Assembly: GCA_003858585.1 (NCBI GenBank)
Contig: RQZE01000008.1
Coordinates: 45,544 to 77,543 of the forward strand
Direction of reading: 5' to 3'
DNA length: 32,000 nt
DNA from: Erysipelotrichaceae bacterium OH741_COT-311
Lineage (GTDB): Bacteria > Bacillota_I > Bacilli_A > Erysipelotrichales > Erysipelotrichaceae
Part shown: positions 1 to 32,000 of the stretch, piece by piece
How positions within the stretch are numbered: the first letter of the stretch is position 1
How the letters are laid out: every line of letters starts with the position of its first letter
Translations under genes and position numbers: made by a program
Notes under the pieces: model-generated
Databases searched by the model: none
What the model saw: only the letters and a program-made list of their open reading frames with translations
Told to the model about the DNA's origin: nothing

Positions 1-2709
<2,709 letters not shown>

Positions 2710-2713
<4 letters not shown>

Positions 2714-2919
2714 CGATCTTTTACAATTTGATATGTACTTCCTTCTATTACAACAATATCCCCATGATACAACTTACGTCCACGACGATCTTCTTTTGCA
2801 TTATTTACAGTGATGTTTAGTTGTTTTACCATACATTTAGCTTGACCGCCACTTTGGATATAATCCGTTAATTTTAATAATTGTCCAAGGGTAATATATT
2901 CACTTGTAATATGAATCAT
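2710..2919 (-). CDS. yaaA: Small S4-domain RNA-binding protein (YaaA-like)
   Basis: 69-aa ORF with a 4-nt overlap with recF. It occupies the conserved dnaN-yaaA-recF position, and ITLGQLLKL...GGQAK is S4-like. Confidence 0.85.
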
Positions 2920-2992
2920 AATATCAATTTCCTTTTTTATACTAGATTATTATATCATAGTTTAATGTAATGTAGGTACCTACATATAAAAT

Positions 2993-3023
2993 AAAAAAAG
3001 CGCTTATTTTCAAAATAAACGCT
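2993..3023 (-). terminator. Rho-independent terminator after dnaN
   Basis: Inverted repeat agcgcttatttt / aaaataaacgct (2999-3010 / 3012-3023, one mismatch). On the minus strand it is followed by the T-run encoded by the plus-strand A-run 2993-2999. Confidence 0.55.
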
Positions 3024-3034
3024 ATATTCTAACA

Positions 3035-4159
3035 TTAGTTATAACTTCTTACCGGTAATACTAACTGAATAATACTTTCATCAACTAAAGAATTAATAAT
3101 AAACTGCTTCATTTCTCCACTGAAGTTAATCTTAACACGGGCATTTCCTAAAGCACGTAAAGCTTCAATGACATAACGACCGCTAAATGATAACTCAATC
3201 GGTTCTCCTTGATAGATAGCTCCATCTAATAATTCTTCTGATGATCCTACTTCTTGACTTCTCGATGAAACAATGACTTCTTCCGGACTTGCGGTTAATT
3301 TAATAATACTGATTCCTTCATTTTTAATGAAAGAAGCACGGTCAATCGCTTTTAATAATTCATAACCATCTACCTCTAAGAAACGATTAAAGTCTTTTAA
3401 AATCAAACGTTCTGCATCCGGATAATCTTCATTGATTAAACGAGTTTGAATGATGGTAGTATCAATAAAGAATTGTGCTTTTTTATTTGATACTGAAACT
3501 TGAATGTCTTTTTCTTCATTTAATGATTTTAAAACTTCATTTAAACTCTTTGCCGGAATTGTAATATTAAAAGTATTTGGTGTATCCAAATCTACCGTTT
3601 TTAATGCTAAACGATAGCTATCGGTAGCAATACATTTTAATTCATTACCGGAAGCTTTAAAATTTACTCCTGTTAAAGCAGGACGTGTTTCTTTATCTGA
3701 TGTTGCGAAAGTAGTTTGATTGATAATATCAACTAACGTTTTAGATGGCAAGGTAAAAGATTGTTCACATACGGTAAAATCAATTAATGGATAATCCGTA
3801 CTTCGAATACCATTGATATTAAATTCAGCATGATCACCACTGATTTTTGTTAATGAACCATCTACAATTTCAATCGTAATTTCACTGCTTTCAATCTTAC
3901 GAACAATTTCCATGATATATCTTGATTCAATAACAATACTACCTACTTCATTAACAATTAAGTTTAATTGTTCATTAGTATCATTGGATAATCTTGTTTG
4001 TATTGAAATATTAGAATCGGAACCTGTTAAAATTAATTCATTGTCTTTTACATCGATTTTGATACCTGTTAAAGAAGGTAATGGAGAATTATGAGAAACT
4101 GCACCTGCCACAATTGTAAGCGCATTGTAAAATGCTTTTTTTGAAACAATAAAATTCAT
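3035..4159 (-). CDS. dnaN: DNA polymerase III beta sliding clamp
   Basis: 374-aa ORF directly downstream of dnaA with the typical three-domain length. N-terminus MNFIVSKKAFYNALTIVAGAVS...PLPSLTGIKI and a C-terminal ...LVLPVRSYN-type ending. Confidence 0.95.
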   Translation of the reverse strand: MNFIVSKKAFYNALTIVAGAVSHNSPLPSLTGIKIDVKDNELILTGSDSNISIQTRLSNDTNEQLNLIVNEVGSIVIESRYIMEIVRKIESSEITIEIVDGSLTKISGDHAEFNINGIRSTDYPLIDFTVCEQSFTLPSKTLVDIINQTTFATSDKETRPALTGVNFKASGNELKCIATDSYRLALKTVDLDTPNTFNITIPAKSLNEVLKSLNEEKDIQVSVSNKKAQFFIDTTIIQTRLINEDYPDAERLILKDFNRFLEVDGYELLKAIDRASFIKNEGISIIKLTASPEEVIVSSRSQEVGSSEELLDGAIYQGEPIELSFSGRYVIEALRALGNARVKINFSGEMKQFIINSLVDESIIQLVLPVRSYN

Positions 4160-4299
4160 AGCGTTACTCCTTTTTATTTTTTATAAAGATTAAATACTAT
4201 TAGGACTGTGGATACTGTGTATAAGTTATAAAAGTCCTTATATACTAAAACTATTCTATCAAATTTTTATGTTAATTAAAAGTGAATAATTGTGGATAA
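4160..4299. other. oriC, dnaA-dnaN intergenic half (DnaA boxes plus AT-rich candidate unwinding region)
   Basis: Read on the dnaA-sense strand: a perfect TTATCCACA (complement of 4291-4299, abutting the dnaA stop) and GTATCCACA (complement of 4207-4215). These are followed by the very AT-rich stretch 4165-4206 just upstream of the dnaN RBS. Confidence 0.7.
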
Positions 4300-5649
4300 T
4301 TATACCTTGATAAGATGTTCAATCTCCATAATAACTTTTTGAAATAATGGATTCTCTTTGATCTGTTTCTCAACTTTTTCACAGGCATTCATTACTGTTG
4401 AATGATCACGTTTTCCGAATTCATCCCCTATTTTTAAATATGGCAAATCTAAATGTTTACGTGATAAATACATAGCAATATGGCGTGCTGTGGCTACATT
4501 TTTCGTGCGTACCTTAGATGTAAGTTGCTGTTTTGTTAAACCATAGTAATCACAGATAATCTTTTTTATAAAGTTAATGTTTAATTCCGTCTTTGTTTCC
4601 ACAACTTGTCCTTTAAAAGCATCCATTGCCATGGCTAAATCAATTTTATTACGCACACCTTTAAAATTAATGGAATAGAATAATAAACGAGTTAAAGCTC
4701 CTTCTAATGAACGAACATCCTTAGAGAAATTGGTTGCGATATAGGCTAAGGTATCTTCAGTAACGGTTTGTTTTAAATCTGTGTTATTGGTAAGTTTTGA
4801 TTTTAAAATATTAATACTTGTTTCAAACTCCGGAGATTCAATATTTACATTTAAGCCAGAATTAAAACGTGAAATAATACGATCTTCAAGTCCTTGGATT
4901 TCACTAGGAATGCAATCACTTGTTAAACAGATTTGTTTACGGTTATTTACAAGTTCATTAAACACACTAAAAAAGATTTCATGTGTCTTTTCTTTTCCGG
5001 CAATAAATTGAATGTCATCTACTAAAAGAAGGTCTAAATCATAGAGTTCTTTTTTAAATTCATCAAGTTTATTGGCTTTTGAGGATTTAACTACACAGTC
5101 AACAAATTCTAAACCGGAGATTAATCCAATCTTTTTATCTGGAAACATCTTTTTTACATGATTGCCAATGGCATTGAGTAAGTGTGTTTTTCCAAGACCT
5201 GAATTACCATAGATAAACAATGGATTGTAAGTGGTACCTGGATTATTTGCACATGTAAAAGCTGCAACCTGACTTTGTACATTGGAATTACCGATGACGA
5301 AATTTTCAAATGTATAATCACTTTTTAATTTATTTTTTAGGAAGTATGTTTTTACTTCGTTTGATTTTTGAATGCCAAAATGTTCAAAATATTGATTTTT
5401 AATAAATACTTCACAGTGTATTGTTCCATTTACAATGCGACTGATGTGATCGTTAATACTTGCTAAATAGTTATTAACAATCGCTAAACCCATATTATTT
5501 TCAACGATGATAATGGCTTTATTGTTATTGATGCTGTGGATATATGAAGTTTGCAAGTATTGTAGTGAATACGAATCATTGATCTCAAGGTCTAATAATT
5601 CTGTTGTTTTATTCCAAATATCCAGCAGGTATCTCTCATTTGTAACCAT
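4300..5649 (-). CDS. dnaA: Chromosomal replication initiator protein DnaA
   Basis: 449-aa ORF with AAA+ Walker A GNSGLGKTHLL, Walker B LLLVDDIQF and a C-terminal DnaA-box-binding HTH (VATARHIAMYLSRK...GDEFGKRDHSTV). The RBS is gggggg. Confidence 0.97.
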   Translation of the reverse strand: MVTNERYLLDIWNKTTELLDLEINDSYSLQYLQTSYIHSINNNKAIIIVENNMGLAIVNNYLASINDHISRIVNGTIHCEVFIKNQYFEHFGIQKSNEVKTYFLKNKLKSDYTFENFVIGNSNVQSQVAAFTCANNPGTTYNPLFIYGNSGLGKTHLLNAIGNHVKKMFPDKKIGLISGLEFVDCVVKSSKANKLDEFKKELYDLDLLLVDDIQFIAGKEKTHEIFFSVFNELVNNRKQICLTSDCIPSEIQGLEDRIISRFNSGLNVNIESPEFETSINILKSKLTNNTDLKQTVTEDTLAYIATNFSKDVRSLEGALTRLLFYSINFKGVRNKIDLAMAMDAFKGQVVETKTELNINFIKKIICDYYGLTKQQLTSKVRTKNVATARHIAMYLSRKHLDLPYLKIGDEFGKRDHSTVMNACEKVEKQIKENPLFQKVIMEIEHLIKV

Positions 5650-5735
5650 ATAGATTCCCCCCAGTACAACTATAATACATCATATTTATGGACTTGTATG
5701 ATGAAAATAAATGTAAAAAAGTTTCACACAGTAAA

Positions 5736-5965
5736 TGTGGATAAAATAAGACTATAAAATCAATATTTTATATAGTTATCCACAATTATCCACAACTTTT
5801 GAAAAGTGTAAATCTTGTGGATAAATAAATCACAATCACATAATGTGTGGATTACGTGCATAAAATACAGGGTGTGAAAAACTATAAACAACTTATCCAC
5901 CTAAGAAAAAACGATAGATGAGCAATTTTTTGTAGAAATGAATACTATCCACATTCTGTGGAAAA
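5736..5965. promoter_or_regulatory. oriC, dnaA-upstream DnaA-box cluster
   Basis: Four perfect TTATCCACA boxes: 5776-5784 and 5786-5794 forward, 5736-5744 and 5816-5824 reverse. Four boxes carry one mismatch: 5846-5854, 5893-5901, 5945-5953 and 5957-5965. Confidence 0.9.
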
Positions 5966-6003
5966 AAGTAAAAAAGGGATGTTTATAAGTTGTGTATAAG
6001 TAG

Positions 6004-6012
6004 TGGTATAAT
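6004..6012 (+). promoter_or_regulatory. Extended -10 promoter element (TGGTATAAT) for the VanY-like gene
   Basis: TGnTATAAT match lying 23 nt upstream of the ATG at 6035. The RBS aaagaggt follows it. Confidence 0.5.
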
Positions 6013-6034
6013 GTAGAAGATAAAGAGGTAAATT

Positions 6035-6787
6035 ATGAAAAAAGGAATGATTTTATTTATGGTAAGTATCTTAGTGGCTTGTACGTCAAATATAAAGGAA
6101 GAAACAACCATGCCTAAGGAAGAAACAATAACGACAATGACAACAACAATACAAACAACCGGTGAAACGACAACTACACAAGAAATCATTGAAACAACAA
6201 AAGCTATGCAAAGTGAAAAGGATATTGATGATTACAATAGTATCTATGTCATCATTAATAAACAAAGACCATTGCCGGAAAATTATGAACCAAGTGATTT
6301 AGTGATACCCAATGTGAGTTTGATGAAAGAATTGTATTTACGTAAGGAAGCAGCAAAAGCAATTGAAGAAATGTTTGAAGCAGCACTCAATGATGGAATA
6401 GAATTAAAAATTGGTAGTGGCTATCGTTCTTATGCATATCAAAGTCGTTTATATAGTAATTATGCAAAGCGTGATGGAGAAGAGGCGGCATCCCGTTATA
6501 GTTCTAAGCCGGGTCAATCGGAACATCAAACAGGTTTGGTGGTCGATCTTGCCGCAAGCAATGAGGTATGCTATTTAGAACAGTGTTTTGAAGATACAAA
6601 GGAAGCACAATGGCTATTTGAACATAGTTATAAATATGGGTTTGTTCTTCGTTATTTAAAAGATAAAGAAGACATTACGGGTTATATGTATGAACCATGG
6701 CATTATCGTTATATCGGAAAAGAAGAAGCTAAGAAGGTCTATGAAAGTGGATTAACGTTAGAGGAGTATTTTGGTTTAGTAGAATAA
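6035..6787 (+). CDS. D-alanyl-D-alanine carboxypeptidase lipoprotein, peptidase M15B (VanY-like)
   Basis: Lipobox ILVAC-T followed by a Thr/Glu-rich low-complexity linker. Zn-ligand motifs SEHQTGLVVD (H-x6-D) and EPWHYRY, plus SGYRSYAYQ. Confidence 0.88.
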   Translation: MKKGMILFMVSILVACTSNIKEETTMPKEETITTMTTTIQTTGETTTTQEIIETTKAMQSEKDIDDYNSIYVIINKQRPLPENYEPSDLVIPNVSLMKELYLRKEAAKAIEEMFEAALNDGIELKIGSGYRSYAYQSRLYSNYAKRDGEEAASRYSSKPGQSEHQTGLVVDLAASNEVCYLEQCFEDTKEAQWLFEHSYKYGFVLRYLKDKEDITGYMYEPWHYRYIGKEEAKKVYESGLTLEEYFGLVE

Positions 6788-6791
6788 TTCC

Positions 6792-6819
6792 CTGTTGATT
6801 ATTTATTAACAGAATTTTT
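6792..6819 (+). terminator. Putative terminator after the VanY-like gene
   Basis: Hairpin ctgttgat/attaacag (8 bp including one G-U pair, 5-nt loop) at 6792-6812, then ttttt at 6815-6819. Confidence 0.45.
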
Positions 6820-6934
6820 AATTGTATAAAAAAAGTTGAATTTTTAAAAATGAATTTTTATTCATTCTTTATCCAACTATTTATTTTATAAGATTTGTCT
6901 TGTTTTTTTATATTTTTGTATCAAATTAGATAAC

Positions 6935-6963
6935 TTGACAATTGTGTTATATTAATATAGAAT
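6935..6963 (+). promoter_or_regulatory. Sigma-A-type promoter of rpmH-rnpA
   Basis: TTGACA (6935-6940), a 17-nt spacer, then TAGAAT (6958-6963), about 50 nt upstream of the rpmH ATG. Confidence 0.55.
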
Positions 6964-7014
6964 AAAACAGCAATTGCTCATTATATTAAAAAATAGAACT
7001 GGAGGTGGCTCTTT

Positions 7015-7149
7015 ATGAAAAGAACTTATCAACCGAGCAAAAGAAAACACCAAAAAGTCCACGGTTTCAGAGCTAGAATGAAGACGGTCGGAGGCAGAAA
7101 AGTATTGGCACGTCGTCGCTTCAAAGGCAGAAAGACATTGTCGGCATAA
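7015..7149 (+). CDS. rpmH: 50S ribosomal protein L34
   Basis: Too short for the ORF track. My translation is [44 protein letters not shown] (44 aa), a near-consensus L34. The RBS ggaggt is at 7001-7006. Confidence 0.97.
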
Positions 7150-7150
7150 A

Positions 7151-7173
7151 AGTCACCGTAAGGTGGCTTTTTT
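7151..7173 (+). terminator. Hairpin plus T6 between rpmH and rnpA (terminator/attenuator)
   Basis: Stem agtcacc / ggtggct (7 bp, one G-U pair) with loop gtaa, followed by tttttt (7168-7173). It ends 10 nt before the rnpA ATG. Confidence 0.6.
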
Positions 7174-7182
7174 CTACTTTTC

Positions 7183-7515
7183 ATGAAAAAAAAGTATCGA
7201 ATTAAAAAAAATGAAGAGTTCCAGGCTATTATTCATTTAAGACATTCTGTTGTTAATAAGGCGTATGTCCTTTATTATTCTAAGAAAAAAGAGGAACATG
7301 GTCGATTAGGAATAAGTGTTTCAAAGAAGATGGGCAAAGCGAATGTTCGTAATAAAATAAAAAGACAAGTCCGTATGATGGTTCAAGATATTATCAAGCA
7401 AGGGTTGTTGATGATGGATGTGATTTTGATTGTTCGTGCTCCATATTTACAACAATCCTATATAGATAATAAAAAAGACTTGGAAAGCTTAATTAAAAAA
7501 GTTAAAATAAAGTAG
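7183..7515 (+). CDS. rnpA: Ribonuclease P protein component
   Basis: 110-aa basic ORF immediately after rpmH. It carries the RNase P protein signature region GISVSKKMGKANVRNKIKRQVR. Confidence 0.93.
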   Translation: MKKKYRIKKNEEFQAIIHLRHSVVNKAYVLYYSKKKEEHGRLGISVSKKMGKANVRNKIKRQVRMMVQDIIKQGLLMMDVILIVRAPYLQQSYIDNKKDLESLIKKVKIK

Positions 7516-7537
7516 TATTTTATAAGGAGAGAAGAAG

Positions 7538-8395
7538 ATGAATAAAAGAAAGATTATTCTTTTGTTAGTAGTGTTAGGTAGCTTATTCCTACTTTCAGGA
7601 TGTAGTGTTCCGCAAGAAAATGGAAAAATAATATTAATTACAGATCAAACAACATTTAGCTATATGATTAATAATGAAGGTTGGTTCAGTGCATTATTTG
7701 TATACCCATTGTCAAAAGCCATTAACTTTTTAGCACCACTTACAAATGTGGCGATTGCGATTGCAATTGTAACGATTATCATTAATGGTTTAATTTTACT
7801 GTTTACATTTAAAGCAACTATGGATCAACAAAAGATGCAGGCGTTACAACCTGAAATCTTAAAGATTCAAAAGAAATATGAAGGAAAAACTGATCAACAA
7901 GCTAAGATGATGATGGGTCAAGAGATGCAAGCTGTTTATAATAAACATAATGTAAATCCTCTTGGTTCCATTGCAGTTATGTTTTTACAATTTCCGGTGA
8001 TTATTGCGATGTATCAATCTGTACAACGTGCAGAGTCAGTAAGTACAGGTACATTCTTAGGCTTATCTTTAGAACAAACTCCACTTAAGGGAATTCAAGG
8101 TGGTCAATACATGTATTTAGTAATCTTTATTGTAATGATTTTAACACAATTCATTGCGATGAAATTACCTCAATATTTATCAGAAAAGCGTGCTCGTGAA
8201 GTGGCTGAAAAAGCAGGTCGTCGTTATGAAAAACAAAAATTACCTGGTGGTAATATGATGTATGGTATGATGGCAATTATTTCTGTCATTTCCATCAGTT
8301 GGCCAGCAGCGATGACGATTTATTGGATTATTTCTTCGGTTGTTAATGCAGGTAAGGCTGTCTTGGTTCAACATTTAATTAATAAGAATAGTTAA
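7538..8395 (+). CDS. yidC: Membrane protein insertase YidC/SpoIIIJ family (lipoprotein)
   Basis: Lipobox LLSGC-S, multiple TM helices and a basic C-terminus. It sits in the conserved rnpA-yidC-jag position. Confidence 0.93.
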   Translation: MNKRKIILLLVVLGSLFLLSGCSVPQENGKIILITDQTTFSYMINNEGWFSALFVYPLSKAINFLAPLTNVAIAIAIVTIIINGLILLFTFKATMDQQKMQALQPEILKIQKKYEGKTDQQAKMMMGQEMQAVYNKHNVNPLGSIAVMFLQFPVIIAMYQSVQRAESVSTGTFLGLSLEQTPLKGIQGGQYMYLVIFIVMILTQFIAMKLPQYLSEKRAREVAEKAGRRYEKQKLPGGNMMYGMMAIISVISISWPAAMTIYWIISSVVNAGKAVLVQHLINKNS

Positions 8396-8405
8396 GGAGG
8401 TTACC

Positions 8406-9017
8406 ATGGAAAAATTCACAGGAAAAACATTGGATGATGTTTTAGCAAGTATTGCAAGAGAAAAGAATTGTGCATTAGAAGATATTACGTATAATATCTT
8501 AGAAGAAAAAAAGGGAATTTTAGGAATTGGTAGTTCAGTAACTGTTGAGGCATATTGTAAAGATGATATTAAAGAATTTATCTTTAATTATTTAGGTGAA
8601 TTTTTTATGGAAATCAATCAACCGGTATCGGTTGAAATCATTGAAGAACCTAGTGGTTATAAAGTATTATTGGATTCAGAAAACAATGCGATTATTATTG
8701 GTAAAGCCGGTCAAACGTTACATGCGATTAATTTAGTTGTACGTAGTGCAGTAAATTCAACGTTTAAGAAGCGTGTTTCTATCTTAATTGATGTGAATAA
8801 TTATAAAGAAGATCGTTATGCTAAGGTGAAACAATTAGCAAAGCGTGTTGCTCGTAATGTGTTAAAGACAAAGATGGATGCTTCATTAGATCCAATGCCA
8901 AATGATGAGCGTAAAGTGATTCACCAACTTCTTACAGATTATAAGAATATTAAAACAGAATCTGAAGGAGAAGGTAGTAAACGTCATTTAGTGATTAAAT
9001 ATGTAGAACAAAAATAA
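8406..9017 (+). CDS. jag: RNA-binding protein Jag/KhpB (Jag_N-KH-R3H)
   Basis: 203-aa ORF after yidC. KH-like IIGKAGQTLHAINLV and an R3H motif DPMPNDERKVIHQLL. Confidence 0.9.
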   Translation: MEKFTGKTLDDVLASIAREKNCALEDITYNILEEKKGILGIGSSVTVEAYCKDDIKEFIFNYLGEFFMEINQPVSVEIIEEPSGYKVLLDSENNAIIIGKAGQTLHAINLVVRSAVNSTFKKRVSILIDVNNYKEDRYAKVKQLAKRVARNVLKTKMDASLDPMPNDERKVIHQLLTDYKNIKTESEGEGSKRHLVIKYVEQK

Positions 9018-9038
9018 GACTTCTTTGAAGTCTTTTTT
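9016..9038 (+). terminator. Rho-independent terminator after jag
   Basis: Stem aagacttc / gaagtctt (8 bp) with loop ttt and a T-run to 9038. The hairpin includes the jag stop codon. Confidence 0.7.
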
Positions 9039-9053
9039 CAAAAAAGGAGTATT

Positions 9054-9728
9054 ATGAATACATTAATCAAAAAGAAAAATAAACGTTGGATTATAATACA
9101 TTATTTTTTATCCTTAAACATTGTATTGCCACTTCTATTAGGTCTATTTATTAAAGATTCTCAAGTAGTGTCATATCTATTATATGTTGGATATTTTATA
9201 TATATTCTAGTGGTTTGTAAGGACTATCTCATTGATTTATTTCGTTACATTTCAAATTATTTTTTAGGGTTATTAGGAAGAAGTGCAATAAGGTATCCTG
9301 TCTTGTTTCTTAGTGCGCTTATCTCATCCATTTTAGTAAGTGCATTATTAGATAATCAAGTTGTAAACAATCAAGATGTTATTCAAGATATGATTTACAA
9401 TAATGCTGTATTTGGATTCTTTCTGGTGTGTATATTTGCCCCATTAGTGGAAGAGATTATCTTTCGTTCGATTATCTTTCAAGGTCTTAAAGACAAATAC
9501 AATCGTAGTATTGCTTATATTGTTTCCTCGCTATTTTTTGGCTTCTTACACATCGTAGTAATTTTAGTACAAAAAGAGTATTACATTGCATTAGTATCTA
9601 TGATTCCTTATGCAGCAATGGGCTTTGTCTTGGCTTATTTCTATGAAAAAGAACAACATGTTGCTGGAAGTTATTTGTTACATTTTATACAAAATACAAT
9701 TGGTTTTTTATTAATATTGAATTTATAA
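9054..9728 (+). CDS. CPBP (CAAX/Abi family) intramembrane glutamic protease
   Basis: Polytopic membrane ORF with the three CPBP motifs: EEIIFRS (EExxxR), FGFLH (FxxxH) and HFIQN (HxxxN). Confidence 0.85.
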   Translation: MNTLIKKKNKRWIIIHYFLSLNIVLPLLLGLFIKDSQVVSYLLYVGYFIYILVVCKDYLIDLFRYISNYFLGLLGRSAIRYPVLFLSALISSILVSALLDNQVVNNQDVIQDMIYNNAVFGFFLVCIFAPLVEEIIFRSIIFQGLKDKYNRSIAYIVSSLFFGFLHIVVILVQKEYYIALVSMIPYAAMGFVLAYFYEKEQHVAGSYLLHFIQNTIGFLLILNL

Positions 9729-9736
9729 AAATTGAT

Positions 9737-9775
9737 ATACTCTCTTTACTGGTAAGCAGAAAAGAGAGTATTTTT
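9737..9775 (+). terminator. Rho-independent terminator after the CPBP gene
   Basis: Stem atactctcttt / aaagagagtat (11 bp; 9737-9747 / 9761-9771) with a 13-nt loop, then ttttt. Confidence 0.7.
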
Positions 9776-9802
9776 CATTGTTTAAACTACATGAAAAGAT
9801 GC

Positions 9803-9833
9803 TTGACCTGTCCATTTGGGACCATGTTAGTAT
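9803..9833 (+). promoter_or_regulatory. Candidate MerR-type promoter with a 19-bp spacer
   Basis: TTGACC (9803-9808), a 19-nt spacer, then TAGTAT (9828-9833). The spacer contains the small dyad GTCC-N5-GGAC (9811-9823). Confidence 0.4.
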
Positions 9834-9851
9834 TTGGTTAAGGAGGACGAT

Positions 9852-10706
9852 ATGTTAAGAAATGAAATACAAGAAAAAACAGGTTTAACAAGAAAAGCAC
9901 TTGAATACTATGAAGAAAAAGGATTTATCAAACCAGAAAAGATGGAAAATGGCTATCGTAATTATAGTGAAGAGGATTTACATTGTCTAAAAACTATCAT
10001 GATGTATAAGAAACTTGGCTTATCGATTAAGGATATAGAAACAATACTATATCAACAAACCTCATTAGGCTCTTTACTTAGAAAGAAACAGTTTTATATG
10101 CAACAAGAGGAAGAAAGAATTAAGCTTCTGGAACAACTTGTAAAAGATAACAATACAGCAGAGGTTATGAAACAAGTATCCTATCTTACTCAACAAGAAA
10201 CGATTTATGAAAAGCTAACAGGTATCTTTCCGGGATATTTTGGTCAATTACTATTTTCATCGTATCAACCATTTTTTAATAAACCTTTAAAACAAGAACA
10301 AGAAGATGCGTTTTATCGTCTTGTAGAGTATTTAGATGCATTACCATCTTTCAAATTAAGTAAAAAGGAACAAGATTATCTGGAAGAAGTAACTGCATCA
10401 ATGGATTATTCCATGTTAAAGGAGATTCAAACTTCTAAAATGAATGCCATTCAAGACTATACAACATGGAACAAGAAACATCAAGAAGAAATAAAACAAT
10501 ATGAGACATTTAAAAATAGCGAAGAGTATCAAACAAGTCTTATAAAACAAATACAAGAAAAATTAAAAAAATATATGATAGAGCACAAGTATTATGAAAT
10601 TGCGATACCACTTATACGTTCCTTTAGCAAAGCGTATGATGACTATTATGAGCAATTACAAAAAGCAAACGAACATTATCTTAATCATTTATCATTAAAA
10701 AAGTAA
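9852..10706 (+). CDS. MerR-family transcriptional regulator with a long helical C-terminal domain
   Basis: N-terminal MerR HTH (LTRKALEYYEEKGFIKPEKMENGYRNYSEEDLHCLKTIMMYKKLGLSIKDIE). I prefer the ATG at 9852 (RBS aggagg at 9841-9846) over the TTG at 9834 used in the ORF track. Confidence 0.85.
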   Translation: MLRNEIQEKTGLTRKALEYYEEKGFIKPEKMENGYRNYSEEDLHCLKTIMMYKKLGLSIKDIETILYQQTSLGSLLRKKQFYMQQEEERIKLLEQLVKDNNTAEVMKQVSYLTQQETIYEKLTGIFPGYFGQLLFSSYQPFFNKPLKQEQEDAFYRLVEYLDALPSFKLSKKEQDYLEEVTASMDYSMLKEIQTSKMNAIQDYTTWNKKHQEEIKQYETFKNSEEYQTSLIKQIQEKLKKYMIEHKYYEIAIPLIRSFSKAYDDYYEQLQKANEHYLNHLSLKK

Positions 10707-10725
10707 ATCTCAGGATTTACTTTTT
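10702..10725. terminator. Bidirectional terminator between the convergent MerR and lipoprotein genes
   Basis: Stem agtaaatc / gatttact (8 bp) with loop tcag, a T-run at 10721-10725 and an A-run on the other side. Confidence 0.6.
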
Positions 10726-10731
10726 ATTTAG

Positions 10732-11397
10732 TTATTCTACAATGACAATTCGATAGATTTTATTCAATTGTATAGGGATAGAGGATTCCGGTTGTGTATG
10801 TTGCATAGATCCATCAAAATGAACATGAACCTTTTTACCAACTAATGTATGTGAATCGAATTCTTTTTTATCTTCCTTGCTTATTATATAGTCACTTGAT
10901 AAAGAGATGGGTTTGATATGTTCGATAGAACTAGGAAACAGAAATTGAAAATCTTCAGGCAACTCCGTGATTTTTACAAGCAGGGTATCGTTTGTTGTTT
11001 CTAATACTTCGGCTTGAAAGTTGGCGACAAAATCAGGTATTTCTAAGGATTTTTTATCAATTCTTACAAAAGCAACCCATTTATGATCTAGTTTGACATT
11101 GATGTAACCATCATTCCAGATTTGATATTCATAGCCTGTACCAAAATTAGATTGATTATCTTTCGTAGGTAATTCATTGAGATTGACGGAGCTGTTAATC
11201 ATATTATCAGCAGTACCACAAGTAACTAAATTATTGATGTAACCACTGTCTTGATAGAGAGTACCATCAATCATAATGGTAGGGGGATAGGCAGATTCAA
11301 TTGCTTGGCTAGAAGTTATTGTTTGATGTTTTATGTTACAACCGACAAGGAAACATAAAGGAAGTAGGAAATGTAGAAAACGATTTATCTTATTCAT
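10732..11397 (-). CDS. Hypothetical lipoprotein
   Basis: I prefer the ATG at 11397 (RBS taggaggt, complement of 11402-11409), which gives MNKINRFLHFLLPLCFLVGC-N with a lipobox. The track start at 11439 lacks an RBS. I recognise no family. Confidence 0.7.
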   Translation of the reverse strand: MNKINRFLHFLLPLCFLVGCNIKHQTITSSQAIESAYPPTIMIDGTLYQDSGYINNLVTCGTADNMINSSVNLNELPTKDNQSNFGTGYEYQIWNDGYINVKLDHKWVAFVRIDKKSLEIPDFVANFQAEVLETTNDTLLVKITELPEDFQFLFPSSIEHIKPISLSSDYIISKEDKKEFDSHTLVGKKVHVHFDGSMQHTQPESSIPIQLNKIYRIVIVE

Positions 11398-11559
11398 GCA
11401 ATACCTCCTATCTATTTTCATTATACCTTTTCCTTTCATGTTTGATTCATGTTTCTGTGTTATGTTTTAGTAGATCCTTCTTTTTGATGTAGCTTAAGTT
11501 AAGATTTTGGTGTATCGTAAAGTATCGATGGATGACAAATAGGCAAGTCATAAAAAGGA

Positions 11560-11597
11560 TGGTATAATTATTAAATCAATTATATATTTGGTATAAT
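11560..11597 (+). promoter_or_regulatory. Two tandem extended -10 elements (TGGTATAAT x2)
   Basis: Identical TGGTATAAT at 11560-11568 and 11589-11597, upstream of the RBS aaggagg and the ATG at 11622. Confidence 0.45.
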
Positions 11598-11621
11598 AGT
11601 AATGTTTACAAGGAGGTTTCT

Positions 11622-12371
11622 ATGGATTATTTATTAATGTTTTTTGGTTTTTCTTTTACGGTATTTATGGCATATCAAATCTTTACGATGGTTGCCCGTA
11701 ATAAGAAAAATGTAAGATATATGAAAGTAATTAACAATATGGAAAATGAAGCAGAGTTTTTTCCAACGGTGGATGCGTATATCAGTAGCATTCATGATCA
11801 TGAGTTTCGTAATAAAGCGTTGATTATTAAGCTTTGGAGTGTTATTTATTTTGATCGCATGGATGATTTTAAAAGTGTATGCAATGAAATTGATTTAAAG
11901 CCTTTAATGTATCGTCAAGGTAAGATTGATTATAAAATCATTGCGTATGATGAAGATGCGTATTTCTATTTATTATTTATGAGTAATATTGCTTTATATA
12001 GTAAGGGTGATTTTGATTCGTTAAAACGTATTGAAGAGAAAGTAAGTCCATATCATGATGTATTAAAGGATCAATTGTTTCATCAAATTTATATGGAATC
12101 ATTAAAGTTATATTACAATCAGGATGATTTAGGGAAAGAGTTCTTTGTTAAGGTGTTAAGTGGAGAGTATGAAGGTCGATATTTTAAGCATTACATTGGA
12201 TTATATAAAAATGTGGTGGCTTGTTTCTTGGCAAAGATTAGTATTCTTACCAATGAGTTTCGTCATGATGAAATGATTAAGTCTCAGCTAACAACGTTTA
12301 AGGATTCAAAACTTGGAAATCGTATCATGACGTATCTTGATTTACATGGTCGTTATGGAGATGTTAAGTAG
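11622..12371 (+). CDS. Hypothetical membrane-anchored helical protein
   Basis: 249-aa ORF with a strong RBS and one N-terminal TM helix (LLMFFGFSFTVFMAYQIFTMV). The rest has a helical-repeat-like composition. Its stop codon directly abuts the pth ATG. Confidence 0.7.
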   Translation: MDYLLMFFGFSFTVFMAYQIFTMVARNKKNVRYMKVINNMENEAEFFPTVDAYISSIHDHEFRNKALIIKLWSVIYFDRMDDFKSVCNEIDLKPLMYRQGKIDYKIIAYDEDAYFYLLFMSNIALYSKGDFDSLKRIEEKVSPYHDVLKDQLFHQIYMESLKLYYNQDDLGKEFFVKVLSGEYEGRYFKHYIGLYKNVVACFLAKISILTNEFRHDEMIKSQLTTFKDSKLGNRIMTYLDLHGRYGDVK

Positions 12372-12929
12372 ATGAAGTTGATTGTAGGTTTAGGAAATCA
12401 TGGAGATAAGTATCAACATACTCGTCATAATGCAGGCTTTGATGTGATTGATTTATTGGCTAAAGAATTAGGTGTTTCTATTGATCAAAATAAGTTTAAA
12501 GCCTTGATTAAAATGGTGGATGTTGATGGTGAAAAAGTAATCTTGATGAAGCCTATGACATACATGAATTTAAGTGGTGAAGCTGTCAGTGCATGTATAC
12601 AGTTTTATAAATTAGAGTTAAAGGATGTATTAATTATCCACGATGATTTAGATTTACCGGTAGGGAAACTACGTATTCGTCAGCGTGGTTCTTTTGGTGG
12701 GCAAAATGGTATGCGTAGTATTCAGTCGTACTTAAATAGTCAGGAAATCAATCGAATTCGAGTTGGGATTGGTCGTAGTAGTGTTATAGATGTAAGCAGT
12801 TGGGTCTTAATGAAGGTATCGAAAGAGGAACAAGAAGAGTATCAGGCTAATTTACAAAGGGCTAGTCAAGCTGCAAGAGCGTTTATTTCTAAAAGTATGG
12901 AAGAGATTATGAATAGGTATAATCGATGA
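12372..12929 (+). CDS. pth: Peptidyl-tRNA hydrolase
   Basis: MKLIVGLGNHGDKYQHTRHNAGF... is a canonical Pth N-terminus with the catalytic His. The pth-mfd synteny is conserved. Confidence 0.96.
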   Translation: MKLIVGLGNHGDKYQHTRHNAGFDVIDLLAKELGVSIDQNKFKALIKMVDVDGEKVILMKPMTYMNLSGEAVSACIQFYKLELKDVLIIHDDLDLPVGKLRIRQRGSFGGQNGMRSIQSYLNSQEINRIRVGIGRSSVIDVSSWVLMKVSKEEQEEYQANLQRASQAARAFISKSMEEIMNRYNR

Positions 12930-15900
12930 TACAAGAGTTGGTATTAAGTAAAATTTTAAATAAACAATTTCACAGTGGTTATTCTAATCACTGTTTCTTG
13001 TCTTTCAGCAATCTTATGGAAGAGGCTATTTGGTTGAGTTTAAATGTGAAGGACGATGCTTCGTGTATGGTTGTTGTAAAAGAGAATGCTTATACGGCGA
13101 GTTTATTGTATGAACGTTTAATTTGTTTCATGAAGAAAGAAGATGTCATTCTTTATATACCGGAAGAATCTTTGCGTGTAGAAGCCATTGCATCCTCCTT
13201 TGAAAATAAAGCGATGCGTATGGAAGCGATGTATCAAATGCTTACAAAGAAGTATCGTATCGTTATTACATCAAGCAATGCCATTGTAAAAAGACTACCG
13301 AATCCTAAAGAGTTTTTAAGACAGTGTCATACCGTTAAAATCAATGAGGAGTGTAGTTTACAAGACTTTAAACAAAAATTATTACAGGCAGGCTATACTC
13401 AAGTACATAGGGTGGAACATCCACTTACCTTTTCCATGCGTGGGGGTATTATTGATGTCTTTTCCATTAATTATGAACAACCGATTCGTATTGAATTCTT
13501 TGATACGGTGATCGATAGTCTTCGTTTCTTTGATGTAAATACTCAAAAAACAGTATCCGTTACTAAAGAGGTTGATATTATCTGTGCCAGTGATGTCTTA
13601 TTTACAAAGGAAGATATACAGGAGTTAAAAGAACAACTTTCATCATTAAAGTTGGAACCGGAATTACAAGAAGTCATTCATGTGGATTTAGACTATCTTG
13701 AGCATGCCTTATACAGTAGTAATCAATATCACTATTATCAATACTTAAGTCATTCATATACCATGTTAGATTATGTGGTAAATCCAATCCTCTTACTATC
13801 GACAAAAACAAAGATCCATAACCATCTTCATCAATTAACACAAGAGAGTGTCAATTATATTCAAGAGATGTATGAAGCAAAACAAATGCCGTTAAAGTTT
13901 GGGGTCTATCTTCCATTACAAGAGGCTTTAGGAAAGCATAAGGTGATTGAAAATGATCCTTTGTATCAAAAAGAATTGGTGATACGAGAGGTTCGTTTGC
14001 CAAAAGGTACCTTAGCTTATTTATTAAATATCATTGTGGAGGAAGATGCGTTTACATCCATTGTCTTAGCTTTAAAAGAGGTTGAAGTTAAACCGGTTAT
14101 TGAGTATTTGATACAACAGGATATTCCTTATACAATGGCAAGTGATACCTTAGAAAAAGGAATTAATATTGTTATTGAAGAATTAAGAGAAGGATTTGAA
14201 TTGGTTCAAGAGAAGATTATTGTATATTCTTCGTTTGAGTTATTTGATTATAAAGCTCCACTTAGTCGCTATGGTAATAAATATAAAGATGCCGTAGTCT
14301 TAACAAGCTACCAGGATTTACAAGTCAAGGACTATGTCGTACACAATCAACATGGAATCGGTCAATATCTGGGTATTGAAACAAAAGAACACAATGGCAT
14401 TATGCGTGATTATTTAAAAGTGGTCTATAAGGATAATGATGAATTATTGGTTCCACTTGAACAATTTGCTCTTGTGCGTAAGTTTGTATCCAAAGAAGGG
14501 GTTGTACCAAAATTACATAAATTGGGAAGCAATAAGTGGGAAAAGACAAAAGCGAAACTGCAAGAAAATGTCAAAGACATTGCTGCACGTTTGGTTGCTC
14601 TTTATAGCAATCGTCAAACCAATATCGGCTTTGCCTATGCAAAAGATGTAGCGATGCAGCAAGAGTTTGAACAAGCGTTTAAATATCCACTGACAGATGA
14701 TCAAATTAAGGCGGTAGCGGAAATCAAAAAAGACATGGAAAGTAGTAAGACGATGGATCGTTTACTATGTGGAGATGTGGGATTTGGAAAGACAGAGGTT
14801 GCGATTCGAGCTTCATTTAAAGCGGTCATCAATCATAAACAAGTAGCCTTTTTGTGTCCTACAACCATTTTATCGATTCAACATCATGCCACATTTCAAG
14901 AACGTTTCGAGCATTATCCGGTTCGTATTGAAGTGTTAAATCGTTTTGTTTCAGCGAATAAAGTAAAACAAATTCTTGCGGATTTAAAAGCCGGTTTGAT
15001 TGACATTTTAATTGGGACGCATCGTCTATTAAGCAAAGATGTGCAGTTTAAGGATTTAGGGTTTTTAATCATTGATGAGGAACAACGTTTTGGTGTTGAA
15101 CATAAAGAGAAGATTAAAGAATTAAAGATGAACATTGATGTATTATCCTTAAGTGCAACACCAATACCACGTACCTTACAGATGTCATTAATCGGAATTC
15201 GTCAATTGTCGACCCTAGATACCCCACCGGATAATCGTATGCCGGTACAAACCTTTGTCGTGGAAAAAAGTCGTGGTTTGATAATTGAAGCCATCCAAAG
15301 AGAGTTACAACGCAATGGACAAGTGTTTTACTTACACAATAATATTGAAGAAATCTATCAAGTGGCAAATGTAATTGCCAGGGAAATAAAAACAGCCAAG
15401 GTTGCTGTGGGACATGGGCAAATGGCAAAAGAAGAGTTGGAAAATGTTATGTTGGCATTTCATCGCAATGAATACAATGTCTTAATTTGCACAACCATTA
15501 TTGAAACAGGCATTGATATTCCAAATGCCAACACCATTCTGGTAGATAATGCCCATACCTTTGGTTTATCACAGCTTTATCAAATTAAAGGACGTGTGGG
15601 TCGTAGTGATCGTATTGCCTATGCCTACTTTATGGTTCCTGCCAAAAAACAAATCAGTGAGCTTGCCGGCAAACGCTTAGCTGCAATCAAAGAGTTTGTT
15701 CAACTTGGTTCCGGTTATAAAATTGCCATGCGAGATTTAACCATTCGTGGAGCCGGGGATTTACTTGGTCCGGAACAATCTGGATTTATTGATACGGTTG
15801 GGATTGATATGTACTTAGAGATGTTAGATGAAGCCATTCGTAAAGAAAAGGGTGAGTATATCGAATCAAAGCCAATCATAAAAAGAAGCAATGTGAAAGT

Positions 15901-16333
15901 AAATGGATATATCCCTCAATACTATGCTCCGGAAGAGTTTGAAAAGATTGATTTGTATAAGCGTATTGATAAGATTGCTAGTGTCAAAGCGTTATTGAAT
16001 CTTCAAAGTGAAGTAAGTGATATGCATGGAAAAATGCCTTGGAATGTGAAGTTGTTATTTGATAAGAAGTATTTGGATTTATTGTTAAATGATGAGTATG
16101 TAGATGATTTTAAAGAATTAAAGGATCAGTATATCATTAAATTTTCACAAAGTTATTCTAAAATTGTAAATGGTATCCAATTGTTTGAAAACTTGAATCA
16201 TTTAAATAAAGATATTACAATAGCCTATATGAATCAACAAATTATTGTAAAAGTTCCACAAGGAAAACAAGGAATTGAATTAGTGATTCAGGTATTACAA
16301 GAAAGTAAGGAATGTATCAATGAGATTGGATAA
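12926..16333 (+). CDS. mfd: Transcription-repair coupling factor
   Basis: 1135 aa with an ATGA overlap with pth. SF2 motifs GDVGFGKTEVA and IIDEEQRFG, and an RNAP-interacting/CarD-like region (VVHNQHGIGQYLGI). Confidence 0.96.
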   Translation: MIQELVLSKILNKQFHSGYSNHCFLSFSNLMEEAIWLSLNVKDDASCMVVVKENAYTASLLYERLICFMKKEDVILYIPEESLRVEAIASSFENKAMRMEAMYQMLTKKYRIVITSSNAIVKRLPNPKEFLRQCHTVKINEECSLQDFKQKLLQAGYTQVHRVEHPLTFSMRGGIIDVFSINYEQPIRIEFFDTVIDSLRFFDVNTQKTVSVTKEVDIICASDVLFTKEDIQELKEQLSSLKLEPELQEVIHVDLDYLEHALYSSNQYHYYQYLSHSYTMLDYVVNPILLLSTKTKIHNHLHQLTQESVNYIQEMYEAKQMPLKFGVYLPLQEALGKHKVIENDPLYQKELVIREVRLPKGTLAYLLNIIVEEDAFTSIVLALKEVEVKPVIEYLIQQDIPYTMASDTLEKGINIVIEELREGFELVQEKIIVYSSFELFDYKAPLSRYGNKYKDAVVLTSYQDLQVKDYVVHNQHGIGQYLGIETKEHNGIMRDYLKVVYKDNDELLVPLEQFALVRKFVSKEGVVPKLHKLGSNKWEKTKAKLQENVKDIAARLVALYSNRQTNIGFAYAKDVAMQQEFEQAFKYPLTDDQIKAVAEIKKDMESSKTMDRLLCGDVGFGKTEVAIRASFKAVINHKQVAFLCPTTILSIQHHATFQERFEHYPVRIEVLNRFVSANKVKQILADLKAGLIDILIGTHRLLSKDVQFKDLGFLIIDEEQRFGVEHKEKIKELKMNIDVLSLSATPIPRTLQMSLIGIRQLSTLDTPPDNRMPVQTFVVEKSRGLIIEAIQRELQRNGQVFYLHNNIEEIYQVANVIAREIKTAKVAVGHGQMAKEELENVMLAFHRNEYNVLICTTIIETGIDIPNANTILVDNAHTFGLSQLYQIKGRVGRSDRIAYAYFMVPAKKQISELAGKRLAAIKEFVQLGSGYKIAMRDLTIRGAGDLLGPEQSGFIDTVGIDMYLEMLDEAIRKEKGEYIESKPIIKRSNVKVNGYIPQYYAPEEFEKIDLYKRIDKIASVKALLNLQSEVSDMHGKMPWNVKLLFDKKYLDLLLNDEYVDDFKELKDQYIIKFSQSYSKIVNGIQLFENLNHLNKDITIAYMNQQIIVKVPQGKQGIELVIQVLQESKECINEIG

Positions 16334-16583
16334 ATATTTAAAAGTATCAAGAATTTTAAAGCGTCGTAGTGTTTCAAATCAACTTGCTAAGCATCAACGT
16401 GTCCTTGTAAATGACAAGATTGTAAAGCCGGCTTATGAAGTGAAGGTGGATGATGTTGTTACAATTTATTTTGGAAATCGTCGTTTAAAGATTAAGGTAT
16501 TACAATTAGTCGAACATGTACGTAAAGAAGAATCGACGATGATGTATGAGATTTTAGAAGATGTAAGAGTGGAAGGTGAATAA
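16320..16583 (+). CDS. rqcP: S4-domain ribosome quality-control protein RqcP (YabO/Hsp15-like)
   Basis: 87 aa. MRLDKYLKVSRILKRRSVSNQLA... closely resembles B. subtilis YabO as I remember it. It overlaps the end of mfd by 14 nt. Confidence 0.85.
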   Translation: MRLDKYLKVSRILKRRSVSNQLAKHQRVLVNDKIVKPAYEVKVDDVVTIYFGNRRLKIKVLQLVEHVRKEESTMMYEILEDVRVEGE

Positions 16584-16584
16584 G

Positions 16585-16884
16585 ATGAAAAAAAGAAAAA
16601 AAGCACGTAAGGGAGTAGTGACCTTTGTTTCATTGATTGTGATTGCGGTGTCTATGTATATGATTTCAAATGTTGTTAAGGAAGTATTATCAACGATTGA
16701 ACTTCAAAAACAATTGAAATTAGTGGAAGCTGAACTGGAAGTCATTGAAAGTGAAAATGCAGAATTGATATCACAAAAGTATAAGTTGGAAGATCCGGGT
16801 TATGTAGAATCATATGCAAGAGGATACTACATGTTATCAAAAGAAGGCGAACAAATTTTCTATTTATCACCAAAGGAAAAATAA
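16585..16884 (+). CDS. divIC: Septum formation initiator (DivIC/FtsB family)
   Basis: Basic N-terminus, one TM helix, a coiled coil (LQKQLKLVEAELEVIESENAELISQ) and DPGYVESYARG. I prefer the ATG at 16585 (RBS ggaaggtg); the track uses the GTG at 16576. Confidence 0.85.
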   Translation: MKKRKKARKGVVTFVSLIVIAVSMYMISNVVKEVLSTIELQKQLKLVEAELEVIESENAELISQKYKLEDPGYVESYARGYYMLSKEGEQIFYLSPKEK

Positions 16885-16907
16885 GAATGAGCAATCATTC
16901 TTTTTTT
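16883..16907 (+). terminator. Rho-independent terminator after divIC
   Basis: Stem aagaatga / tcattctt (8 bp) with loop gcaa, followed by a T7 run. Confidence 0.75.
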
Positions 16908-17037
16908 ATGCGATATGTTATTGATAAAAATAAATAACTTATCTTTACCGAAAGTACAATATAAAATATTTTGGGCATATGATTAGGACGACACTCATAT
17001 CTTTGATATACTATAGTCAGAAAGAGAGGTAAACAAA

Positions 17038-17313
17038 ATGAACGATAAAGGATTTTTAGATCAAGCAGCAGGAAAAGTGAAAGAGGTCGTTGGAGAAGTT
17101 ACCGATAATCAAGAACTAAAAGGTGAAGGTCTTTTAGATCAAGCAGTAGGCAAAGTGAAAGAAGTGGCCGGCAACGTTGCAGAAGCTGGGCAAGAAACAT
17201 TTGAAAAAGCAAAAGATGTAGTAAGTGATGTAGCACAAAACGTAGTTGGTGCAGGTAAAGCAGCAGTTGAAAAAGTACAAGATGCTTTGGATAAAAACAA
17301 AGAAAATAAATAA
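17038..17313 (+). CDS. CsbD-like general stress protein (two CsbD-type repeats)
   Basis: 91 aa with the motif LDQA(A/V)GKVKEV(V/A)G occurring twice, 26 aa apart. The composition is typical of the CsbD family. Confidence 0.8.
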   Translation: MNDKGFLDQAAGKVKEVVGEVTDNQELKGEGLLDQAVGKVKEVAGNVAEAGQETFEKAKDVVSDVAQNVVGAGKAAVEKVQDALDKNKENK

Positions 17314-17333
17314 AATTGAATCGGTAAAAAAAG

Positions 17334-17358
17334 CCATCGCTAATTAGCGGTGGTTTTT
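17334..17358 (+). terminator. Rho-independent terminator after the csbD-like gene
   Basis: Stem ccatcgc / gcggtgg (7 bp, one G-U pair) with loop taatta, then ttttt. Confidence 0.7.
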
Positions 17359-17398
17359 CATTATAGAAAACATCTAAACAAAAATATGTTTAACAAAG

Positions 17399-17427
17399 TT
17401 GAGTTAAATACAAAAACATACTATAAT
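17399..17427 (+). promoter_or_regulatory. Near-consensus sigma-A promoter
   Basis: TTGAGT (17399-17404), a 17-nt spacer, then TATAAT (17422-17427). It lies upstream of the lipoprotein gene at 17466. Confidence 0.6.
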
Positions 17428-17465
17428 GACCTAGAAGTATAATTGAGTTTAGAAGGGGAAGAAAC

Positions 17466-18515
17466 ATGAAAAAAATAGTTGTAATCATGATGCTTGCGTT
17501 TACACTTGCATTAAGTGCATGTGGAAAAACAAAAGATAGCAATGGAACTTCAAATGAAACCAACACAACAAAGAATAGCCAAGGCTATAAAATTCTAGAG
17601 CAACCTGAGGGGAAATTACCAACGATTTTACTTTATGAGAAAGATGGAGTAACATTGACGTTATCAGAACCTGATCCGGAATTATTGAAGAAGACAGAAG
17701 CGGAAAAAGGGAAAAGGTTTGAACGAGCAGGTATGCTTACGTTAGAAAATAAAAAGGATATTACGGTTGGTATTGGGTATGCGGAGTTGTATATCAATCG
17801 TATTCAAACGGATGAAAACATTCTGGAGTTAAGTGCAGAAAAAGGAAAGACAGAAACATTGATTTTAGATTTAACACCCTATAAAAATGTAATTTTGAAT
17901 GAAGAAAAGTCATTATTAGAAAATGGTGAAATTTACTCTATTACATTTCAAACATCCATCGTGGATATCAACGCCGGATGGGTACCATTTGATCGTTTTA
18001 ATTATTATATTCCAATGAAAGAGGAAGAAAAGCAACAGGCTTTCTTAGATCAATTTACTACAGAAGAAAAACTATGTTTTGAAAATGATGTTTTAGCAAT
18101 TTATTTCATGGAACGTTATTATGATCCTCAGCGTGACCATGAGTCAGAACGCAAACAAAAGTATTATGAATTTATTATCAAGAATAAAACAGATCAATAT
18201 CTTTCGTTTGGAGATAATGATGAAACACCAAGCATTGTAGGAACAAAAAATATAAAGAATATGAGATGGCCATTTGGAGGCATTGAGGCTGGTAATTACA
18301 TGATTGATTACTTGATTTTAGACAAGGTTGATGATAATGATGATCCAATTATGCACTACGATGAAATGAAGCAAGCATACGTCTATGAACTATATGATAT
18401 GTTTGATGGTGAAGAAGTAACAAGCGGGGAGTTTGAATTTATCTTTAAGCCGGGTGATTTTGGACTTGAAACAACATCTACAAAAGAAGAAACATATTAC
18501 AAATTATATAAGTAA
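17466..18515 (+). CDS. Hypothetical lipoprotein
   Basis: 349 aa with signal peptide and lipobox LALSAC-G and the RBS gaagggga. I recognise no family. Confidence 0.75.
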   Translation: MKKIVVIMMLAFTLALSACGKTKDSNGTSNETNTTKNSQGYKILEQPEGKLPTILLYEKDGVTLTLSEPDPELLKKTEAEKGKRFERAGMLTLENKKDITVGIGYAELYINRIQTDENILELSAEKGKTETLILDLTPYKNVILNEEKSLLENGEIYSITFQTSIVDINAGWVPFDRFNYYIPMKEEEKQQAFLDQFTTEEKLCFENDVLAIYFMERYYDPQRDHESERKQKYYEFIIKNKTDQYLSFGDNDETPSIVGTKNIKNMRWPFGGIEAGNYMIDYLILDKVDDNDDPIMHYDEMKQAYVYELYDMFDGEEVTSGEFEFIFKPGDFGLETTSTKEETYYKLYK

Positions 18516-18525
18516 AAAAGATAAT

Positions 18526-18562
18526 AACCAGATAATAGGTATTTGTACTGTGTCTGGTTTTT
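18526..18562 (+). terminator. Putative terminator after the lipoprotein gene
   Basis: Stem aaccaga / tctggtt (18526-18532 / 18553-18559) with a large 20-nt loop, then a T5 run. Confidence 0.45.
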
Positions 18563-18685
18563 ATTATGAAGAAAGAATGTAAAGCTTTTAAGGATATAAA
18601 AAGAAGGTAAATTATTTTAGGTTATTATGTTAAAATTTAGTCATTAGTTTTACGTAAAAAAGAATATGTAAAAGGGAGCATATAG

Positions 18686-19321
18686 ATGAAGAATATTGTG
18701 TGTTTTGGGGATTCCAATACGTTTGGGTTTAAATTATCTAACTTTAAGCGTTATCAAGCAAGTGAACGTTGGACTGGAATATTAAAAGAAAGATTAAAGT
18801 TGGAGTATTGTATCAAAGAAGAAGGCTTAAATGGTAGAACGATTGCCATTGAAGATCCTTTTCAAGATGGTTTGTGTGGGATTCAAGATATAGAAGCTTG
18901 TTTAATGAAGCATAAGCCTGTTTCTTTGTTGATTGTCATGCTTGGTACAAATGATACAAAAGAGCTATATCAAGCAAGTGTTTCTAGGATTAAAGATAAT
19001 TTAAGAGAGTTTCTTTTAAACGTAAAACAGATAGATTGTTGGGATAAAGAAGCAAATATTTTAGTAGTAGCACCAAAGGCAATTGATCAAGAGTATCAAA
19101 CAAAATGTTTTGGTGAATCTATGGGTAGGGGTTGTGATATAAAATCGGCACAACTACCCAAGGAGTTTAAAGAAGTTGCTAAAGAGTTAGGGTGTCATTA
19201 TTTAGATGCCAATGACTATGTAAGTCAATTAGAAGAATTGGATGGGATACATTTAACTGTGGAGGGTCATCAACAACTGGCAAAAGCTATGGAAGAAAAG
19301 GTTAGAGAGATATTTAAATAA
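18686..19321 (+). CDS. SGNH/GDSL-family hydrolase (esterase/lipase-like)
   Basis: Block I FGDSNTFG, block III LGTNDT and block V DGIHLT. 211 aa. Confidence 0.88.
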   Translation: MKNIVCFGDSNTFGFKLSNFKRYQASERWTGILKERLKLEYCIKEEGLNGRTIAIEDPFQDGLCGIQDIEACLMKHKPVSLLIVMLGTNDTKELYQASVSRIKDNLREFLLNVKQIDCWDKEANILVVAPKAIDQEYQTKCFGESMGRGCDIKSAQLPKEFKEVAKELGCHYLDANDYVSQLEELDGIHLTVEGHQQLAKAMEEKVREIFK

Positions 19322-19374
19322 AGTTGGTAGAGTTTTAAAAGTTTATTATCAATGTAACAATTATTAATATAATG

Positions 19375-19401
19375 AAACTTCTTATGGTATAAGGAGTTTT
19401 T
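19375..19401 (+). terminator. Rho-independent terminator after the SGNH hydrolase gene (left edge of the island)
   Basis: Stem aaacttctta / taaggagttt (10 bp, one G-U pair) with loop tggta, then ttttt. Confidence 0.65.
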
Positions 19402-19427
19402 AGTTGTTTTAAAATGAAAATCAAAAA

Positions 19428-19536
19428 GTTAAATGTTATCTTTGAAGAAGAGGGTGGAAATCAATAGTTAAATGAATCTAAATGTTTAAATGAATAATAT
19501 TAAATTCTAGAGGTAATAAACAATTGTTTAAATGAT
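19428..19536 (+). repeat. Cluster of five (T)TAAATG motifs upstream of hsdM
   Basis: gTTAAATGtt 19428-, gTTAAATGAAT 19467-19477, cTAAATG 19478-19484, tTTAAATGAAT 19485-19495 and gtTTAAATGAT 19526-19536, all in the same orientation. Confidence 0.6.
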
Positions 19537-19644
19537 ATAATTAAAATAATTTAATAAAAAAGTGAATTTATGGATAAGTTTTGTTTTTGAATGTAGCATT
19601 TAAGACTTAGATAAGTAAATACGAGATTTAGGGAAGGGAAATAT

Positions 19645-21228
19645 ATGGATAACAATCAAATTAAAACAAATGAAAGTATTCAACGTTCAGAATTACATCG
19701 AAAAATATGGGCAATTGCAGATAATGTACGTGGAACTGTAGATGGATGGGATTTTAAACAATACATACTAGGTATTTTATTCTATCGTTTTATTTCTGAA
19801 AATATGAAAGAATATTTTAATAAGGCAGAACATGAAGCAGGAGATTTGAAGTTTGATTATGCACGTATTTCTGATGAAGAAGCAGAACAATACTTCAAAC
19901 CCAATACAGTAGAAGATAAGGGTTATTTCATTCTTCCAAGTCAATTATTTGAAAACGTTGTAGAAAAAGCGAGAGTGAATTCAAATTTAAATGTTGAATT
20001 AGATACAATTTTTAAAAATATTGAATCAAGTGCAGTTGGTTTTGCATCTGAAGATGATATTAAAGGATTATTTGAAGATATTGATGTGCGTAGCAGTCGT
20101 TTAGGAAACACAGTTGAAGAAAAAAATAAGCGTTTAGCTGATATTTTAATTGGTATTTCAGAAATAAATTTTGGTCGCTTTGAAGAAAATCAAATTGATG
20201 CTTTCGGGGATGCGTATGAATATTTAATTTCTAACTATGCAAGTAATGCAGGAAAATCGGGTGGAGAGTACTTTACTCCACAAACCGTTTCTAAATTATT
20301 AGCTAGATTAGTTATGGAAGGAAAGAAAAAAATTAATAAAGTATATGATCCAACATGTGGCAGTGGTTCTTTACTTTTACAAATGAAAAAACAATTCGAA
20401 GAACATATTATCGAAGATGGTTTTTTTGGTCAAGAAAGTAATATGACAAACTATAACTTATCAAGAATGAATATGTTTTTACATAATATAAACTATAATA
20501 AGTTTTCAATTAAACATGGTGATACCTTATTAAAACCAATGCATAATGATGAAAAACCATTTGATGCAATTGTATCAAATCCTCCTTATTCAATTAAATG
20601 GGTAGGAGATGGAGATCCTACATTAATTAATGATGTACGTTTTGCTCCAGCTGGAAAACTTGCACCAAAAAAAAAAGCAGATTATGCATTTATTATGCAT
20701 TCCTTAAATTATTTATCTAGTCAAGGACGAGCAGCAATTGTTTGTTTCCCCGGAATCTTTTATCGAAAGAGTGCTGAAAAAACTATAAGACAATATCTAG
20801 TGGATAATAACTTTATTGATTGTGTTATTCAGTTACCAGAAAACTTATTCTTTGGAACTTCCATTGCAACTTGTGTTTTAGTTATGTCAAAAAATAAAAC
20901 TGAAAATAAAATATTATTTATTGATGCAAGTAAAGAATTTAAAAAAGAAACAAACAATTATATTTTAGAAGAAAAAAATATTGAAGTAATCGTAGAGGGA
21001 TTTAAAAACAGATCAGATAAACAATATTTTTCAAGATATGTAGATAAAAGTGAAATAGAAGAAAACGATTATAATTTATCTGTTTCAACATATGTAGAAA
21101 AAGAAGATACAAGAGAAGTTATTGATATTAAAGCTTTAAATAAAGAAATCGAAGAAACTGTAAGAAAAATTAATGAATTAAGAGATTCTATTAATGAAAT
21201 AGTAAAGGAGTTAGAAACAGATGCTTAA
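19645..21228 (+). CDS. hsdM: Type I restriction-modification system, DNA methyltransferase subunit
   Basis: 527 aa with an HsdM N-terminal domain, SAM motif [13 protein letters not shown] and catalytic motif [10 protein letters not shown]. hsdS and hsdR follow. Confidence 0.96.
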
Positions 21229-21294
21229 CAGTCAATGCAACTATCAACTAATAGTTGACAGTTCAAAAATTGTTAAATAATTGGGAAAAATAAT

Positions 21295-23235
21295 ATGAAA
21301 AAAATAGATAATTTATTACAAAATGAACATGTTGAATGGAAGAAATTAGGAGAAGTATGTGAGATTTTGAATGGGTATTCTTTTAAAAGTGAAAGCTATT
21401 CCTTTAGTGGAATACGTGTAATTAGAATTTCTGATGTTCAAAATGGATTTATTTCCAATAAAGAACTCAAGTATTATTCGTCAAATAATATCAAAGAAAT
21501 AGAAAGGTATTTATTATATGAAGATGATTTAGTAATTTCTTTAACTGGTAATGTAGGTCGCGTAGCACTAATTGATAAGTCTATTTTGCCTGCGGCTCTT
21601 AACCAAAGGGTTGCTTGTATTCGTTGTCCTAATCAAATAACATCAAAATATTTATTTCATTTTCTCAATCAAAATTTATTTGAAAAGATGGCAATTCAAA
21701 ATTCAAGTGGAGGAGGTCAAAAAAATTTAAGTACAATTTGGTTGAATAATTACGAAATCCCAATTCCTTCGTTAAAAACTCAAGAAAAAATAGTAAAAAC
21801 ACTTGACAAATTTACAAATTGTGTTACTGAACTACAGGCTGAACTACAGGCAAGAAATAAACAATATAATTACTATAGAGATAAATTACTAAGTGAAGAA
21901 TATCTAGGCAAAATCTCAAAGAAAATAGATAAGTTGGAAAATAAAAAGTATCAATTAAGAAGTACAACTCTTGGTGACGTAGGAGAATTCACAAGAGGGA
22001 ATGGATTACAAAAAAGTGATTTTACTTATAAAGGAAAACCAGCAATTCATTACGGTCAAATATATACCAAGTATGGATTTTCCACAGATAAAACAATTTC
22101 ATATGTAAGTGATGCGACTTATTCTAAATTAAGAAAAGCAAAAACAAATGATATTTTGATAGCTACAACCTCTGAAAACATAGAGGATGTTGGTAAAAGT
22201 ACAGTTTGGCTTGGAAAGGAAGAAATAGGATTTTCAGGAGATATGTATAGCTATAGCACAAATGAAAATTCTAAGTATATTGCTTATTATTTTCAAACTG
22301 AAGAATTTCATAAACAAAAAGCTAGAAAAATATCTGGAACAAAATTAATTCGTATTCACGGAGATGATATGAAAAAATTTTGCATAACTCTTCCATCACT
22401 AGAAATTCAAGAAAAAATTGTGGAAATTTTAGATAAATTTCAATCTATGCTTTCCGATACTCAAGGACTGTTGCCAAAAGAAATTGAGCAAAGAAAAAAA
22501 CAATATGAATATTATCGTGAAAAACTATTGACATTCAATACGATATGTGATAGCAAGCAAGCAAGCAAGATAATACCTACTAATTATTTTACTATATTAA
22601 AAGAAGCAGCAAATATTGTAGATGTAGAACTATATGCAGTTAAATGGAAAAGCCTTGGTGAAATAGGGAAATTTGAAAATGGAACAGGTATGCCAAAAAC
22701 AATGTTTAGTATGTCTGAAACTATTGGTGCAATACATTATGGTCATATTTATACAAAATACAACATGTTTGTTTACAATCCGATTGTTAATGTGAGCACA
22801 GAAAATGCAAAGAAATTAAAAAAAGTAAATCAAGGAGATTTAGTTATTGCTAAAACTTCTGAAAATGTAGAAGATATTATGAAAACAGTGGCATATTTAG
22901 GTGAAGGTCAGGTGGTAACCGGAGGACATGCTGCAATATTTAGCCATCAAGAAAATCCAAAATATTTGTCTTATGTGTTTAATGGTGCAAGTTATCTTAT
23001 AAGTCAAAAAAATAAATTAGCAAAAGGAGTTAAAGTGATAGAATTATCTATCTCTGATATGGAAAAAATAAAAATTCCATTACCTTCTCTTCCTGTTCAA
23101 GAATACATTGTTTCTATTTTGGATAAGTTTGACATGCTTGTAAATGATATTTCTCAAGGGCTTCCAAAAGAAATTGAATTAAGAAAAAAACAATATGAAT
23201 ATTATAGAGAAAAACTATTTAGCTTTAATAAATGA
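21295..23235 (+). CDS. hsdS: Type I R-M specificity subunit with three target-recognition domains (TRD1-CR1-TRD2-CR2-linker-TRD3-CR3)
   Basis: 646 aa, against roughly 400-450 for a typical HsdS. There are three TRD-like blocks (aa ~12-157, ~222-366, ~449-596). Each is followed by a conserved helix: PSLKTQEKIV...ARNKQYNYYRDKLL, PSLEIQEKIV...QRKKQYEYYREKLL and PSLPVQEYIV...LRKKQYEYYREKLF. Confidence 0.9.
   Translation: MKKIDNLLQNEHVEWKKLGEVCEILNGYSFKSESYSFSGIRVIRISDVQNGFISNKELKYYSSNNIKEIERYLLYEDDLVISLTGNVGRVALIDKSILPAALNQRVACIRCPNQITSKYLFHFLNQNLFEKMAIQNSSGGGQKNLSTIWLNNYEIPIPSLKTQEKIVKTLDKFTNCVTELQAELQARNKQYNYYRDKLLSEEYLGKISKKIDKLENKKYQLRSTTLGDVGEFTRGNGLQKSDFTYKGKPAIHYGQIYTKYGFSTDKTISYVSDATYSKLRKAKTNDILIATTSENIEDVGKSTVWLGKEEIGFSGDMYSYSTNENSKYIAYYFQTEEFHKQKARKISGTKLIRIHGDDMKKFCITLPSLEIQEKIVEILDKFQSMLSDTQGLLPKEIEQRKKQYEYYREKLLTFNTICDSKQASKIIPTNYFTILKEAANIVDVELYAVKWKSLGEIGKFENGTGMPKTMFSMSETIGAIHYGHIYTKYNMFVYNPIVNVSTENAKKLKKVNQGDLVIAKTSENVEDIMKTVAYLGEGQVVTGGHAAIFSHQENPKYLSYVFNGASYLISQKNKLAKGVKVIELSISDMEKIKIPLPSLPVQEYIVSILDKFDMLVNDISQGLPKEIELRKKQYEYYREKLFSFNK
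21829..21852 (+). repeat. 12-bp tandem duplication in the hsdS central conserved region
   Basis: gaactacaggct (21829-21840) followed by gaactacaggca (21841-21852), encoding ELQA-ELQA within ...VTELQAELQARNKQY... Confidence 0.9.
22474..22529 (+). repeat. Direct repeat copy 1 (hsdS CR2)
   Basis: ccaaaagaaattga...agaaaaaaacaatatgaatattat...aaaaactatt. Blocks of 14, 24 and 10 nt are identical to 23164-23219, exactly 690 bp (230 codons) downstream. Confidence 0.9.
22552..22569 (+). repeat. Tetranucleotide microsatellite (GCAA)4.5 inside hsdS
   Basis: agcaagcaagcaagcaag, encoding SKQASK. It lies 13 nt after the end of conserved region 2. Confidence 0.95.
23164..23219 (+). repeat. Direct repeat copy 2 (hsdS CR3)
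   Basis: See copy 1. The two copies are in frame with each other. Confidence 0.9.
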
Positions 23236-23251
23236 GTAAGGAGGGATTCGT

Positions 23252-26200
23252 GTGGAAGAGGTTAAAAGTCTGTATTGTACATCTTCAATTGCTGAGATGA
23301 CAAATGGGATTATTTTAGCTAATTATGAAAAAGTTTTAAGTGTACAAGAGTCGTATCAAACAGAAGCACAGTTGGAGAGTTATTTAATTGATAATTTAGA
23401 ATCACAAGGCTATGAAAGGTTTGTAGCACATACTAGTGAAGATTTATATAATAACTTAAAGATTCAAATGGAGCGTTTAAATAAAGTAACATTTACTTCT
23501 TCAGAGTGGAATCGCTTTTTAAATGAATTTTTGGATTGTCCAAATGATGGAATGATTGAAAAGACACGAAAAATTCAAGAAAATCACTTGTATGATTTTA
23601 TTTTTGATGATGGTAGCCTTGTTAATCTTAAAATCATAGATAAGCTAAATATACACAATAACTTCTTACAGGTTACAAATCAAATTGTACAATTTGGTAA
23701 ACATAAAAATCGTTATGATGTAACGATATTAATTAATGGATTACCTTTGGTTCATATTGAATTAAAGAGTCGTGGTGTAAGATTGCGTGAAGCATTTGAT
23801 CAAATACATCGATATAGCAAAGAGAGTTTTAATGCAAACCATTCTTTATACAAATATGTACAAATTTTTGTCATATCTAATGGTACGCATACACGTTATT
23901 TTGCAAATACAACTGCTCAAAATAAAAATAATTATGAGTTTACATGTGAATGGGCAGATGCAAAAAACAAAGCCATTAAAGATTTAGAAGATTTTACTAA
24001 AACATTTTTTGAAAAACGTGTATTACTAGAGGTATTAACAAAATATTGTGTATTTGATGTTAAGGATACATTATTAATATTACGACCTTATCAAATTGCA
24101 GCAACTGAGCGTATTTTATGGAAAATTAAATCAAGTTATGAAAGTAAAAGATCGGGAAAAGTAGAAGCTGGGGGATATATTTGGCATACAACAGGTTCTG
24201 GGAAGACATTAACTTCTTTTAAAACTGCCCGCTTAGCAACATCTCTATCGATTATCGATAAAGTATTTTTTGTAGTTGATCGTAAAGACTTGGACTATCA
24301 AACTATGAAAGAATATCAAAGATATCAAAAAGATAGTGTAAATGGTAGTAAAGATACAAAAGCGCTAAAAAAAGTTATAGAGCTAAATGATAATAAAATT
24401 ATTGTGACTACAATTCAAAAGTTAAATGAATTTGTAAAGAGAAATCAAAATCATGAAATATATCAAAAACATTGTGTTTTAATTTTTGATGAATGTCACC
24501 GTTCTCAATTTGGAGAAGCACAAAAAAATATAAAAAAAGCGTTTAAAAAATATTATCAGTTTGGTTTTACAGGAACGCCAATTTTTCCAGAAAATGCGAT
24601 TGGAACAGATACAACATCAAGTATTTTTGGTGCACAGCTACATAGTTATGTTATTACTGATGCGATTCGTGATGGTAAGGTTTTGAAGTTCAAAGTAGAT
24701 TATCATAATGTAAATGCTAAGTTTAAATCCGAAGAAAAAGAAACAGATTTAATGAAATTAAAGAGCTATGAAAAAAAGGTTTTAGCTTTACCAGAAAGAA
24801 TTTCAAGTATTACAAAACATATTTTAAAGGTATTTGATGATAAAACACGTCGTAATGAGTATTATGATTTGAAAAAGCGTCGATTAAATGGGTTTAATGC
24901 AATGTTTGCGGTTTCTAGTATAGAAGCAGCTAAATTATATTATGAAGAGTTTCAAAGACAACAAAAAGAACTTCCAGAAGAAAAAAGGCTTAAGGTAGCT
25001 ACAATTTATAGCTTTTCTGCAAATGAAGAGCAAAATGCAATAGGAGATATTGTAGAAGAAACATTTGAGCCTACTGCACTTGATTCTTCTTCAAAAGAAT
25101 TTTTAAGTAAAGTGATTAAAGATTATAATGGATACTTTAAAACAAATTATTCTCTTGATGGAAATGAATTTCAAAACTACTACAAAGATTTATCGGCAAG
25201 AGTTGCGAATCGTGAAGTTGATCTTTTAATTGTGGTTGGAATGTTTCTGACAGGATTTAATGCAGAAACGTTAAATACGTTGTTTGTAGATAAGAATTTA
25301 AGATATCATGGTCTAATACAAGCCTTTTCAAGAACTAATCGTATTTTAAATAAAGTGAAAACTTTTGGTAATATTGTATGTTTTCGTGATTTAGAAAAAG
25401 CAACTCAAGAAGCAATTAAAGTGTTTGGTGATGAAAATAGTGTAAATATTATTTTAGAGAAAAGTTATACAGAATATATTAATGGATTTGAAGATCAAGA
25501 AAGTGGAAGTGCATTTAAAGGTTATGAAAAAATATGTAAAGAAATCCTTGCCAAATTTCCTGATCCAACAGAAATTATTTTAGATGAAGACAAAAAAGAG
25601 TTTGTAAAATTGTTTGGTGAGCTTTTGAAAGCAGAGAATATTCTTAAGAATTTTGATGAATTTGAAAGTTATGATAATGGTATTTCTGAACGTCAAATGC
25701 AAGATATGAAGAGTGTTTATGTAGATATTCGAGAAGAAATATTAAATCAAAAACAACAAGAGAAAAACGAAAATGCAGGCATTGATTTTTCTGACATCGA
25801 GTTTCAAATAGATTTATTAAAAACAGATGAAATAAATTTAGATTATATTTTAGCTTTAATTTATGAAAAATCAAAAGAGCATAAAGATATTGAAGTATTG
25901 AAGTATGAAATTAGTCGCATCATACGTTCAAGTTTAGAAACGAGAGCAAAAGAAAAGCTTGTTATGGACTTTATTAATCATACTCGCATTTCAGAGCTTA
26001 AAACAAGCAAAGATATTATTAAATCATTCTATGAGTTTGCGAATAGAGAAAAGAAAAAAGAAGTCGAAAGATTAATTCAAGAAGAACATTTAAAAGAAGA
26101 AGCGGTTCGTTTTATTGAAAAGTCAATTGAAAAAGGATGGGTAGAAAATGCAGGCATTGAGCTGGATAGTGTTTTACCTCCTGTATCAAGAAGACAAGGT

Positions 26201-26272
26201 GCACGTGAAGCGAAAAAGCAACAAGTACTAGATAAAATTCGTAAGTTGGTAGAAGTATTTGTGGGGGTATAA
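23252..26272 (+). CDS. hsdR: Type I R-M restriction endonuclease/translocase subunit
   Basis: 1006 aa with a GTG start at 23252 and RBS aaggaggg. N-terminal PD-(D/E)xK motif (YDVTILINGLPLVHIELK) and SF2 motifs HTTGSGKT and FDECHRSQ. Confidence 0.95.
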   Translation: MEEVKSLYCTSSIAEMTNGIILANYEKVLSVQESYQTEAQLESYLIDNLESQGYERFVAHTSEDLYNNLKIQMERLNKVTFTSSEWNRFLNEFLDCPNDGMIEKTRKIQENHLYDFIFDDGSLVNLKIIDKLNIHNNFLQVTNQIVQFGKHKNRYDVTILINGLPLVHIELKSRGVRLREAFDQIHRYSKESFNANHSLYKYVQIFVISNGTHTRYFANTTAQNKNNYEFTCEWADAKNKAIKDLEDFTKTFFEKRVLLEVLTKYCVFDVKDTLLILRPYQIAATERILWKIKSSYESKRSGKVEAGGYIWHTTGSGKTLTSFKTARLATSLSIIDKVFFVVDRKDLDYQTMKEYQRYQKDSVNGSKDTKALKKVIELNDNKIIVTTIQKLNEFVKRNQNHEIYQKHCVLIFDECHRSQFGEAQKNIKKAFKKYYQFGFTGTPIFPENAIGTDTTSSIFGAQLHSYVITDAIRDGKVLKFKVDYHNVNAKFKSEEKETDLMKLKSYEKKVLALPERISSITKHILKVFDDKTRRNEYYDLKKRRLNGFNAMFAVSSIEAAKLYYEEFQRQQKELPEEKRLKVATIYSFSANEEQNAIGDIVEETFEPTALDSSSKEFLSKVIKDYNGYFKTNYSLDGNEFQNYYKDLSARVANREVDLLIVVGMFLTGFNAETLNTLFVDKNLRYHGLIQAFSRTNRILNKVKTFGNIVCFRDLEKATQEAIKVFGDENSVNIILEKSYTEYINGFEDQESGSAFKGYEKICKEILAKFPDPTEIILDEDKKEFVKLFGELLKAENILKNFDEFESYDNGISERQMQDMKSVYVDIREEILNQKQQEKNENAGIDFSDIEFQIDLLKTDEINLDYILALIYEKSKEHKDIEVLKYEISRIIRSSLETRAKEKLVMDFINHTRISELKTSKDIIKSFYEFANREKKKEVERLIQEEHLKEEAVRFIEKSIEKGWVENAGIELDSVLPPVSRRQGAREAKKQQVLDKIRKLVEVFVGV

Positions 26273-26290
26273 AAATTAGTATATATTTAG

Positions 26291-27592
26291 ATGAGGGGAG
26301 ATAATAATACTGTGAAAAAGCATATATTGTTGAAGTATCTAGATGAATACTTTGAAGTTAACATAACTTTAGATTCAAAGTATACTATTGGAGATAATAT
26401 TAATAAAATTTGCACACTTTCAGAATATCAAGAAATAGTTCAAAATAATTTGATTTTTTGGGAAAAAAACTTTAAAAATGAAACAATTAGTTATTTTTCG
26501 TTTTGGGAAGAAAAACAAAAAAAATTAAATCAAATATATGGTATGATGCAACAAATAAAAAAAGAAGAATTTATATCTAAATTAAATGAAATTTGTGATT
26601 TTCTTAGTGTTGGACGGTTTAACGATAGTGGAATAGAAAATAAAATAAAAAAACAAATAAATATCAAAATAGAATCTCTTTTGATTGGGTGCTGTCAATT
26701 TGAAAGGTGTATACATTTTATAAAATTAATATATGATAATGATGATAAAAGTCTAAGAACTGAACAAATTTTACACAATTATATATATTTAATAAAGAAT
26801 CCTTATATGATAGGGTCATATTTTTCATCAAACTACAAAGAACAAAGTTTTCCAGCTTATGTGTTGTTATCAGAAAATATAAAATCGGAAAATAAAAATT
26901 GGACTTTGATTTCAAAAAATATTGAAGAAGATTTGGCTCATGAAAAAGAAAATTTGGAGAAAAGTTTTCAAGAAAAGTATAGCGATGCAATTCAAGAAAT
27001 ACACGATATAGAAAAAGAAATAAGAGAATTTTCAGAAAAATATCATGAGGAAAAAAATAAGAGACTGAAAGAATTAGAAGAACAAAATCAAAAATTAGTA
27101 AATAATTTATCAGTTTTAGAGACAACATATAAAGAAAAACTAAAATTAGAAGCTCCAGAACAACTATGGATTGAAAAAGCTAAACAGCAGAAAAAATCAG
27201 TAGTAATTTGGCTTTTAATTACTATCTGTACCGCTATTTTGTTGATTTACTCATTGGGTTGGCTCATTCCAACAATCTATGAATCTAATTTGAAAGAGAA
27301 TATAATTTTAAATAAAAGTTTTTTCTTGATTGCAATTATAACATTTTTTGTCTATATCATTAGGATAGAAGTTAAAGTTTTGCTTTCTTCAAGGCACCTT
27401 CAGTTAGTATATGAAGAAAAAGCTGCATTAACTAGATTTTATCAAGCATTAATATATGCTGGAAATCATATAGATGAAAATCAACTACTTTTAATTTATA
27501 GTATGTTATTTAAGGATACGGATACTGGGTTGGTGAAATCAAGTGATGGCACAGATATTGAAAGTATTGTTTCCACAATAATTCGAAAATAA
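26291..27592 (+). CDS. Uncharacterised coiled-coil / two-TM protein appended to the hsd operon
   Basis: 433-aa ORF 18 nt after the hsdR stop with no intervening hairpin. N-terminal ~200 aa have no motif I recognise; aa ~208-300 form a K/E-rich coiled coil. TM helices are SVVIWLLITICTAILLIYSLGWLIP and FFLIAIITFFVYIIRIEVKVLL, followed by a ~65-aa tail. The start is ambiguous: ATG 26291 lacks an SD, and the in-frame GTG 26312 follows gagggga. Confidence 0.75.
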   Translation: MRGDNNTVKKHILLKYLDEYFEVNITLDSKYTIGDNINKICTLSEYQEIVQNNLIFWEKNFKNETISYFSFWEEKQKKLNQIYGMMQQIKKEEFISKLNEICDFLSVGRFNDSGIENKIKKQINIKIESLLIGCCQFERCIHFIKLIYDNDDKSLRTEQILHNYIYLIKNPYMIGSYFSSNYKEQSFPAYVLLSENIKSENKNWTLISKNIEEDLAHEKENLEKSFQEKYSDAIQEIHDIEKEIREFSEKYHEEKNKRLKELEEQNQKLVNNLSVLETTYKEKLKLEAPEQLWIEKAKQQKKSVVIWLLITICTAILLIYSLGWLIPTIYESNLKENIILNKSFFLIAIITFFVYIIRIEVKVLLSSRHLQLVYEEKAALTRFYQALIYAGNHIDENQLLLIYSMLFKDTDTGLVKSSDGTDIESIVSTIIRK

Positions 27593-27638
27593 AATAGTTT
27601 ATAATCGTTGAATAATTACTTACAATTCTTAAATATAA

Positions 27639-27668
27639 AAAGAAGTTTAGCTTTAACTAAACTTCTTT
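27639..27668. terminator. Bidirectional terminator shared by the 433-aa ORF and the NERD gene
   Basis: 12-bp stem aaagaagtttag / ctaaacttcttt with loop ctttaa. It overlaps the last codons and stop of the NERD gene. Confidence 0.65.
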
Positions 27669-28252
27669 CTGTTTTCATAAGGTAACAGCTCATCTACAAC
27701 ACCTTTTAGTAAAGGGTGATAGTCGTATATGAATTTTTCTATTTGATTAAATTTAATGACATTCCTTATATCTGTTTTCAGCCTTGTTCGATTGGCAAAA
27801 ACAACCACCGAAACCAATGAGTCATGATCAACACCTGTAAAGGCTGAAATAGTCTTTGTATGTGCATAGTTTTGACGTAGTGGATTTTGAAAGCGATACT
27901 TTTGTTTACCAAGATAATGTGTCCATTGACTACTAAACGATGTGCCATACACACTTCCTGCATAGTTTTTAATTTCTGCAACAAACGTACTTCCGTTAAA
28001 TTCAAACACACAATCTATTTCAATTTCTTTTTCATCATTTTCCAACACTACATTCATTACAATATCTTCAACCCCCATAGCAACTAATTGATTATAAAAA
28101 TGAATTTCGGCACGTTTTCCTTTGTTTAAAAAGTAGATATAAAATGGTGTTTGATATCTAATATAATAAGGAGTTTTATGATAATTTAATCTCTGAAACC
28201 AAAAAAATGCAAAAACAAATAAAATAATGAGTAACATAATAATCCCCTTCAC
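27653..28252 (-). CDS. Membrane-anchored NERD-domain (nuclease-related, PD-(D/E)xK-like) protein
   Basis: 199 aa with an N-terminal TM helix (IIMLLIILFVFAFFWF). NERD-like core GKRAE...EIDCVFEFNGSTFVAEIKNYAGSVYG...W...QNPLRQNYAH. Starts at GTG 28252 (RBS gagga) or ATG 28237. Confidence 0.8.
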   Translation of the reverse strand: MKGIIMLLIILFVFAFFWFQRLNYHKTPYYIRYQTPFYIYFLNKGKRAEIHFYNQLVAMGVEDIVMNVVLENDEKEIEIDCVFEFNGSTFVAEIKNYAGSVYGTSFSSQWTHYLGKQKYRFQNPLRQNYAHTKTISAFTGVDHDSLVSVVVFANRTRLKTDIRNVIKFNQIEKFIYDYHPLLKGVVDELLPYENRKKFS

Positions 28253-28334
28253 ATTCCATCCTCAATAAGACTATTATATAATAAAACTAAAGAAGGCAAT
28301 AAAGGATTTTAAAACCCTTTTAGAAAGGTCATCT

Positions 28335-29249
28335 ATGAAAACACTCTTAATTGGAAATGGATTAAATCGTTGTCTAAATACAAACATAGACTGGGGAAAC
28401 CTTTTAAACAGCATGAAAGAACACTATCATCTAAAAGATAAAATACATCCTGACATCAGTTTTCCTATGCAGTTTGAATGCATTGCCAATCATGTAAGTA
28501 AGCAAAAACACCACAAAAACGTATATACTCTTCTTAAAGAAGAAATCGCATCTAAGGTAAAGGAAATCAAAGCCATAGATGATAAGGAAATGGTACCACA
28601 TAGTTACTTTTTAAAAGACAAACGATATAAACGCATTCTAACAACCAACTACGACTATGTAATAGAAGACTACTTAAAACATACCTACAACCTTGCTGAT
28701 GAAGACCTTACATCCAATCAAAAAGAAATTAAGTATAGTTTAAGACGTTATCGTAAACTTCAAGATACTTACATCTTTCATATTCATGGAGAAGCCGATA
28801 AACCTGAAACCTTATGTTTGGGCTATGAACATTATGCAGGCACTATTCAATATCTACGTGGTAAACTTGCGTTGAAGGAAACATCACCACTATTGCATGT
28901 TTTAAAAAATAAACAAGTTACTCCAGACATCATTGAAACTTATTCTTGGGCAATTTTATTCTTGATTGATGATATTGAGATTATAGGATTAGGACTGGAT
29001 GAATCCGAGATTGATTTATGGTGGCTGATTAGTTATCGTGCTTATTTAAAGAATATGCATCCAGAAGCTTCTAGGTATATTCATAACACCATTACTTATC
29101 ATGAAATAATTAGTGAACATAGTGATTTACAATATATTAAAAAACGTAAAAGTCTGTTTGACAGTATGGACATTCAATACACAATGCATGAAGTAAAACA
29201 TTCTAATTATCTAGAAGGCTACTACGACATTGCAAAGACAATCGAATAA
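28335..29249 (+). CDS. AbiH-like / SIR2_2-like (DHS-like NAD-binding fold) protein
   Basis: 304 aa with an N-terminal Gly loop LLIGNGLNR, then ILTTNYD (N105), IFHIHGE (H151) and IIGLGLDESEIDLWW. This is the ordered motif set shared by the AbiH and SIR2_2 families. It has no SLOG, TIR or other extra domain. Confidence 0.7.
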   Translation: MKTLLIGNGLNRCLNTNIDWGNLLNSMKEHYHLKDKIHPDISFPMQFECIANHVSKQKHHKNVYTLLKEEIASKVKEIKAIDDKEMVPHSYFLKDKRYKRILTTNYDYVIEDYLKHTYNLADEDLTSNQKEIKYSLRRYRKLQDTYIFHIHGEADKPETLCLGYEHYAGTIQYLRGKLALKETSPLLHVLKNKQVTPDIIETYSWAILFLIDDIEIIGLGLDESEIDLWWLISYRAYLKNMHPEASRYIHNTITYHEIISEHSDLQYIKKRKSLFDSMDIQYTMHEVKHSNYLEGYYDIAKTIE

Positions 29250-29315
29250 GGTAGTATATATTAAAATTAGATGCTAGAAATATGATACAGTATAGTAAAA
29301 CATTAGGGGGTTATC

Positions 29316-30590
29316 ATGCAAAAACTAAAGGTTTTCTTTCTTAAAAATATTACATGGATTTATACACTGGAATACATTGCGTTTTCGATTGTTTTATTGT
29401 TTGTAGTTTCCTTGATTGATTTGCGAATTTTACCAATCAAAGACTTTCTTCCGGATATTATTAAACTTCGTGTGGATTTTTCACAAGGAATTTTAACATC
29501 TTTAGCAGCAGCCTTTTTAACAATCACAACCTTTACCTTTTCAACCATTTTAACGGTATTAAATACCTATGCTTCCAGTTTTACACCAAGAGTAGTAGAA
29601 AACTTTATTAATCGAAAGATTACTTTAAAAGTAGTTGGTATCTTCATTGGTGGATTCTTTTATTGCATAGGATCCTTAATCTTTACACGAGAAGTGTTGC
29701 ATAATGAAGCGGTAATTTCAGGCTTTGTAGCGATTATTTATTCGATTATTTGTATTATTTATTTCATTATTTTTGTACAAGAAGTCATCACGAAGTTTCA
29801 AGGCGTGAATGTCATTTTAGATGTTGCGGATATGGCACAGAAAGTCATTGATGAAGAAGTAGCGATTCGTAAACAAAGCCAAGCCATTCAACGTAAGGAG
29901 CATTATGTAACCCATCAAATTCAAGCCAAACAATCCGGTTATTTTAGCTTAGTTGATTTGGATGCGATTTTAAGCATGATGAAAGATCAGGAAGGCTACT
30001 TAAGCATAGATTGTAAGATTGGACAATACGTTGCCAAGGGAATGGACATCGCAACAGTGTCATTAAAAGATGTTTTTGAAGAAGAACTGGAAGAAAAGAT
30101 TTTAGATACTTTTGTGTTTCAAGATCAAAAACTGGCAGCCACAGATTATCGTTATAACATTACTAAGTTACTGGAGATTGCTTTGCGTGCGATTTCTCCG
30201 GGTATCAACGACCCAAATACCGCAATTCACTGTATTAATAAATTAGGGGTTTTATTATCACCGATGGCAAGCATCGATACCTATCACATCCAAAAGGCAG
30301 AAAATAGACAATTTCGTATTTACTATAGTTCTTATGGCTTTCAAGATGATTTAGAAACCTTTTATTTACCATTAATGCAATATGGCAAAGAAGATTTACA
30401 AGTTGTAGTAGCAATCTTACAAAGTTTAACGTTATTGTATCAAAATGCAACACAAATCAATCAAAGACATATTCAAACTGTGATACAACATGTAGAAGAA
30501 AAAGTCAAACCATGTTTTACCACTTCTTTAGAGACTTCGATTCTATCACAACATCTGCAAGGTTTCAAAGATACTAGCCAAGAAGGATAA
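29316..30590 (+). CDS. DUF2254-family membrane protein
   Basis: 424 aa with four N-terminal TM helices containing ...YASSFTPRVVENF.... The soluble C-terminal domain carries the family-typical ALRAISPGINDPNTAIHCINKLG. Confidence 0.75.
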   Translation: MQKLKVFFLKNITWIYTLEYIAFSIVLLFVVSLIDLRILPIKDFLPDIIKLRVDFSQGILTSLAAAFLTITTFTFSTILTVLNTYASSFTPRVVENFINRKITLKVVGIFIGGFFYCIGSLIFTREVLHNEAVISGFVAIIYSIICIIYFIIFVQEVITKFQGVNVILDVADMAQKVIDEEVAIRKQSQAIQRKEHYVTHQIQAKQSGYFSLVDLDAILSMMKDQEGYLSIDCKIGQYVAKGMDIATVSLKDVFEEELEEKILDTFVFQDQKLAATDYRYNITKLLEIALRAISPGINDPNTAIHCINKLGVLLSPMASIDTYHIQKAENRQFRIYYSSYGFQDDLETFYLPLMQYGKEDLQVVVAILQSLTLLYQNATQINQRHIQTVIQHVEEKVKPCFTTSLETSILSQHLQGFKDTSQEG

Positions 30591-30630
30591 AATCGTATAG
30601 AATAAGGCTACAGTTACAGTAGGAGGATTT

Positions 30631-30996
30631 ATGAGTTTTATTGGAAATCTGATTTGGTTTATTTTTGGTGGAGTTTGGTTAGCGCTTGGTTGGTTTGTAG
30701 TGGGAGTATTATGGTGTATTACGATTATCGGTATTCCTGTTGGTGTACAGTGTTTTAAGTTTGCAAGATTAGCCCTTTCTCCGTTTGGAAAAGATGTCGT
30801 ATATGGATATGGAGCATTTTCATTTATTATAAACGTCTTTTGGATTATCTTTGGTGGGATTCAATTAGCCTTAGGGTTTTCTATCTTAGGCTTTCTATTG
30901 TGTTTAACAATTATTGGGATTCCATTTGGCTTACAATGCTTCAAGTTTGCAAAACTAGCACTATTTCCTTTAGGAGCTAGAATTGTTCGTATTTAA
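30631..30996 (+). CDS. yccF: YccF-family inner membrane protein (DUF307)
   Basis: 121 aa with an internal duplication of ...IIGIP(V/F)G(V/L)QCFKFA(R/K)LAL..., characteristic of YccF. Confidence 0.88.
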   Translation: MSFIGNLIWFIFGGVWLALGWFVVGVLWCITIIGIPVGVQCFKFARLALSPFGKDVVYGYGAFSFIINVFWIIFGGIQLALGFSILGFLLCLTIIGIPFGLQCFKFAKLALFPLGARIVRI

Positions 30997-31023
30997 AATC
31001 ATAAAAGTATTGTGAAACAGTGC

Positions 31024-31048
31024 AAAGGGTAGCGAAAAGCTACCCTTT
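31024..31048 (+). terminator. Terminator hairpin after yccF
   Basis: Stem aaagggtagc / gctacccttt (10 bp) with loop gaaaa. Confidence 0.65.
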
Positions 31049-31076
31049 AAAATATCGGTTTGTCTTTTATATAAAA

Positions 31077-31104
31077 AACACTTCTAAGCAGAAGTGTTTT
31101 ATTT
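31077..31104. terminator. Bidirectional terminator at the 3' end of gpmA
   Basis: Stem aacacttct / agaagtgtt (9 bp) with loop aagc, flanked by an A-run (31073-31078) and T-runs. Confidence 0.7.
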
Positions 31105-31105
31105 T

Positions 31106-31801
31106 TTATTCGTTTGTAGTTAAGATTTTTTTACTGATAATTTCTAGCTTATCTGATAATTCAAATACAATTGGTTGACCGGTTGCAATTTCTAAGTCTG
31201 TAATTACATCATCAGAGATGTTTTCTAAGTATTTGCATAATGCACGTAATGAGTTACCATGTGCAGCTACTAAAACGTTTTTACCTTGTTTTAAGCTTGG
31301 TGCAATGTGGTCTTCATAAAATGGCATTACACGTTCTAATGTAATTTCTAAGTTTTCAGTAAGAGGTACTAACTTTTCATCTAACATTGCATATCTACGA
31401 TCTGCACGGAAGGCTTTCCCTTGTTCTACATCCATTTCCGGTGGAGATACGTTGTAACTTCTACGCCATACATGTACTTGGTCTTTACCATATTTTTCAG
31501 CTGTTTCCGCTTTGTTTAAGCCTTGTAATGCACCATAGTGACGTTCATTTAATCTCCAGCTTTTTTCCATTGGAACCCATAATTGATCTGATTCTTCTAA
31601 GATGAATTGGCAAGTTTTGATTGCACGTTTTAATACAGATGTATAAGCAATATCAAATTCAATACCTGCTTCTTTGATTAATTTTCCAGCTTGTTTTGCT
31701 TCGCTAACACCTGTTTCACTTAAATCAACATCTGTCCATCCGGTAAATAGGTTTGCTAAGTTCCATTCACTTTGTCCATGTCTTACTAACACTAACTTCA
31801 T
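31106..31801 (-). CDS. gpmA: 2,3-bisphosphoglycerate-dependent phosphoglycerate mutase
   Basis: 231 aa. [29 protein letters not shown]... carries the catalytic RHG motif and ...ERHYGALQG...[10 protein letters not shown]. Confidence 0.96.
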
Positions 31802-31885
31802 TTAAATATCCTCTTTCTTTCTAATATTTATTAAAATAGCTCAAATACATTTAACCATATTTAAGTACTTTTTACAACCAAAAAG

Positions 31886-31909
31886 AAAGGACACGATGTG
31901 TCCTTTTTT
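31886..31909. terminator. Hairpin with flanking T/A runs upstream of gpmA
   Basis: Stem aaaggacac / gtgtccttt (9 bp) with loop gat. T-runs are present on both strands. Confidence 0.5.
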
Positions 31910-31915
31910 ATATAG

Positions 31916-31939
31916 AAAAACCACGCCATAGTGGCGTGG
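31916..31939 (-). terminator. Minus-strand terminator for a gene lying beyond the right window edge
   Basis: Stem ccacgcca / tggcgtgg (8 bp) with loop tag. On the minus strand it is followed by ttttt (plus-strand A-run 31916-31920). Confidence 0.55.
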
Positions 31940-32000
31940 GTAAAGATGAGCTTAAGCGATGAACAAAAAAGTCCTTCTTATGCTAAACTTTGAATAAGCC

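Follow-up and report, generated by a model that had tools for sequence, protein, structure and literature searches.

Extended, phase-variable hsdS genes were described by Atack et al. [quoted passage not shown] In the M. haemolytica gene, a G[12] tract gives a form with three target-recognition domains (TRDs) and the motif CAACN5TC, while G[10/11] gives a two-TRD form with the motif CAACN4GT; the two motifs differ, with one half-site (CAAC) in common (PMC7383803). The F. nucleatum gene has its tract, AAGAC[n], between TRD2a and TRD2b (PMC7383803). Different motifs for the short and the long form are known for M. haemolytica only.

Slippage between TRDs also alters the length of the S subunit, and hence its specificity, in the repeat-truncated hsdS genes, represented by NgoAV of Neisseria gonorrhoeae and by the GCAA[n] hsdS genes of Haemophilus parasuis and Pseudomonas aeruginosa (PMC7383803). 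GCAA is the AGCA repeat of the gene described below, read in another register. However, the repeat of these genes is positioned between TRD1 and TRD2, and their short form is therefore a half-subunit that must dimerise, whereas the short form of the gene described here is a complete HsdS. In hsdS loci that invert or recombine (SpnD39III, Mycoplasma, Bacteroides fragilis; PMC7394358, PMC7672463), stochastic changes to hsdS likewise furnish one type I system with several specificities, but these loci make use of additional silent copies of hsdS, of inverted repeats and, in many cases, of a recombinase. Our gene lacks such neighbours: extra hsdS copies nearby, a recombinase and long inverted repeats were not found, and shuffling by such means was rejected. 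Pairs of full-length and truncated HsdS, as in Staphylococcus xylosus (PMC10030836) and BlihIA of Bacillus licheniformis (PMC12429846), similarly open more than two TRDs to one HsdM/HsdR set, but from separate genes and without a repeat-controlled fusion.

The gene analysed here lies in a 32-kb stretch of DNA (32,000 nucleotides; hereafter, the window) from a canine oral Erysipelotrichaceae bacterium. It shares with the genes of Atack et al. three TRDs (1, 2a, 2b) readable in one gene, a repeat between TRD2a and TRD2b with a unit length indivisible by 3, an in-frame state that yields a three-TRD protein and an out-of-frame state in which a complete two-TRD protein is made and the third TRD stays silent, and TRDs that vary as alleles between strains. 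It differs in repeat unit (AGCA), tract length (4.5 units) and host. The likeness to the M. haemolytica and F. nucleatum genes is one of architecture and tract. A three-TRD extended HsdS is thus not new, having been described in 2019, and the window adds one more organism to the class. We consider it likely, with a probability of roughly 0.78, that this gene is the extended hsdS of a type IC-like system and is phase-variable, with slippage toggling between a two-TRD and a three-TRD HsdS.

The hsdS gene and its neighbours

The hsdS open reading frame occupies positions 21295..23235 (+) and runs from ATG to TAA without internal stops, encoding a 646-aa protein of three TRD-CR units (CR, conserved helix); this is the in-frame, or ON, state. 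Pfam Methylase_S (PF01420) matches the protein in three separate stretches (E 6.1e-55), and self-comparison aligns aa 216–430 with aa 431–646 at 44% identity (E 5e-55), unit 1 with unit 2 at 26% (E 1e-16) and unit 1 with unit 3 at 32% (E 6e-17). The AlphaFold2 model (pLDDT 85.7) possesses three folded TRDs and long helices at 160–198, 369–413 and 599–643; Foldseek searches with this model retrieved the solved HsdS structures 1yf2, 1ydx, 3okg and 7bst (E 1e-14 to 4e-19). At the DNA level, the three conserved-helix segments form direct repeats at 21841, 22480 and 23170, with CR2 and CR3 87% identical over 67 nt.

Progressing along the gene, TRD1 (aa 12–157; 21328..21765, +), placed by the best Pfam stretch (12–185) and its AlphaFold2 fold, is followed by CR1 (aa 158–200; 21766..21894, +), a central-type conserved helix modelled at 160–198. 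TRD2 (aa 222–366; 21958..22392, +), placed by Pfam, self-comparison and the model, leads into CR2 (aa 367–414; 22393..22536, +), a C-terminal-type conserved helix that ends in KQYEYYREKLLTF, is modelled as helices 369–387 and 394–413, and forms a DNA repeat with CR3. A conserved linker helix (aa 429–441, YFTILKEAANIVD; 22579..22617, +; modelled at the same residues) precedes TRD3 (aa 449–596; 22639..23082, +), which was placed by the same evidence as TRD2 and is 44% identical to it in the window's allele. The gene closes with CR3 (aa 597–646 and the stop codon; 23083..23235, +), a second C-terminal-type conserved helix supported by self-comparison, the DNA repeat and modelled helices 599–616 and 622–643. 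A sequence-only reading had proposed three TRD-CR units in one reading frame and a TRD3 that resembles TRD2. The uninterrupted reading frame and the three Methylase_S stretches bear out the former, the self-alignment, which contains both peptide pairs quoted in that reading, bears out the latter, and the domain boundaries proved right to within a few residues.

Assemblies are error-prone at repeat tracts, and an assembly or sequencing error might have joined hsdS to a downstream half-hsdS gene. Such an artefact is exceedingly improbable: the identical 646-aa protein is present in an independent Logan assembly of SRR9701139, the full-length three-unit architecture is common to more than 100 database clusters, and 14 reference genomes from other genera carry the gene in frame. 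Since 114 of the 120 best database homologues of HsdS are 590–672 aa long and align over 100% of the query, a chance event or assembly fusion is ruled out for the architecture.

The gene is flanked on the same strand by hsdM on one side and hsdR on the other. The hsdM gene (19645..21228, +) encodes a 527-aa type I m6A methyltransferase subunit (Pfam N6_Mtase, E 7.7e-116, and HsdM_N) that matches RRC91924.1 (Erysipelotrichaceae bacterium OH741_COT-311) exactly, while hsdR (23252..26272, +) encodes a type IC-like restriction subunit, 1006 aa from a GTG start, with Pfam HSDR_N, SWI2_SNF2, T1R_D3-like and EcoR124_C (PF12008, E 6.8e-59). Type IC systems are marked by a 4-aa repeat of variable copy number within the central conserved region of HsdS; in EcoR124I and EcoR124II, where it reads TAEL, this repeat determines whether the spacer is N6 or N7. 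CR1 of the window's HsdS likewise holds a 12-nt repeat at 21827–21851 (TRF period 12 x2.1) that encodes TELQAELQ, and 1, 2 and 3 copies of the 4-aa repeat are present in 13, 56 and 9 homologous proteins, respectively. The likeness to EcoR124I extends to the EcoR124_C domain of HsdR and to the EcoR124I HsdS (7bst_A), which is the closest solved HsdS by sequence at 26% identity; in contrast, the EcoR124I HsdS contains two TRDs and is free of frame-shifting repeats. By these sequence features, the locus would be a type IC-like restriction-modification system, hsdM-hsdS-hsdR.

The AGCA tract and its reading frames

The linker between CR2 and TRD3 contains a perfect simple-sequence repeat, (AGCA)4.5 (22552..22569, +; detected by TRF), which encodes SKQASK and is the proposed slippage switch. 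It is the sole tetranucleotide repeat of at least three units in the 32-kb window, and approximately 1% of Markov-shuffled windows hold one of at least four units. The repeat-encoded peptide (aa 417–423) is predicted by AlphaFold2 to be disordered (pLDDT <50). The sequence-only reading does not mention the tract.

Changing the tract in silico by ±1 or ±2 units truncated HsdS at 424–430 aa, with the ends ...KQAR* or ...KQDNTY* reached 2–6 codons later; these products retain the whole of CR2 and are complete two-TRD HsdS proteins. Immediately downstream of the repeat, the box ATAATACCTACTAA (22570..22583, +) holds a TAA in both alternative frames (frame +1, 22571–22573; frame +2, 22581–22583). 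The same ATAAT..CTAA/TAG arrangement is present 3' of the repeat in most related loci, and both wrong frames therefore stop 0–7 codons past the repeat.

Taken together, a model for the switch can be put forward. The (AGCA)n tract would lie in a flexible linker, with a complete two-TRD HsdS (TRD1-CR1-TRD2-CR2) on one side and TRD3-CR3 on the other, and n would be altered by slipped-strand mispairing at replication. Values of n that keep the frame, such as the 4.5 units of the window, would give the 646-aa three-TRD HsdS; in the remaining two frames, the built-in TAA a few codons past the tract would give an ordinary two-TRD HsdS of ~425 aa and leave TRD3 silent. Both forms would join the same HsdM and HsdR, yet would probably read different bipartite targets, and a clonal population would therefore hold two methylation and restriction specificities. 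That a single gene may give more than one specificity had been suggested by the sequence-only reading and is likely, the slippage tract at the CR2-TRD3 linker being the feature that would account for it.

Separate translation of TRD3 in the OFF state was considered and is unlikely, as the earliest start codon available in the frame of TRD3, Met466, is internal to the domain and has no clear ribosome-binding site. The tract passes the cut-off of Atack et al. 2019, who required at least three repeat units (PMC7383803). Rates published for tetranucleotide tracts of three units amount to only ~1e-6 (quoted in PMC7383803); given these rates and the short tract of 4.5 units, switching in the window's strain may be slow.

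Tract and frame in a sister strain and across the family

The sister strain L001 is ~99% identical to the window in hsdM, hsdR and TRD1 (TRD1, 99% at the nucleotide level). Its tract is (AGCA)6.5, two units longer than that of the window, and its HsdS is therefore a 402-aa protein, ending SKQASKQAR*, with TRD3-CR3 out of frame; this silent TRD3-CR3 is intact and open over 223 codons. In the two strains of the species compared, 4.5 units (ON) thus stand against 6.5 units (OFF). The strains also differ in their TRDs: in L001/P0099, TRD2 is swapped for an unrelated TRD allele, and the TRD3 allele of L001 is not that of the window. P0099 and P0102 are natural complete two-TRD HsdS proteins in the out-of-frame state. 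Exact searches for further strains, run with hsdM, with the lipase and with the DUF6161 protein, led back to the same Logan contig only.

An HMM of aa 426–500 (the linker helix and the start of TRD3) identified 42 related loci. A repeat is present at the CR2-TRD3 linker position in 41 of them, in Peptoniphilus, Gemella, Veillonella, Lachnoanaerobaculum, Fusobacterium, Tissierella, Treponema, Lactobacillus, Eggerthia and other genera. The repeat units are 1, 2, 4, 5, 7, 8 or 11 nt long, never a multiple of 3, with copy numbers of up to 28.5. TRD3 is in frame in 17 loci and out of frame in 25; an unbiased genome scan gave 14 in frame against 24 out, near the 1:2 ratio expected of a randomised frame. 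Wherever openness was scored in OFF loci (18/18), TRD3-CR3 was open over at least 200 codons. The AAGAC tract of F. nucleatum was absent from all fetched loci, and L086 also bears a G8 tract in its first (CR1-TRD2) linker, the position of the repeat in the repeat-truncated genes. The main text of Atack et al. names none of six other genera searched for (PMC7383803).

These frames bear on a further point of the sequence-only reading, which had taken an interruption between CR2 and TRD3, by a stop or by a frameshift, to denote two ordinary genes; the frameshift in L001 and in 25 of the 42 loci is instead the OFF state. Its explanation held as to the three units, the resemblance of TRD3 to TRD2 and the likelihood of several specificities, but overlooked the AGCA repeat and misjudged the meaning of a frameshift.

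Among the 120 best homologues, the linker-encoded repeats are SKQA, LPAC, THAR, RQTD, RTNE, RPTD, SQSV, STAQH, TH, ER and KPQAASR, and their copy number varies between otherwise near-identical proteins. The linker helix of the homologues follows the consensus YFxxLKEAAxIVGV. Alleles fall into 22 clusters for TRD1, 8 for TRD2 and 13 for TRD3 (the last among 114 homologues); because all three TRD positions have many allele types, TRD3 behaves like a specificity determinant.

Could the three-TRD HsdS be constitutive, with the AGCA tract a leftover of an ancestral low-complexity linker and the gene locked ON at one specificity? The window's tract has only 4.5 units, several relatives too have tracts of 3–4 units, and the repeat has been lost at a single locus of the 42, L059. 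However, L001 is exactly two units off, out of frame and with TRD3 intact, the stops in both alternative frames are conserved right after the tract, and short-tract relatives are found in the ON as well as in the OFF frame, all of which renders a constitutive gene improbable. We therefore retain phase variation as the preferred reading: tract and frame are polymorphic between strains and across the family, and we infer that switching occurs within a culture and that it changes specificity.

TRD pairing in the long form

In the sub-model that we favour, at roughly even odds, CR3, which is of CR2's type and has nearly the same sequence, would pair with CR1 in the long form. TRD3 would then occupy the place of TRD2, with TRD2-CR2 looped out on the disordered repeat-encoded peptide.

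The same switch could also operate with another assembly, in which TRD3-CR3 pairs with TRD2-CR2 and TRD3 replaces TRD1, leaving TRD1-CR1 dangling N-terminally; we hold this to be unlikely, though deserving of consideration. It would pair sequential neighbours, in the manner of TRD1-CR1 and TRD2-CR2 of an ordinary HsdS, and is favoured by the chain topology, since CR2 ends at the position that TRD1 holds in canonical HsdS proteins. Once the repeat peptide is discounted, the CR2-TRD3 linker (~26 aa, short helix 429–441) is comparable in length and form to the CR1-TRD2 linker (~24 aa, helix 201–211), and TRD3, like TRD1, opens with an N-terminal-type boundary (consensus VEWKxLGE). The published motif change retains one half-site without naming the TRD that reads it (PMC7383803), and since a motif may be written in either orientation, the M. 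haemolytica pair is compatible with the replacement of TRD1 as well as of TRD2. On the other hand, replacement of TRD1 would require CR2 and CR3, both of the C-terminal type, to pair with each other, and the 39-aa helix of CR1 would remain exposed. The TRD2-repeat-TRD3 block, moreover, recurs beside many TRD1 alleles (72 homologous proteins with the query's TRD2 type and 61 with its TRD3 type, against the 22 TRD1 clusters, in a sample biased towards the query), which fits TRD2 and TRD3 as alternatives. Natural TRD1-less genes were not found: the candidates P0020–P0022 (436–457 aa, TRD2 and TRD3 only), which had first resembled such genes and hence seemed to favour TRD2+TRD3 pairing, proved to be artefacts: the cause was a frameshift at a G8 run of the CR1-TRD2 linker in L086/L087, and a gap in the scaffold, within the CR1 repeat, in L088.

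In Foldseek comparisons with the PDB, the full-length AlphaFold2 model matched HsdS structures at TM values of only 0.32–0.41. A two-TRD control (aa 1–424), modelled as a monomer, fared equally poorly (TM 0.36–0.42 to solved HsdS, with non-canonical global geometry), and the monomer geometry is therefore uninformative on helix pairing.

The sequence-only reading had also offered a fused half-hsdS, in which TRD1 and TRD2 form the core while the TRD3-CR3 units of two molecules dimerise into an extra symmetric specificity, such that ON cells would carry two motifs at once. Truncated HsdS halves do dimerise into functional symmetric subunits, in NgoAV and others (PMC7383803), and the long disordered tether would permit dimerisation; however, the extended form of M. 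haemolytica is reported with a non-palindromic motif that shares CAAC with the short form, rather than the old motif plus a palindrome (PMC7383803). We disfavour this option as very unlikely. It is distinctly doubtful, too, that the TRD-CR units compete, with ON cells holding two to three pairings (TRD1+TRD3, TRD2+TRD3, and residual TRD1+TRD2 or intermolecular TRD3+TRD3), or that the long form recruits a third HsdM; we know of no structural precedent for either in any type I enzyme. Were the pairings to compete, one gene and one repeat tract would equal three or more specificities. In the literature after 2019 on three-TRD HsdS, we found no added mechanism or structure.

For the window itself, the finding matters little. 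The extended hsdS family appears to be far wider than published and, judged by sequence, the class is probably one homologous family in many host-associated Firmicutes, Negativicutes, Fusobacteria and spirochaetes, rather than a trait of two pathogens alone. Its members share the conserved linker helix, conserved stops in both wrong frames and a single position at which at least 12 different repeat units occur; these many units at one position, together with the conserved helix and stops and the near-random frames, suggest long-standing selection for switching. The family supplies many natural ON/OFF pairs for asking how a three-TRD S subunit fits a two-TRD complex, and genetic work in these oral and gut anaerobes is affected, as subclones can differ in their restriction barrier.

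The three-unit specificity gene and its surroundings

The hsdS gene is a single open reading frame of 646 codons (window positions 21295–23235, plus strand) without internal stops. The sequence-only reading had placed three target-recognition domains (TRDs) in this frame, a claim borne out by the uninterrupted frame, by Pfam matches to Methylase_S, the type I specificity domain, in three distinct parts of the protein (E 6.1e-55), and by an identical protein from an independent Logan assembly (run SRR9701139). The AlphaFold2 model (mean pLDDT 85.7) folds into three TRDs, with long helices spanning residues 160–198, 369–387 plus 394–413, and 599–616 plus 622–643. At the DNA level, the three conserved helix regions (CR1–CR3) appear as direct repeats (21841, 22480 and 23170), with 87% identity between CR2 and CR3 across 67 nt. 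When the protein was cut into thirds and these were compared pairwise, unit 2 (TRD2-CR2, residues 216–430) and unit 3 (TRD3-CR3, residues 431–646) shared 44% identity (E 5e-55), against 26% for units 1 and 2 and 32% for units 1 and 3; the earlier description of TRD3 as a diverged relative of TRD2 is thus correct for the window allele. Within CR1, the central conserved helix, a 12-nt direct repeat (2.1 copies, 21827–21851) encodes TELQAELQ, which resembles the TAEL repeat by which the type IC enzymes EcoR124I/II fix their spacer length. Homologues carry one (13 proteins), two (56) or three (9) copies.

The gene is flanked by hsdM (19645–21228) upstream and hsdR (23252–26272) downstream, and the restriction-modification system is type IC-like, since the hsdR product has an EcoR124_C domain (Pfam). 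Starting from a GTG at 23252, 16 nt past the hsdS stop, hsdR encodes 1006 aa; the NCBI HsdR of the same species (RRC91931.1) has 991 aa, a difference for which a later start codon may account. Further downstream (26291–29249), a DUF6161 gene just 3′ of hsdR (433 aa, rich in predicted membrane and coiled-coil segments), a minus-strand NERD nuclease-related gene and a SIR2_2 gene together resemble a small defence island joined to the system. Upstream lie lipase, divIC, mfd and pth, and the chromosomal origin region (1634–9017; minus-strand recF, dnaN and dnaA, plus-strand rnpA, yidC and jag), with about 15 kb between the restriction-modification locus and dnaA. Mfd, HsdM and a DUF2254 protein match NCBI entries exactly, which assigns the window to Erysipelotrichaceae bacterium OH741_COT-311, known from the canine mouth. 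An A10 tract inside hsdM (20667–20676, encoding PKKKA) is long enough to count as slippage-prone by the usual threshold; with AAAAAATTAT at this position in a sister strain and a genomic GC content of 31%, the tract is probably incidental.

A probable frame-switching repeat and a natural OFF allele

The earlier account, accurate as a description, overlooked the repeat that explains the feature: a perfect tetranucleotide tract, AGCAAGCAAGCAAGCAAG, at 22552–22569 in the CR2–TRD3 linker. It is the sole tetranucleotide repeat of at least three units in the 32-kb window, and among random windows of matched composition about 1% have any repeat of at least four units. Slippage was simulated by adding or removing AGCA units. 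Changes of one or two units in either direction ended the protein at 424–430 aa, with KQAR or KQDNTY preceding the stop, while three-unit changes preserved the three-TRD frame; directly 3′ of the tract, ATAATACCTACTAA supplies one TAA for each alternative frame. The short product has all of TRD1-CR1-TRD2-CR2 and is a complete, ordinary HsdS. In the AlphaFold2 model, pLDDT drops below 50 solely in the repeat-encoded peptide (residues 417–423), which fits a spacer tolerant of length change.

The sister-strain contig L001, from a different sample, is a natural out-of-frame (OFF) allele. It matches the window at 98–99% identity across the lipase gene, hsdM, TRD1 and hsdR, and its tract is (AGCA)6.5. 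Its HsdS, P0099, has 402 aa, the TRD1 of the window and a C-terminus of DSKQASKQAR; past the tract, TRD3-CR3 stays open for 223 codons in a different frame. Its TRD2 and TRD3 alleles both differ from those of the window, with the conserved helices and linker retained. Between the lipase gene and hsdM (2412–4130), L001 also holds a 572-aa gene absent from the window, whose product, with N6_Mtase and Methylase_S domains, is a fused methyltransferase-specificity protein.

Repeats across the family

Searching 5.8 billion proteins returned 7630 matches at E up to 1e-10. Among the best 120 of these, 114 were 590–672 aa long with whole-query coverage, and nearly all showed a repeat translated as part of the linker, just past YYREKLLTF. 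Linker repeats in homologues were tetranucleotide, with a four-residue period (SKQA, LPAC, THAR, RQTD, RTNE, RPTD, SQSV), pentanucleotide (STAQH, 1 to 5 copies), dinucleotide (TH or ER) or heptanucleotide (KPQAASR), and near-identical homologues otherwise alike varied in copy number.

A genome scan with one genome per species yielded 80 loci, and an HMM of the linker helix and TRD3 start found 42 loci with the order CR2, linker, TRD3. A repeat lies exactly between CR2 and the linker helix in 41 of the 42, with units of 1, 2, 4, 5, 7, 8 or 11 nt, none of them divisible by three. Arrays are as long as (AC)25.5 (Tissierella pigra), (CAGA)28.5 (a genome of the Treponemataceae), (AGAC)14 (Gemella) and (AGCA)9.5 (a genome of the Veillonellaceae). 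Seventeen loci are in frame and 25 out of frame; in the unbiased genome scan only, the split is 14 to 24, close to the 1:2 expected for a randomised frame. TRD3-CR3 is open for at least 200 codons in every OFF locus scored (18/18), and both wrong frames stop 0–7 codons past the repeat in every locus that has one. These open frames and stops are characteristic of a contingency locus rather than of pseudogenes in decay. In a sample biased towards the query, TRD1, TRD2 and TRD3 formed 22, 8 and 13 allele clusters, and a few TRD types occurred at more than one position.

Several loci depart from the simple arrangement. L086 (about 2890–2900; also L087) has a G8 tract in the CR1–TRD2 linker, which divides hsdS into separate products of 205 aa (TRD1-CR1) and 436 aa (TRD2-TRD3), plus (ACGC)4.5 in the CR2–TRD3 linker; two slippage points are therefore possible in one hsdS. 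In the metagenome scaffold L088 (about 4880–4945), an N-gap exactly inside the TELQAELQ-type CR1 repeat hints at a longer array. In L086 (2038–2307, 4257–5296) and L088 (3323–4327, 6391–7479), the hsdM, hsdS and hsdR genes are separated by insertions encoding RhuM, SocA_Panacea with a 142-aa partner, and an AAA_13 ATPase. The Filifactor villosus locus (L004, about 950–1020) has a compound tract, (TAGACAGA)6 then (CAGA)n, whose 8-nt unit places TAG stops in the reading frame; it looks like a repeat that is degenerate or still evolving.

The published class and assembly of the long form

Full-text search found one paper describing a class of repeat-controlled, three-TRD hsdS genes (Atack et al., FASEB J 2019/2020, PMC7383803). 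There, Mannheimia haemolytica has a G[n] tract between the second and third TRD, its two-TRD form methylating CAACN4GT and its three-TRD form CAACN5TC, and the Fusobacterium nucleatum tract is AAGAC[n], with nine TRD1, eight TRD2a and two TRD2b variants. At the sequence level, the window hsdS has every mark of this class; the feature is a member of it, explained by the AGCA repeat.

The M. haemolytica motif pair speaks against a simple outcome of old motif plus palindrome, which by this analogy would be disfavoured; because motif orientation is arbitrary, the pair is silent on which TRD reads the retained half-site. TRD3 may replace TRD2, CR3 pairing with CR1: CR2 and CR3 share a helix type and are almost alike in sequence, with CR1 of a distinct central type, and many different TRD1 alleles are found joined to the TRD2-repeat-TRD3 block, in a sample biased towards the query. 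Atack et al. speculate that TRD2b displaces TRD2a. Alternatively, TRD3 may replace TRD1, with CR3 pairing with CR2. This arrangement is favoured by chain topology, CR2 ending where TRD1 sits, by a post-repeat linker like the CR1–TRD2 linker in length and short helix (AlphaFold2), and by the N-terminal-type boundary VEWKxLGE with which TRD3 opens, like TRD1. AlphaFold2 favoured neither arrangement: superposition of the model on solved HsdS gave a TM of about 0.4, a two-TRD control being as poor as the full-length model. In the full-text literature search, later papers citing the three-TRD observation added no mechanism.

Atack et al. ask that the distribution of such genes be surveyed. The wide spread of the family, the many repeat units that occupy a single position and the conservation of stops in both alternative frames exceed what is reported in the main text of PMC7383803.

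What the first reader, a model, noticed from the sequence alone, without database searches (positions are those of the whole stretch)
22552..22569. (GCAA)4.5 microsatellite placed at the junction between the complete 2-TRD HsdS and the extra TRD3, where a change of one unit in either direction creates an immediate stop
The tract agcaagcaagcaagcaag begins 13 nt after CR2 ends. I worked through both slippage outcomes by hand. Loss of one GCAA gives ...gat agc aag caa gca aga TAA. Gain of one unit gives ...agc aag caa gat aat acc tac TAA. Either slip would therefore convert the 646-aa three-TRD protein into an ordinary HsdS of about 421-427 aa. TRD3 has no in-frame ATG or GTG with an RBS before M466, so it could be expressed only in the current repeat phase. 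This resembles the simple-sequence contingency switches known in R-M genes of Haemophilus, Neisseria, Helicobacter and Mycoplasma. However, four to five units is short for efficient slippage.
Basis: partly seen in the sequence, partly recalled or inferred. Interest (0 to 1): 0.7.

Follow-up and report, generated by a model that had tools for sequence, protein, structure and literature searches.

The report
Repeat-driven switch in restriction specificity gene
A short four-letter DNA repeat sits exactly where a normal two-domain restriction-enzyme specificity gene is fused to a third DNA-reading domain, so gaining or losing one repeat switches that domain on or off. This is real and conserved in dozens of bacterial genera, but the design was already described in 2019.

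Summary
AGCAAGCAAGCAAGCAAG (22552-22569) is the only tetranucleotide repeat of 3 or more units in the window. It lies 15 nt after the CR2 'LLTF' codon of a 646-aa, three-TRD HsdS inside an hsdM-hsdS-hsdR operon of the EcoR124 (Type IC) kind. Losing one unit gives a 424-aa product and gaining one gives 430 aa; both are complete two-TRD HsdS proteins.

- Two other strains of the same species (Erysipelotrichaceae bacterium COT-311-like) carry 6.5 units. Their hsdS stops at ...SKQASKQAR*, and an intact TRD3 follows out of frame.
- In 43 species-representative genomes, homologous extended hsdS genes carry a repeat at the same junction. The units differ (1, 2, 4, 5, 7 or 11 nt) and none is a multiple of three.
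- Of those 43, 11 are in frame and 32 out of frame, all with an intact TRD3 ORF.

The architecture is not new. Atack et al. [quoted passage not shown] This is a new member of a known kind.

At 4.5 units the switching rate in this strain is probably low. How the three-TRD protein assembles is still unknown.

The parts
19645..21228 (+). hsdM, the Type I methyltransferase subunit (527 aa)
   Evidence: HsdM_N plus N6_Mtase, E 7.7e-116. Identical to RRC91924.1 of Erysipelotrichaceae bacterium OH741_COT-311.
21295..23235 (+). Extended hsdS: one 646-aa ORF with three TRDs, in the in-frame (ON) repeat phase
   Evidence: Three Methylase_S stretches. More than 100 full-length homologues of 600-670 aa. 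AF2 mean pLDDT 81. The best solved relative is EcoR124II HsdS, E 5.2e-30.
21334..21765 (+). TRD1 (about aa 14-157)
   Evidence: AF2 secondary structure. Allele shared with strain L001 and different in L084.
21772..21888 (+). CR1, the central conserved helix (aa 160-198). It contains the 12-bp repeat CTGAACTACAGG x2 (21827-21851), which encodes ELQAELQA.
   Evidence: Helix 160-198. TRF period 12, 2.1 copies. Three copies in strain L084.
21946..22392 (+). TRD2 (TRD 2a in the published naming; about aa 218-366)
   Evidence: Same allele in L084 and a different one in L001.
22399..22536 (+). CR2 helix (aa 369-414), ending in the family-invariant YEYYREKLLTF
   Evidence: Helix 369-412. Invariant columns R408-F414. 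Direct repeat with CR3, 87% over 67 nt.
22552..22569 (+). (AGCA/GCAA) x4.5 simple-sequence repeat: the frame switch (codons 420-425, SKQASK)
   Evidence: 6.5 units in strains L001 and L084. Lies in an AF2 segment with pLDDT below 50, residues 415-428.
22571..22573 (+). TAA stop used after a change of -1 or +2 units (products of 424 and 428 aa)
   Evidence: Used naturally in L001 and L084, which end ...SKQASKQAR*.
22581..22583 (+). TAA stop used after a change of +1 or -2 units (products of 430 and 426 aa)
22579..22617 (+). Conserved linker helix (aa 429-441, YFTILKEAANIVD) between the repeat and TRD3
   Evidence: Helix 429-441. Family consensus YFxxLKEAAxIVGV.
22642..23082 (+). TRD3 (TRD 2b; about aa 450-596), translated only in the present repeat phase
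   Evidence: The TRD2+CR2 and TRD3+CR3 modules are 44% identical, E 2e-54. No start codon before codon 466. The allele differs in all three strains.
23089..23235 (+). CR3 helix (aa 599-646) and the stop codon
   Evidence: Helices 599-617 and 619-642. Amino-acid sequence of the CR3 region identical in L001 and L084.
23252..26272 (+). hsdR, the Type IC-like restriction subunit (1006 aa, GTG start)
   Evidence: HSDR_N, SWI2_SNF2, T1R_D3-like and EcoR124_C domains.
26291..27592 (+). DUF6161 / AbiZ-like gene 19 nt after hsdR, probably the last gene of the operon
   Evidence: PF19658, E 1.2e-36. PADLOC AbiZ, E 3.5e-33. Also follows hsdR in L084. Terminator-like hairpin at 27639-27668.

Best explanation
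The tract is the hypermutable junction of an 'extended' phase-variable Type I specificity gene.

Proposed mechanism:
- Slipped-strand mispairing at (AGCA)n during replication changes the unit number.
- In one phase out of three (here 4.5 units) the ribosome reads from CR2 through a disordered linker into a second copy of the C-terminal module (TRD3-CR3). The product is a 646-aa three-TRD HsdS.
- In the other two phases translation stops 1-5 codons after the tract. The product is a complete, canonical two-TRD HsdS of 424-430 aa.
- Both forms should assemble with HsdM and HsdR, so the switch changes target specificity rather than turning the system off.
- By analogy with the Mannheimia haemolytica system (CAACN4GT against CAACN5TC), one half-site would be exchanged in the extended form.

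Basis of each step:
- Shown here: the tract, its frame consequences, length polymorphism between strains, an intact TRD3 in out-of-frame strains, and conservation of a non-triplet repeat at this junction across many genera.
- Inferred: that switching happens at an appreciable rate in this strain with only 4.5 units, that both forms are active, and which TRDs pair in the extended protein.
For: - The tract exists, is unique in the window and is unlikely by chance.
- The frame arithmetic is as stated.
- Same-species strains L001 and L084 have 6.5 units. Each has a stop right after the tract and an intact TRD3 ORF of 222-227 aa in another frame, followed by the same CR3. The difference from the window is exactly two units.
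- Protein P0099 ends ...SKQASKQAR*, which is the +2-unit product predicted.
- Family census: 43 species-representative genomes have a repeat starting 14-24 nt after the LLTF codon. Unit lengths are 4 (21 loci), 2 (11), 7 (4), 5 (4), 1 (3) and 11 (1); none is a multiple of three. Copy numbers run from 2.6 to 28.5.
- Phase in that census: 11 in frame and 32 out of frame, not different from one third (binomial p = 0.33). Every counted out-of-frame locus keeps a TRD3 ORF of at least 204 aa; an open frame of at least 185 aa was a criterion for counting, and no locus failed it for a broken TRD3.
- The roughly 115 full-length protein homologues show the matching peptide periodicities (SKQASK, THART, RTNERT, RQTD, LPAC, SQSV, THTH, RERE, STAQH, KPQAASR). 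Near-identical flanks differ by 3-unit steps.
- The repeat-encoded residues fall in the only internal AF2 segment with pLDDT below 50, residues 415-428. That is a linker able to tolerate length changes.
- TRD3+CR3 is a paralogue of TRD2+CR2 (44% identity, E 2e-54).
- There is no start codon for independent TRD3 translation in the window or in most out-of-frame loci.
- The same architecture and switch, with methylome evidence, were published for M. haemolytica and F. nucleatum (PMC7383803).
- The tract meets that paper's length criterion of at least 3 units.
Against: - The tract is short. Three-unit tetranucleotide tracts are cited as varying at only 0.5-2 x 10^-6, so this strain may be nearly locked ON.
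- Only three strains of the species were found, and two share the same length. The difference could be an old polymorphism rather than frequent switching.
- There are no read-level (within-population) data, no methylome and no protein data for this organism.
- The AF2 domain arrangement is unreliable (pTM 0.47), so how TRD3 is used is not shown.
- A pattern scan of JGI metagenomes for further length variants found nothing.
Confidence: 0.85

Rival explanations
1. The tract is only a low-complexity peptide linker (SKQASK) in a stably expressed three-TRD HsdS. It has no switching role, and the length differences between strains are neutral.
For: The tract is short at 4.5 units. Its residues lie in a disordered linker. 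Among protein homologues, in-frame length variants differing by 4 aa are tolerated.
Against: - A peptide linker would be conserved at the amino-acid level, or would use triplet units. Instead the DNA units differ completely between lineages and are never multiples of three.
- Three quarters of species representatives are out of frame, and both other strains of this species are out of frame by exactly two units.
- Stops lie immediately after the tract in both alternative frames.
Confidence: 0.05
2. The functional gene is the ordinary two-TRD hsdS. TRD3-CR3 is a silent spare cassette, or a remnant of a tandem half-hsdS, used only as a recombination donor. The in-frame fusion in this strain is an accident without function.
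For: - Most loci are out of frame (32 of 43).
- CR2 and CR3 are direct repeats, 87% identical over 67 nt, and could support recombination.
- TRD alleles are clearly shuffled between strains, with breakpoints at the conserved regions.
Against: - A purely silent cassette would not need a non-triplet repeat at a fixed position or a conserved translated linker helix (YFxxLKEAAxIVGV).
- The in-frame fraction (26%) is what random phase predicts, not depleted.
- In M. haemolytica the extended protein is reported as expressed and changes the methylated motif (PMC7383803).
Confidence: 0.07
3. In the out-of-frame state TRD3-CR3 is translated separately, by re-initiation after the nearby stop, as a half-HsdS. 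That half-HsdS dimerises and adds a palindromic specificity. The switch would then be 'fused' against 'two proteins' rather than 'with' against 'without' TRD3.
For: - Half-HsdS dimers are functional in NgoAV (cited in PMC7383803).
- Gene callers annotate a 162-163-aa product downstream in L001 and L084.
- A few family members have a start codon at the beginning of the TRD3 frame: L012, L025, L031 and L070.
Against: - In the window and its two sister strains, the first ATG, GTG or TTG in the TRD3 frame lies 40-64 codons in, past the linker helix and the conserved TRD start. The product would lack the first strands of the TRD.
- An upstream start is absent from most out-of-frame loci.
Confidence: 0.03

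Closest known systems
Extended phase-variable hsdS genes of Mannheimia haemolytica (G[n]) and Fusobacterium nucleatum (AAGAC[n]); Atack et al., FASEB J 2020;34:1038 (PMC7383803)
   Same: - Three TRDs (1, 2a, 2b) in one hsdS.
[quoted passage not shown]
- One phase gives the three-TRD protein and the others give a complete two-TRD HsdS.
- Multiple TRD alleles combine between strains.
   Different: - The repeat unit is GCAA/AGCA and the tract is shorter (4.5-6.5 units).
- The host is an Erysipelotrichaceae canine oral taxon.
- Sequence homology to the published genes was not tested.
- Here the same junction design is traced through 43 species representatives with at least 20 different units, wider than the two examples discussed in the paper's text.
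NgoAV hsdS of Neisseria gonorrhoeae (poly-G)
   Same: A repeat inside hsdS changes specificity rather than switching the system off (as summarised in PMC7383803).
   Different: In NgoAV the tract lies between TRD1 and TRD2. The frameshift gives a half-HsdS that must dimerise. Here the frameshifted product is a full two-TRD HsdS, and the in-frame product has an extra TRD.
GCAA[n] tracts in hsdS of Haemophilus (Glaesserella) parasuis (7-29 units) and Pseudomonas aeruginosa (3-16 units)
   Same: The same tetranucleotide unit inside an hsdS gene, with length polymorphism between strains.
   Different: Those tracts separate TRD1 from TRD2 (full-length against truncated). This one separates TRD2 from an additional TRD3.
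EcoR124I / EcoR124II (Type IC), where 12-bp repeats in the central conserved region set spacer length
   Same: - HsdR carries the EcoR124_C domain.
- The best solved relative of HsdS is EcoR124II HsdS.
- CR1 holds a 12-bp (4-aa) tandem repeat: 2 copies here and 3 in strain L084.
- That copy number sets the N6 or N7 spacer in EcoR124I/II is from my own knowledge of the literature, not a tool result.
   Different: EcoR124 HsdS has two TRDs and no frame-shifting repeat. The effect of the CR1 repeat on spacer length is not shown for this system.
Inverting hsdS shufflons (e.g. the Streptococcus pneumoniae SpnD39III/ivr locus; survey in PMC7394358)
   Same: Stochastic change of Type I specificity by swapping TRDs, using spare TRD-CR modules next to the expressed hsdS.
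   Different: Those systems use a site-specific recombinase and inverted silent hsdS copies. Here the spare module is in direct orientation, there is no recombinase gene in the operon, and the switch is a frameshift.

Membership tests
Extended phase-variable hsdS (Atack et al. 2019) | Three TRDs encoded in one hsdS reading frame or region | tested here: met
   Three Methylase_S stretches in the 646-aa ORF. Three TRD folds, each followed by a long helix, in the AF2 model. TRD3+CR3 is 44% identical to TRD2+CR2.
Extended phase-variable hsdS (Atack et al. 2019) | [quoted passage not shown] | tested here: met
   (AGCA)4.5 at 22552-22569, 15 nt after the CR2 'LLTF' codon and before the TRD3 linker.
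Extended phase-variable hsdS (Atack et al. 2019) | Tract length reaches the survey's threshold (at least 3 units for units of 3 nt or more) | tested here: met
   4.5 units. The threshold is quoted from the paper's methods.
Extended phase-variable hsdS (Atack et al. 2019) | A change of repeat number toggles between a complete two-TRD HsdS and a three-TRD HsdS | tested here: met
   In silico: 424, 430, 426 and 428 aa against 646 aa. Natural out-of-frame alleles of 402 and 411 aa occur in L001 and L084, each with an intact downstream TRD3.
Extended phase-variable hsdS (Atack et al. 2019) | Repeat number differs between strains of the species | tested here: met
   4.5 units (window, identical to L002) against 6.5 (L001) and 6.5 (L084). 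Only three strains were available.
Extended phase-variable hsdS (Atack et al. 2019) | The two protein forms give different methylation specificities | not testable with these tools
   Needs SMRT or ONT methylomes of phase variants. Known only for M. haemolytica.
Extended phase-variable hsdS (Atack et al. 2019) | Sequence homology to the published M. haemolytica or F. nucleatum genes | not tested
   Those sequences were not retrieved. Two Fusobacterium sp. MAG loci (L025, L026) belong to this family but carry CAACG and GCCT units, not AAGAC.
Type IC restriction-modification (EcoR124 family) | hsdM, hsdS and hsdR genes, with an HsdR that carries the EcoR124-type C-terminal domain | tested here: met
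   Operon 19645-26272. PF12008 EcoR124_C, E 6.8e-59.
Type IC restriction-modification (EcoR124 family) | HsdS most similar to EcoR124 HsdS, with a 4-aa tandem repeat in the central conserved region | tested here: met
   7bst_A, E 5.2e-30. ELQAELQA encoded by 12 bp x2, x3 in L084.
Type IC restriction-modification (EcoR124 family) | Subunit complementation or cross-hybridisation with other family IC members | not testable with these tools
   This is an experimental criterion.
ON/OFF phasevarion of the Type III mod / hsdM kind | A frameshift in the repeat abolishes the methyltransferase activity | tested here: not met
   Out-of-frame products keep TRD1-CR1-TRD2-CR2 intact, and hsdM has no conserved repeat. 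The switch is between two forms, not on and off.

The most novel reading that the evidence does not exclude
The extended three-TRD HsdS may not work by TRD3 simply taking the place of TRD2.

The protein is a chain of three equivalent (TRD-CR) modules, so several assemblies are possible:
- It could pair CR2 with CR3, using TRD2+TRD3 and leaving TRD1 free.
- The spare module could dimerise with that of a second molecule.
Either route would give two specificities at once, or a specificity that no two-TRD enzyme in the cell has.

Two further variables sit in the same gene: the 12-bp CR1 repeat (2 or 3 copies between strains) and the shuffling of all three TRD alleles. One gene would then carry three independent stochastic dials for methylation and restriction specificity. 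The design is spread across at least 20 genera, many of them oral, gut or genital-tract taxa.
Probability: 0.2. Interest if true: 0.6.

Novelty: new member of a known kind. Interest (0 to 1): 0.4.

Why it matters
If the tract slips, a clonal population of this bacterium holds cells with two different Type I methylation and restriction specificities.

That has two likely consequences. It diversifies defence against phage and foreign DNA. It could also, as in other phasevarions, change the expression of sets of genes.

The comparison made here shows the design is not a curiosity of two pathogens. It is a large homologous family in Peptoniphilus, Gemella, Fusobacterium, Treponema, Veillonella, Finegoldia, Parvimonas, Streptococcus and others. 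In that family the position of the repeat is conserved while its sequence turns over. About one locus in four is in frame, which is what unconstrained phase variation predicts.

For annotation, the 'split' hsdS S1+S2 pairs in these genomes should be read as out-of-frame phases of one gene, not as pseudogenes.

How a three-TRD specificity subunit assembles with two HsdM remains an open structural question, and this family could be used to address it.

Tried and rejected
- More strains through the exact HsdM sequence: this returned only the contig identical to the window. Cluster members P0124 and P0122 gave one more informative strain (L084) and one contig that ends inside hsdS (L085), so its junction is not visible. 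The NCBI strain's HsdR (P0127, 991 aa) has no DNA on record.
- Pattern scan of JGI metagenome contigs for the junction with a variable gap: 0 hits. I did not use the second scan because the genome census was sufficient.
The inter-domain arrangement is therefore not interpretable. Foldseek against the PDB only confirms the HsdS fold.
- Promoter scan: matches are no more frequent than in shuffled sequence (60 against 54.8 +/- 6.7), so no internal promoter for TRD3 can be claimed.
- Supplementary tables of Atack et al., to see whether these genera were already listed: not held.
- Assembly or sequencing artefact: rejected. An independent Logan assembly is 100% identical over 7.9 kb including the tract, and homologues show the same design.
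- Programmed ribosomal frameshifting: considered and not pursued. Stops follow immediately in both other frames, and the repeat units differ between lineages, which fits DNA-level slippage better.
Full report
**1. The observation**

Window 22552-22569 reads AGCAAGCAAGCAAGCAAG. Tandem Repeats Finder reports period 4, 4.5 copies and 100% matches. It is the only tetranucleotide repeat of 3 or more units in the 32-kb window, and there are no penta- or hexanucleotide repeats. In 300 first-order Markov simulations of the window, only one contained any period-4 run of 18 nt or more.

The tract forms codons 420-425 (SKQASK) of the ORF 21295-23235 (646 aa). That ORF has three Methylase_S stretches.

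The ORF sits between hsdM (19645-21228) and hsdR (23252-26272). HsdR carries the EcoR124_C domain, and the best solved relative of the HsdS is EcoR124II HsdS (E 5.2e-30). This is therefore a Type IC-like system.

Recomputing the slippage outcomes gives:

| Change in units | Product | Length |
|---|---|---|
| -1 | ...DSKQAR* | 424 aa |
| +1 | ...SKQASKQDNTY* | 430 aa |
| -2 | (not listed) | 426 aa |
| +2 | (not listed) | 428 aa |

No ATG, GTG or TTG occurs in the TRD3 frame before codon 466.

**2. Anatomy**

The AF2 model was built on an alignment of 48 family members and has a mean pLDDT of 81. It shows the same pattern three times: a TRD followed by a long helix.
- TRD1 is followed by CR1 (helix 160-198).
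- TRD2 is followed by CR2 (helix 369-412).
- TRD3 (450-596) is followed by CR3 (helices 599-642).

The only internal segment with pLDDT below 50 is residues 415-428. This is exactly the stretch that contains the repeat-encoded residues. A short conserved helix follows at 429-441 (YFTILKEAANIVD).

The TRD2+CR2 and TRD3+CR3 modules are paralogous (44% identity, E 2e-54). They recur with a 690-nt period, and the CR2 and CR3 DNA is 87% identical over 67 nt. The extra part is therefore a second copy of the C-terminal half of an HsdS, attached through a flexible linker that the repeat encodes.

The pTM of 0.47 means the relative arrangement of the three modules cannot be trusted.

**3. Same-species comparison**

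The window's HsdM and Mfd are identical to proteins of 'Erysipelotrichaceae bacterium OH741_COT-311'. An independent Logan assembly, L002, is 100% identical to the window over 7,941 nt including the tract.

Two other strains share flanks that are 94-99% identical. Both differ from the window by exactly two repeat units.

| Strain | Repeat | hsdS product | TRD3 |
|---|---|---|---|
| Window | (AGCA)4.5 | 646 aa, in frame | translated |
| L001 | (AGCA)6.5 | 402 aa, ends ...SKQASKQAR* | intact 227-aa open frame, different allele, same CR3 |
| L084 | (AGCA)6.5 | 411 aa, same stop | intact, third allele |

The alleles are mosaics:
- TRD1 is shared by the window and L001.
- TRD2 is shared by the window and L084.
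- TRD3 differs in all three strains.
- The breakpoints lie at the conserved regions.

**4. Family comparison**

A protein search returned more than 100 homologues of 600-670 aa that cover the whole query. After the invariant 'YEYYREKLLTF', almost all of them show a peptide periodicity that betrays a non-triplet DNA repeat:
- SKQASK(QASK), THART, RTNERT, RQTDRQTD, RPTDRPTD, LPACLPAC and SQSVSQSV indicate 4-nt units.
- THTHTH and RERERE indicate 2-nt units.
- STAQHSTAQH indicates a 5-nt unit.
- KPQAASRKPQAASR indicates a 7-nt unit.

Near-identical flanks differ by steps of three units. Truncated proteins P0099 and P0102 end just after the repeat.

I checked this at the DNA level in loci from species-representative genomes. 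Forty-three junctions carry a repeat that begins 14-24 nt after the LLTF codon.
- Unit lengths are 4 (21 loci), 2 (11), 7 (4), 5 (4), 1 (3) and 11 (1). None is a multiple of three.
- Copy numbers run from 2.6 to 28.5. The tetranucleotide median is 6.5 and the range is 3-28.5.
- Eleven are in frame and 32 are out of frame, which is not different from one in three (binomial p = 0.33).
- Every counted out-of-frame locus keeps a TRD3 open frame of at least 204 aa. An open frame of at least 185 aa was one of the counting criteria, and no locus was excluded for a decayed TRD3. Frames this long are very unlikely without selection in AT-rich DNA.
- In most out-of-frame loci no start codon precedes the linker helix.

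The genera include Peptoniphilus, Gemella, Peptococcus, Lachnoanaerobaculum, Fusobacterium, Leptotrichiaceae, Ezakiella, Oribacterium, Veillonella, Treponema, Streptococcus, Parvimonas, Granulicatella, Eggerthia and Tissierella (Filifactor and Fenollaria loci were also retrieved but fell outside the 43).

A position that is conserved while the repeat sequence is not, together with random phase and a preserved downstream module, is the signature of a contingency locus.

**5. Mechanism**

The best-supported reading has four steps:
- Slipped-strand mispairing changes the unit number.
- One phase in three reads through the linker into TRD3-CR3.
- The other two phases stop at TAA 22571-22573 or TAA 22581-22583 and give a canonical HsdS.
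- Both forms retain TRD1-CR1-TRD2-CR2, so the switch is between two specificities and not on/off.

Which TRDs act in the extended form is inferred only from the literature. In M. haemolytica the two-TRD form methylates CAACN4GT and the extended form CAACN5TC. The authors suggest that TRD 2b replaces TRD 2a (PMC7383803). Pairing of CR2 with CR3, or dimerisation of the spare module, is not excluded.

With 4.5 units the rate here is probably low. The same paper cites 0.5-2 x 10^-6 for a three-unit tetranucleotide tract. Eight of the 21 tetranucleotide family members have 4.5 units or fewer, and they occur in both phases.

**6. Comparison with what is known**

Atack et al. (FASEB J 2020;34:1038, PMC7383803) surveyed REBASE for repeats in Type I genes. 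In section 3.4 and figures 3-4 they describe 'extended phase-variable hsdS genes':
- three TRDs;
- G[n] in Mannheimia haemolytica and AAGAC[5-12] in Fusobacterium nucleatum;
- multiple alleles of each TRD.

They also report GCAA[n] tracts in hsdS of Haemophilus parasuis and Pseudomonas aeruginosa, but those lie between TRD1 and TRD2. A full-text search found no other paper using these terms.

The window meets every sequence-level criterion of that class. The methylation criterion cannot be tested here, and homology to the published genes was not tested. The window does not fit the on/off phasevarion class, because the frameshifted product is complete.

The verdict is a new member of a known kind. 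What this analysis adds is the breadth of the homologous family and its phase statistics.

**7. Rivals**

| Rival | Why it is unlikely |
|---|---|
| A plain peptide linker | Units are never triplets and are not conserved; out-of-frame loci are in the majority |
| A silent spare cassette used only for recombination | The linker is conserved in translation, the phase fraction matches random expectation, and published data exist for M. haemolytica. Recombination between CRs clearly also happens. |
| Separate translation of TRD3 as a half-HsdS | No suitable start codon in this species or in most relatives |
| Assembly artefact | An independent assembly is identical |

**8. Scores**

Confidence that this is a slippage-driven extended-hsdS switch is 0.85. 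Interest is 0.4. The finding is correct and well supported, and the family-wide pattern is striking, but a specialist would recognise the published design.

Noticed in passing
window 21827-21851 (CR1 of hsdS); L084 7120-7155: A 12-bp tandem repeat, CTGAACTACAGG x2, encodes ELQAELQA in the central conserved helix. Strain L084 has three copies (TELQAELQAELQA) and L001 has two. This resembles the EcoR124I/II repeat that sets the length of the non-specific spacer (that comparison is from my own knowledge). It would be a second, in-frame length-variable dial in the same gene.
   Followed up: partly
window 20667-20676 (inside hsdM): An A10 homopolymer encodes PKKKA. The other strains have interrupted versions (CCAAAAAATTATGCA in L001 and L084; CCCAAAAAAAATGCA in L085). 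The long run is therefore specific to this strain and is not a conserved slippage site, though it could be mutable.
   Followed up: partly
window 26291-27592 (+), 27653-28252 (-), 28335-29249 (+): A DUF6161 protein matching the PADLOC AbiZ model (E 3.5e-33) lies 19 nt after hsdR, and also follows hsdR in L084. Next come a NERD-domain gene and a SIR2_2 / weakly ThsA-like gene. Together with the Type I system these look like a small defence island.
   Followed up: partly
L001 2412-4130; L085 3066-4784: Two sister strains carry an extra 572-aa gene with N6_Mtase and Methylase_S domains (a fused methylase-specificity protein) just upstream of hsdM. L001 and L084 also carry an EcsC-family gene upstream of the GDSL lipase gene. 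The window lacks both, so the insertion site is variable between strains.
   Followed up: no
window 1634-6034: recF (1634-2713, -), dnaN (3035-4159, -) and dnaA (4300-5649, -) are followed by an intergenic region. That region contains TTATCCACAA x2 (5776-5795), which matches the DnaA-box consensus, and an 11-nt repeat at 5980-6011. This is probably the chromosomal replication origin, about 16 kb from the Type I operon.
   Followed up: no
NCBI strain OH741_COT-311 (proteins RRC91924.1 to RRC91931.1; no DNA fetched): In the named NCBI strain, HsdM is identical to the window's but HsdR is 991 aa instead of 1006. Six accession numbers separate HsdM from HsdR. This suggests a different or split hsdS arrangement, or extra genes, in that strain.
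   Followed up: no
L060 about 1994-2040; L005 about 931-1000: Some family members have unusual junction repeats. L060 has an 11-nt unit (ACCGAACATTA x3, Lachnoanaerobaculum MAG). L005 has an 8-nt unit (TAGACAGA x6, Filifactor villosus) that carries a stop codon in one frame. Both show that the junction accepts long and compound units.
   Followed up: no
PADLOC model PDLC03126 (Specificity_I, 690 positions): One PADLOC Type I specificity model is 690 positions long. The window protein matches it with E 1.1e-133, so an extended-length S-subunit profile already exists in that defence-system library.
   Followed up: no

Follow-up and report, generated by a model that had tools for sequence, protein, structure and literature searches.

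Three genes follow directly on a type I restriction-modification (R-M) operon in the chromosome of an oral Erysipelotrichaceae bacterium, near oriC, and the question they raise is whether they work together as one undescribed defence module, as a reading of the letters alone (the sequence-only reading) had proposed. The answer we reach is that the locus is probably a composite defence island built on the R-M operon, not one three-component machine. "The window" denotes the whole 32,000-nucleotide stretch that was analysed.

Layout of the locus

The R-M genes upstream of gene 1 form one operon (19645–26272) with complete domain sets. The methyltransferase subunit hsdM (19645–21228, + strand) is an open reading frame 5′ of the Pfam-confirmed hsdS and hsdR, and its protein, as a phmmer query, retrieves the N6_Mtase/HsdM genes of other loci. 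The specificity subunit hsdS (21295–23235, +) matches Pfam Methylase_S at 6.1e-55 in three stretches and is unusually long at 646 aa, the direct repeats inside it (D1, D2) being conserved spacer regions. The restriction/translocase subunit hsdR (23252–26272, +) has the complete Pfam architecture, with HSDR_N, ResIII/SWI2_SNF2, T1R_D3-like and EcoR124_C each at E<1e-40. Around gene 3, a Pfam scan of the window gives NERD, AbiZ, DUF2254 and YccF; PHROGs matches are to families of unknown function only, and RNA genes and tRNAs, sought as island landmarks, were not found. All the features of the sequence-only reading (ORFs, domains, hairpin, spacer) are where it had placed them, the three ORFs do start directly 3′ of hsdMSR, and the defence-island character that it gave the locus is supported.

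Genes 1 and 2 converge on a bidirectional terminator-like hairpin at 27639–27668 (12-bp stem, 6-nt loop, −14.5 kcal/mol, z = −3.95), which is common to both genes as had been claimed, overlaps the final codons of gene 2 and is the sole terminator-like site within 26000–29500. Genes 2 and 3 diverge, also as claimed, from an 82-bp intergenic region (28253–28334) with promoter-like hexamers on both strands (+, 28248–28277; −, 28265–28236), which are consensus matches and overall not above shuffle expectation. Finally, the exact 11-mer TAGTATATATT occurs at two sites only in the window, both on the + strand and bracketing exactly the three genes: the left copy lies at 26277–26287 and the right one at 29252–29262, 2 nt 3′ of the gene 3 stop, where it partly coincides with a promoter-like −10 box 5′ of the DUF2254 gene. 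This bracketing counts against a composite island, and on its basis the three genes could have arrived as one block; the significance of the repeat is uncertain, however, since it does not stand out once the alignment is extended (an equal score is reached by 5% of random window pairs), and two strains of the same clade, L003 and L004, show the right copy only.

Gene 1 is an AbiZ-family membrane protein

Gene 1 (26291–27592, +; 433 aa) starts 18 nt beyond the end of hsdR, and a better Shine-Dalgarno sequence (AGGGGAG) lies before the in-frame GTG at 26312. The sequence-only reading recognised no catalytic motif in it and matched it to no named system, and here it has to be corrected: gene 1 belongs to the named AbiZ family (DUF6161), matching the PADLOC AbiZ model PDLC02354 at 3.5e-33, over aa 159–424 only, and Pfam DUF6161 at 1.2e-36 (126.7 bits; gathering cutoff 27). 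Its described shape is borne out, with a P/G-free, charge-rich, coiled-coil-like stretch at about aa 218–300, N-terminal to two hydrophobic segments at about aa 304–326 and 343–364 (hydropathy) that fall on the TM region when gene 1 is aligned to lactococcal AbiZ. The lactococcal plasmid AbiZ protein, itself a full-length match to the AbiZ model at 2.6e-166, is 30% identical to gene 1 over 243 aa (E=5e-25); BLASTP between the two covers aa 221–433 of gene 1 only. Full-length homology between the two was found neither by PADLOC nor by BLASTP, the N-terminal ~160–220 aa being unaligned; the N-terminal part of gene 1 is variable and the C-terminal tail conserved.

The likeness to AbiZ of Lactococcus lactis pTR2030 extends to size (432 against 433 aa), the coiled-coil-like stretch, the two TM helices, the conserved C-terminal tail and the position as a single gene adjoining an R-M system. 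The differences are the identity of about 30%, confined to the C-terminal ~240 aa, and the place of gene 1 in an Erysipelotrichaceae chromosome. AbiZ is described as a single-gene premature-lysis system, with a phenotype known for L. lactis AbiZ only (PMC13064643). More than 300 full-length homologues of gene 1 exist, some in other Firmicutes, and three of their contexts were sampled: in S. agalactiae the gene sits 16 nt 3′ of a DpnII-type R-M operon, in L087–89 it is embedded in a type I operon 3′ of hsdS, and in Veillonella it stands alone, with neither NERD nor SIR2 nearby in any of the three. Since the family occurs both alone and appended to R-M genes, these contexts are compatible with a protein that acts alone.

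Gene 3 is a stand-alone SIR2-domain protein

Gene 3 (28335–29249, +; 304 aa) is a predicted NAD+ hydrolase made up of a SIR2 domain, with neither a sensor domain nor a TM helix, and matches Pfam SIR2_2 (PF13289) at 6.5e-8 (33.2 bits, above the gathering cutoff of 24.5). In an alignment of 33 SIR2-family members TTNYD (N105) and HIHG (H151) are invariant, as are G7-N8-G9, CLGYEHY and E225/D227/W229. N105 aligns with the catalytic N112 of ThsA and H151 with ThsA H152, for both of which mutants have been described (PMC7272460). The AF2 model is confident (pLDDT 86.3, pTM 0.87), its best Foldseek matches in the PDB being KomC (2.3e-7; TM 0.63/0.68) and FAM118B (8e-5), while a profile search of the PDB puts ThsA first (1.6e-9). 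The family comprises 555 representative clusters (E<=1e-30), nearly all of ~300 aa and single-domain. Of the label "AbiH/SIR2-like" given to gene 3, the second half is thus confirmed, with SIR2_2 matched and the Asn and His intact, and the first is not: neither PF14253 nor PADLOC AbiH matches at E<=1. Lactococcal AbiH resembles gene 3 in size and is an Abi protein that works as a single gene, with a predicted sirtuin fold (PMC13064643), and PF14253 has a precomputed match in 3 of 120 SIR2-family homologues among the matches listed.

The claim that the locus is not Thoeris, SIR2-HerA, DSR or Shedu holds. Thoeris consists of ThsA with a C-terminal SLOG domain and a gene for the TIR-domain protein ThsB. 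Gene 3 shares with ThsA the N-terminal GxG motif, the Asn of TTNYD and the His of HG, and all 33 SIR2-family members match PADLOC ThsA models at domain level, but the alignment spans only the SIR2 half (ThsA 23–177), the SLOG/STALD signal-binding domain is missing and no neighbour matches TIR. DSR1 and DSR2 are large (>1000 aa), sensor-fused SIR2 proteins, and SIR2-HerA and SPARSA have a HerA or pAgo partner; gene 3 has 304 aa and no HerA or pAgo neighbour, and Dsr2 matches are weak (1.7e-6) and limited to 5 of the 33 members. PD-T7-2 is ruled out by HMM scans and neighbour content. In Kongming, komA (a deaminase) and komB (NTP pyrophosphatase-like) adjoin komC; no komA- or komB-type PADLOC or NCBIfam match was obtained here, and the neighbours in the window differ. 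KomC and human FAM118B are, like gene 3, small and essentially single-domain SIR2 proteins, at 12–15% sequence identity to it. Both act as filaments, and purely by analogy gene 3 might do so as well. KomC also requires its partner KomB, which, together with the want of an obvious sensor in gene 3, suggests that gene 3 is under the control of something else, possibly a neighbour, and so counts against a composite of independent genes.

Closest in habit are two PADLOC entries, PDC-S21 and PDC-S25, and the wider "guilt-by-embedding" class (Payne et al. 2024, a preprint), of which PrrC is the archetype: single genes that sit inside type I R-M or BREX operons. PDC-S21 and PDC-S25 are themselves candidate defence genes only. 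PDC-S25 is matched by 29 of the 33 SIR2-family members (best 1.2e-12) and PDC-S21 by 15 (best 1.6e-10); gene 3 itself matches PDC-S21 at 2.5e-4 and PDC-S25 not at all. Such scores speak for kinship at superfamily level but do not clearly place gene 3 in either family. Neither "SIR2" nor "PDC-S21" occurs as text in the supplements of that preprint, and the literature gave no name for any NERD+SIR2 system or for the ~300-aa SIR2 family.

Gene 2 is a membrane-anchored NERD protein

Gene 2 (27653–28252, −; 199 aa) starts at a GTG, the public record beginning at M6 for a protein of 194 aa. It is PD-(D/E)xK nuclease-like, matching Pfam NERD (PF08378) at 3e-15 (57.1 bits; gathering cutoff 22.1), and has a single N-terminal hydrophobic helix at aa 4–20, as the sequence-only reading had it. 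In HMM searches the NERD and SIR2_2 domain calls stand, and gene 1 gains a name. Among the homologues of gene 2, G45, E49, D80, E93, K95 and a FQNPLRQNYAH motif are invariant; its AF2 model (pLDDT 55) is too poor to confirm the fold. Five relatives are detectable by word-indexed search, and the two contexts of the nearest ones are housekeeping neighbourhoods (thiamine/PEMT and adh_short).

The NERD PD-(D/E)xK domain with an intact D/ExK is shared with the N-termini of PglW and MAD6, both of which gene 2 weakly matches, and with HEC-02B, Mokosh I and Nhi-like proteins. These defence proteins are large and multidomain or are paired with an ABC ATPase, whereas gene 2 has 199 aa and a TM anchor, and its closest relatives lie in housekeeping contexts. 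Gene 2 also has its own recombination history, since its dS between the window and L004 is 0.73, against 0.08–0.13 for AbiZ, SIR2 and DUF2254.

Linkage of the three genes

We examined linkage from three sides, through genome, metagenome and contig look-ups for the SIR2 family and through the relatives of NERD and of AbiZ, which gave about 28 distinct SIR2, two NERD and three AbiZ contexts. L004 keeps the order AbiZ-NERD-SIR2, with AbiZ cut by the contig end. In the sister strain L003 an integrase-family gene takes the place of AbiZ, giving integrase-NERD-SIR2; the left breakpoint of synteny falls at the shared hairpin, and blastn homology begins at window position 27638. The trio did not recur in the about 27 other SIR2 contexts, the two NERD or the three AbiZ contexts, and NERD or DUF6161 was found 0 times among the scanned SIR2-family neighbours outside the window's clade. 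The co-occurrence expected of one undescribed module is thus confined to a single clade; because there is no conserved linkage and gene 1 belongs to a named system, the proposal of a three-gene module fails by the refuting criteria that the sequence-only reading had itself set.

The composite island that we favour would work as follows. hsdMSR would restrict unmethylated DNA. The AbiZ-family gene, which the shared hairpin terminates, would be a single-gene cassette for abortive infection, independent of the others, and its two-TM product may act with a phage holin to cause premature lysis, by analogy with lactococcal AbiZ. The SIR2 gene would be a second independent effector, a bare domain of the ThsA/KomC type that, once activated, would hydrolyse NAD+ and abort the infection; its family behaves like a mobile cassette, settling within or beside methylation-based defence operons. 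The NERD protein, membrane-anchored and PD-(D/E)xK nuclease-like, neighbours SIR2 in this clade only among the contexts sampled. Anti-phage activity for each of the genes, the NADase chemistry, premature lysis and the trigger of the SIR2 protein are what we infer; the data themselves show the families, the conserved catalytic residues, a predicted fold, the want of conserved linkage and the repeated R-M/BREX embedding.

The arrangement of genes 2 and 3 counts against such a composite: they diverge from a short common spacer and stay together in 3/3 strains of the clade sampled (the window, L003 and L004). An alternative is a two-gene system of NERD and SIR2, specific to this clade and with AbiZ as a separate neighbour, in which NERD would sense or cut incoming DNA at the membrane and activate, or be antagonised by, the SIR2 NADase. 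It would explain why the pair, with its common 82-bp control region, is kept even where AbiZ has been replaced; catalytic residues are intact in both proteins, the comparison that gave a dS of 0.73 for NERD also shows purifying selection on it (dN/dS 0.32), and the bare SIR2 domain has no sensor. We nevertheless consider it unlikely. The pairing occurs in one of the about 28 SIR2 contexts and in 0 contexts of NERD relatives, and the three strains, being of one clade, count as no more than one evolutionary event. Furthermore, the NERD allele has been exchanged while SIR2 is still 94% identical, so the pair is not co-evolving as a unit.

Genomic contexts of the SIR2 family

In about 11 of the about 28 contexts the SIR2 gene is embedded in, or adjoins, an R-M operon (type I, type III or type IIG) or a BREX operon, and in about 17 it is next to defence genes or genes of mobile genetic elements (MGEs). 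The arrangements include hsdM-hsdS-SIR2-GmrSD-hsdR (L016) and hsdM-hsdS-x-SIR2 (L011, L002); type III mod-res-SIR2 with overlapping stop and start codons (L010) and mod-SIR2 (L034/35/38); brxC-SIR2-pglX (L075, L032) and pglX-SIR2-...-pglZ (L037); a type IIG neighbour (L077); and ICE cargo (L090). Others lie between housekeeping genes (L006–L008, L071–74). No fixed partner emerged from the about 28 contexts, and a PADLOC scan of Pfam-negative neighbours revealed nothing shared that could be a conserved unannotated one.

PrrC itself is no SIR2 protein but an anticodon nuclease with an ABC ATPase. The embedding concept and the precedent of PrrC with EcoprrI (10.1101/2024.01.29.577857) suggest a second alternative, in which SIR2 backs up or guards the methylation-based system beside it. 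The R-M or BREX complex would hold SIR2 inactive or be monitored by it, so that NAD+ depletion would set in when the complex is knocked out by a phage anti-restriction protein. The same-orientation embedding in type I, type III and BREX operons (L010, L016, L075, L032, L037), the stop and start codons that sometimes overlap and the lack of a sensor domain of its own all point this way. However, many family members are far from R-M or BREX genes (L006–8, L090, L036), a specific protein-protein interaction is hard to reconcile with host systems of such unrelated types, and in the window two genes and a terminator separate SIR2, with its own promoter region, from hsdR. The tendency of defence loci to act as a "genomic sink" accounts for the embedding just as well, and for gene 3 we regard a guard as distinctly unlikely.

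It is improbable that genes 2 and/or 3 lie outside defence altogether, the one as a membrane nuclease with a housekeeping function, the other as a regulatory sirtuin or deacylase, both beside an R-M operon by chance. The biosynthetic neighbours of the NERD relatives and the SIR2-family members between housekeeping genes would fit; the closest characterised SIR2 relatives, however, are NADases of defence systems (ThsA, KomC) rather than protein deacetylases, the majority of SIR2 contexts adjoin defence or MGE genes, and the distribution of the family is patchy, with pseudogenised copies (L040, L047). A single system of all three genes (membrane sensor or effector, nuclease and NADase) is very improbable and largely refuted by the comparative data: tight packing, the common terminator and divergent promoter region, the exact bracket and the order in L004 speak for it, but L003 lacks AbiZ from a breakpoint at the hairpin, AbiZ is validated as a single gene with homologues that never adjoin NERD or SIR2 in the contexts sampled, SIR2 homologues outside the clade never adjoin AbiZ, and the bracketing repeat is unexceptional by alignment score.

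Implications

A three-gene system, if true, would be a new defence architecture, and the comparative evidence is against it. The only part of the locus with some novelty is the unnamed R-M/BREX-embedded SIR2 family, which is moderately large and has its NADase residues intact; its embedding extends the published guilt-by-embedding work and opens no new category. That it is an unnamed single-gene anti-phage NADase riding in type I and type III R-M and BREX operons and activated on anti-restriction is unlikely; if true, the family would be the SIR2 counterpart of PrrC, in this window backing up hsdMSR. The family would be a compact model for how a sensor-less SIR2 domain gets switched on. AbiZ-like and SIR2-like families have the same R-M-appended habit, each in unrelated bacteria, and the locus illustrates clearly how a type I R-M operon can serve as the landing pad of what are probably independent single-gene abortive-infection cassettes.

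Setting of the three genes

The three genes lie in what appears to be a defence island about 20 kb from the chromosomal replication origin: recF, dnaN and dnaA fall within 1634–5649, cumulative GC skew reaches its minimum there, and together these place the putative origin at ~4–6 kb in the window. No tRNA genes or Rfam families were found in the 32-kb window. As the sequence-only reading had described, three open reading frames, whose coordinates proved exact, follow a complete type I restriction–modification (R-M) operon on the forward strand, hsdM (19645–21228), hsdS (21295–23235, 646 aa) and hsdR (23252–26272): gene 1 at 26291–27592 (+), gene 2 at 27653–28252 (−) and gene 3 at 28335–29249 (+). 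The hsdS product has three Methylase_S (target-recognition) stretches, where two are usual. Its conserved spacer is present in triplicate, which shows up as direct repeats inside the gene (21764/22391 and 22474/23164). Fusion or duplication could account for such a specificity subunit, and recombinational switching could take place through the repeats. Downstream of gene 3, at 29316–30996, are genes for a DUF2254 membrane protein, which matches a PHROG of unknown function (4.6e-20), and a YccF-family protein. Both are collinear with gene 3 in the sister strains (loci L003 and L004), with identities of 98–99% and 88–98%, respectively, and look like core flanking genes outside the island.

Two copies of the 11-mer TAGTATATATT, and no more, are present in the 32-kb window (0.07 expected): one between the hsdR stop and the gene 1 start (26277–26287) and one 2 nt past the gene 3 stop, overlapping a promoter-like −10 box (29252–29262). 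They bracket exactly the three genes. Both are followed by TTAGATG, at 0 or 5 nt, and a longer alignment of the flanks is unexceptional for such AT-rich DNA. The pair may have arisen by chance, may represent two −10 boxes that resemble each other, or may mark the junctions where 2975 bp were inserted.

Gene 1 and the AbiZ family

Gene 1 (433 aa) has the predicted architecture, a coiled-coil-like, charge-rich and Pro/Gly-free stretch at ~aa 218–300 followed by two hydrophobic helices. It is no orphan: it matches PADLOC AbiZ (3.5e-33) and Pfam DUF6161 (1.2e-36). The AbiZ model is matched end to end (2.6e-166) by a lactococcal plasmid protein of 432 aa, whose gene adjoins abiA and an LlaJI-family endonuclease gene. 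Gene 1 shares 30% identity with this protein (E=5e-25) over the coiled-coil, transmembrane and C-terminal part, whereas the N-terminal ~160–220 aa do not align. More than 300 full-length homologues of ~429 aa occur in Streptococcus, Veillonella, Fusobacterium and Saccharibacteria. Judged by these matches, gene 1 is a divergent new member of the named AbiZ family, described as a single-gene system that probably brings about premature lysis in concert with the phage holin (PMC13064643).

The homologue in S. agalactiae (L081–L083, 2407–6287) starts 16 nt past a DpnII-type two-methylase R-M operon; another (L087–L089, 877–11290) overlaps the end of hsdS and is embedded in a type I operon together with RhuM or KAP_NTPase and AAA_21/RloB genes; that of Veillonella is solitary. 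The R-M-appended contexts make the 18-nt hsdR–gene 1 junction in the window the usual habit of the family, and none of the S. agalactiae, L087–L089 or Veillonella contexts has a NERD or SIR2 neighbour. The annotated ATG at 26291 has no Shine–Dalgarno sequence; AGGGGAG precedes an in-frame GTG at 26312 by 11 nt, and translation may in fact begin there to give a protein of 426 aa.

Gene 3 and a stand-alone SIR2 family

Gene 3 (304 aa) matches SIR2_2 and keeps the expected residues: N105 of TTNYD and H151 of HIHG are invariant in 33 homologues and align with N112 and H152 of ThsA, both of them mutated in a study of that protein (PMC7272460). AbiH models give no match to the window protein, a correction to the AbiH-like part of its label. 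Among 1.84 billion representatives, a profile search returned 555 clusters at E<=1e-30, nearly all of 290–320 aa. AF2 models the fold with confidence (pLDDT 86.3, pTM 0.87), and only two proteins in the PDB match it significantly, the Kongming NADase KomC (2.3e-7, TM 0.63/0.68) and human FAM118B; by sequence profile the SIR2 half of ThsA is the closest solved protein (1.6e-9). Gene 3 has neither a SLOG domain nor a TM helix nor any additional sensor domain. PADLOC has no model that fits at the level of the family; the ThsA models are matched weakly by all 33 aligned members (best 2e-14), and the embedded candidates PDC-S25 (1e-12) and PDC-S21 (2e-10) by some of them. Gene 3 belongs to an unnamed family inside a well-known class, that of the SIR2 defence effectors.

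On two gut-metagenome contigs (L040, 44–1022; L047, 268–1205) two adjacent ORFs take the place of the single gene, through a frameshift or as a pseudogene, consistent with a dispensable, possibly costly gene. At two metagenome loci (L048, 2869–7399; L039, 102–4244) the small SIR2 gene adjoins that of a >1000-aa SIR2_2-domain protein, DSR-like in look, which puts two distinct SIR2 proteins side by side.

Linkage of SIR2 and NERD

The three genes had been read as a candidate for one undescribed defence module. We compared ~28 distinct SIR2 contexts drawn from species-representative genomes, metagenomes, contig look-ups and one Salmonella record, and the linkage is confined to the window clade: NERD adjoins SIR2 only in the window, L003 and L004, and AbiZ is adjacent in the window and L004 only. 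Outside the clade, no constant partner of the SIR2 gene was found in these contexts.

Gene 2 (199 aa) is, as predicted, a membrane-anchored NERD protein: a hydrophobic helix at the N terminus precedes the NERD domain, and E49, D80, E93 and K95 are invariant among relatives. A word-indexed search detected only five of these; the nearest outside the clade (35–38% identity) lie between thiamine/PEMT genes or by a short-chain dehydrogenase gene, with no SIR2_2 neighbour. Between the window (27653–28252) and the alleles of L004 (784–1392) and L003 (1040–1648) the NERD protein is 66% identical, against 94–99% for AbiZ, SIR2 and DUF2254, and its N-terminal TM/linker region is wholly different. The NERD dS of 0.73, far above the 0.08–0.13 of its neighbours, together with a dN/dS of 0.32, indicates an allele swapped by recombination within an otherwise collinear block and still under purifying selection. 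NERD and SIR2 have no single common history, even in the window clade. A NERD–SIR2 pairing particular to this clade would account for their adjacency there, but with that adjacency so limited and the two histories different, we regard it as unlikely.

About 11 of the 28 contexts, the window's own clade included, are inside or beside R-M or BREX operons. In type I operons the orders are hsdM–hsdS–SIR2–GmrSD–hsdR (L016), hsdM–hsdS–x–SIR2 (L011) and hsdM–hsdS–934 aa–SIR2 (L002). A type III operon reads mod–res–SIR2 with a stop/start overlap (L010), and in L034, L035 and L038 SIR2 is immediately 3′ of a type III methylase. SIR2 lies within BREX in L075 (brxA–brxB–brxC–SIR2–pglX–…–pglZ), L032 and L037, near a type IIG enzyme in L077, and beside an HsdR-N-domain protein in L030 and L071–74. 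Further contexts adjoin genes for large SIR2_2, OLD-like, PLD-helicase, Cap4-nuclease or Septu-like PDC-M62 proteins, or lie in an ICE; a few are among housekeeping genes. That the family stands guard over methylation-based systems in the manner of PrrC is an idea to which we give slightly less credence still.

A probable composite defence island

The hairpin that genes 1 and 2 were said to share is present at 27639–27668 (12-bp stem, z = −3.95) and is the sole terminator-like site in the region; the 82-bp divergent spacer between NERD and SIR2 is likewise as described. Collinearity between L003 and the window begins at 27638, at the hairpin, and extends rightwards (NERD, SIR2, DUF2254, YccF). 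Left of this breakpoint, in the place of AbiZ, is a Phage_integrase-family tyrosine recombinase of 309 aa (L003 60–989), which could belong to a mobile element as its integrase or act as the recombinase at an hsdS locus subject to phase variation. The break makes AbiZ, and presumably the R-M operon too, separable from NERD–SIR2 at the terminator. A single three-gene machine, although exactly bracketed by TAGTATATATT, is highly improbable given the integrase-family gene for AbiZ in L003 and the break at the hairpin.

We believe that the locus is probably a composite defence island, in which hsdMSR is joined by a single-gene abortive infection cassette of the AbiZ family and, independent of it, a stand-alone cassette of SIR2 NADase type; the membrane NERD nuclease-like gene lies between the two cassettes. 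By homology, the AbiZ-family protein would bring about holin-assisted premature lysis and the SIR2 protein, once activated, would deplete NAD+, its activation possibly involving assembly into oligomers or filaments, as for KomC, FAM118B and ThsA.

The R-M/BREX habit of the SIR2 family follows the "embedded" pattern of Payne et al. (10.1101/2024.01.29.577857), for which that preprint names type I R-M and BREX as frequent hosts and PrrC as the archetype; no mention of SIR2 was found in its text and available supplements. The embedding habit of the SIR2 family falls within an already published concept.

Follow-up and report, generated by a model that had tools for sequence, protein, structure and literature searches.

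What is the protein encoded directly behind hsdR in the oral Erysipelotrichaceae bacterium OH741_COT-311, and does its action depend on the restriction–modification (R-M) enzyme whose genes precede it? The window analysed here is a stretch of 32,000 nucleotides (contig RQZE01000008.1, positions 45,544 to 77,543 of the forward strand), in which an open reading frame at 26291..27592 (+) begins 18 nt beyond the hsdR stop codon at 26272. A preliminary description of this DNA had taken the product for an orphan protein with a coiled coil and two transmembrane (TM) helices, possibly an abortive-infection (Abi) partner of the R-M system held latent by it in the manner of PrrC.

The hsd operon and the gene behind it

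The R-M genes encode a type I system. hsdM (19645..21228, +) specifies a methyltransferase subunit of 527 aa (Pfam N6_Mtase, E=7.7e-116, and HsdM_N; PADLOC MTase_I), hsdS (21295..23235, +) an unusually long specificity subunit of 646 aa with three TRD-like stretches matching Pfam Methylase_S and with direct repeats D1 and D2 inside the gene, and hsdR (23252..26272, +) a restriction subunit of 1006 aa (Pfam HSDR_N, SWI2_SNF2, T1R_D3-like and EcoR124_C, the last with E=6.8e-59; PADLOC REase_I, 1239 bits). Judged by the EcoR124-type C-terminal domain of HsdR the system appears to be type IC-like. An identical 29-kb Logan contig carries the whole locus.

Both the reading frame behind hsdR and the 18-nt gap free of a hairpin, as first described, were confirmed when the junction was folded and compared with shuffled sequences. 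The segment 26255–26320 contains no meaningful hairpin (MFE −3.4 kcal/mol, z = +0.5) and a search for terminator-like sites found none at the junction between hsdR and the following gene (26273..26311, +), which is called AbiZ-like from here on. A terminator-like hairpin with a 12-bp stem followed by a T-run (27639..27668, +) lies 47 nt past the AbiZ-like stop codon, and the 91 nt around it (27590–27680) fold with an MFE of −14 kcal/mol (z = −2.7). With a hairpin-free junction on one side and a terminator directly after the gene on the other, the arrangement fits a four-gene transcription unit, and it is plausible that hsdM, hsdS, hsdR and the AbiZ-like gene are co-transcribed. Upstream of hsdM the most promoter-like sequence (TTATCA-16-TATAAT, 19346..19373, +) matches at 10 of 12 positions and is a weak candidate for the operon promoter; the scan of the whole region returned 67 such sites, with 60.7 expected by shuffling, and was uninformative because the DNA is so AT-rich (26–30% GC). 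A weak promoter-like sequence (TTGGTA-16-TATAAA, 26246–26273) was also read by eye before the AbiZ-like gene and is a candidate for a promoter of its own.

The start codon of the AbiZ-like gene is ambiguous. The ATG at 26291, giving a protein of 433 aa, has no Shine–Dalgarno sequence; the alternative GTG at 26312, giving 426 aa, is preceded by the Shine–Dalgarno-like GAGGGGAG (26293–26300) and its position matches the N-termini of homologues. The true start may be this GTG, in which case the gap to hsdR is 39 nt. Residues are numbered from the ATG below unless GTG numbering is stated.

Beyond the operon a convergent NERD-domain gene (27653..28252, −; Pfam NERD, E=3e-15), whose 3′ end is overlapped by the terminator-like hairpin, and a SIR2_2/ThsA-like gene (28335..29249, +; Pfam SIR2_2, E=6.5e-8; weak PADLOC match to ThsA, E=2.6e-7) make up, with the hsd genes, what looks like a defence-like island. 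Both are named here as neighbours of the AbiZ-like gene in position.

Membership of the AbiZ/DUF6161 family

The protein is not an orphan, as had first been thought. It matches Pfam DUF6161 (PF19658) with 126.7 bits (cutoff 27, E=1.2e-36), residues 216–417 aligning to positions 15–212 of the 216 in the model, and the PADLOC AbiZ model (PDLC02354) with 113.5 bits (E=3.5e-33), residues 159–424 aligning to positions 129–388 of 398; a database search returned 310 relatives. On the PADLOC model a lactococcal protein scores 552 bits over its full length, and other members of the oral clade, which align to it nearly end to end, score 112–156 bits. No family in NCBIfam or PHROGs was matched.

The founder of the family, AbiZ of Lactococcus lactis pTR2030 (Durmaz and Klaenhammer, 2007), acts in abortive infection and has two TM helices. 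It is reported to cause premature lysis, to make cells that express holin and lysin lyse sooner and to render holin-expressing cells more permeable, so that cooperation with the phage holin is considered likely; the gene protects when cloned alone. The lactococcal protein with the 552-bit, end-to-end match is the DUF6161 protein of plasmid pUCCL629C, whose gene adjoins abiA and an LlaJI-family R-M gene in an arrangement like that of pTR2030. It is 30% identical to the window protein over 243 alignment columns (about 213 window residues, E=5e-25), and the two have in common KLKL-AP..W, both TM helices, the conserved stripe of residues in TM2 and a QKAALT..Y tail. The window protein thus carries the signatures of AbiZ, namely KLxLEAPExLW before TM1, the TM2 stripe and a tail of the QKAALTRFYQ type. 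These comparisons make it a divergent member of the DUF6161/AbiZ family, and the survey ties Pfam DUF6161 explicitly to AbiZ; a 2025 preprint describes a DUF6161 family as having no detectable homology to known defence proteins.

The relationship to the founder is a distant one. Both proteins have about 430 residues and the same C-terminal module and both are carried alongside R-M systems, but only about 30% of residues are identical in the C-terminal half, and about 13% in the N-domain. Lactococcal AbiZ is plasmid-borne and lies kilobases from an LlaJI-family R-M gene on the opposite strand, whereas the window gene is chromosomal, in an oral Erysipelotrichaceae host; relative to the founder, its place as tail gene of a type IC-like operon is a new setting. 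Besides one identical copy, the best relatives have 27–39% of residues in common with the window protein, in most cases about 30%, and a length of about 429 aa. The N-domain alone, searched by phmmer against 1.84 billion representative proteins, found only itself. An HMM built from the N-domains of 53 homologues nevertheless scores it at 74 bits (E=1e-21), far above the maximum of 9 bits reached by 2000 shuffles, which indicates a true but fast-evolving domain of the family. Family-wide, sequence change is quicker in the N-domain than in the C-terminal module, a pattern that a sensor attached to a conserved effector should show.

A phage origin was considered and rejected: AbiZ-like genes were found in viral contigs at one locus among 2.9 million and there is no PHROG match, which marks the gene as one of the host.

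Predicted anatomy of the protein

The layout given in the preliminary description (a globular N-terminal region, a K/E-rich segment, an LEAPE..LW motif, TM1, TM2 and a tail) holds in hydropathy and charge analyses and in an AlphaFold2 model made from 54 sequences (mean pLDDT 77, pTM 0.44). In GTG numbering the model has an alpha/beta N-domain (1–192), a single helix (197–276), a hinge and two long TM-containing helices. The N-domain (26312..26896, +), modelled with pLDDT mostly of 80–93, is predicted to be cytoplasmic and presumed to be the sensor. It holds the cluster C134-C135-x4-C140-x-H142 that had been singled out earlier; the residues are there in the window protein, but the idea of a conserved metal site is rejected, as none of the 53 aligned homologues has Cys or His in these columns, which are D (52/53), variable, I (51/53) and variable, respectively. 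The cluster is lineage-specific.

The K/E-rich helix of about 80 residues (204–283; 26900..27139, +) is presumed to serve as a coiled-coil or oligomerisation stalk; residues 201–302 are 38% K+E with heptad-like windows. It runs into the family signature LETTYKEKLKLEAPEQLW (residues 276–293; 27116..27169, +), a presumed hinge or juxtamembrane motif with invariant columns L276, E277, Y280, K283, L284, A288 and P289. The LEAPEQLW of the window protein is its version of part of KLxLEAPExLW, the most conserved motif in the family, and the modelled hinge, of low pLDDT, falls at the A-P-E motif (276–279 in GTG numbering). TM1 (residues 303–330; 27197..27280, +), with KAKQQKK just before it, reaches a Kyte–Doolittle 19-residue mean of 2.62 and is a helix in the model, as is TM2 (residues 344–366; 27320..27388, +), likewise recognised by hydropathy; a loop of 12 residues separates them. 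Y355, R358, K362, S366 and H369 form a stripe along one face of TM2, near where the helix meets the cytoplasm, invariant or nearly so in the 53 homologues and present in lactococcal AbiZ too. The conserved cytoplasmic tail of 67 aa (27389..27589, +) has the pattern Q/E-KAALTRFYQAL ... LF..DTGLVK, the window protein differing from its homologues by E for Q at position 376 and V for E at position 373. Since basic residues border the presumed cytoplasmic sides (KAKQQKK before TM1, R/K/R after TM2), an N-in/C-in hairpin is the likely topology.

No Walker A motif (GK[ST]) was found in the translation and no P-loop family among the Pfam and NCBIfam matches, nor was a DNA- or nucleotide-binding domain detected by Pfam, NCBIfam or fold searches. 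Searches with the predicted structure gave no match that would anchor a mechanism.

Genomic contexts of the relatives

The contexts of relatives were scanned at 44 loci (one genome per species), 40 species-representative loci entering the neighbour statistics; the closest locus scanned, in an Erysipelotrichaceae MAG, encodes a protein 98% identical, which assigns the window to that lineage. An R-M gene occupies the position immediately upstream (−1) of the AbiZ-like gene in 21 of 38 loci (55%), compared with 4 of 40 immediately downstream (+1) and 6 of 290 (2%) at six or more genes away. The upstream count is too low, because two NgoPII genes were dropped by the ORF caller and some loci have an intervening Abi_C gene or unannotated 544-aa ORF. 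The loci are partly non-independent, yet at least seven unrelated R-M systems are still spread over at least seven clusters of AbiZ-like sequences. Type I, EcoRI, NgoPII, BpuJI, MmeI-like and type III partners came from the scan, and DpnII and BREX were added by individual look-ups; altogether at least nine unrelated methylation-based systems precede family members (two type I families, EcoRI, NgoPII, DpnII, BpuJI, MmeI-like, type III and BREX). The AbiZ-like gene follows directly downstream on the same strand, most gaps ranging from a 4-nt overlap to 26 nt. In Saccharibacteria it stands between hsdS and hsdR and overlaps hsdS by 4 nt, and in Fusobacterium it lies inside BREX, after PglX. Saccharibacteria, Streptococcus, Gemella, Fusobacterium and Erysipelotrichaceae are oral bacteria in which the family preferentially provides the tail or an embedded gene of R-M or BREX operons.

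Linkage to R-M operons is real and recurrent, and the distribution of the family shows independence from hsd. In 14 of 39 loci there is no adjacent R-M gene at all, the neighbours being housekeeping or mobile-element genes. Such housekeeping surroundings of some homologues, together with the want of any enzymatic domain or fold match, are what one would expect of a housekeeping or structural membrane protein that stands after hsdR by coincidence. That account is extremely improbable in view of the patchy distribution of the family, the 55% versus 2% frequency of R-M genes directly upstream and at a distance, the relatives embedded in BREX and type I loci and the match to PADLOC AbiZ.

Probable independence from the Hsd enzyme

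The PrrC-like proposal, in which HsdMSR would keep the protein latent until an Ocr, ArdA or Stp-like inhibitor freed a membrane toxin, draws on the documented concept of guardians of R-M systems and on gene position. As with PrrC (EcoprrI) and RloC, an accessory gene of the suicide type here accompanies a type I (IC) hsd operon, in this case right behind hsdR with no terminator between, and the overlapping Saccharibacteria genes hold the exact PrrC slot (hsdS-X-hsdR). The protein itself is neither PrrC nor RloC, as had correctly been stated at the outset: it has no P-loop ATPase and no anticodon nuclease domain, its C-terminus being a two-TM hairpin with the DUF6161 tail, and its family is not confined to type I loci. 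The proposed guard fares no better at the level of the partners. EcoRI, NgoPII, DpnII, BpuJI, MmeI-like, type III and BREX systems have no common subunit by which the protein could be held, and yet AbiZ-like proteins linked to EcoRI and to NgoPII are 62% identical in the N-domain and 72% in the rest, and a copy without an R-M neighbour is 69% (N-domain) and 86% (rest) identical to an NgoPII-linked one. At one locus the NgoPII endonuclease is truncated by an IS element and the AbiZ-like gene is intact, and lactococcal AbiZ is reported to work alone. Because no partner subunit is shared, similar proteins stand behind different R-M systems or none, loss of an endonuclease has been survived and the founder is autonomous, a guard of this kind is very unlikely, and the release by anti-restriction proteins that was proposed for it was not upheld. 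What stands of the first reading is the kind of protein, an R-M-linked Abi partner with a membrane effector, as family membership and the recurrent linkage indicate; the PrrC-like mechanism does not.

A looser coupling would avoid the difficulty of the missing subunit. The protein might need an R-M or BREX partner without binding any specific enzyme, by sensing DNA breaks or fragments, SAM depletion or a failure of methylation. The strictly asymmetric 3′ placement across at least nine types of system, which goes beyond ordinary clustering in defence islands, and the 4-nt overlaps suggestive of translational coupling speak for such a dependence. Against it are the standalone members in housekeeping contexts, the failure to detect any DNA- or nucleotide-binding domain in the window protein, and the founder, which lies kilobases from its nearest R-M gene, on the opposite strand, and is reported to work alone, and we think it quite unlikely.

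The mobility of some cassettes, which occur in an ICE-like region with TrwB, with IS elements and resolvases or on plasmids, raises the question whether the gene is directed against phages at all. A membrane toxin-like gene could stabilise a mobile R-M cassette or exclude competing mobile elements, but no small antitoxin-like gene is consistently adjacent to AbiZ-like genes and the anti-phage phenotype reported for the founder was demonstrated experimentally, so that an addiction or stabilisation module must also be rated very improbable.

Proposed mode of action

We consider it probable, with moderate confidence, that the gene encodes an autonomous single-protein Abi effector of the AbiZ family which, encoded at the end of a chromosomal type IC-like hsdMSR operon, works independently of Hsd. 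On this proposal an AbiZ-like protein would have been recruited to the end of the hsdM-hsdS-hsdR operon in an oral Erysipelotrichaceae bacterium and would insert into the membrane as an N-in/C-in helical hairpin, so that the variable N-domain, the stalk helix of 80 residues and the conserved tail at the C-terminus would all be cytoplasmic. A late phage cue, which for lactococcal AbiZ is proposed to be the phage holin, would trigger it, whereupon hairpins bearing the Y-R-K-S-H stripe would permeabilise the membrane and the infected cell would die or lyse before progeny mature. The trigger may differ from that of AbiZ, because N-domain identity to AbiZ is as low as about 13% and residue 159 is the first that the PADLOC alignment covers. 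Co-inherited and probably co-transcribed with hsdMSR, the protein would act without the Hsd enzyme, as a further barrier to phages that have passed restriction, for example by having acquired host methylation. A methylation-blind second line that travels with a methylation-based first line is the most economical reading of the linkage and the one we favour.

Other defence genes are documented as nested in type I R-M or BREX loci, among them TgvAB, BrxU and the 'guilt-by-embedding' candidates of Payne et al. (2024), a preprint that has no mention of AbiZ at least in its main text. The window gene resembles the TgvAB/BrxU type in that an autonomous defence gene has been inserted into, or attached to, a methylation-based system; those, however, are nucleases or type IV restriction enzymes, whereas the window protein is a predicted membrane Abi effector. 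In predicted outcome, membrane permeabilisation or premature lysis, it is closer to RexB, the CBASS/S-2TM effectors and Enterococcus Abi-alpha, but with none of these does it have sequence or significant fold similarity (the best S-2TM-type match in BFVD has E=2.2), nor is Abi-alpha similar to AbiZ. Phage holins differ from it in being smaller than about 150 aa, phage-encoded and part of a lysis cassette, in contrast to 433 aa in a chromosomal R-M operon.

A supposed orphan thus becomes an annotatable defence gene, and the locus a two-layer cassette of type I R-M and AbiZ-type Abi in a small defence island. Although largely explained by existing knowledge, the gene offers a clean system for tests of R-M/Abi coupling: its tail position, shared with R-M and BREX operons of other oral bacteria, is a concrete, testable case in which such pairing could be simple synergy or signalling, and the relatives, as numerous natural AbiZ variants whose N-domains diverge, are a resource for identifying what triggers AbiZ. 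One form of signalling would be that AbiZ-like proteins are a dedicated fail-safe wired to methylation-based immunity and activated, for example, by the inhibition or overloading of such systems. It would account for the finding that, behind at least nine unrelated systems, the genes are strictly 3′-terminal or embedded and translationally coupled, and we regard it as an unlikely conjecture. As a counterpoint to mere co-inheritance, the placement itself is tight and asymmetric, always 3′ of the R-M genes, and could reflect functional coupling.

The defence-like island and hsdS of the window

One preprint (10.1101/2025.01.08.631966) includes a DUF6161 family among those for which homology to known defence proteins was not detected. 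DUF6161 proteins, the AbiZ-like protein of the window among them, match the PADLOC profile of AbiZ, the lactococcal abortive-infection protein, with E-values from 1e-33 to 1e-166. Downstream of the AbiZ-like gene, which lies directly 3′ of hsdM-hsdS-hsdR, are a NERD-domain gene on the minus strand (27653–28252) and, on the plus strand (28335–30590), genes encoding in order a SIR2_2 or weakly ThsA-like protein (304 aa), a DUF2254 membrane protein and YccF. Together with hsdMSR and the AbiZ-like gene these have the appearance of a small defence island, flanked by the mfd/divIC region on one side and a histidine-phosphatase gene on the other. The NERD-domain gene is only 68% identical to its counterpart in the closest MAG (L003, 787–1332), whereas its neighbours are conserved at 97.5% (AbiZ-like), 94% (SIR2-like) and 97% (DUF2254), and this difference in identity suggests that the NERD-domain gene alone has been replaced or is under diversifying selection.

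The window hsdS (21295–23235, plus strand) encodes 646 aa; a typical HsdS has about 400 aa. Methylase_S matches it in three stretches, and internal direct repeats occur in it as two pairs (21764/22391, 74%; 22474/23164, 87%); the whole looks like three units of TRD plus conserved region within a single reading frame. Neither a recombinase nor a silent hsdS′ copy was seen in its vicinity.

Variant architectures among the AbiZ-like relatives

The BREX-embedded Fusobacterium-type relatives (P0077, 549 aa, in loci L056–L059; P0089 in L047, 7672–9305) have an N-terminal extension of about 115 aa, the equivalent of which in F. animalis appears as a separate, overlapping ORF of 114 aa ahead of a 434-aa protein. 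In the Veillonella-type clade (L048–L051; L060, 4855–6846) an unannotated gene of 204–205 aa stands in every case ahead of the AbiZ-like gene (422 aa) on the same strand, which may represent a two-gene variant. The sole viral-contig match has this pair as well. In L041 the AbiZ-like gene is separated from a type III res gene by an ORF of 544 aa (8113–9747) that has no match in Pfam, PADLOC or NCBIfam.

Six Saccharibacteria type I loci (L004, L008, L021, L022, L025 and L028) carry further embedded genes beside the AbiZ-like one: these encode a KAP P-loop NTPase, RhuM and an IrrE/M78 peptidase, as well as an AAA_21 and RloB pair situated between hsdS and hsdR. At another locus of this type (L044, 9968–11254) the AbiZ-like gene is split into ORFs of 204 and 218 aa, probably representing a frameshift or pseudogene. 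Of the NgoPII endonuclease gene, L017 (44–2344) has a 3′ remnant (97% over 100 aa), which directly adjoins a fragment of an IS110-family transposase; the AbiZ-like gene 3′ of this remnant is intact and 99% identical to the copies behind intact NgoPII.
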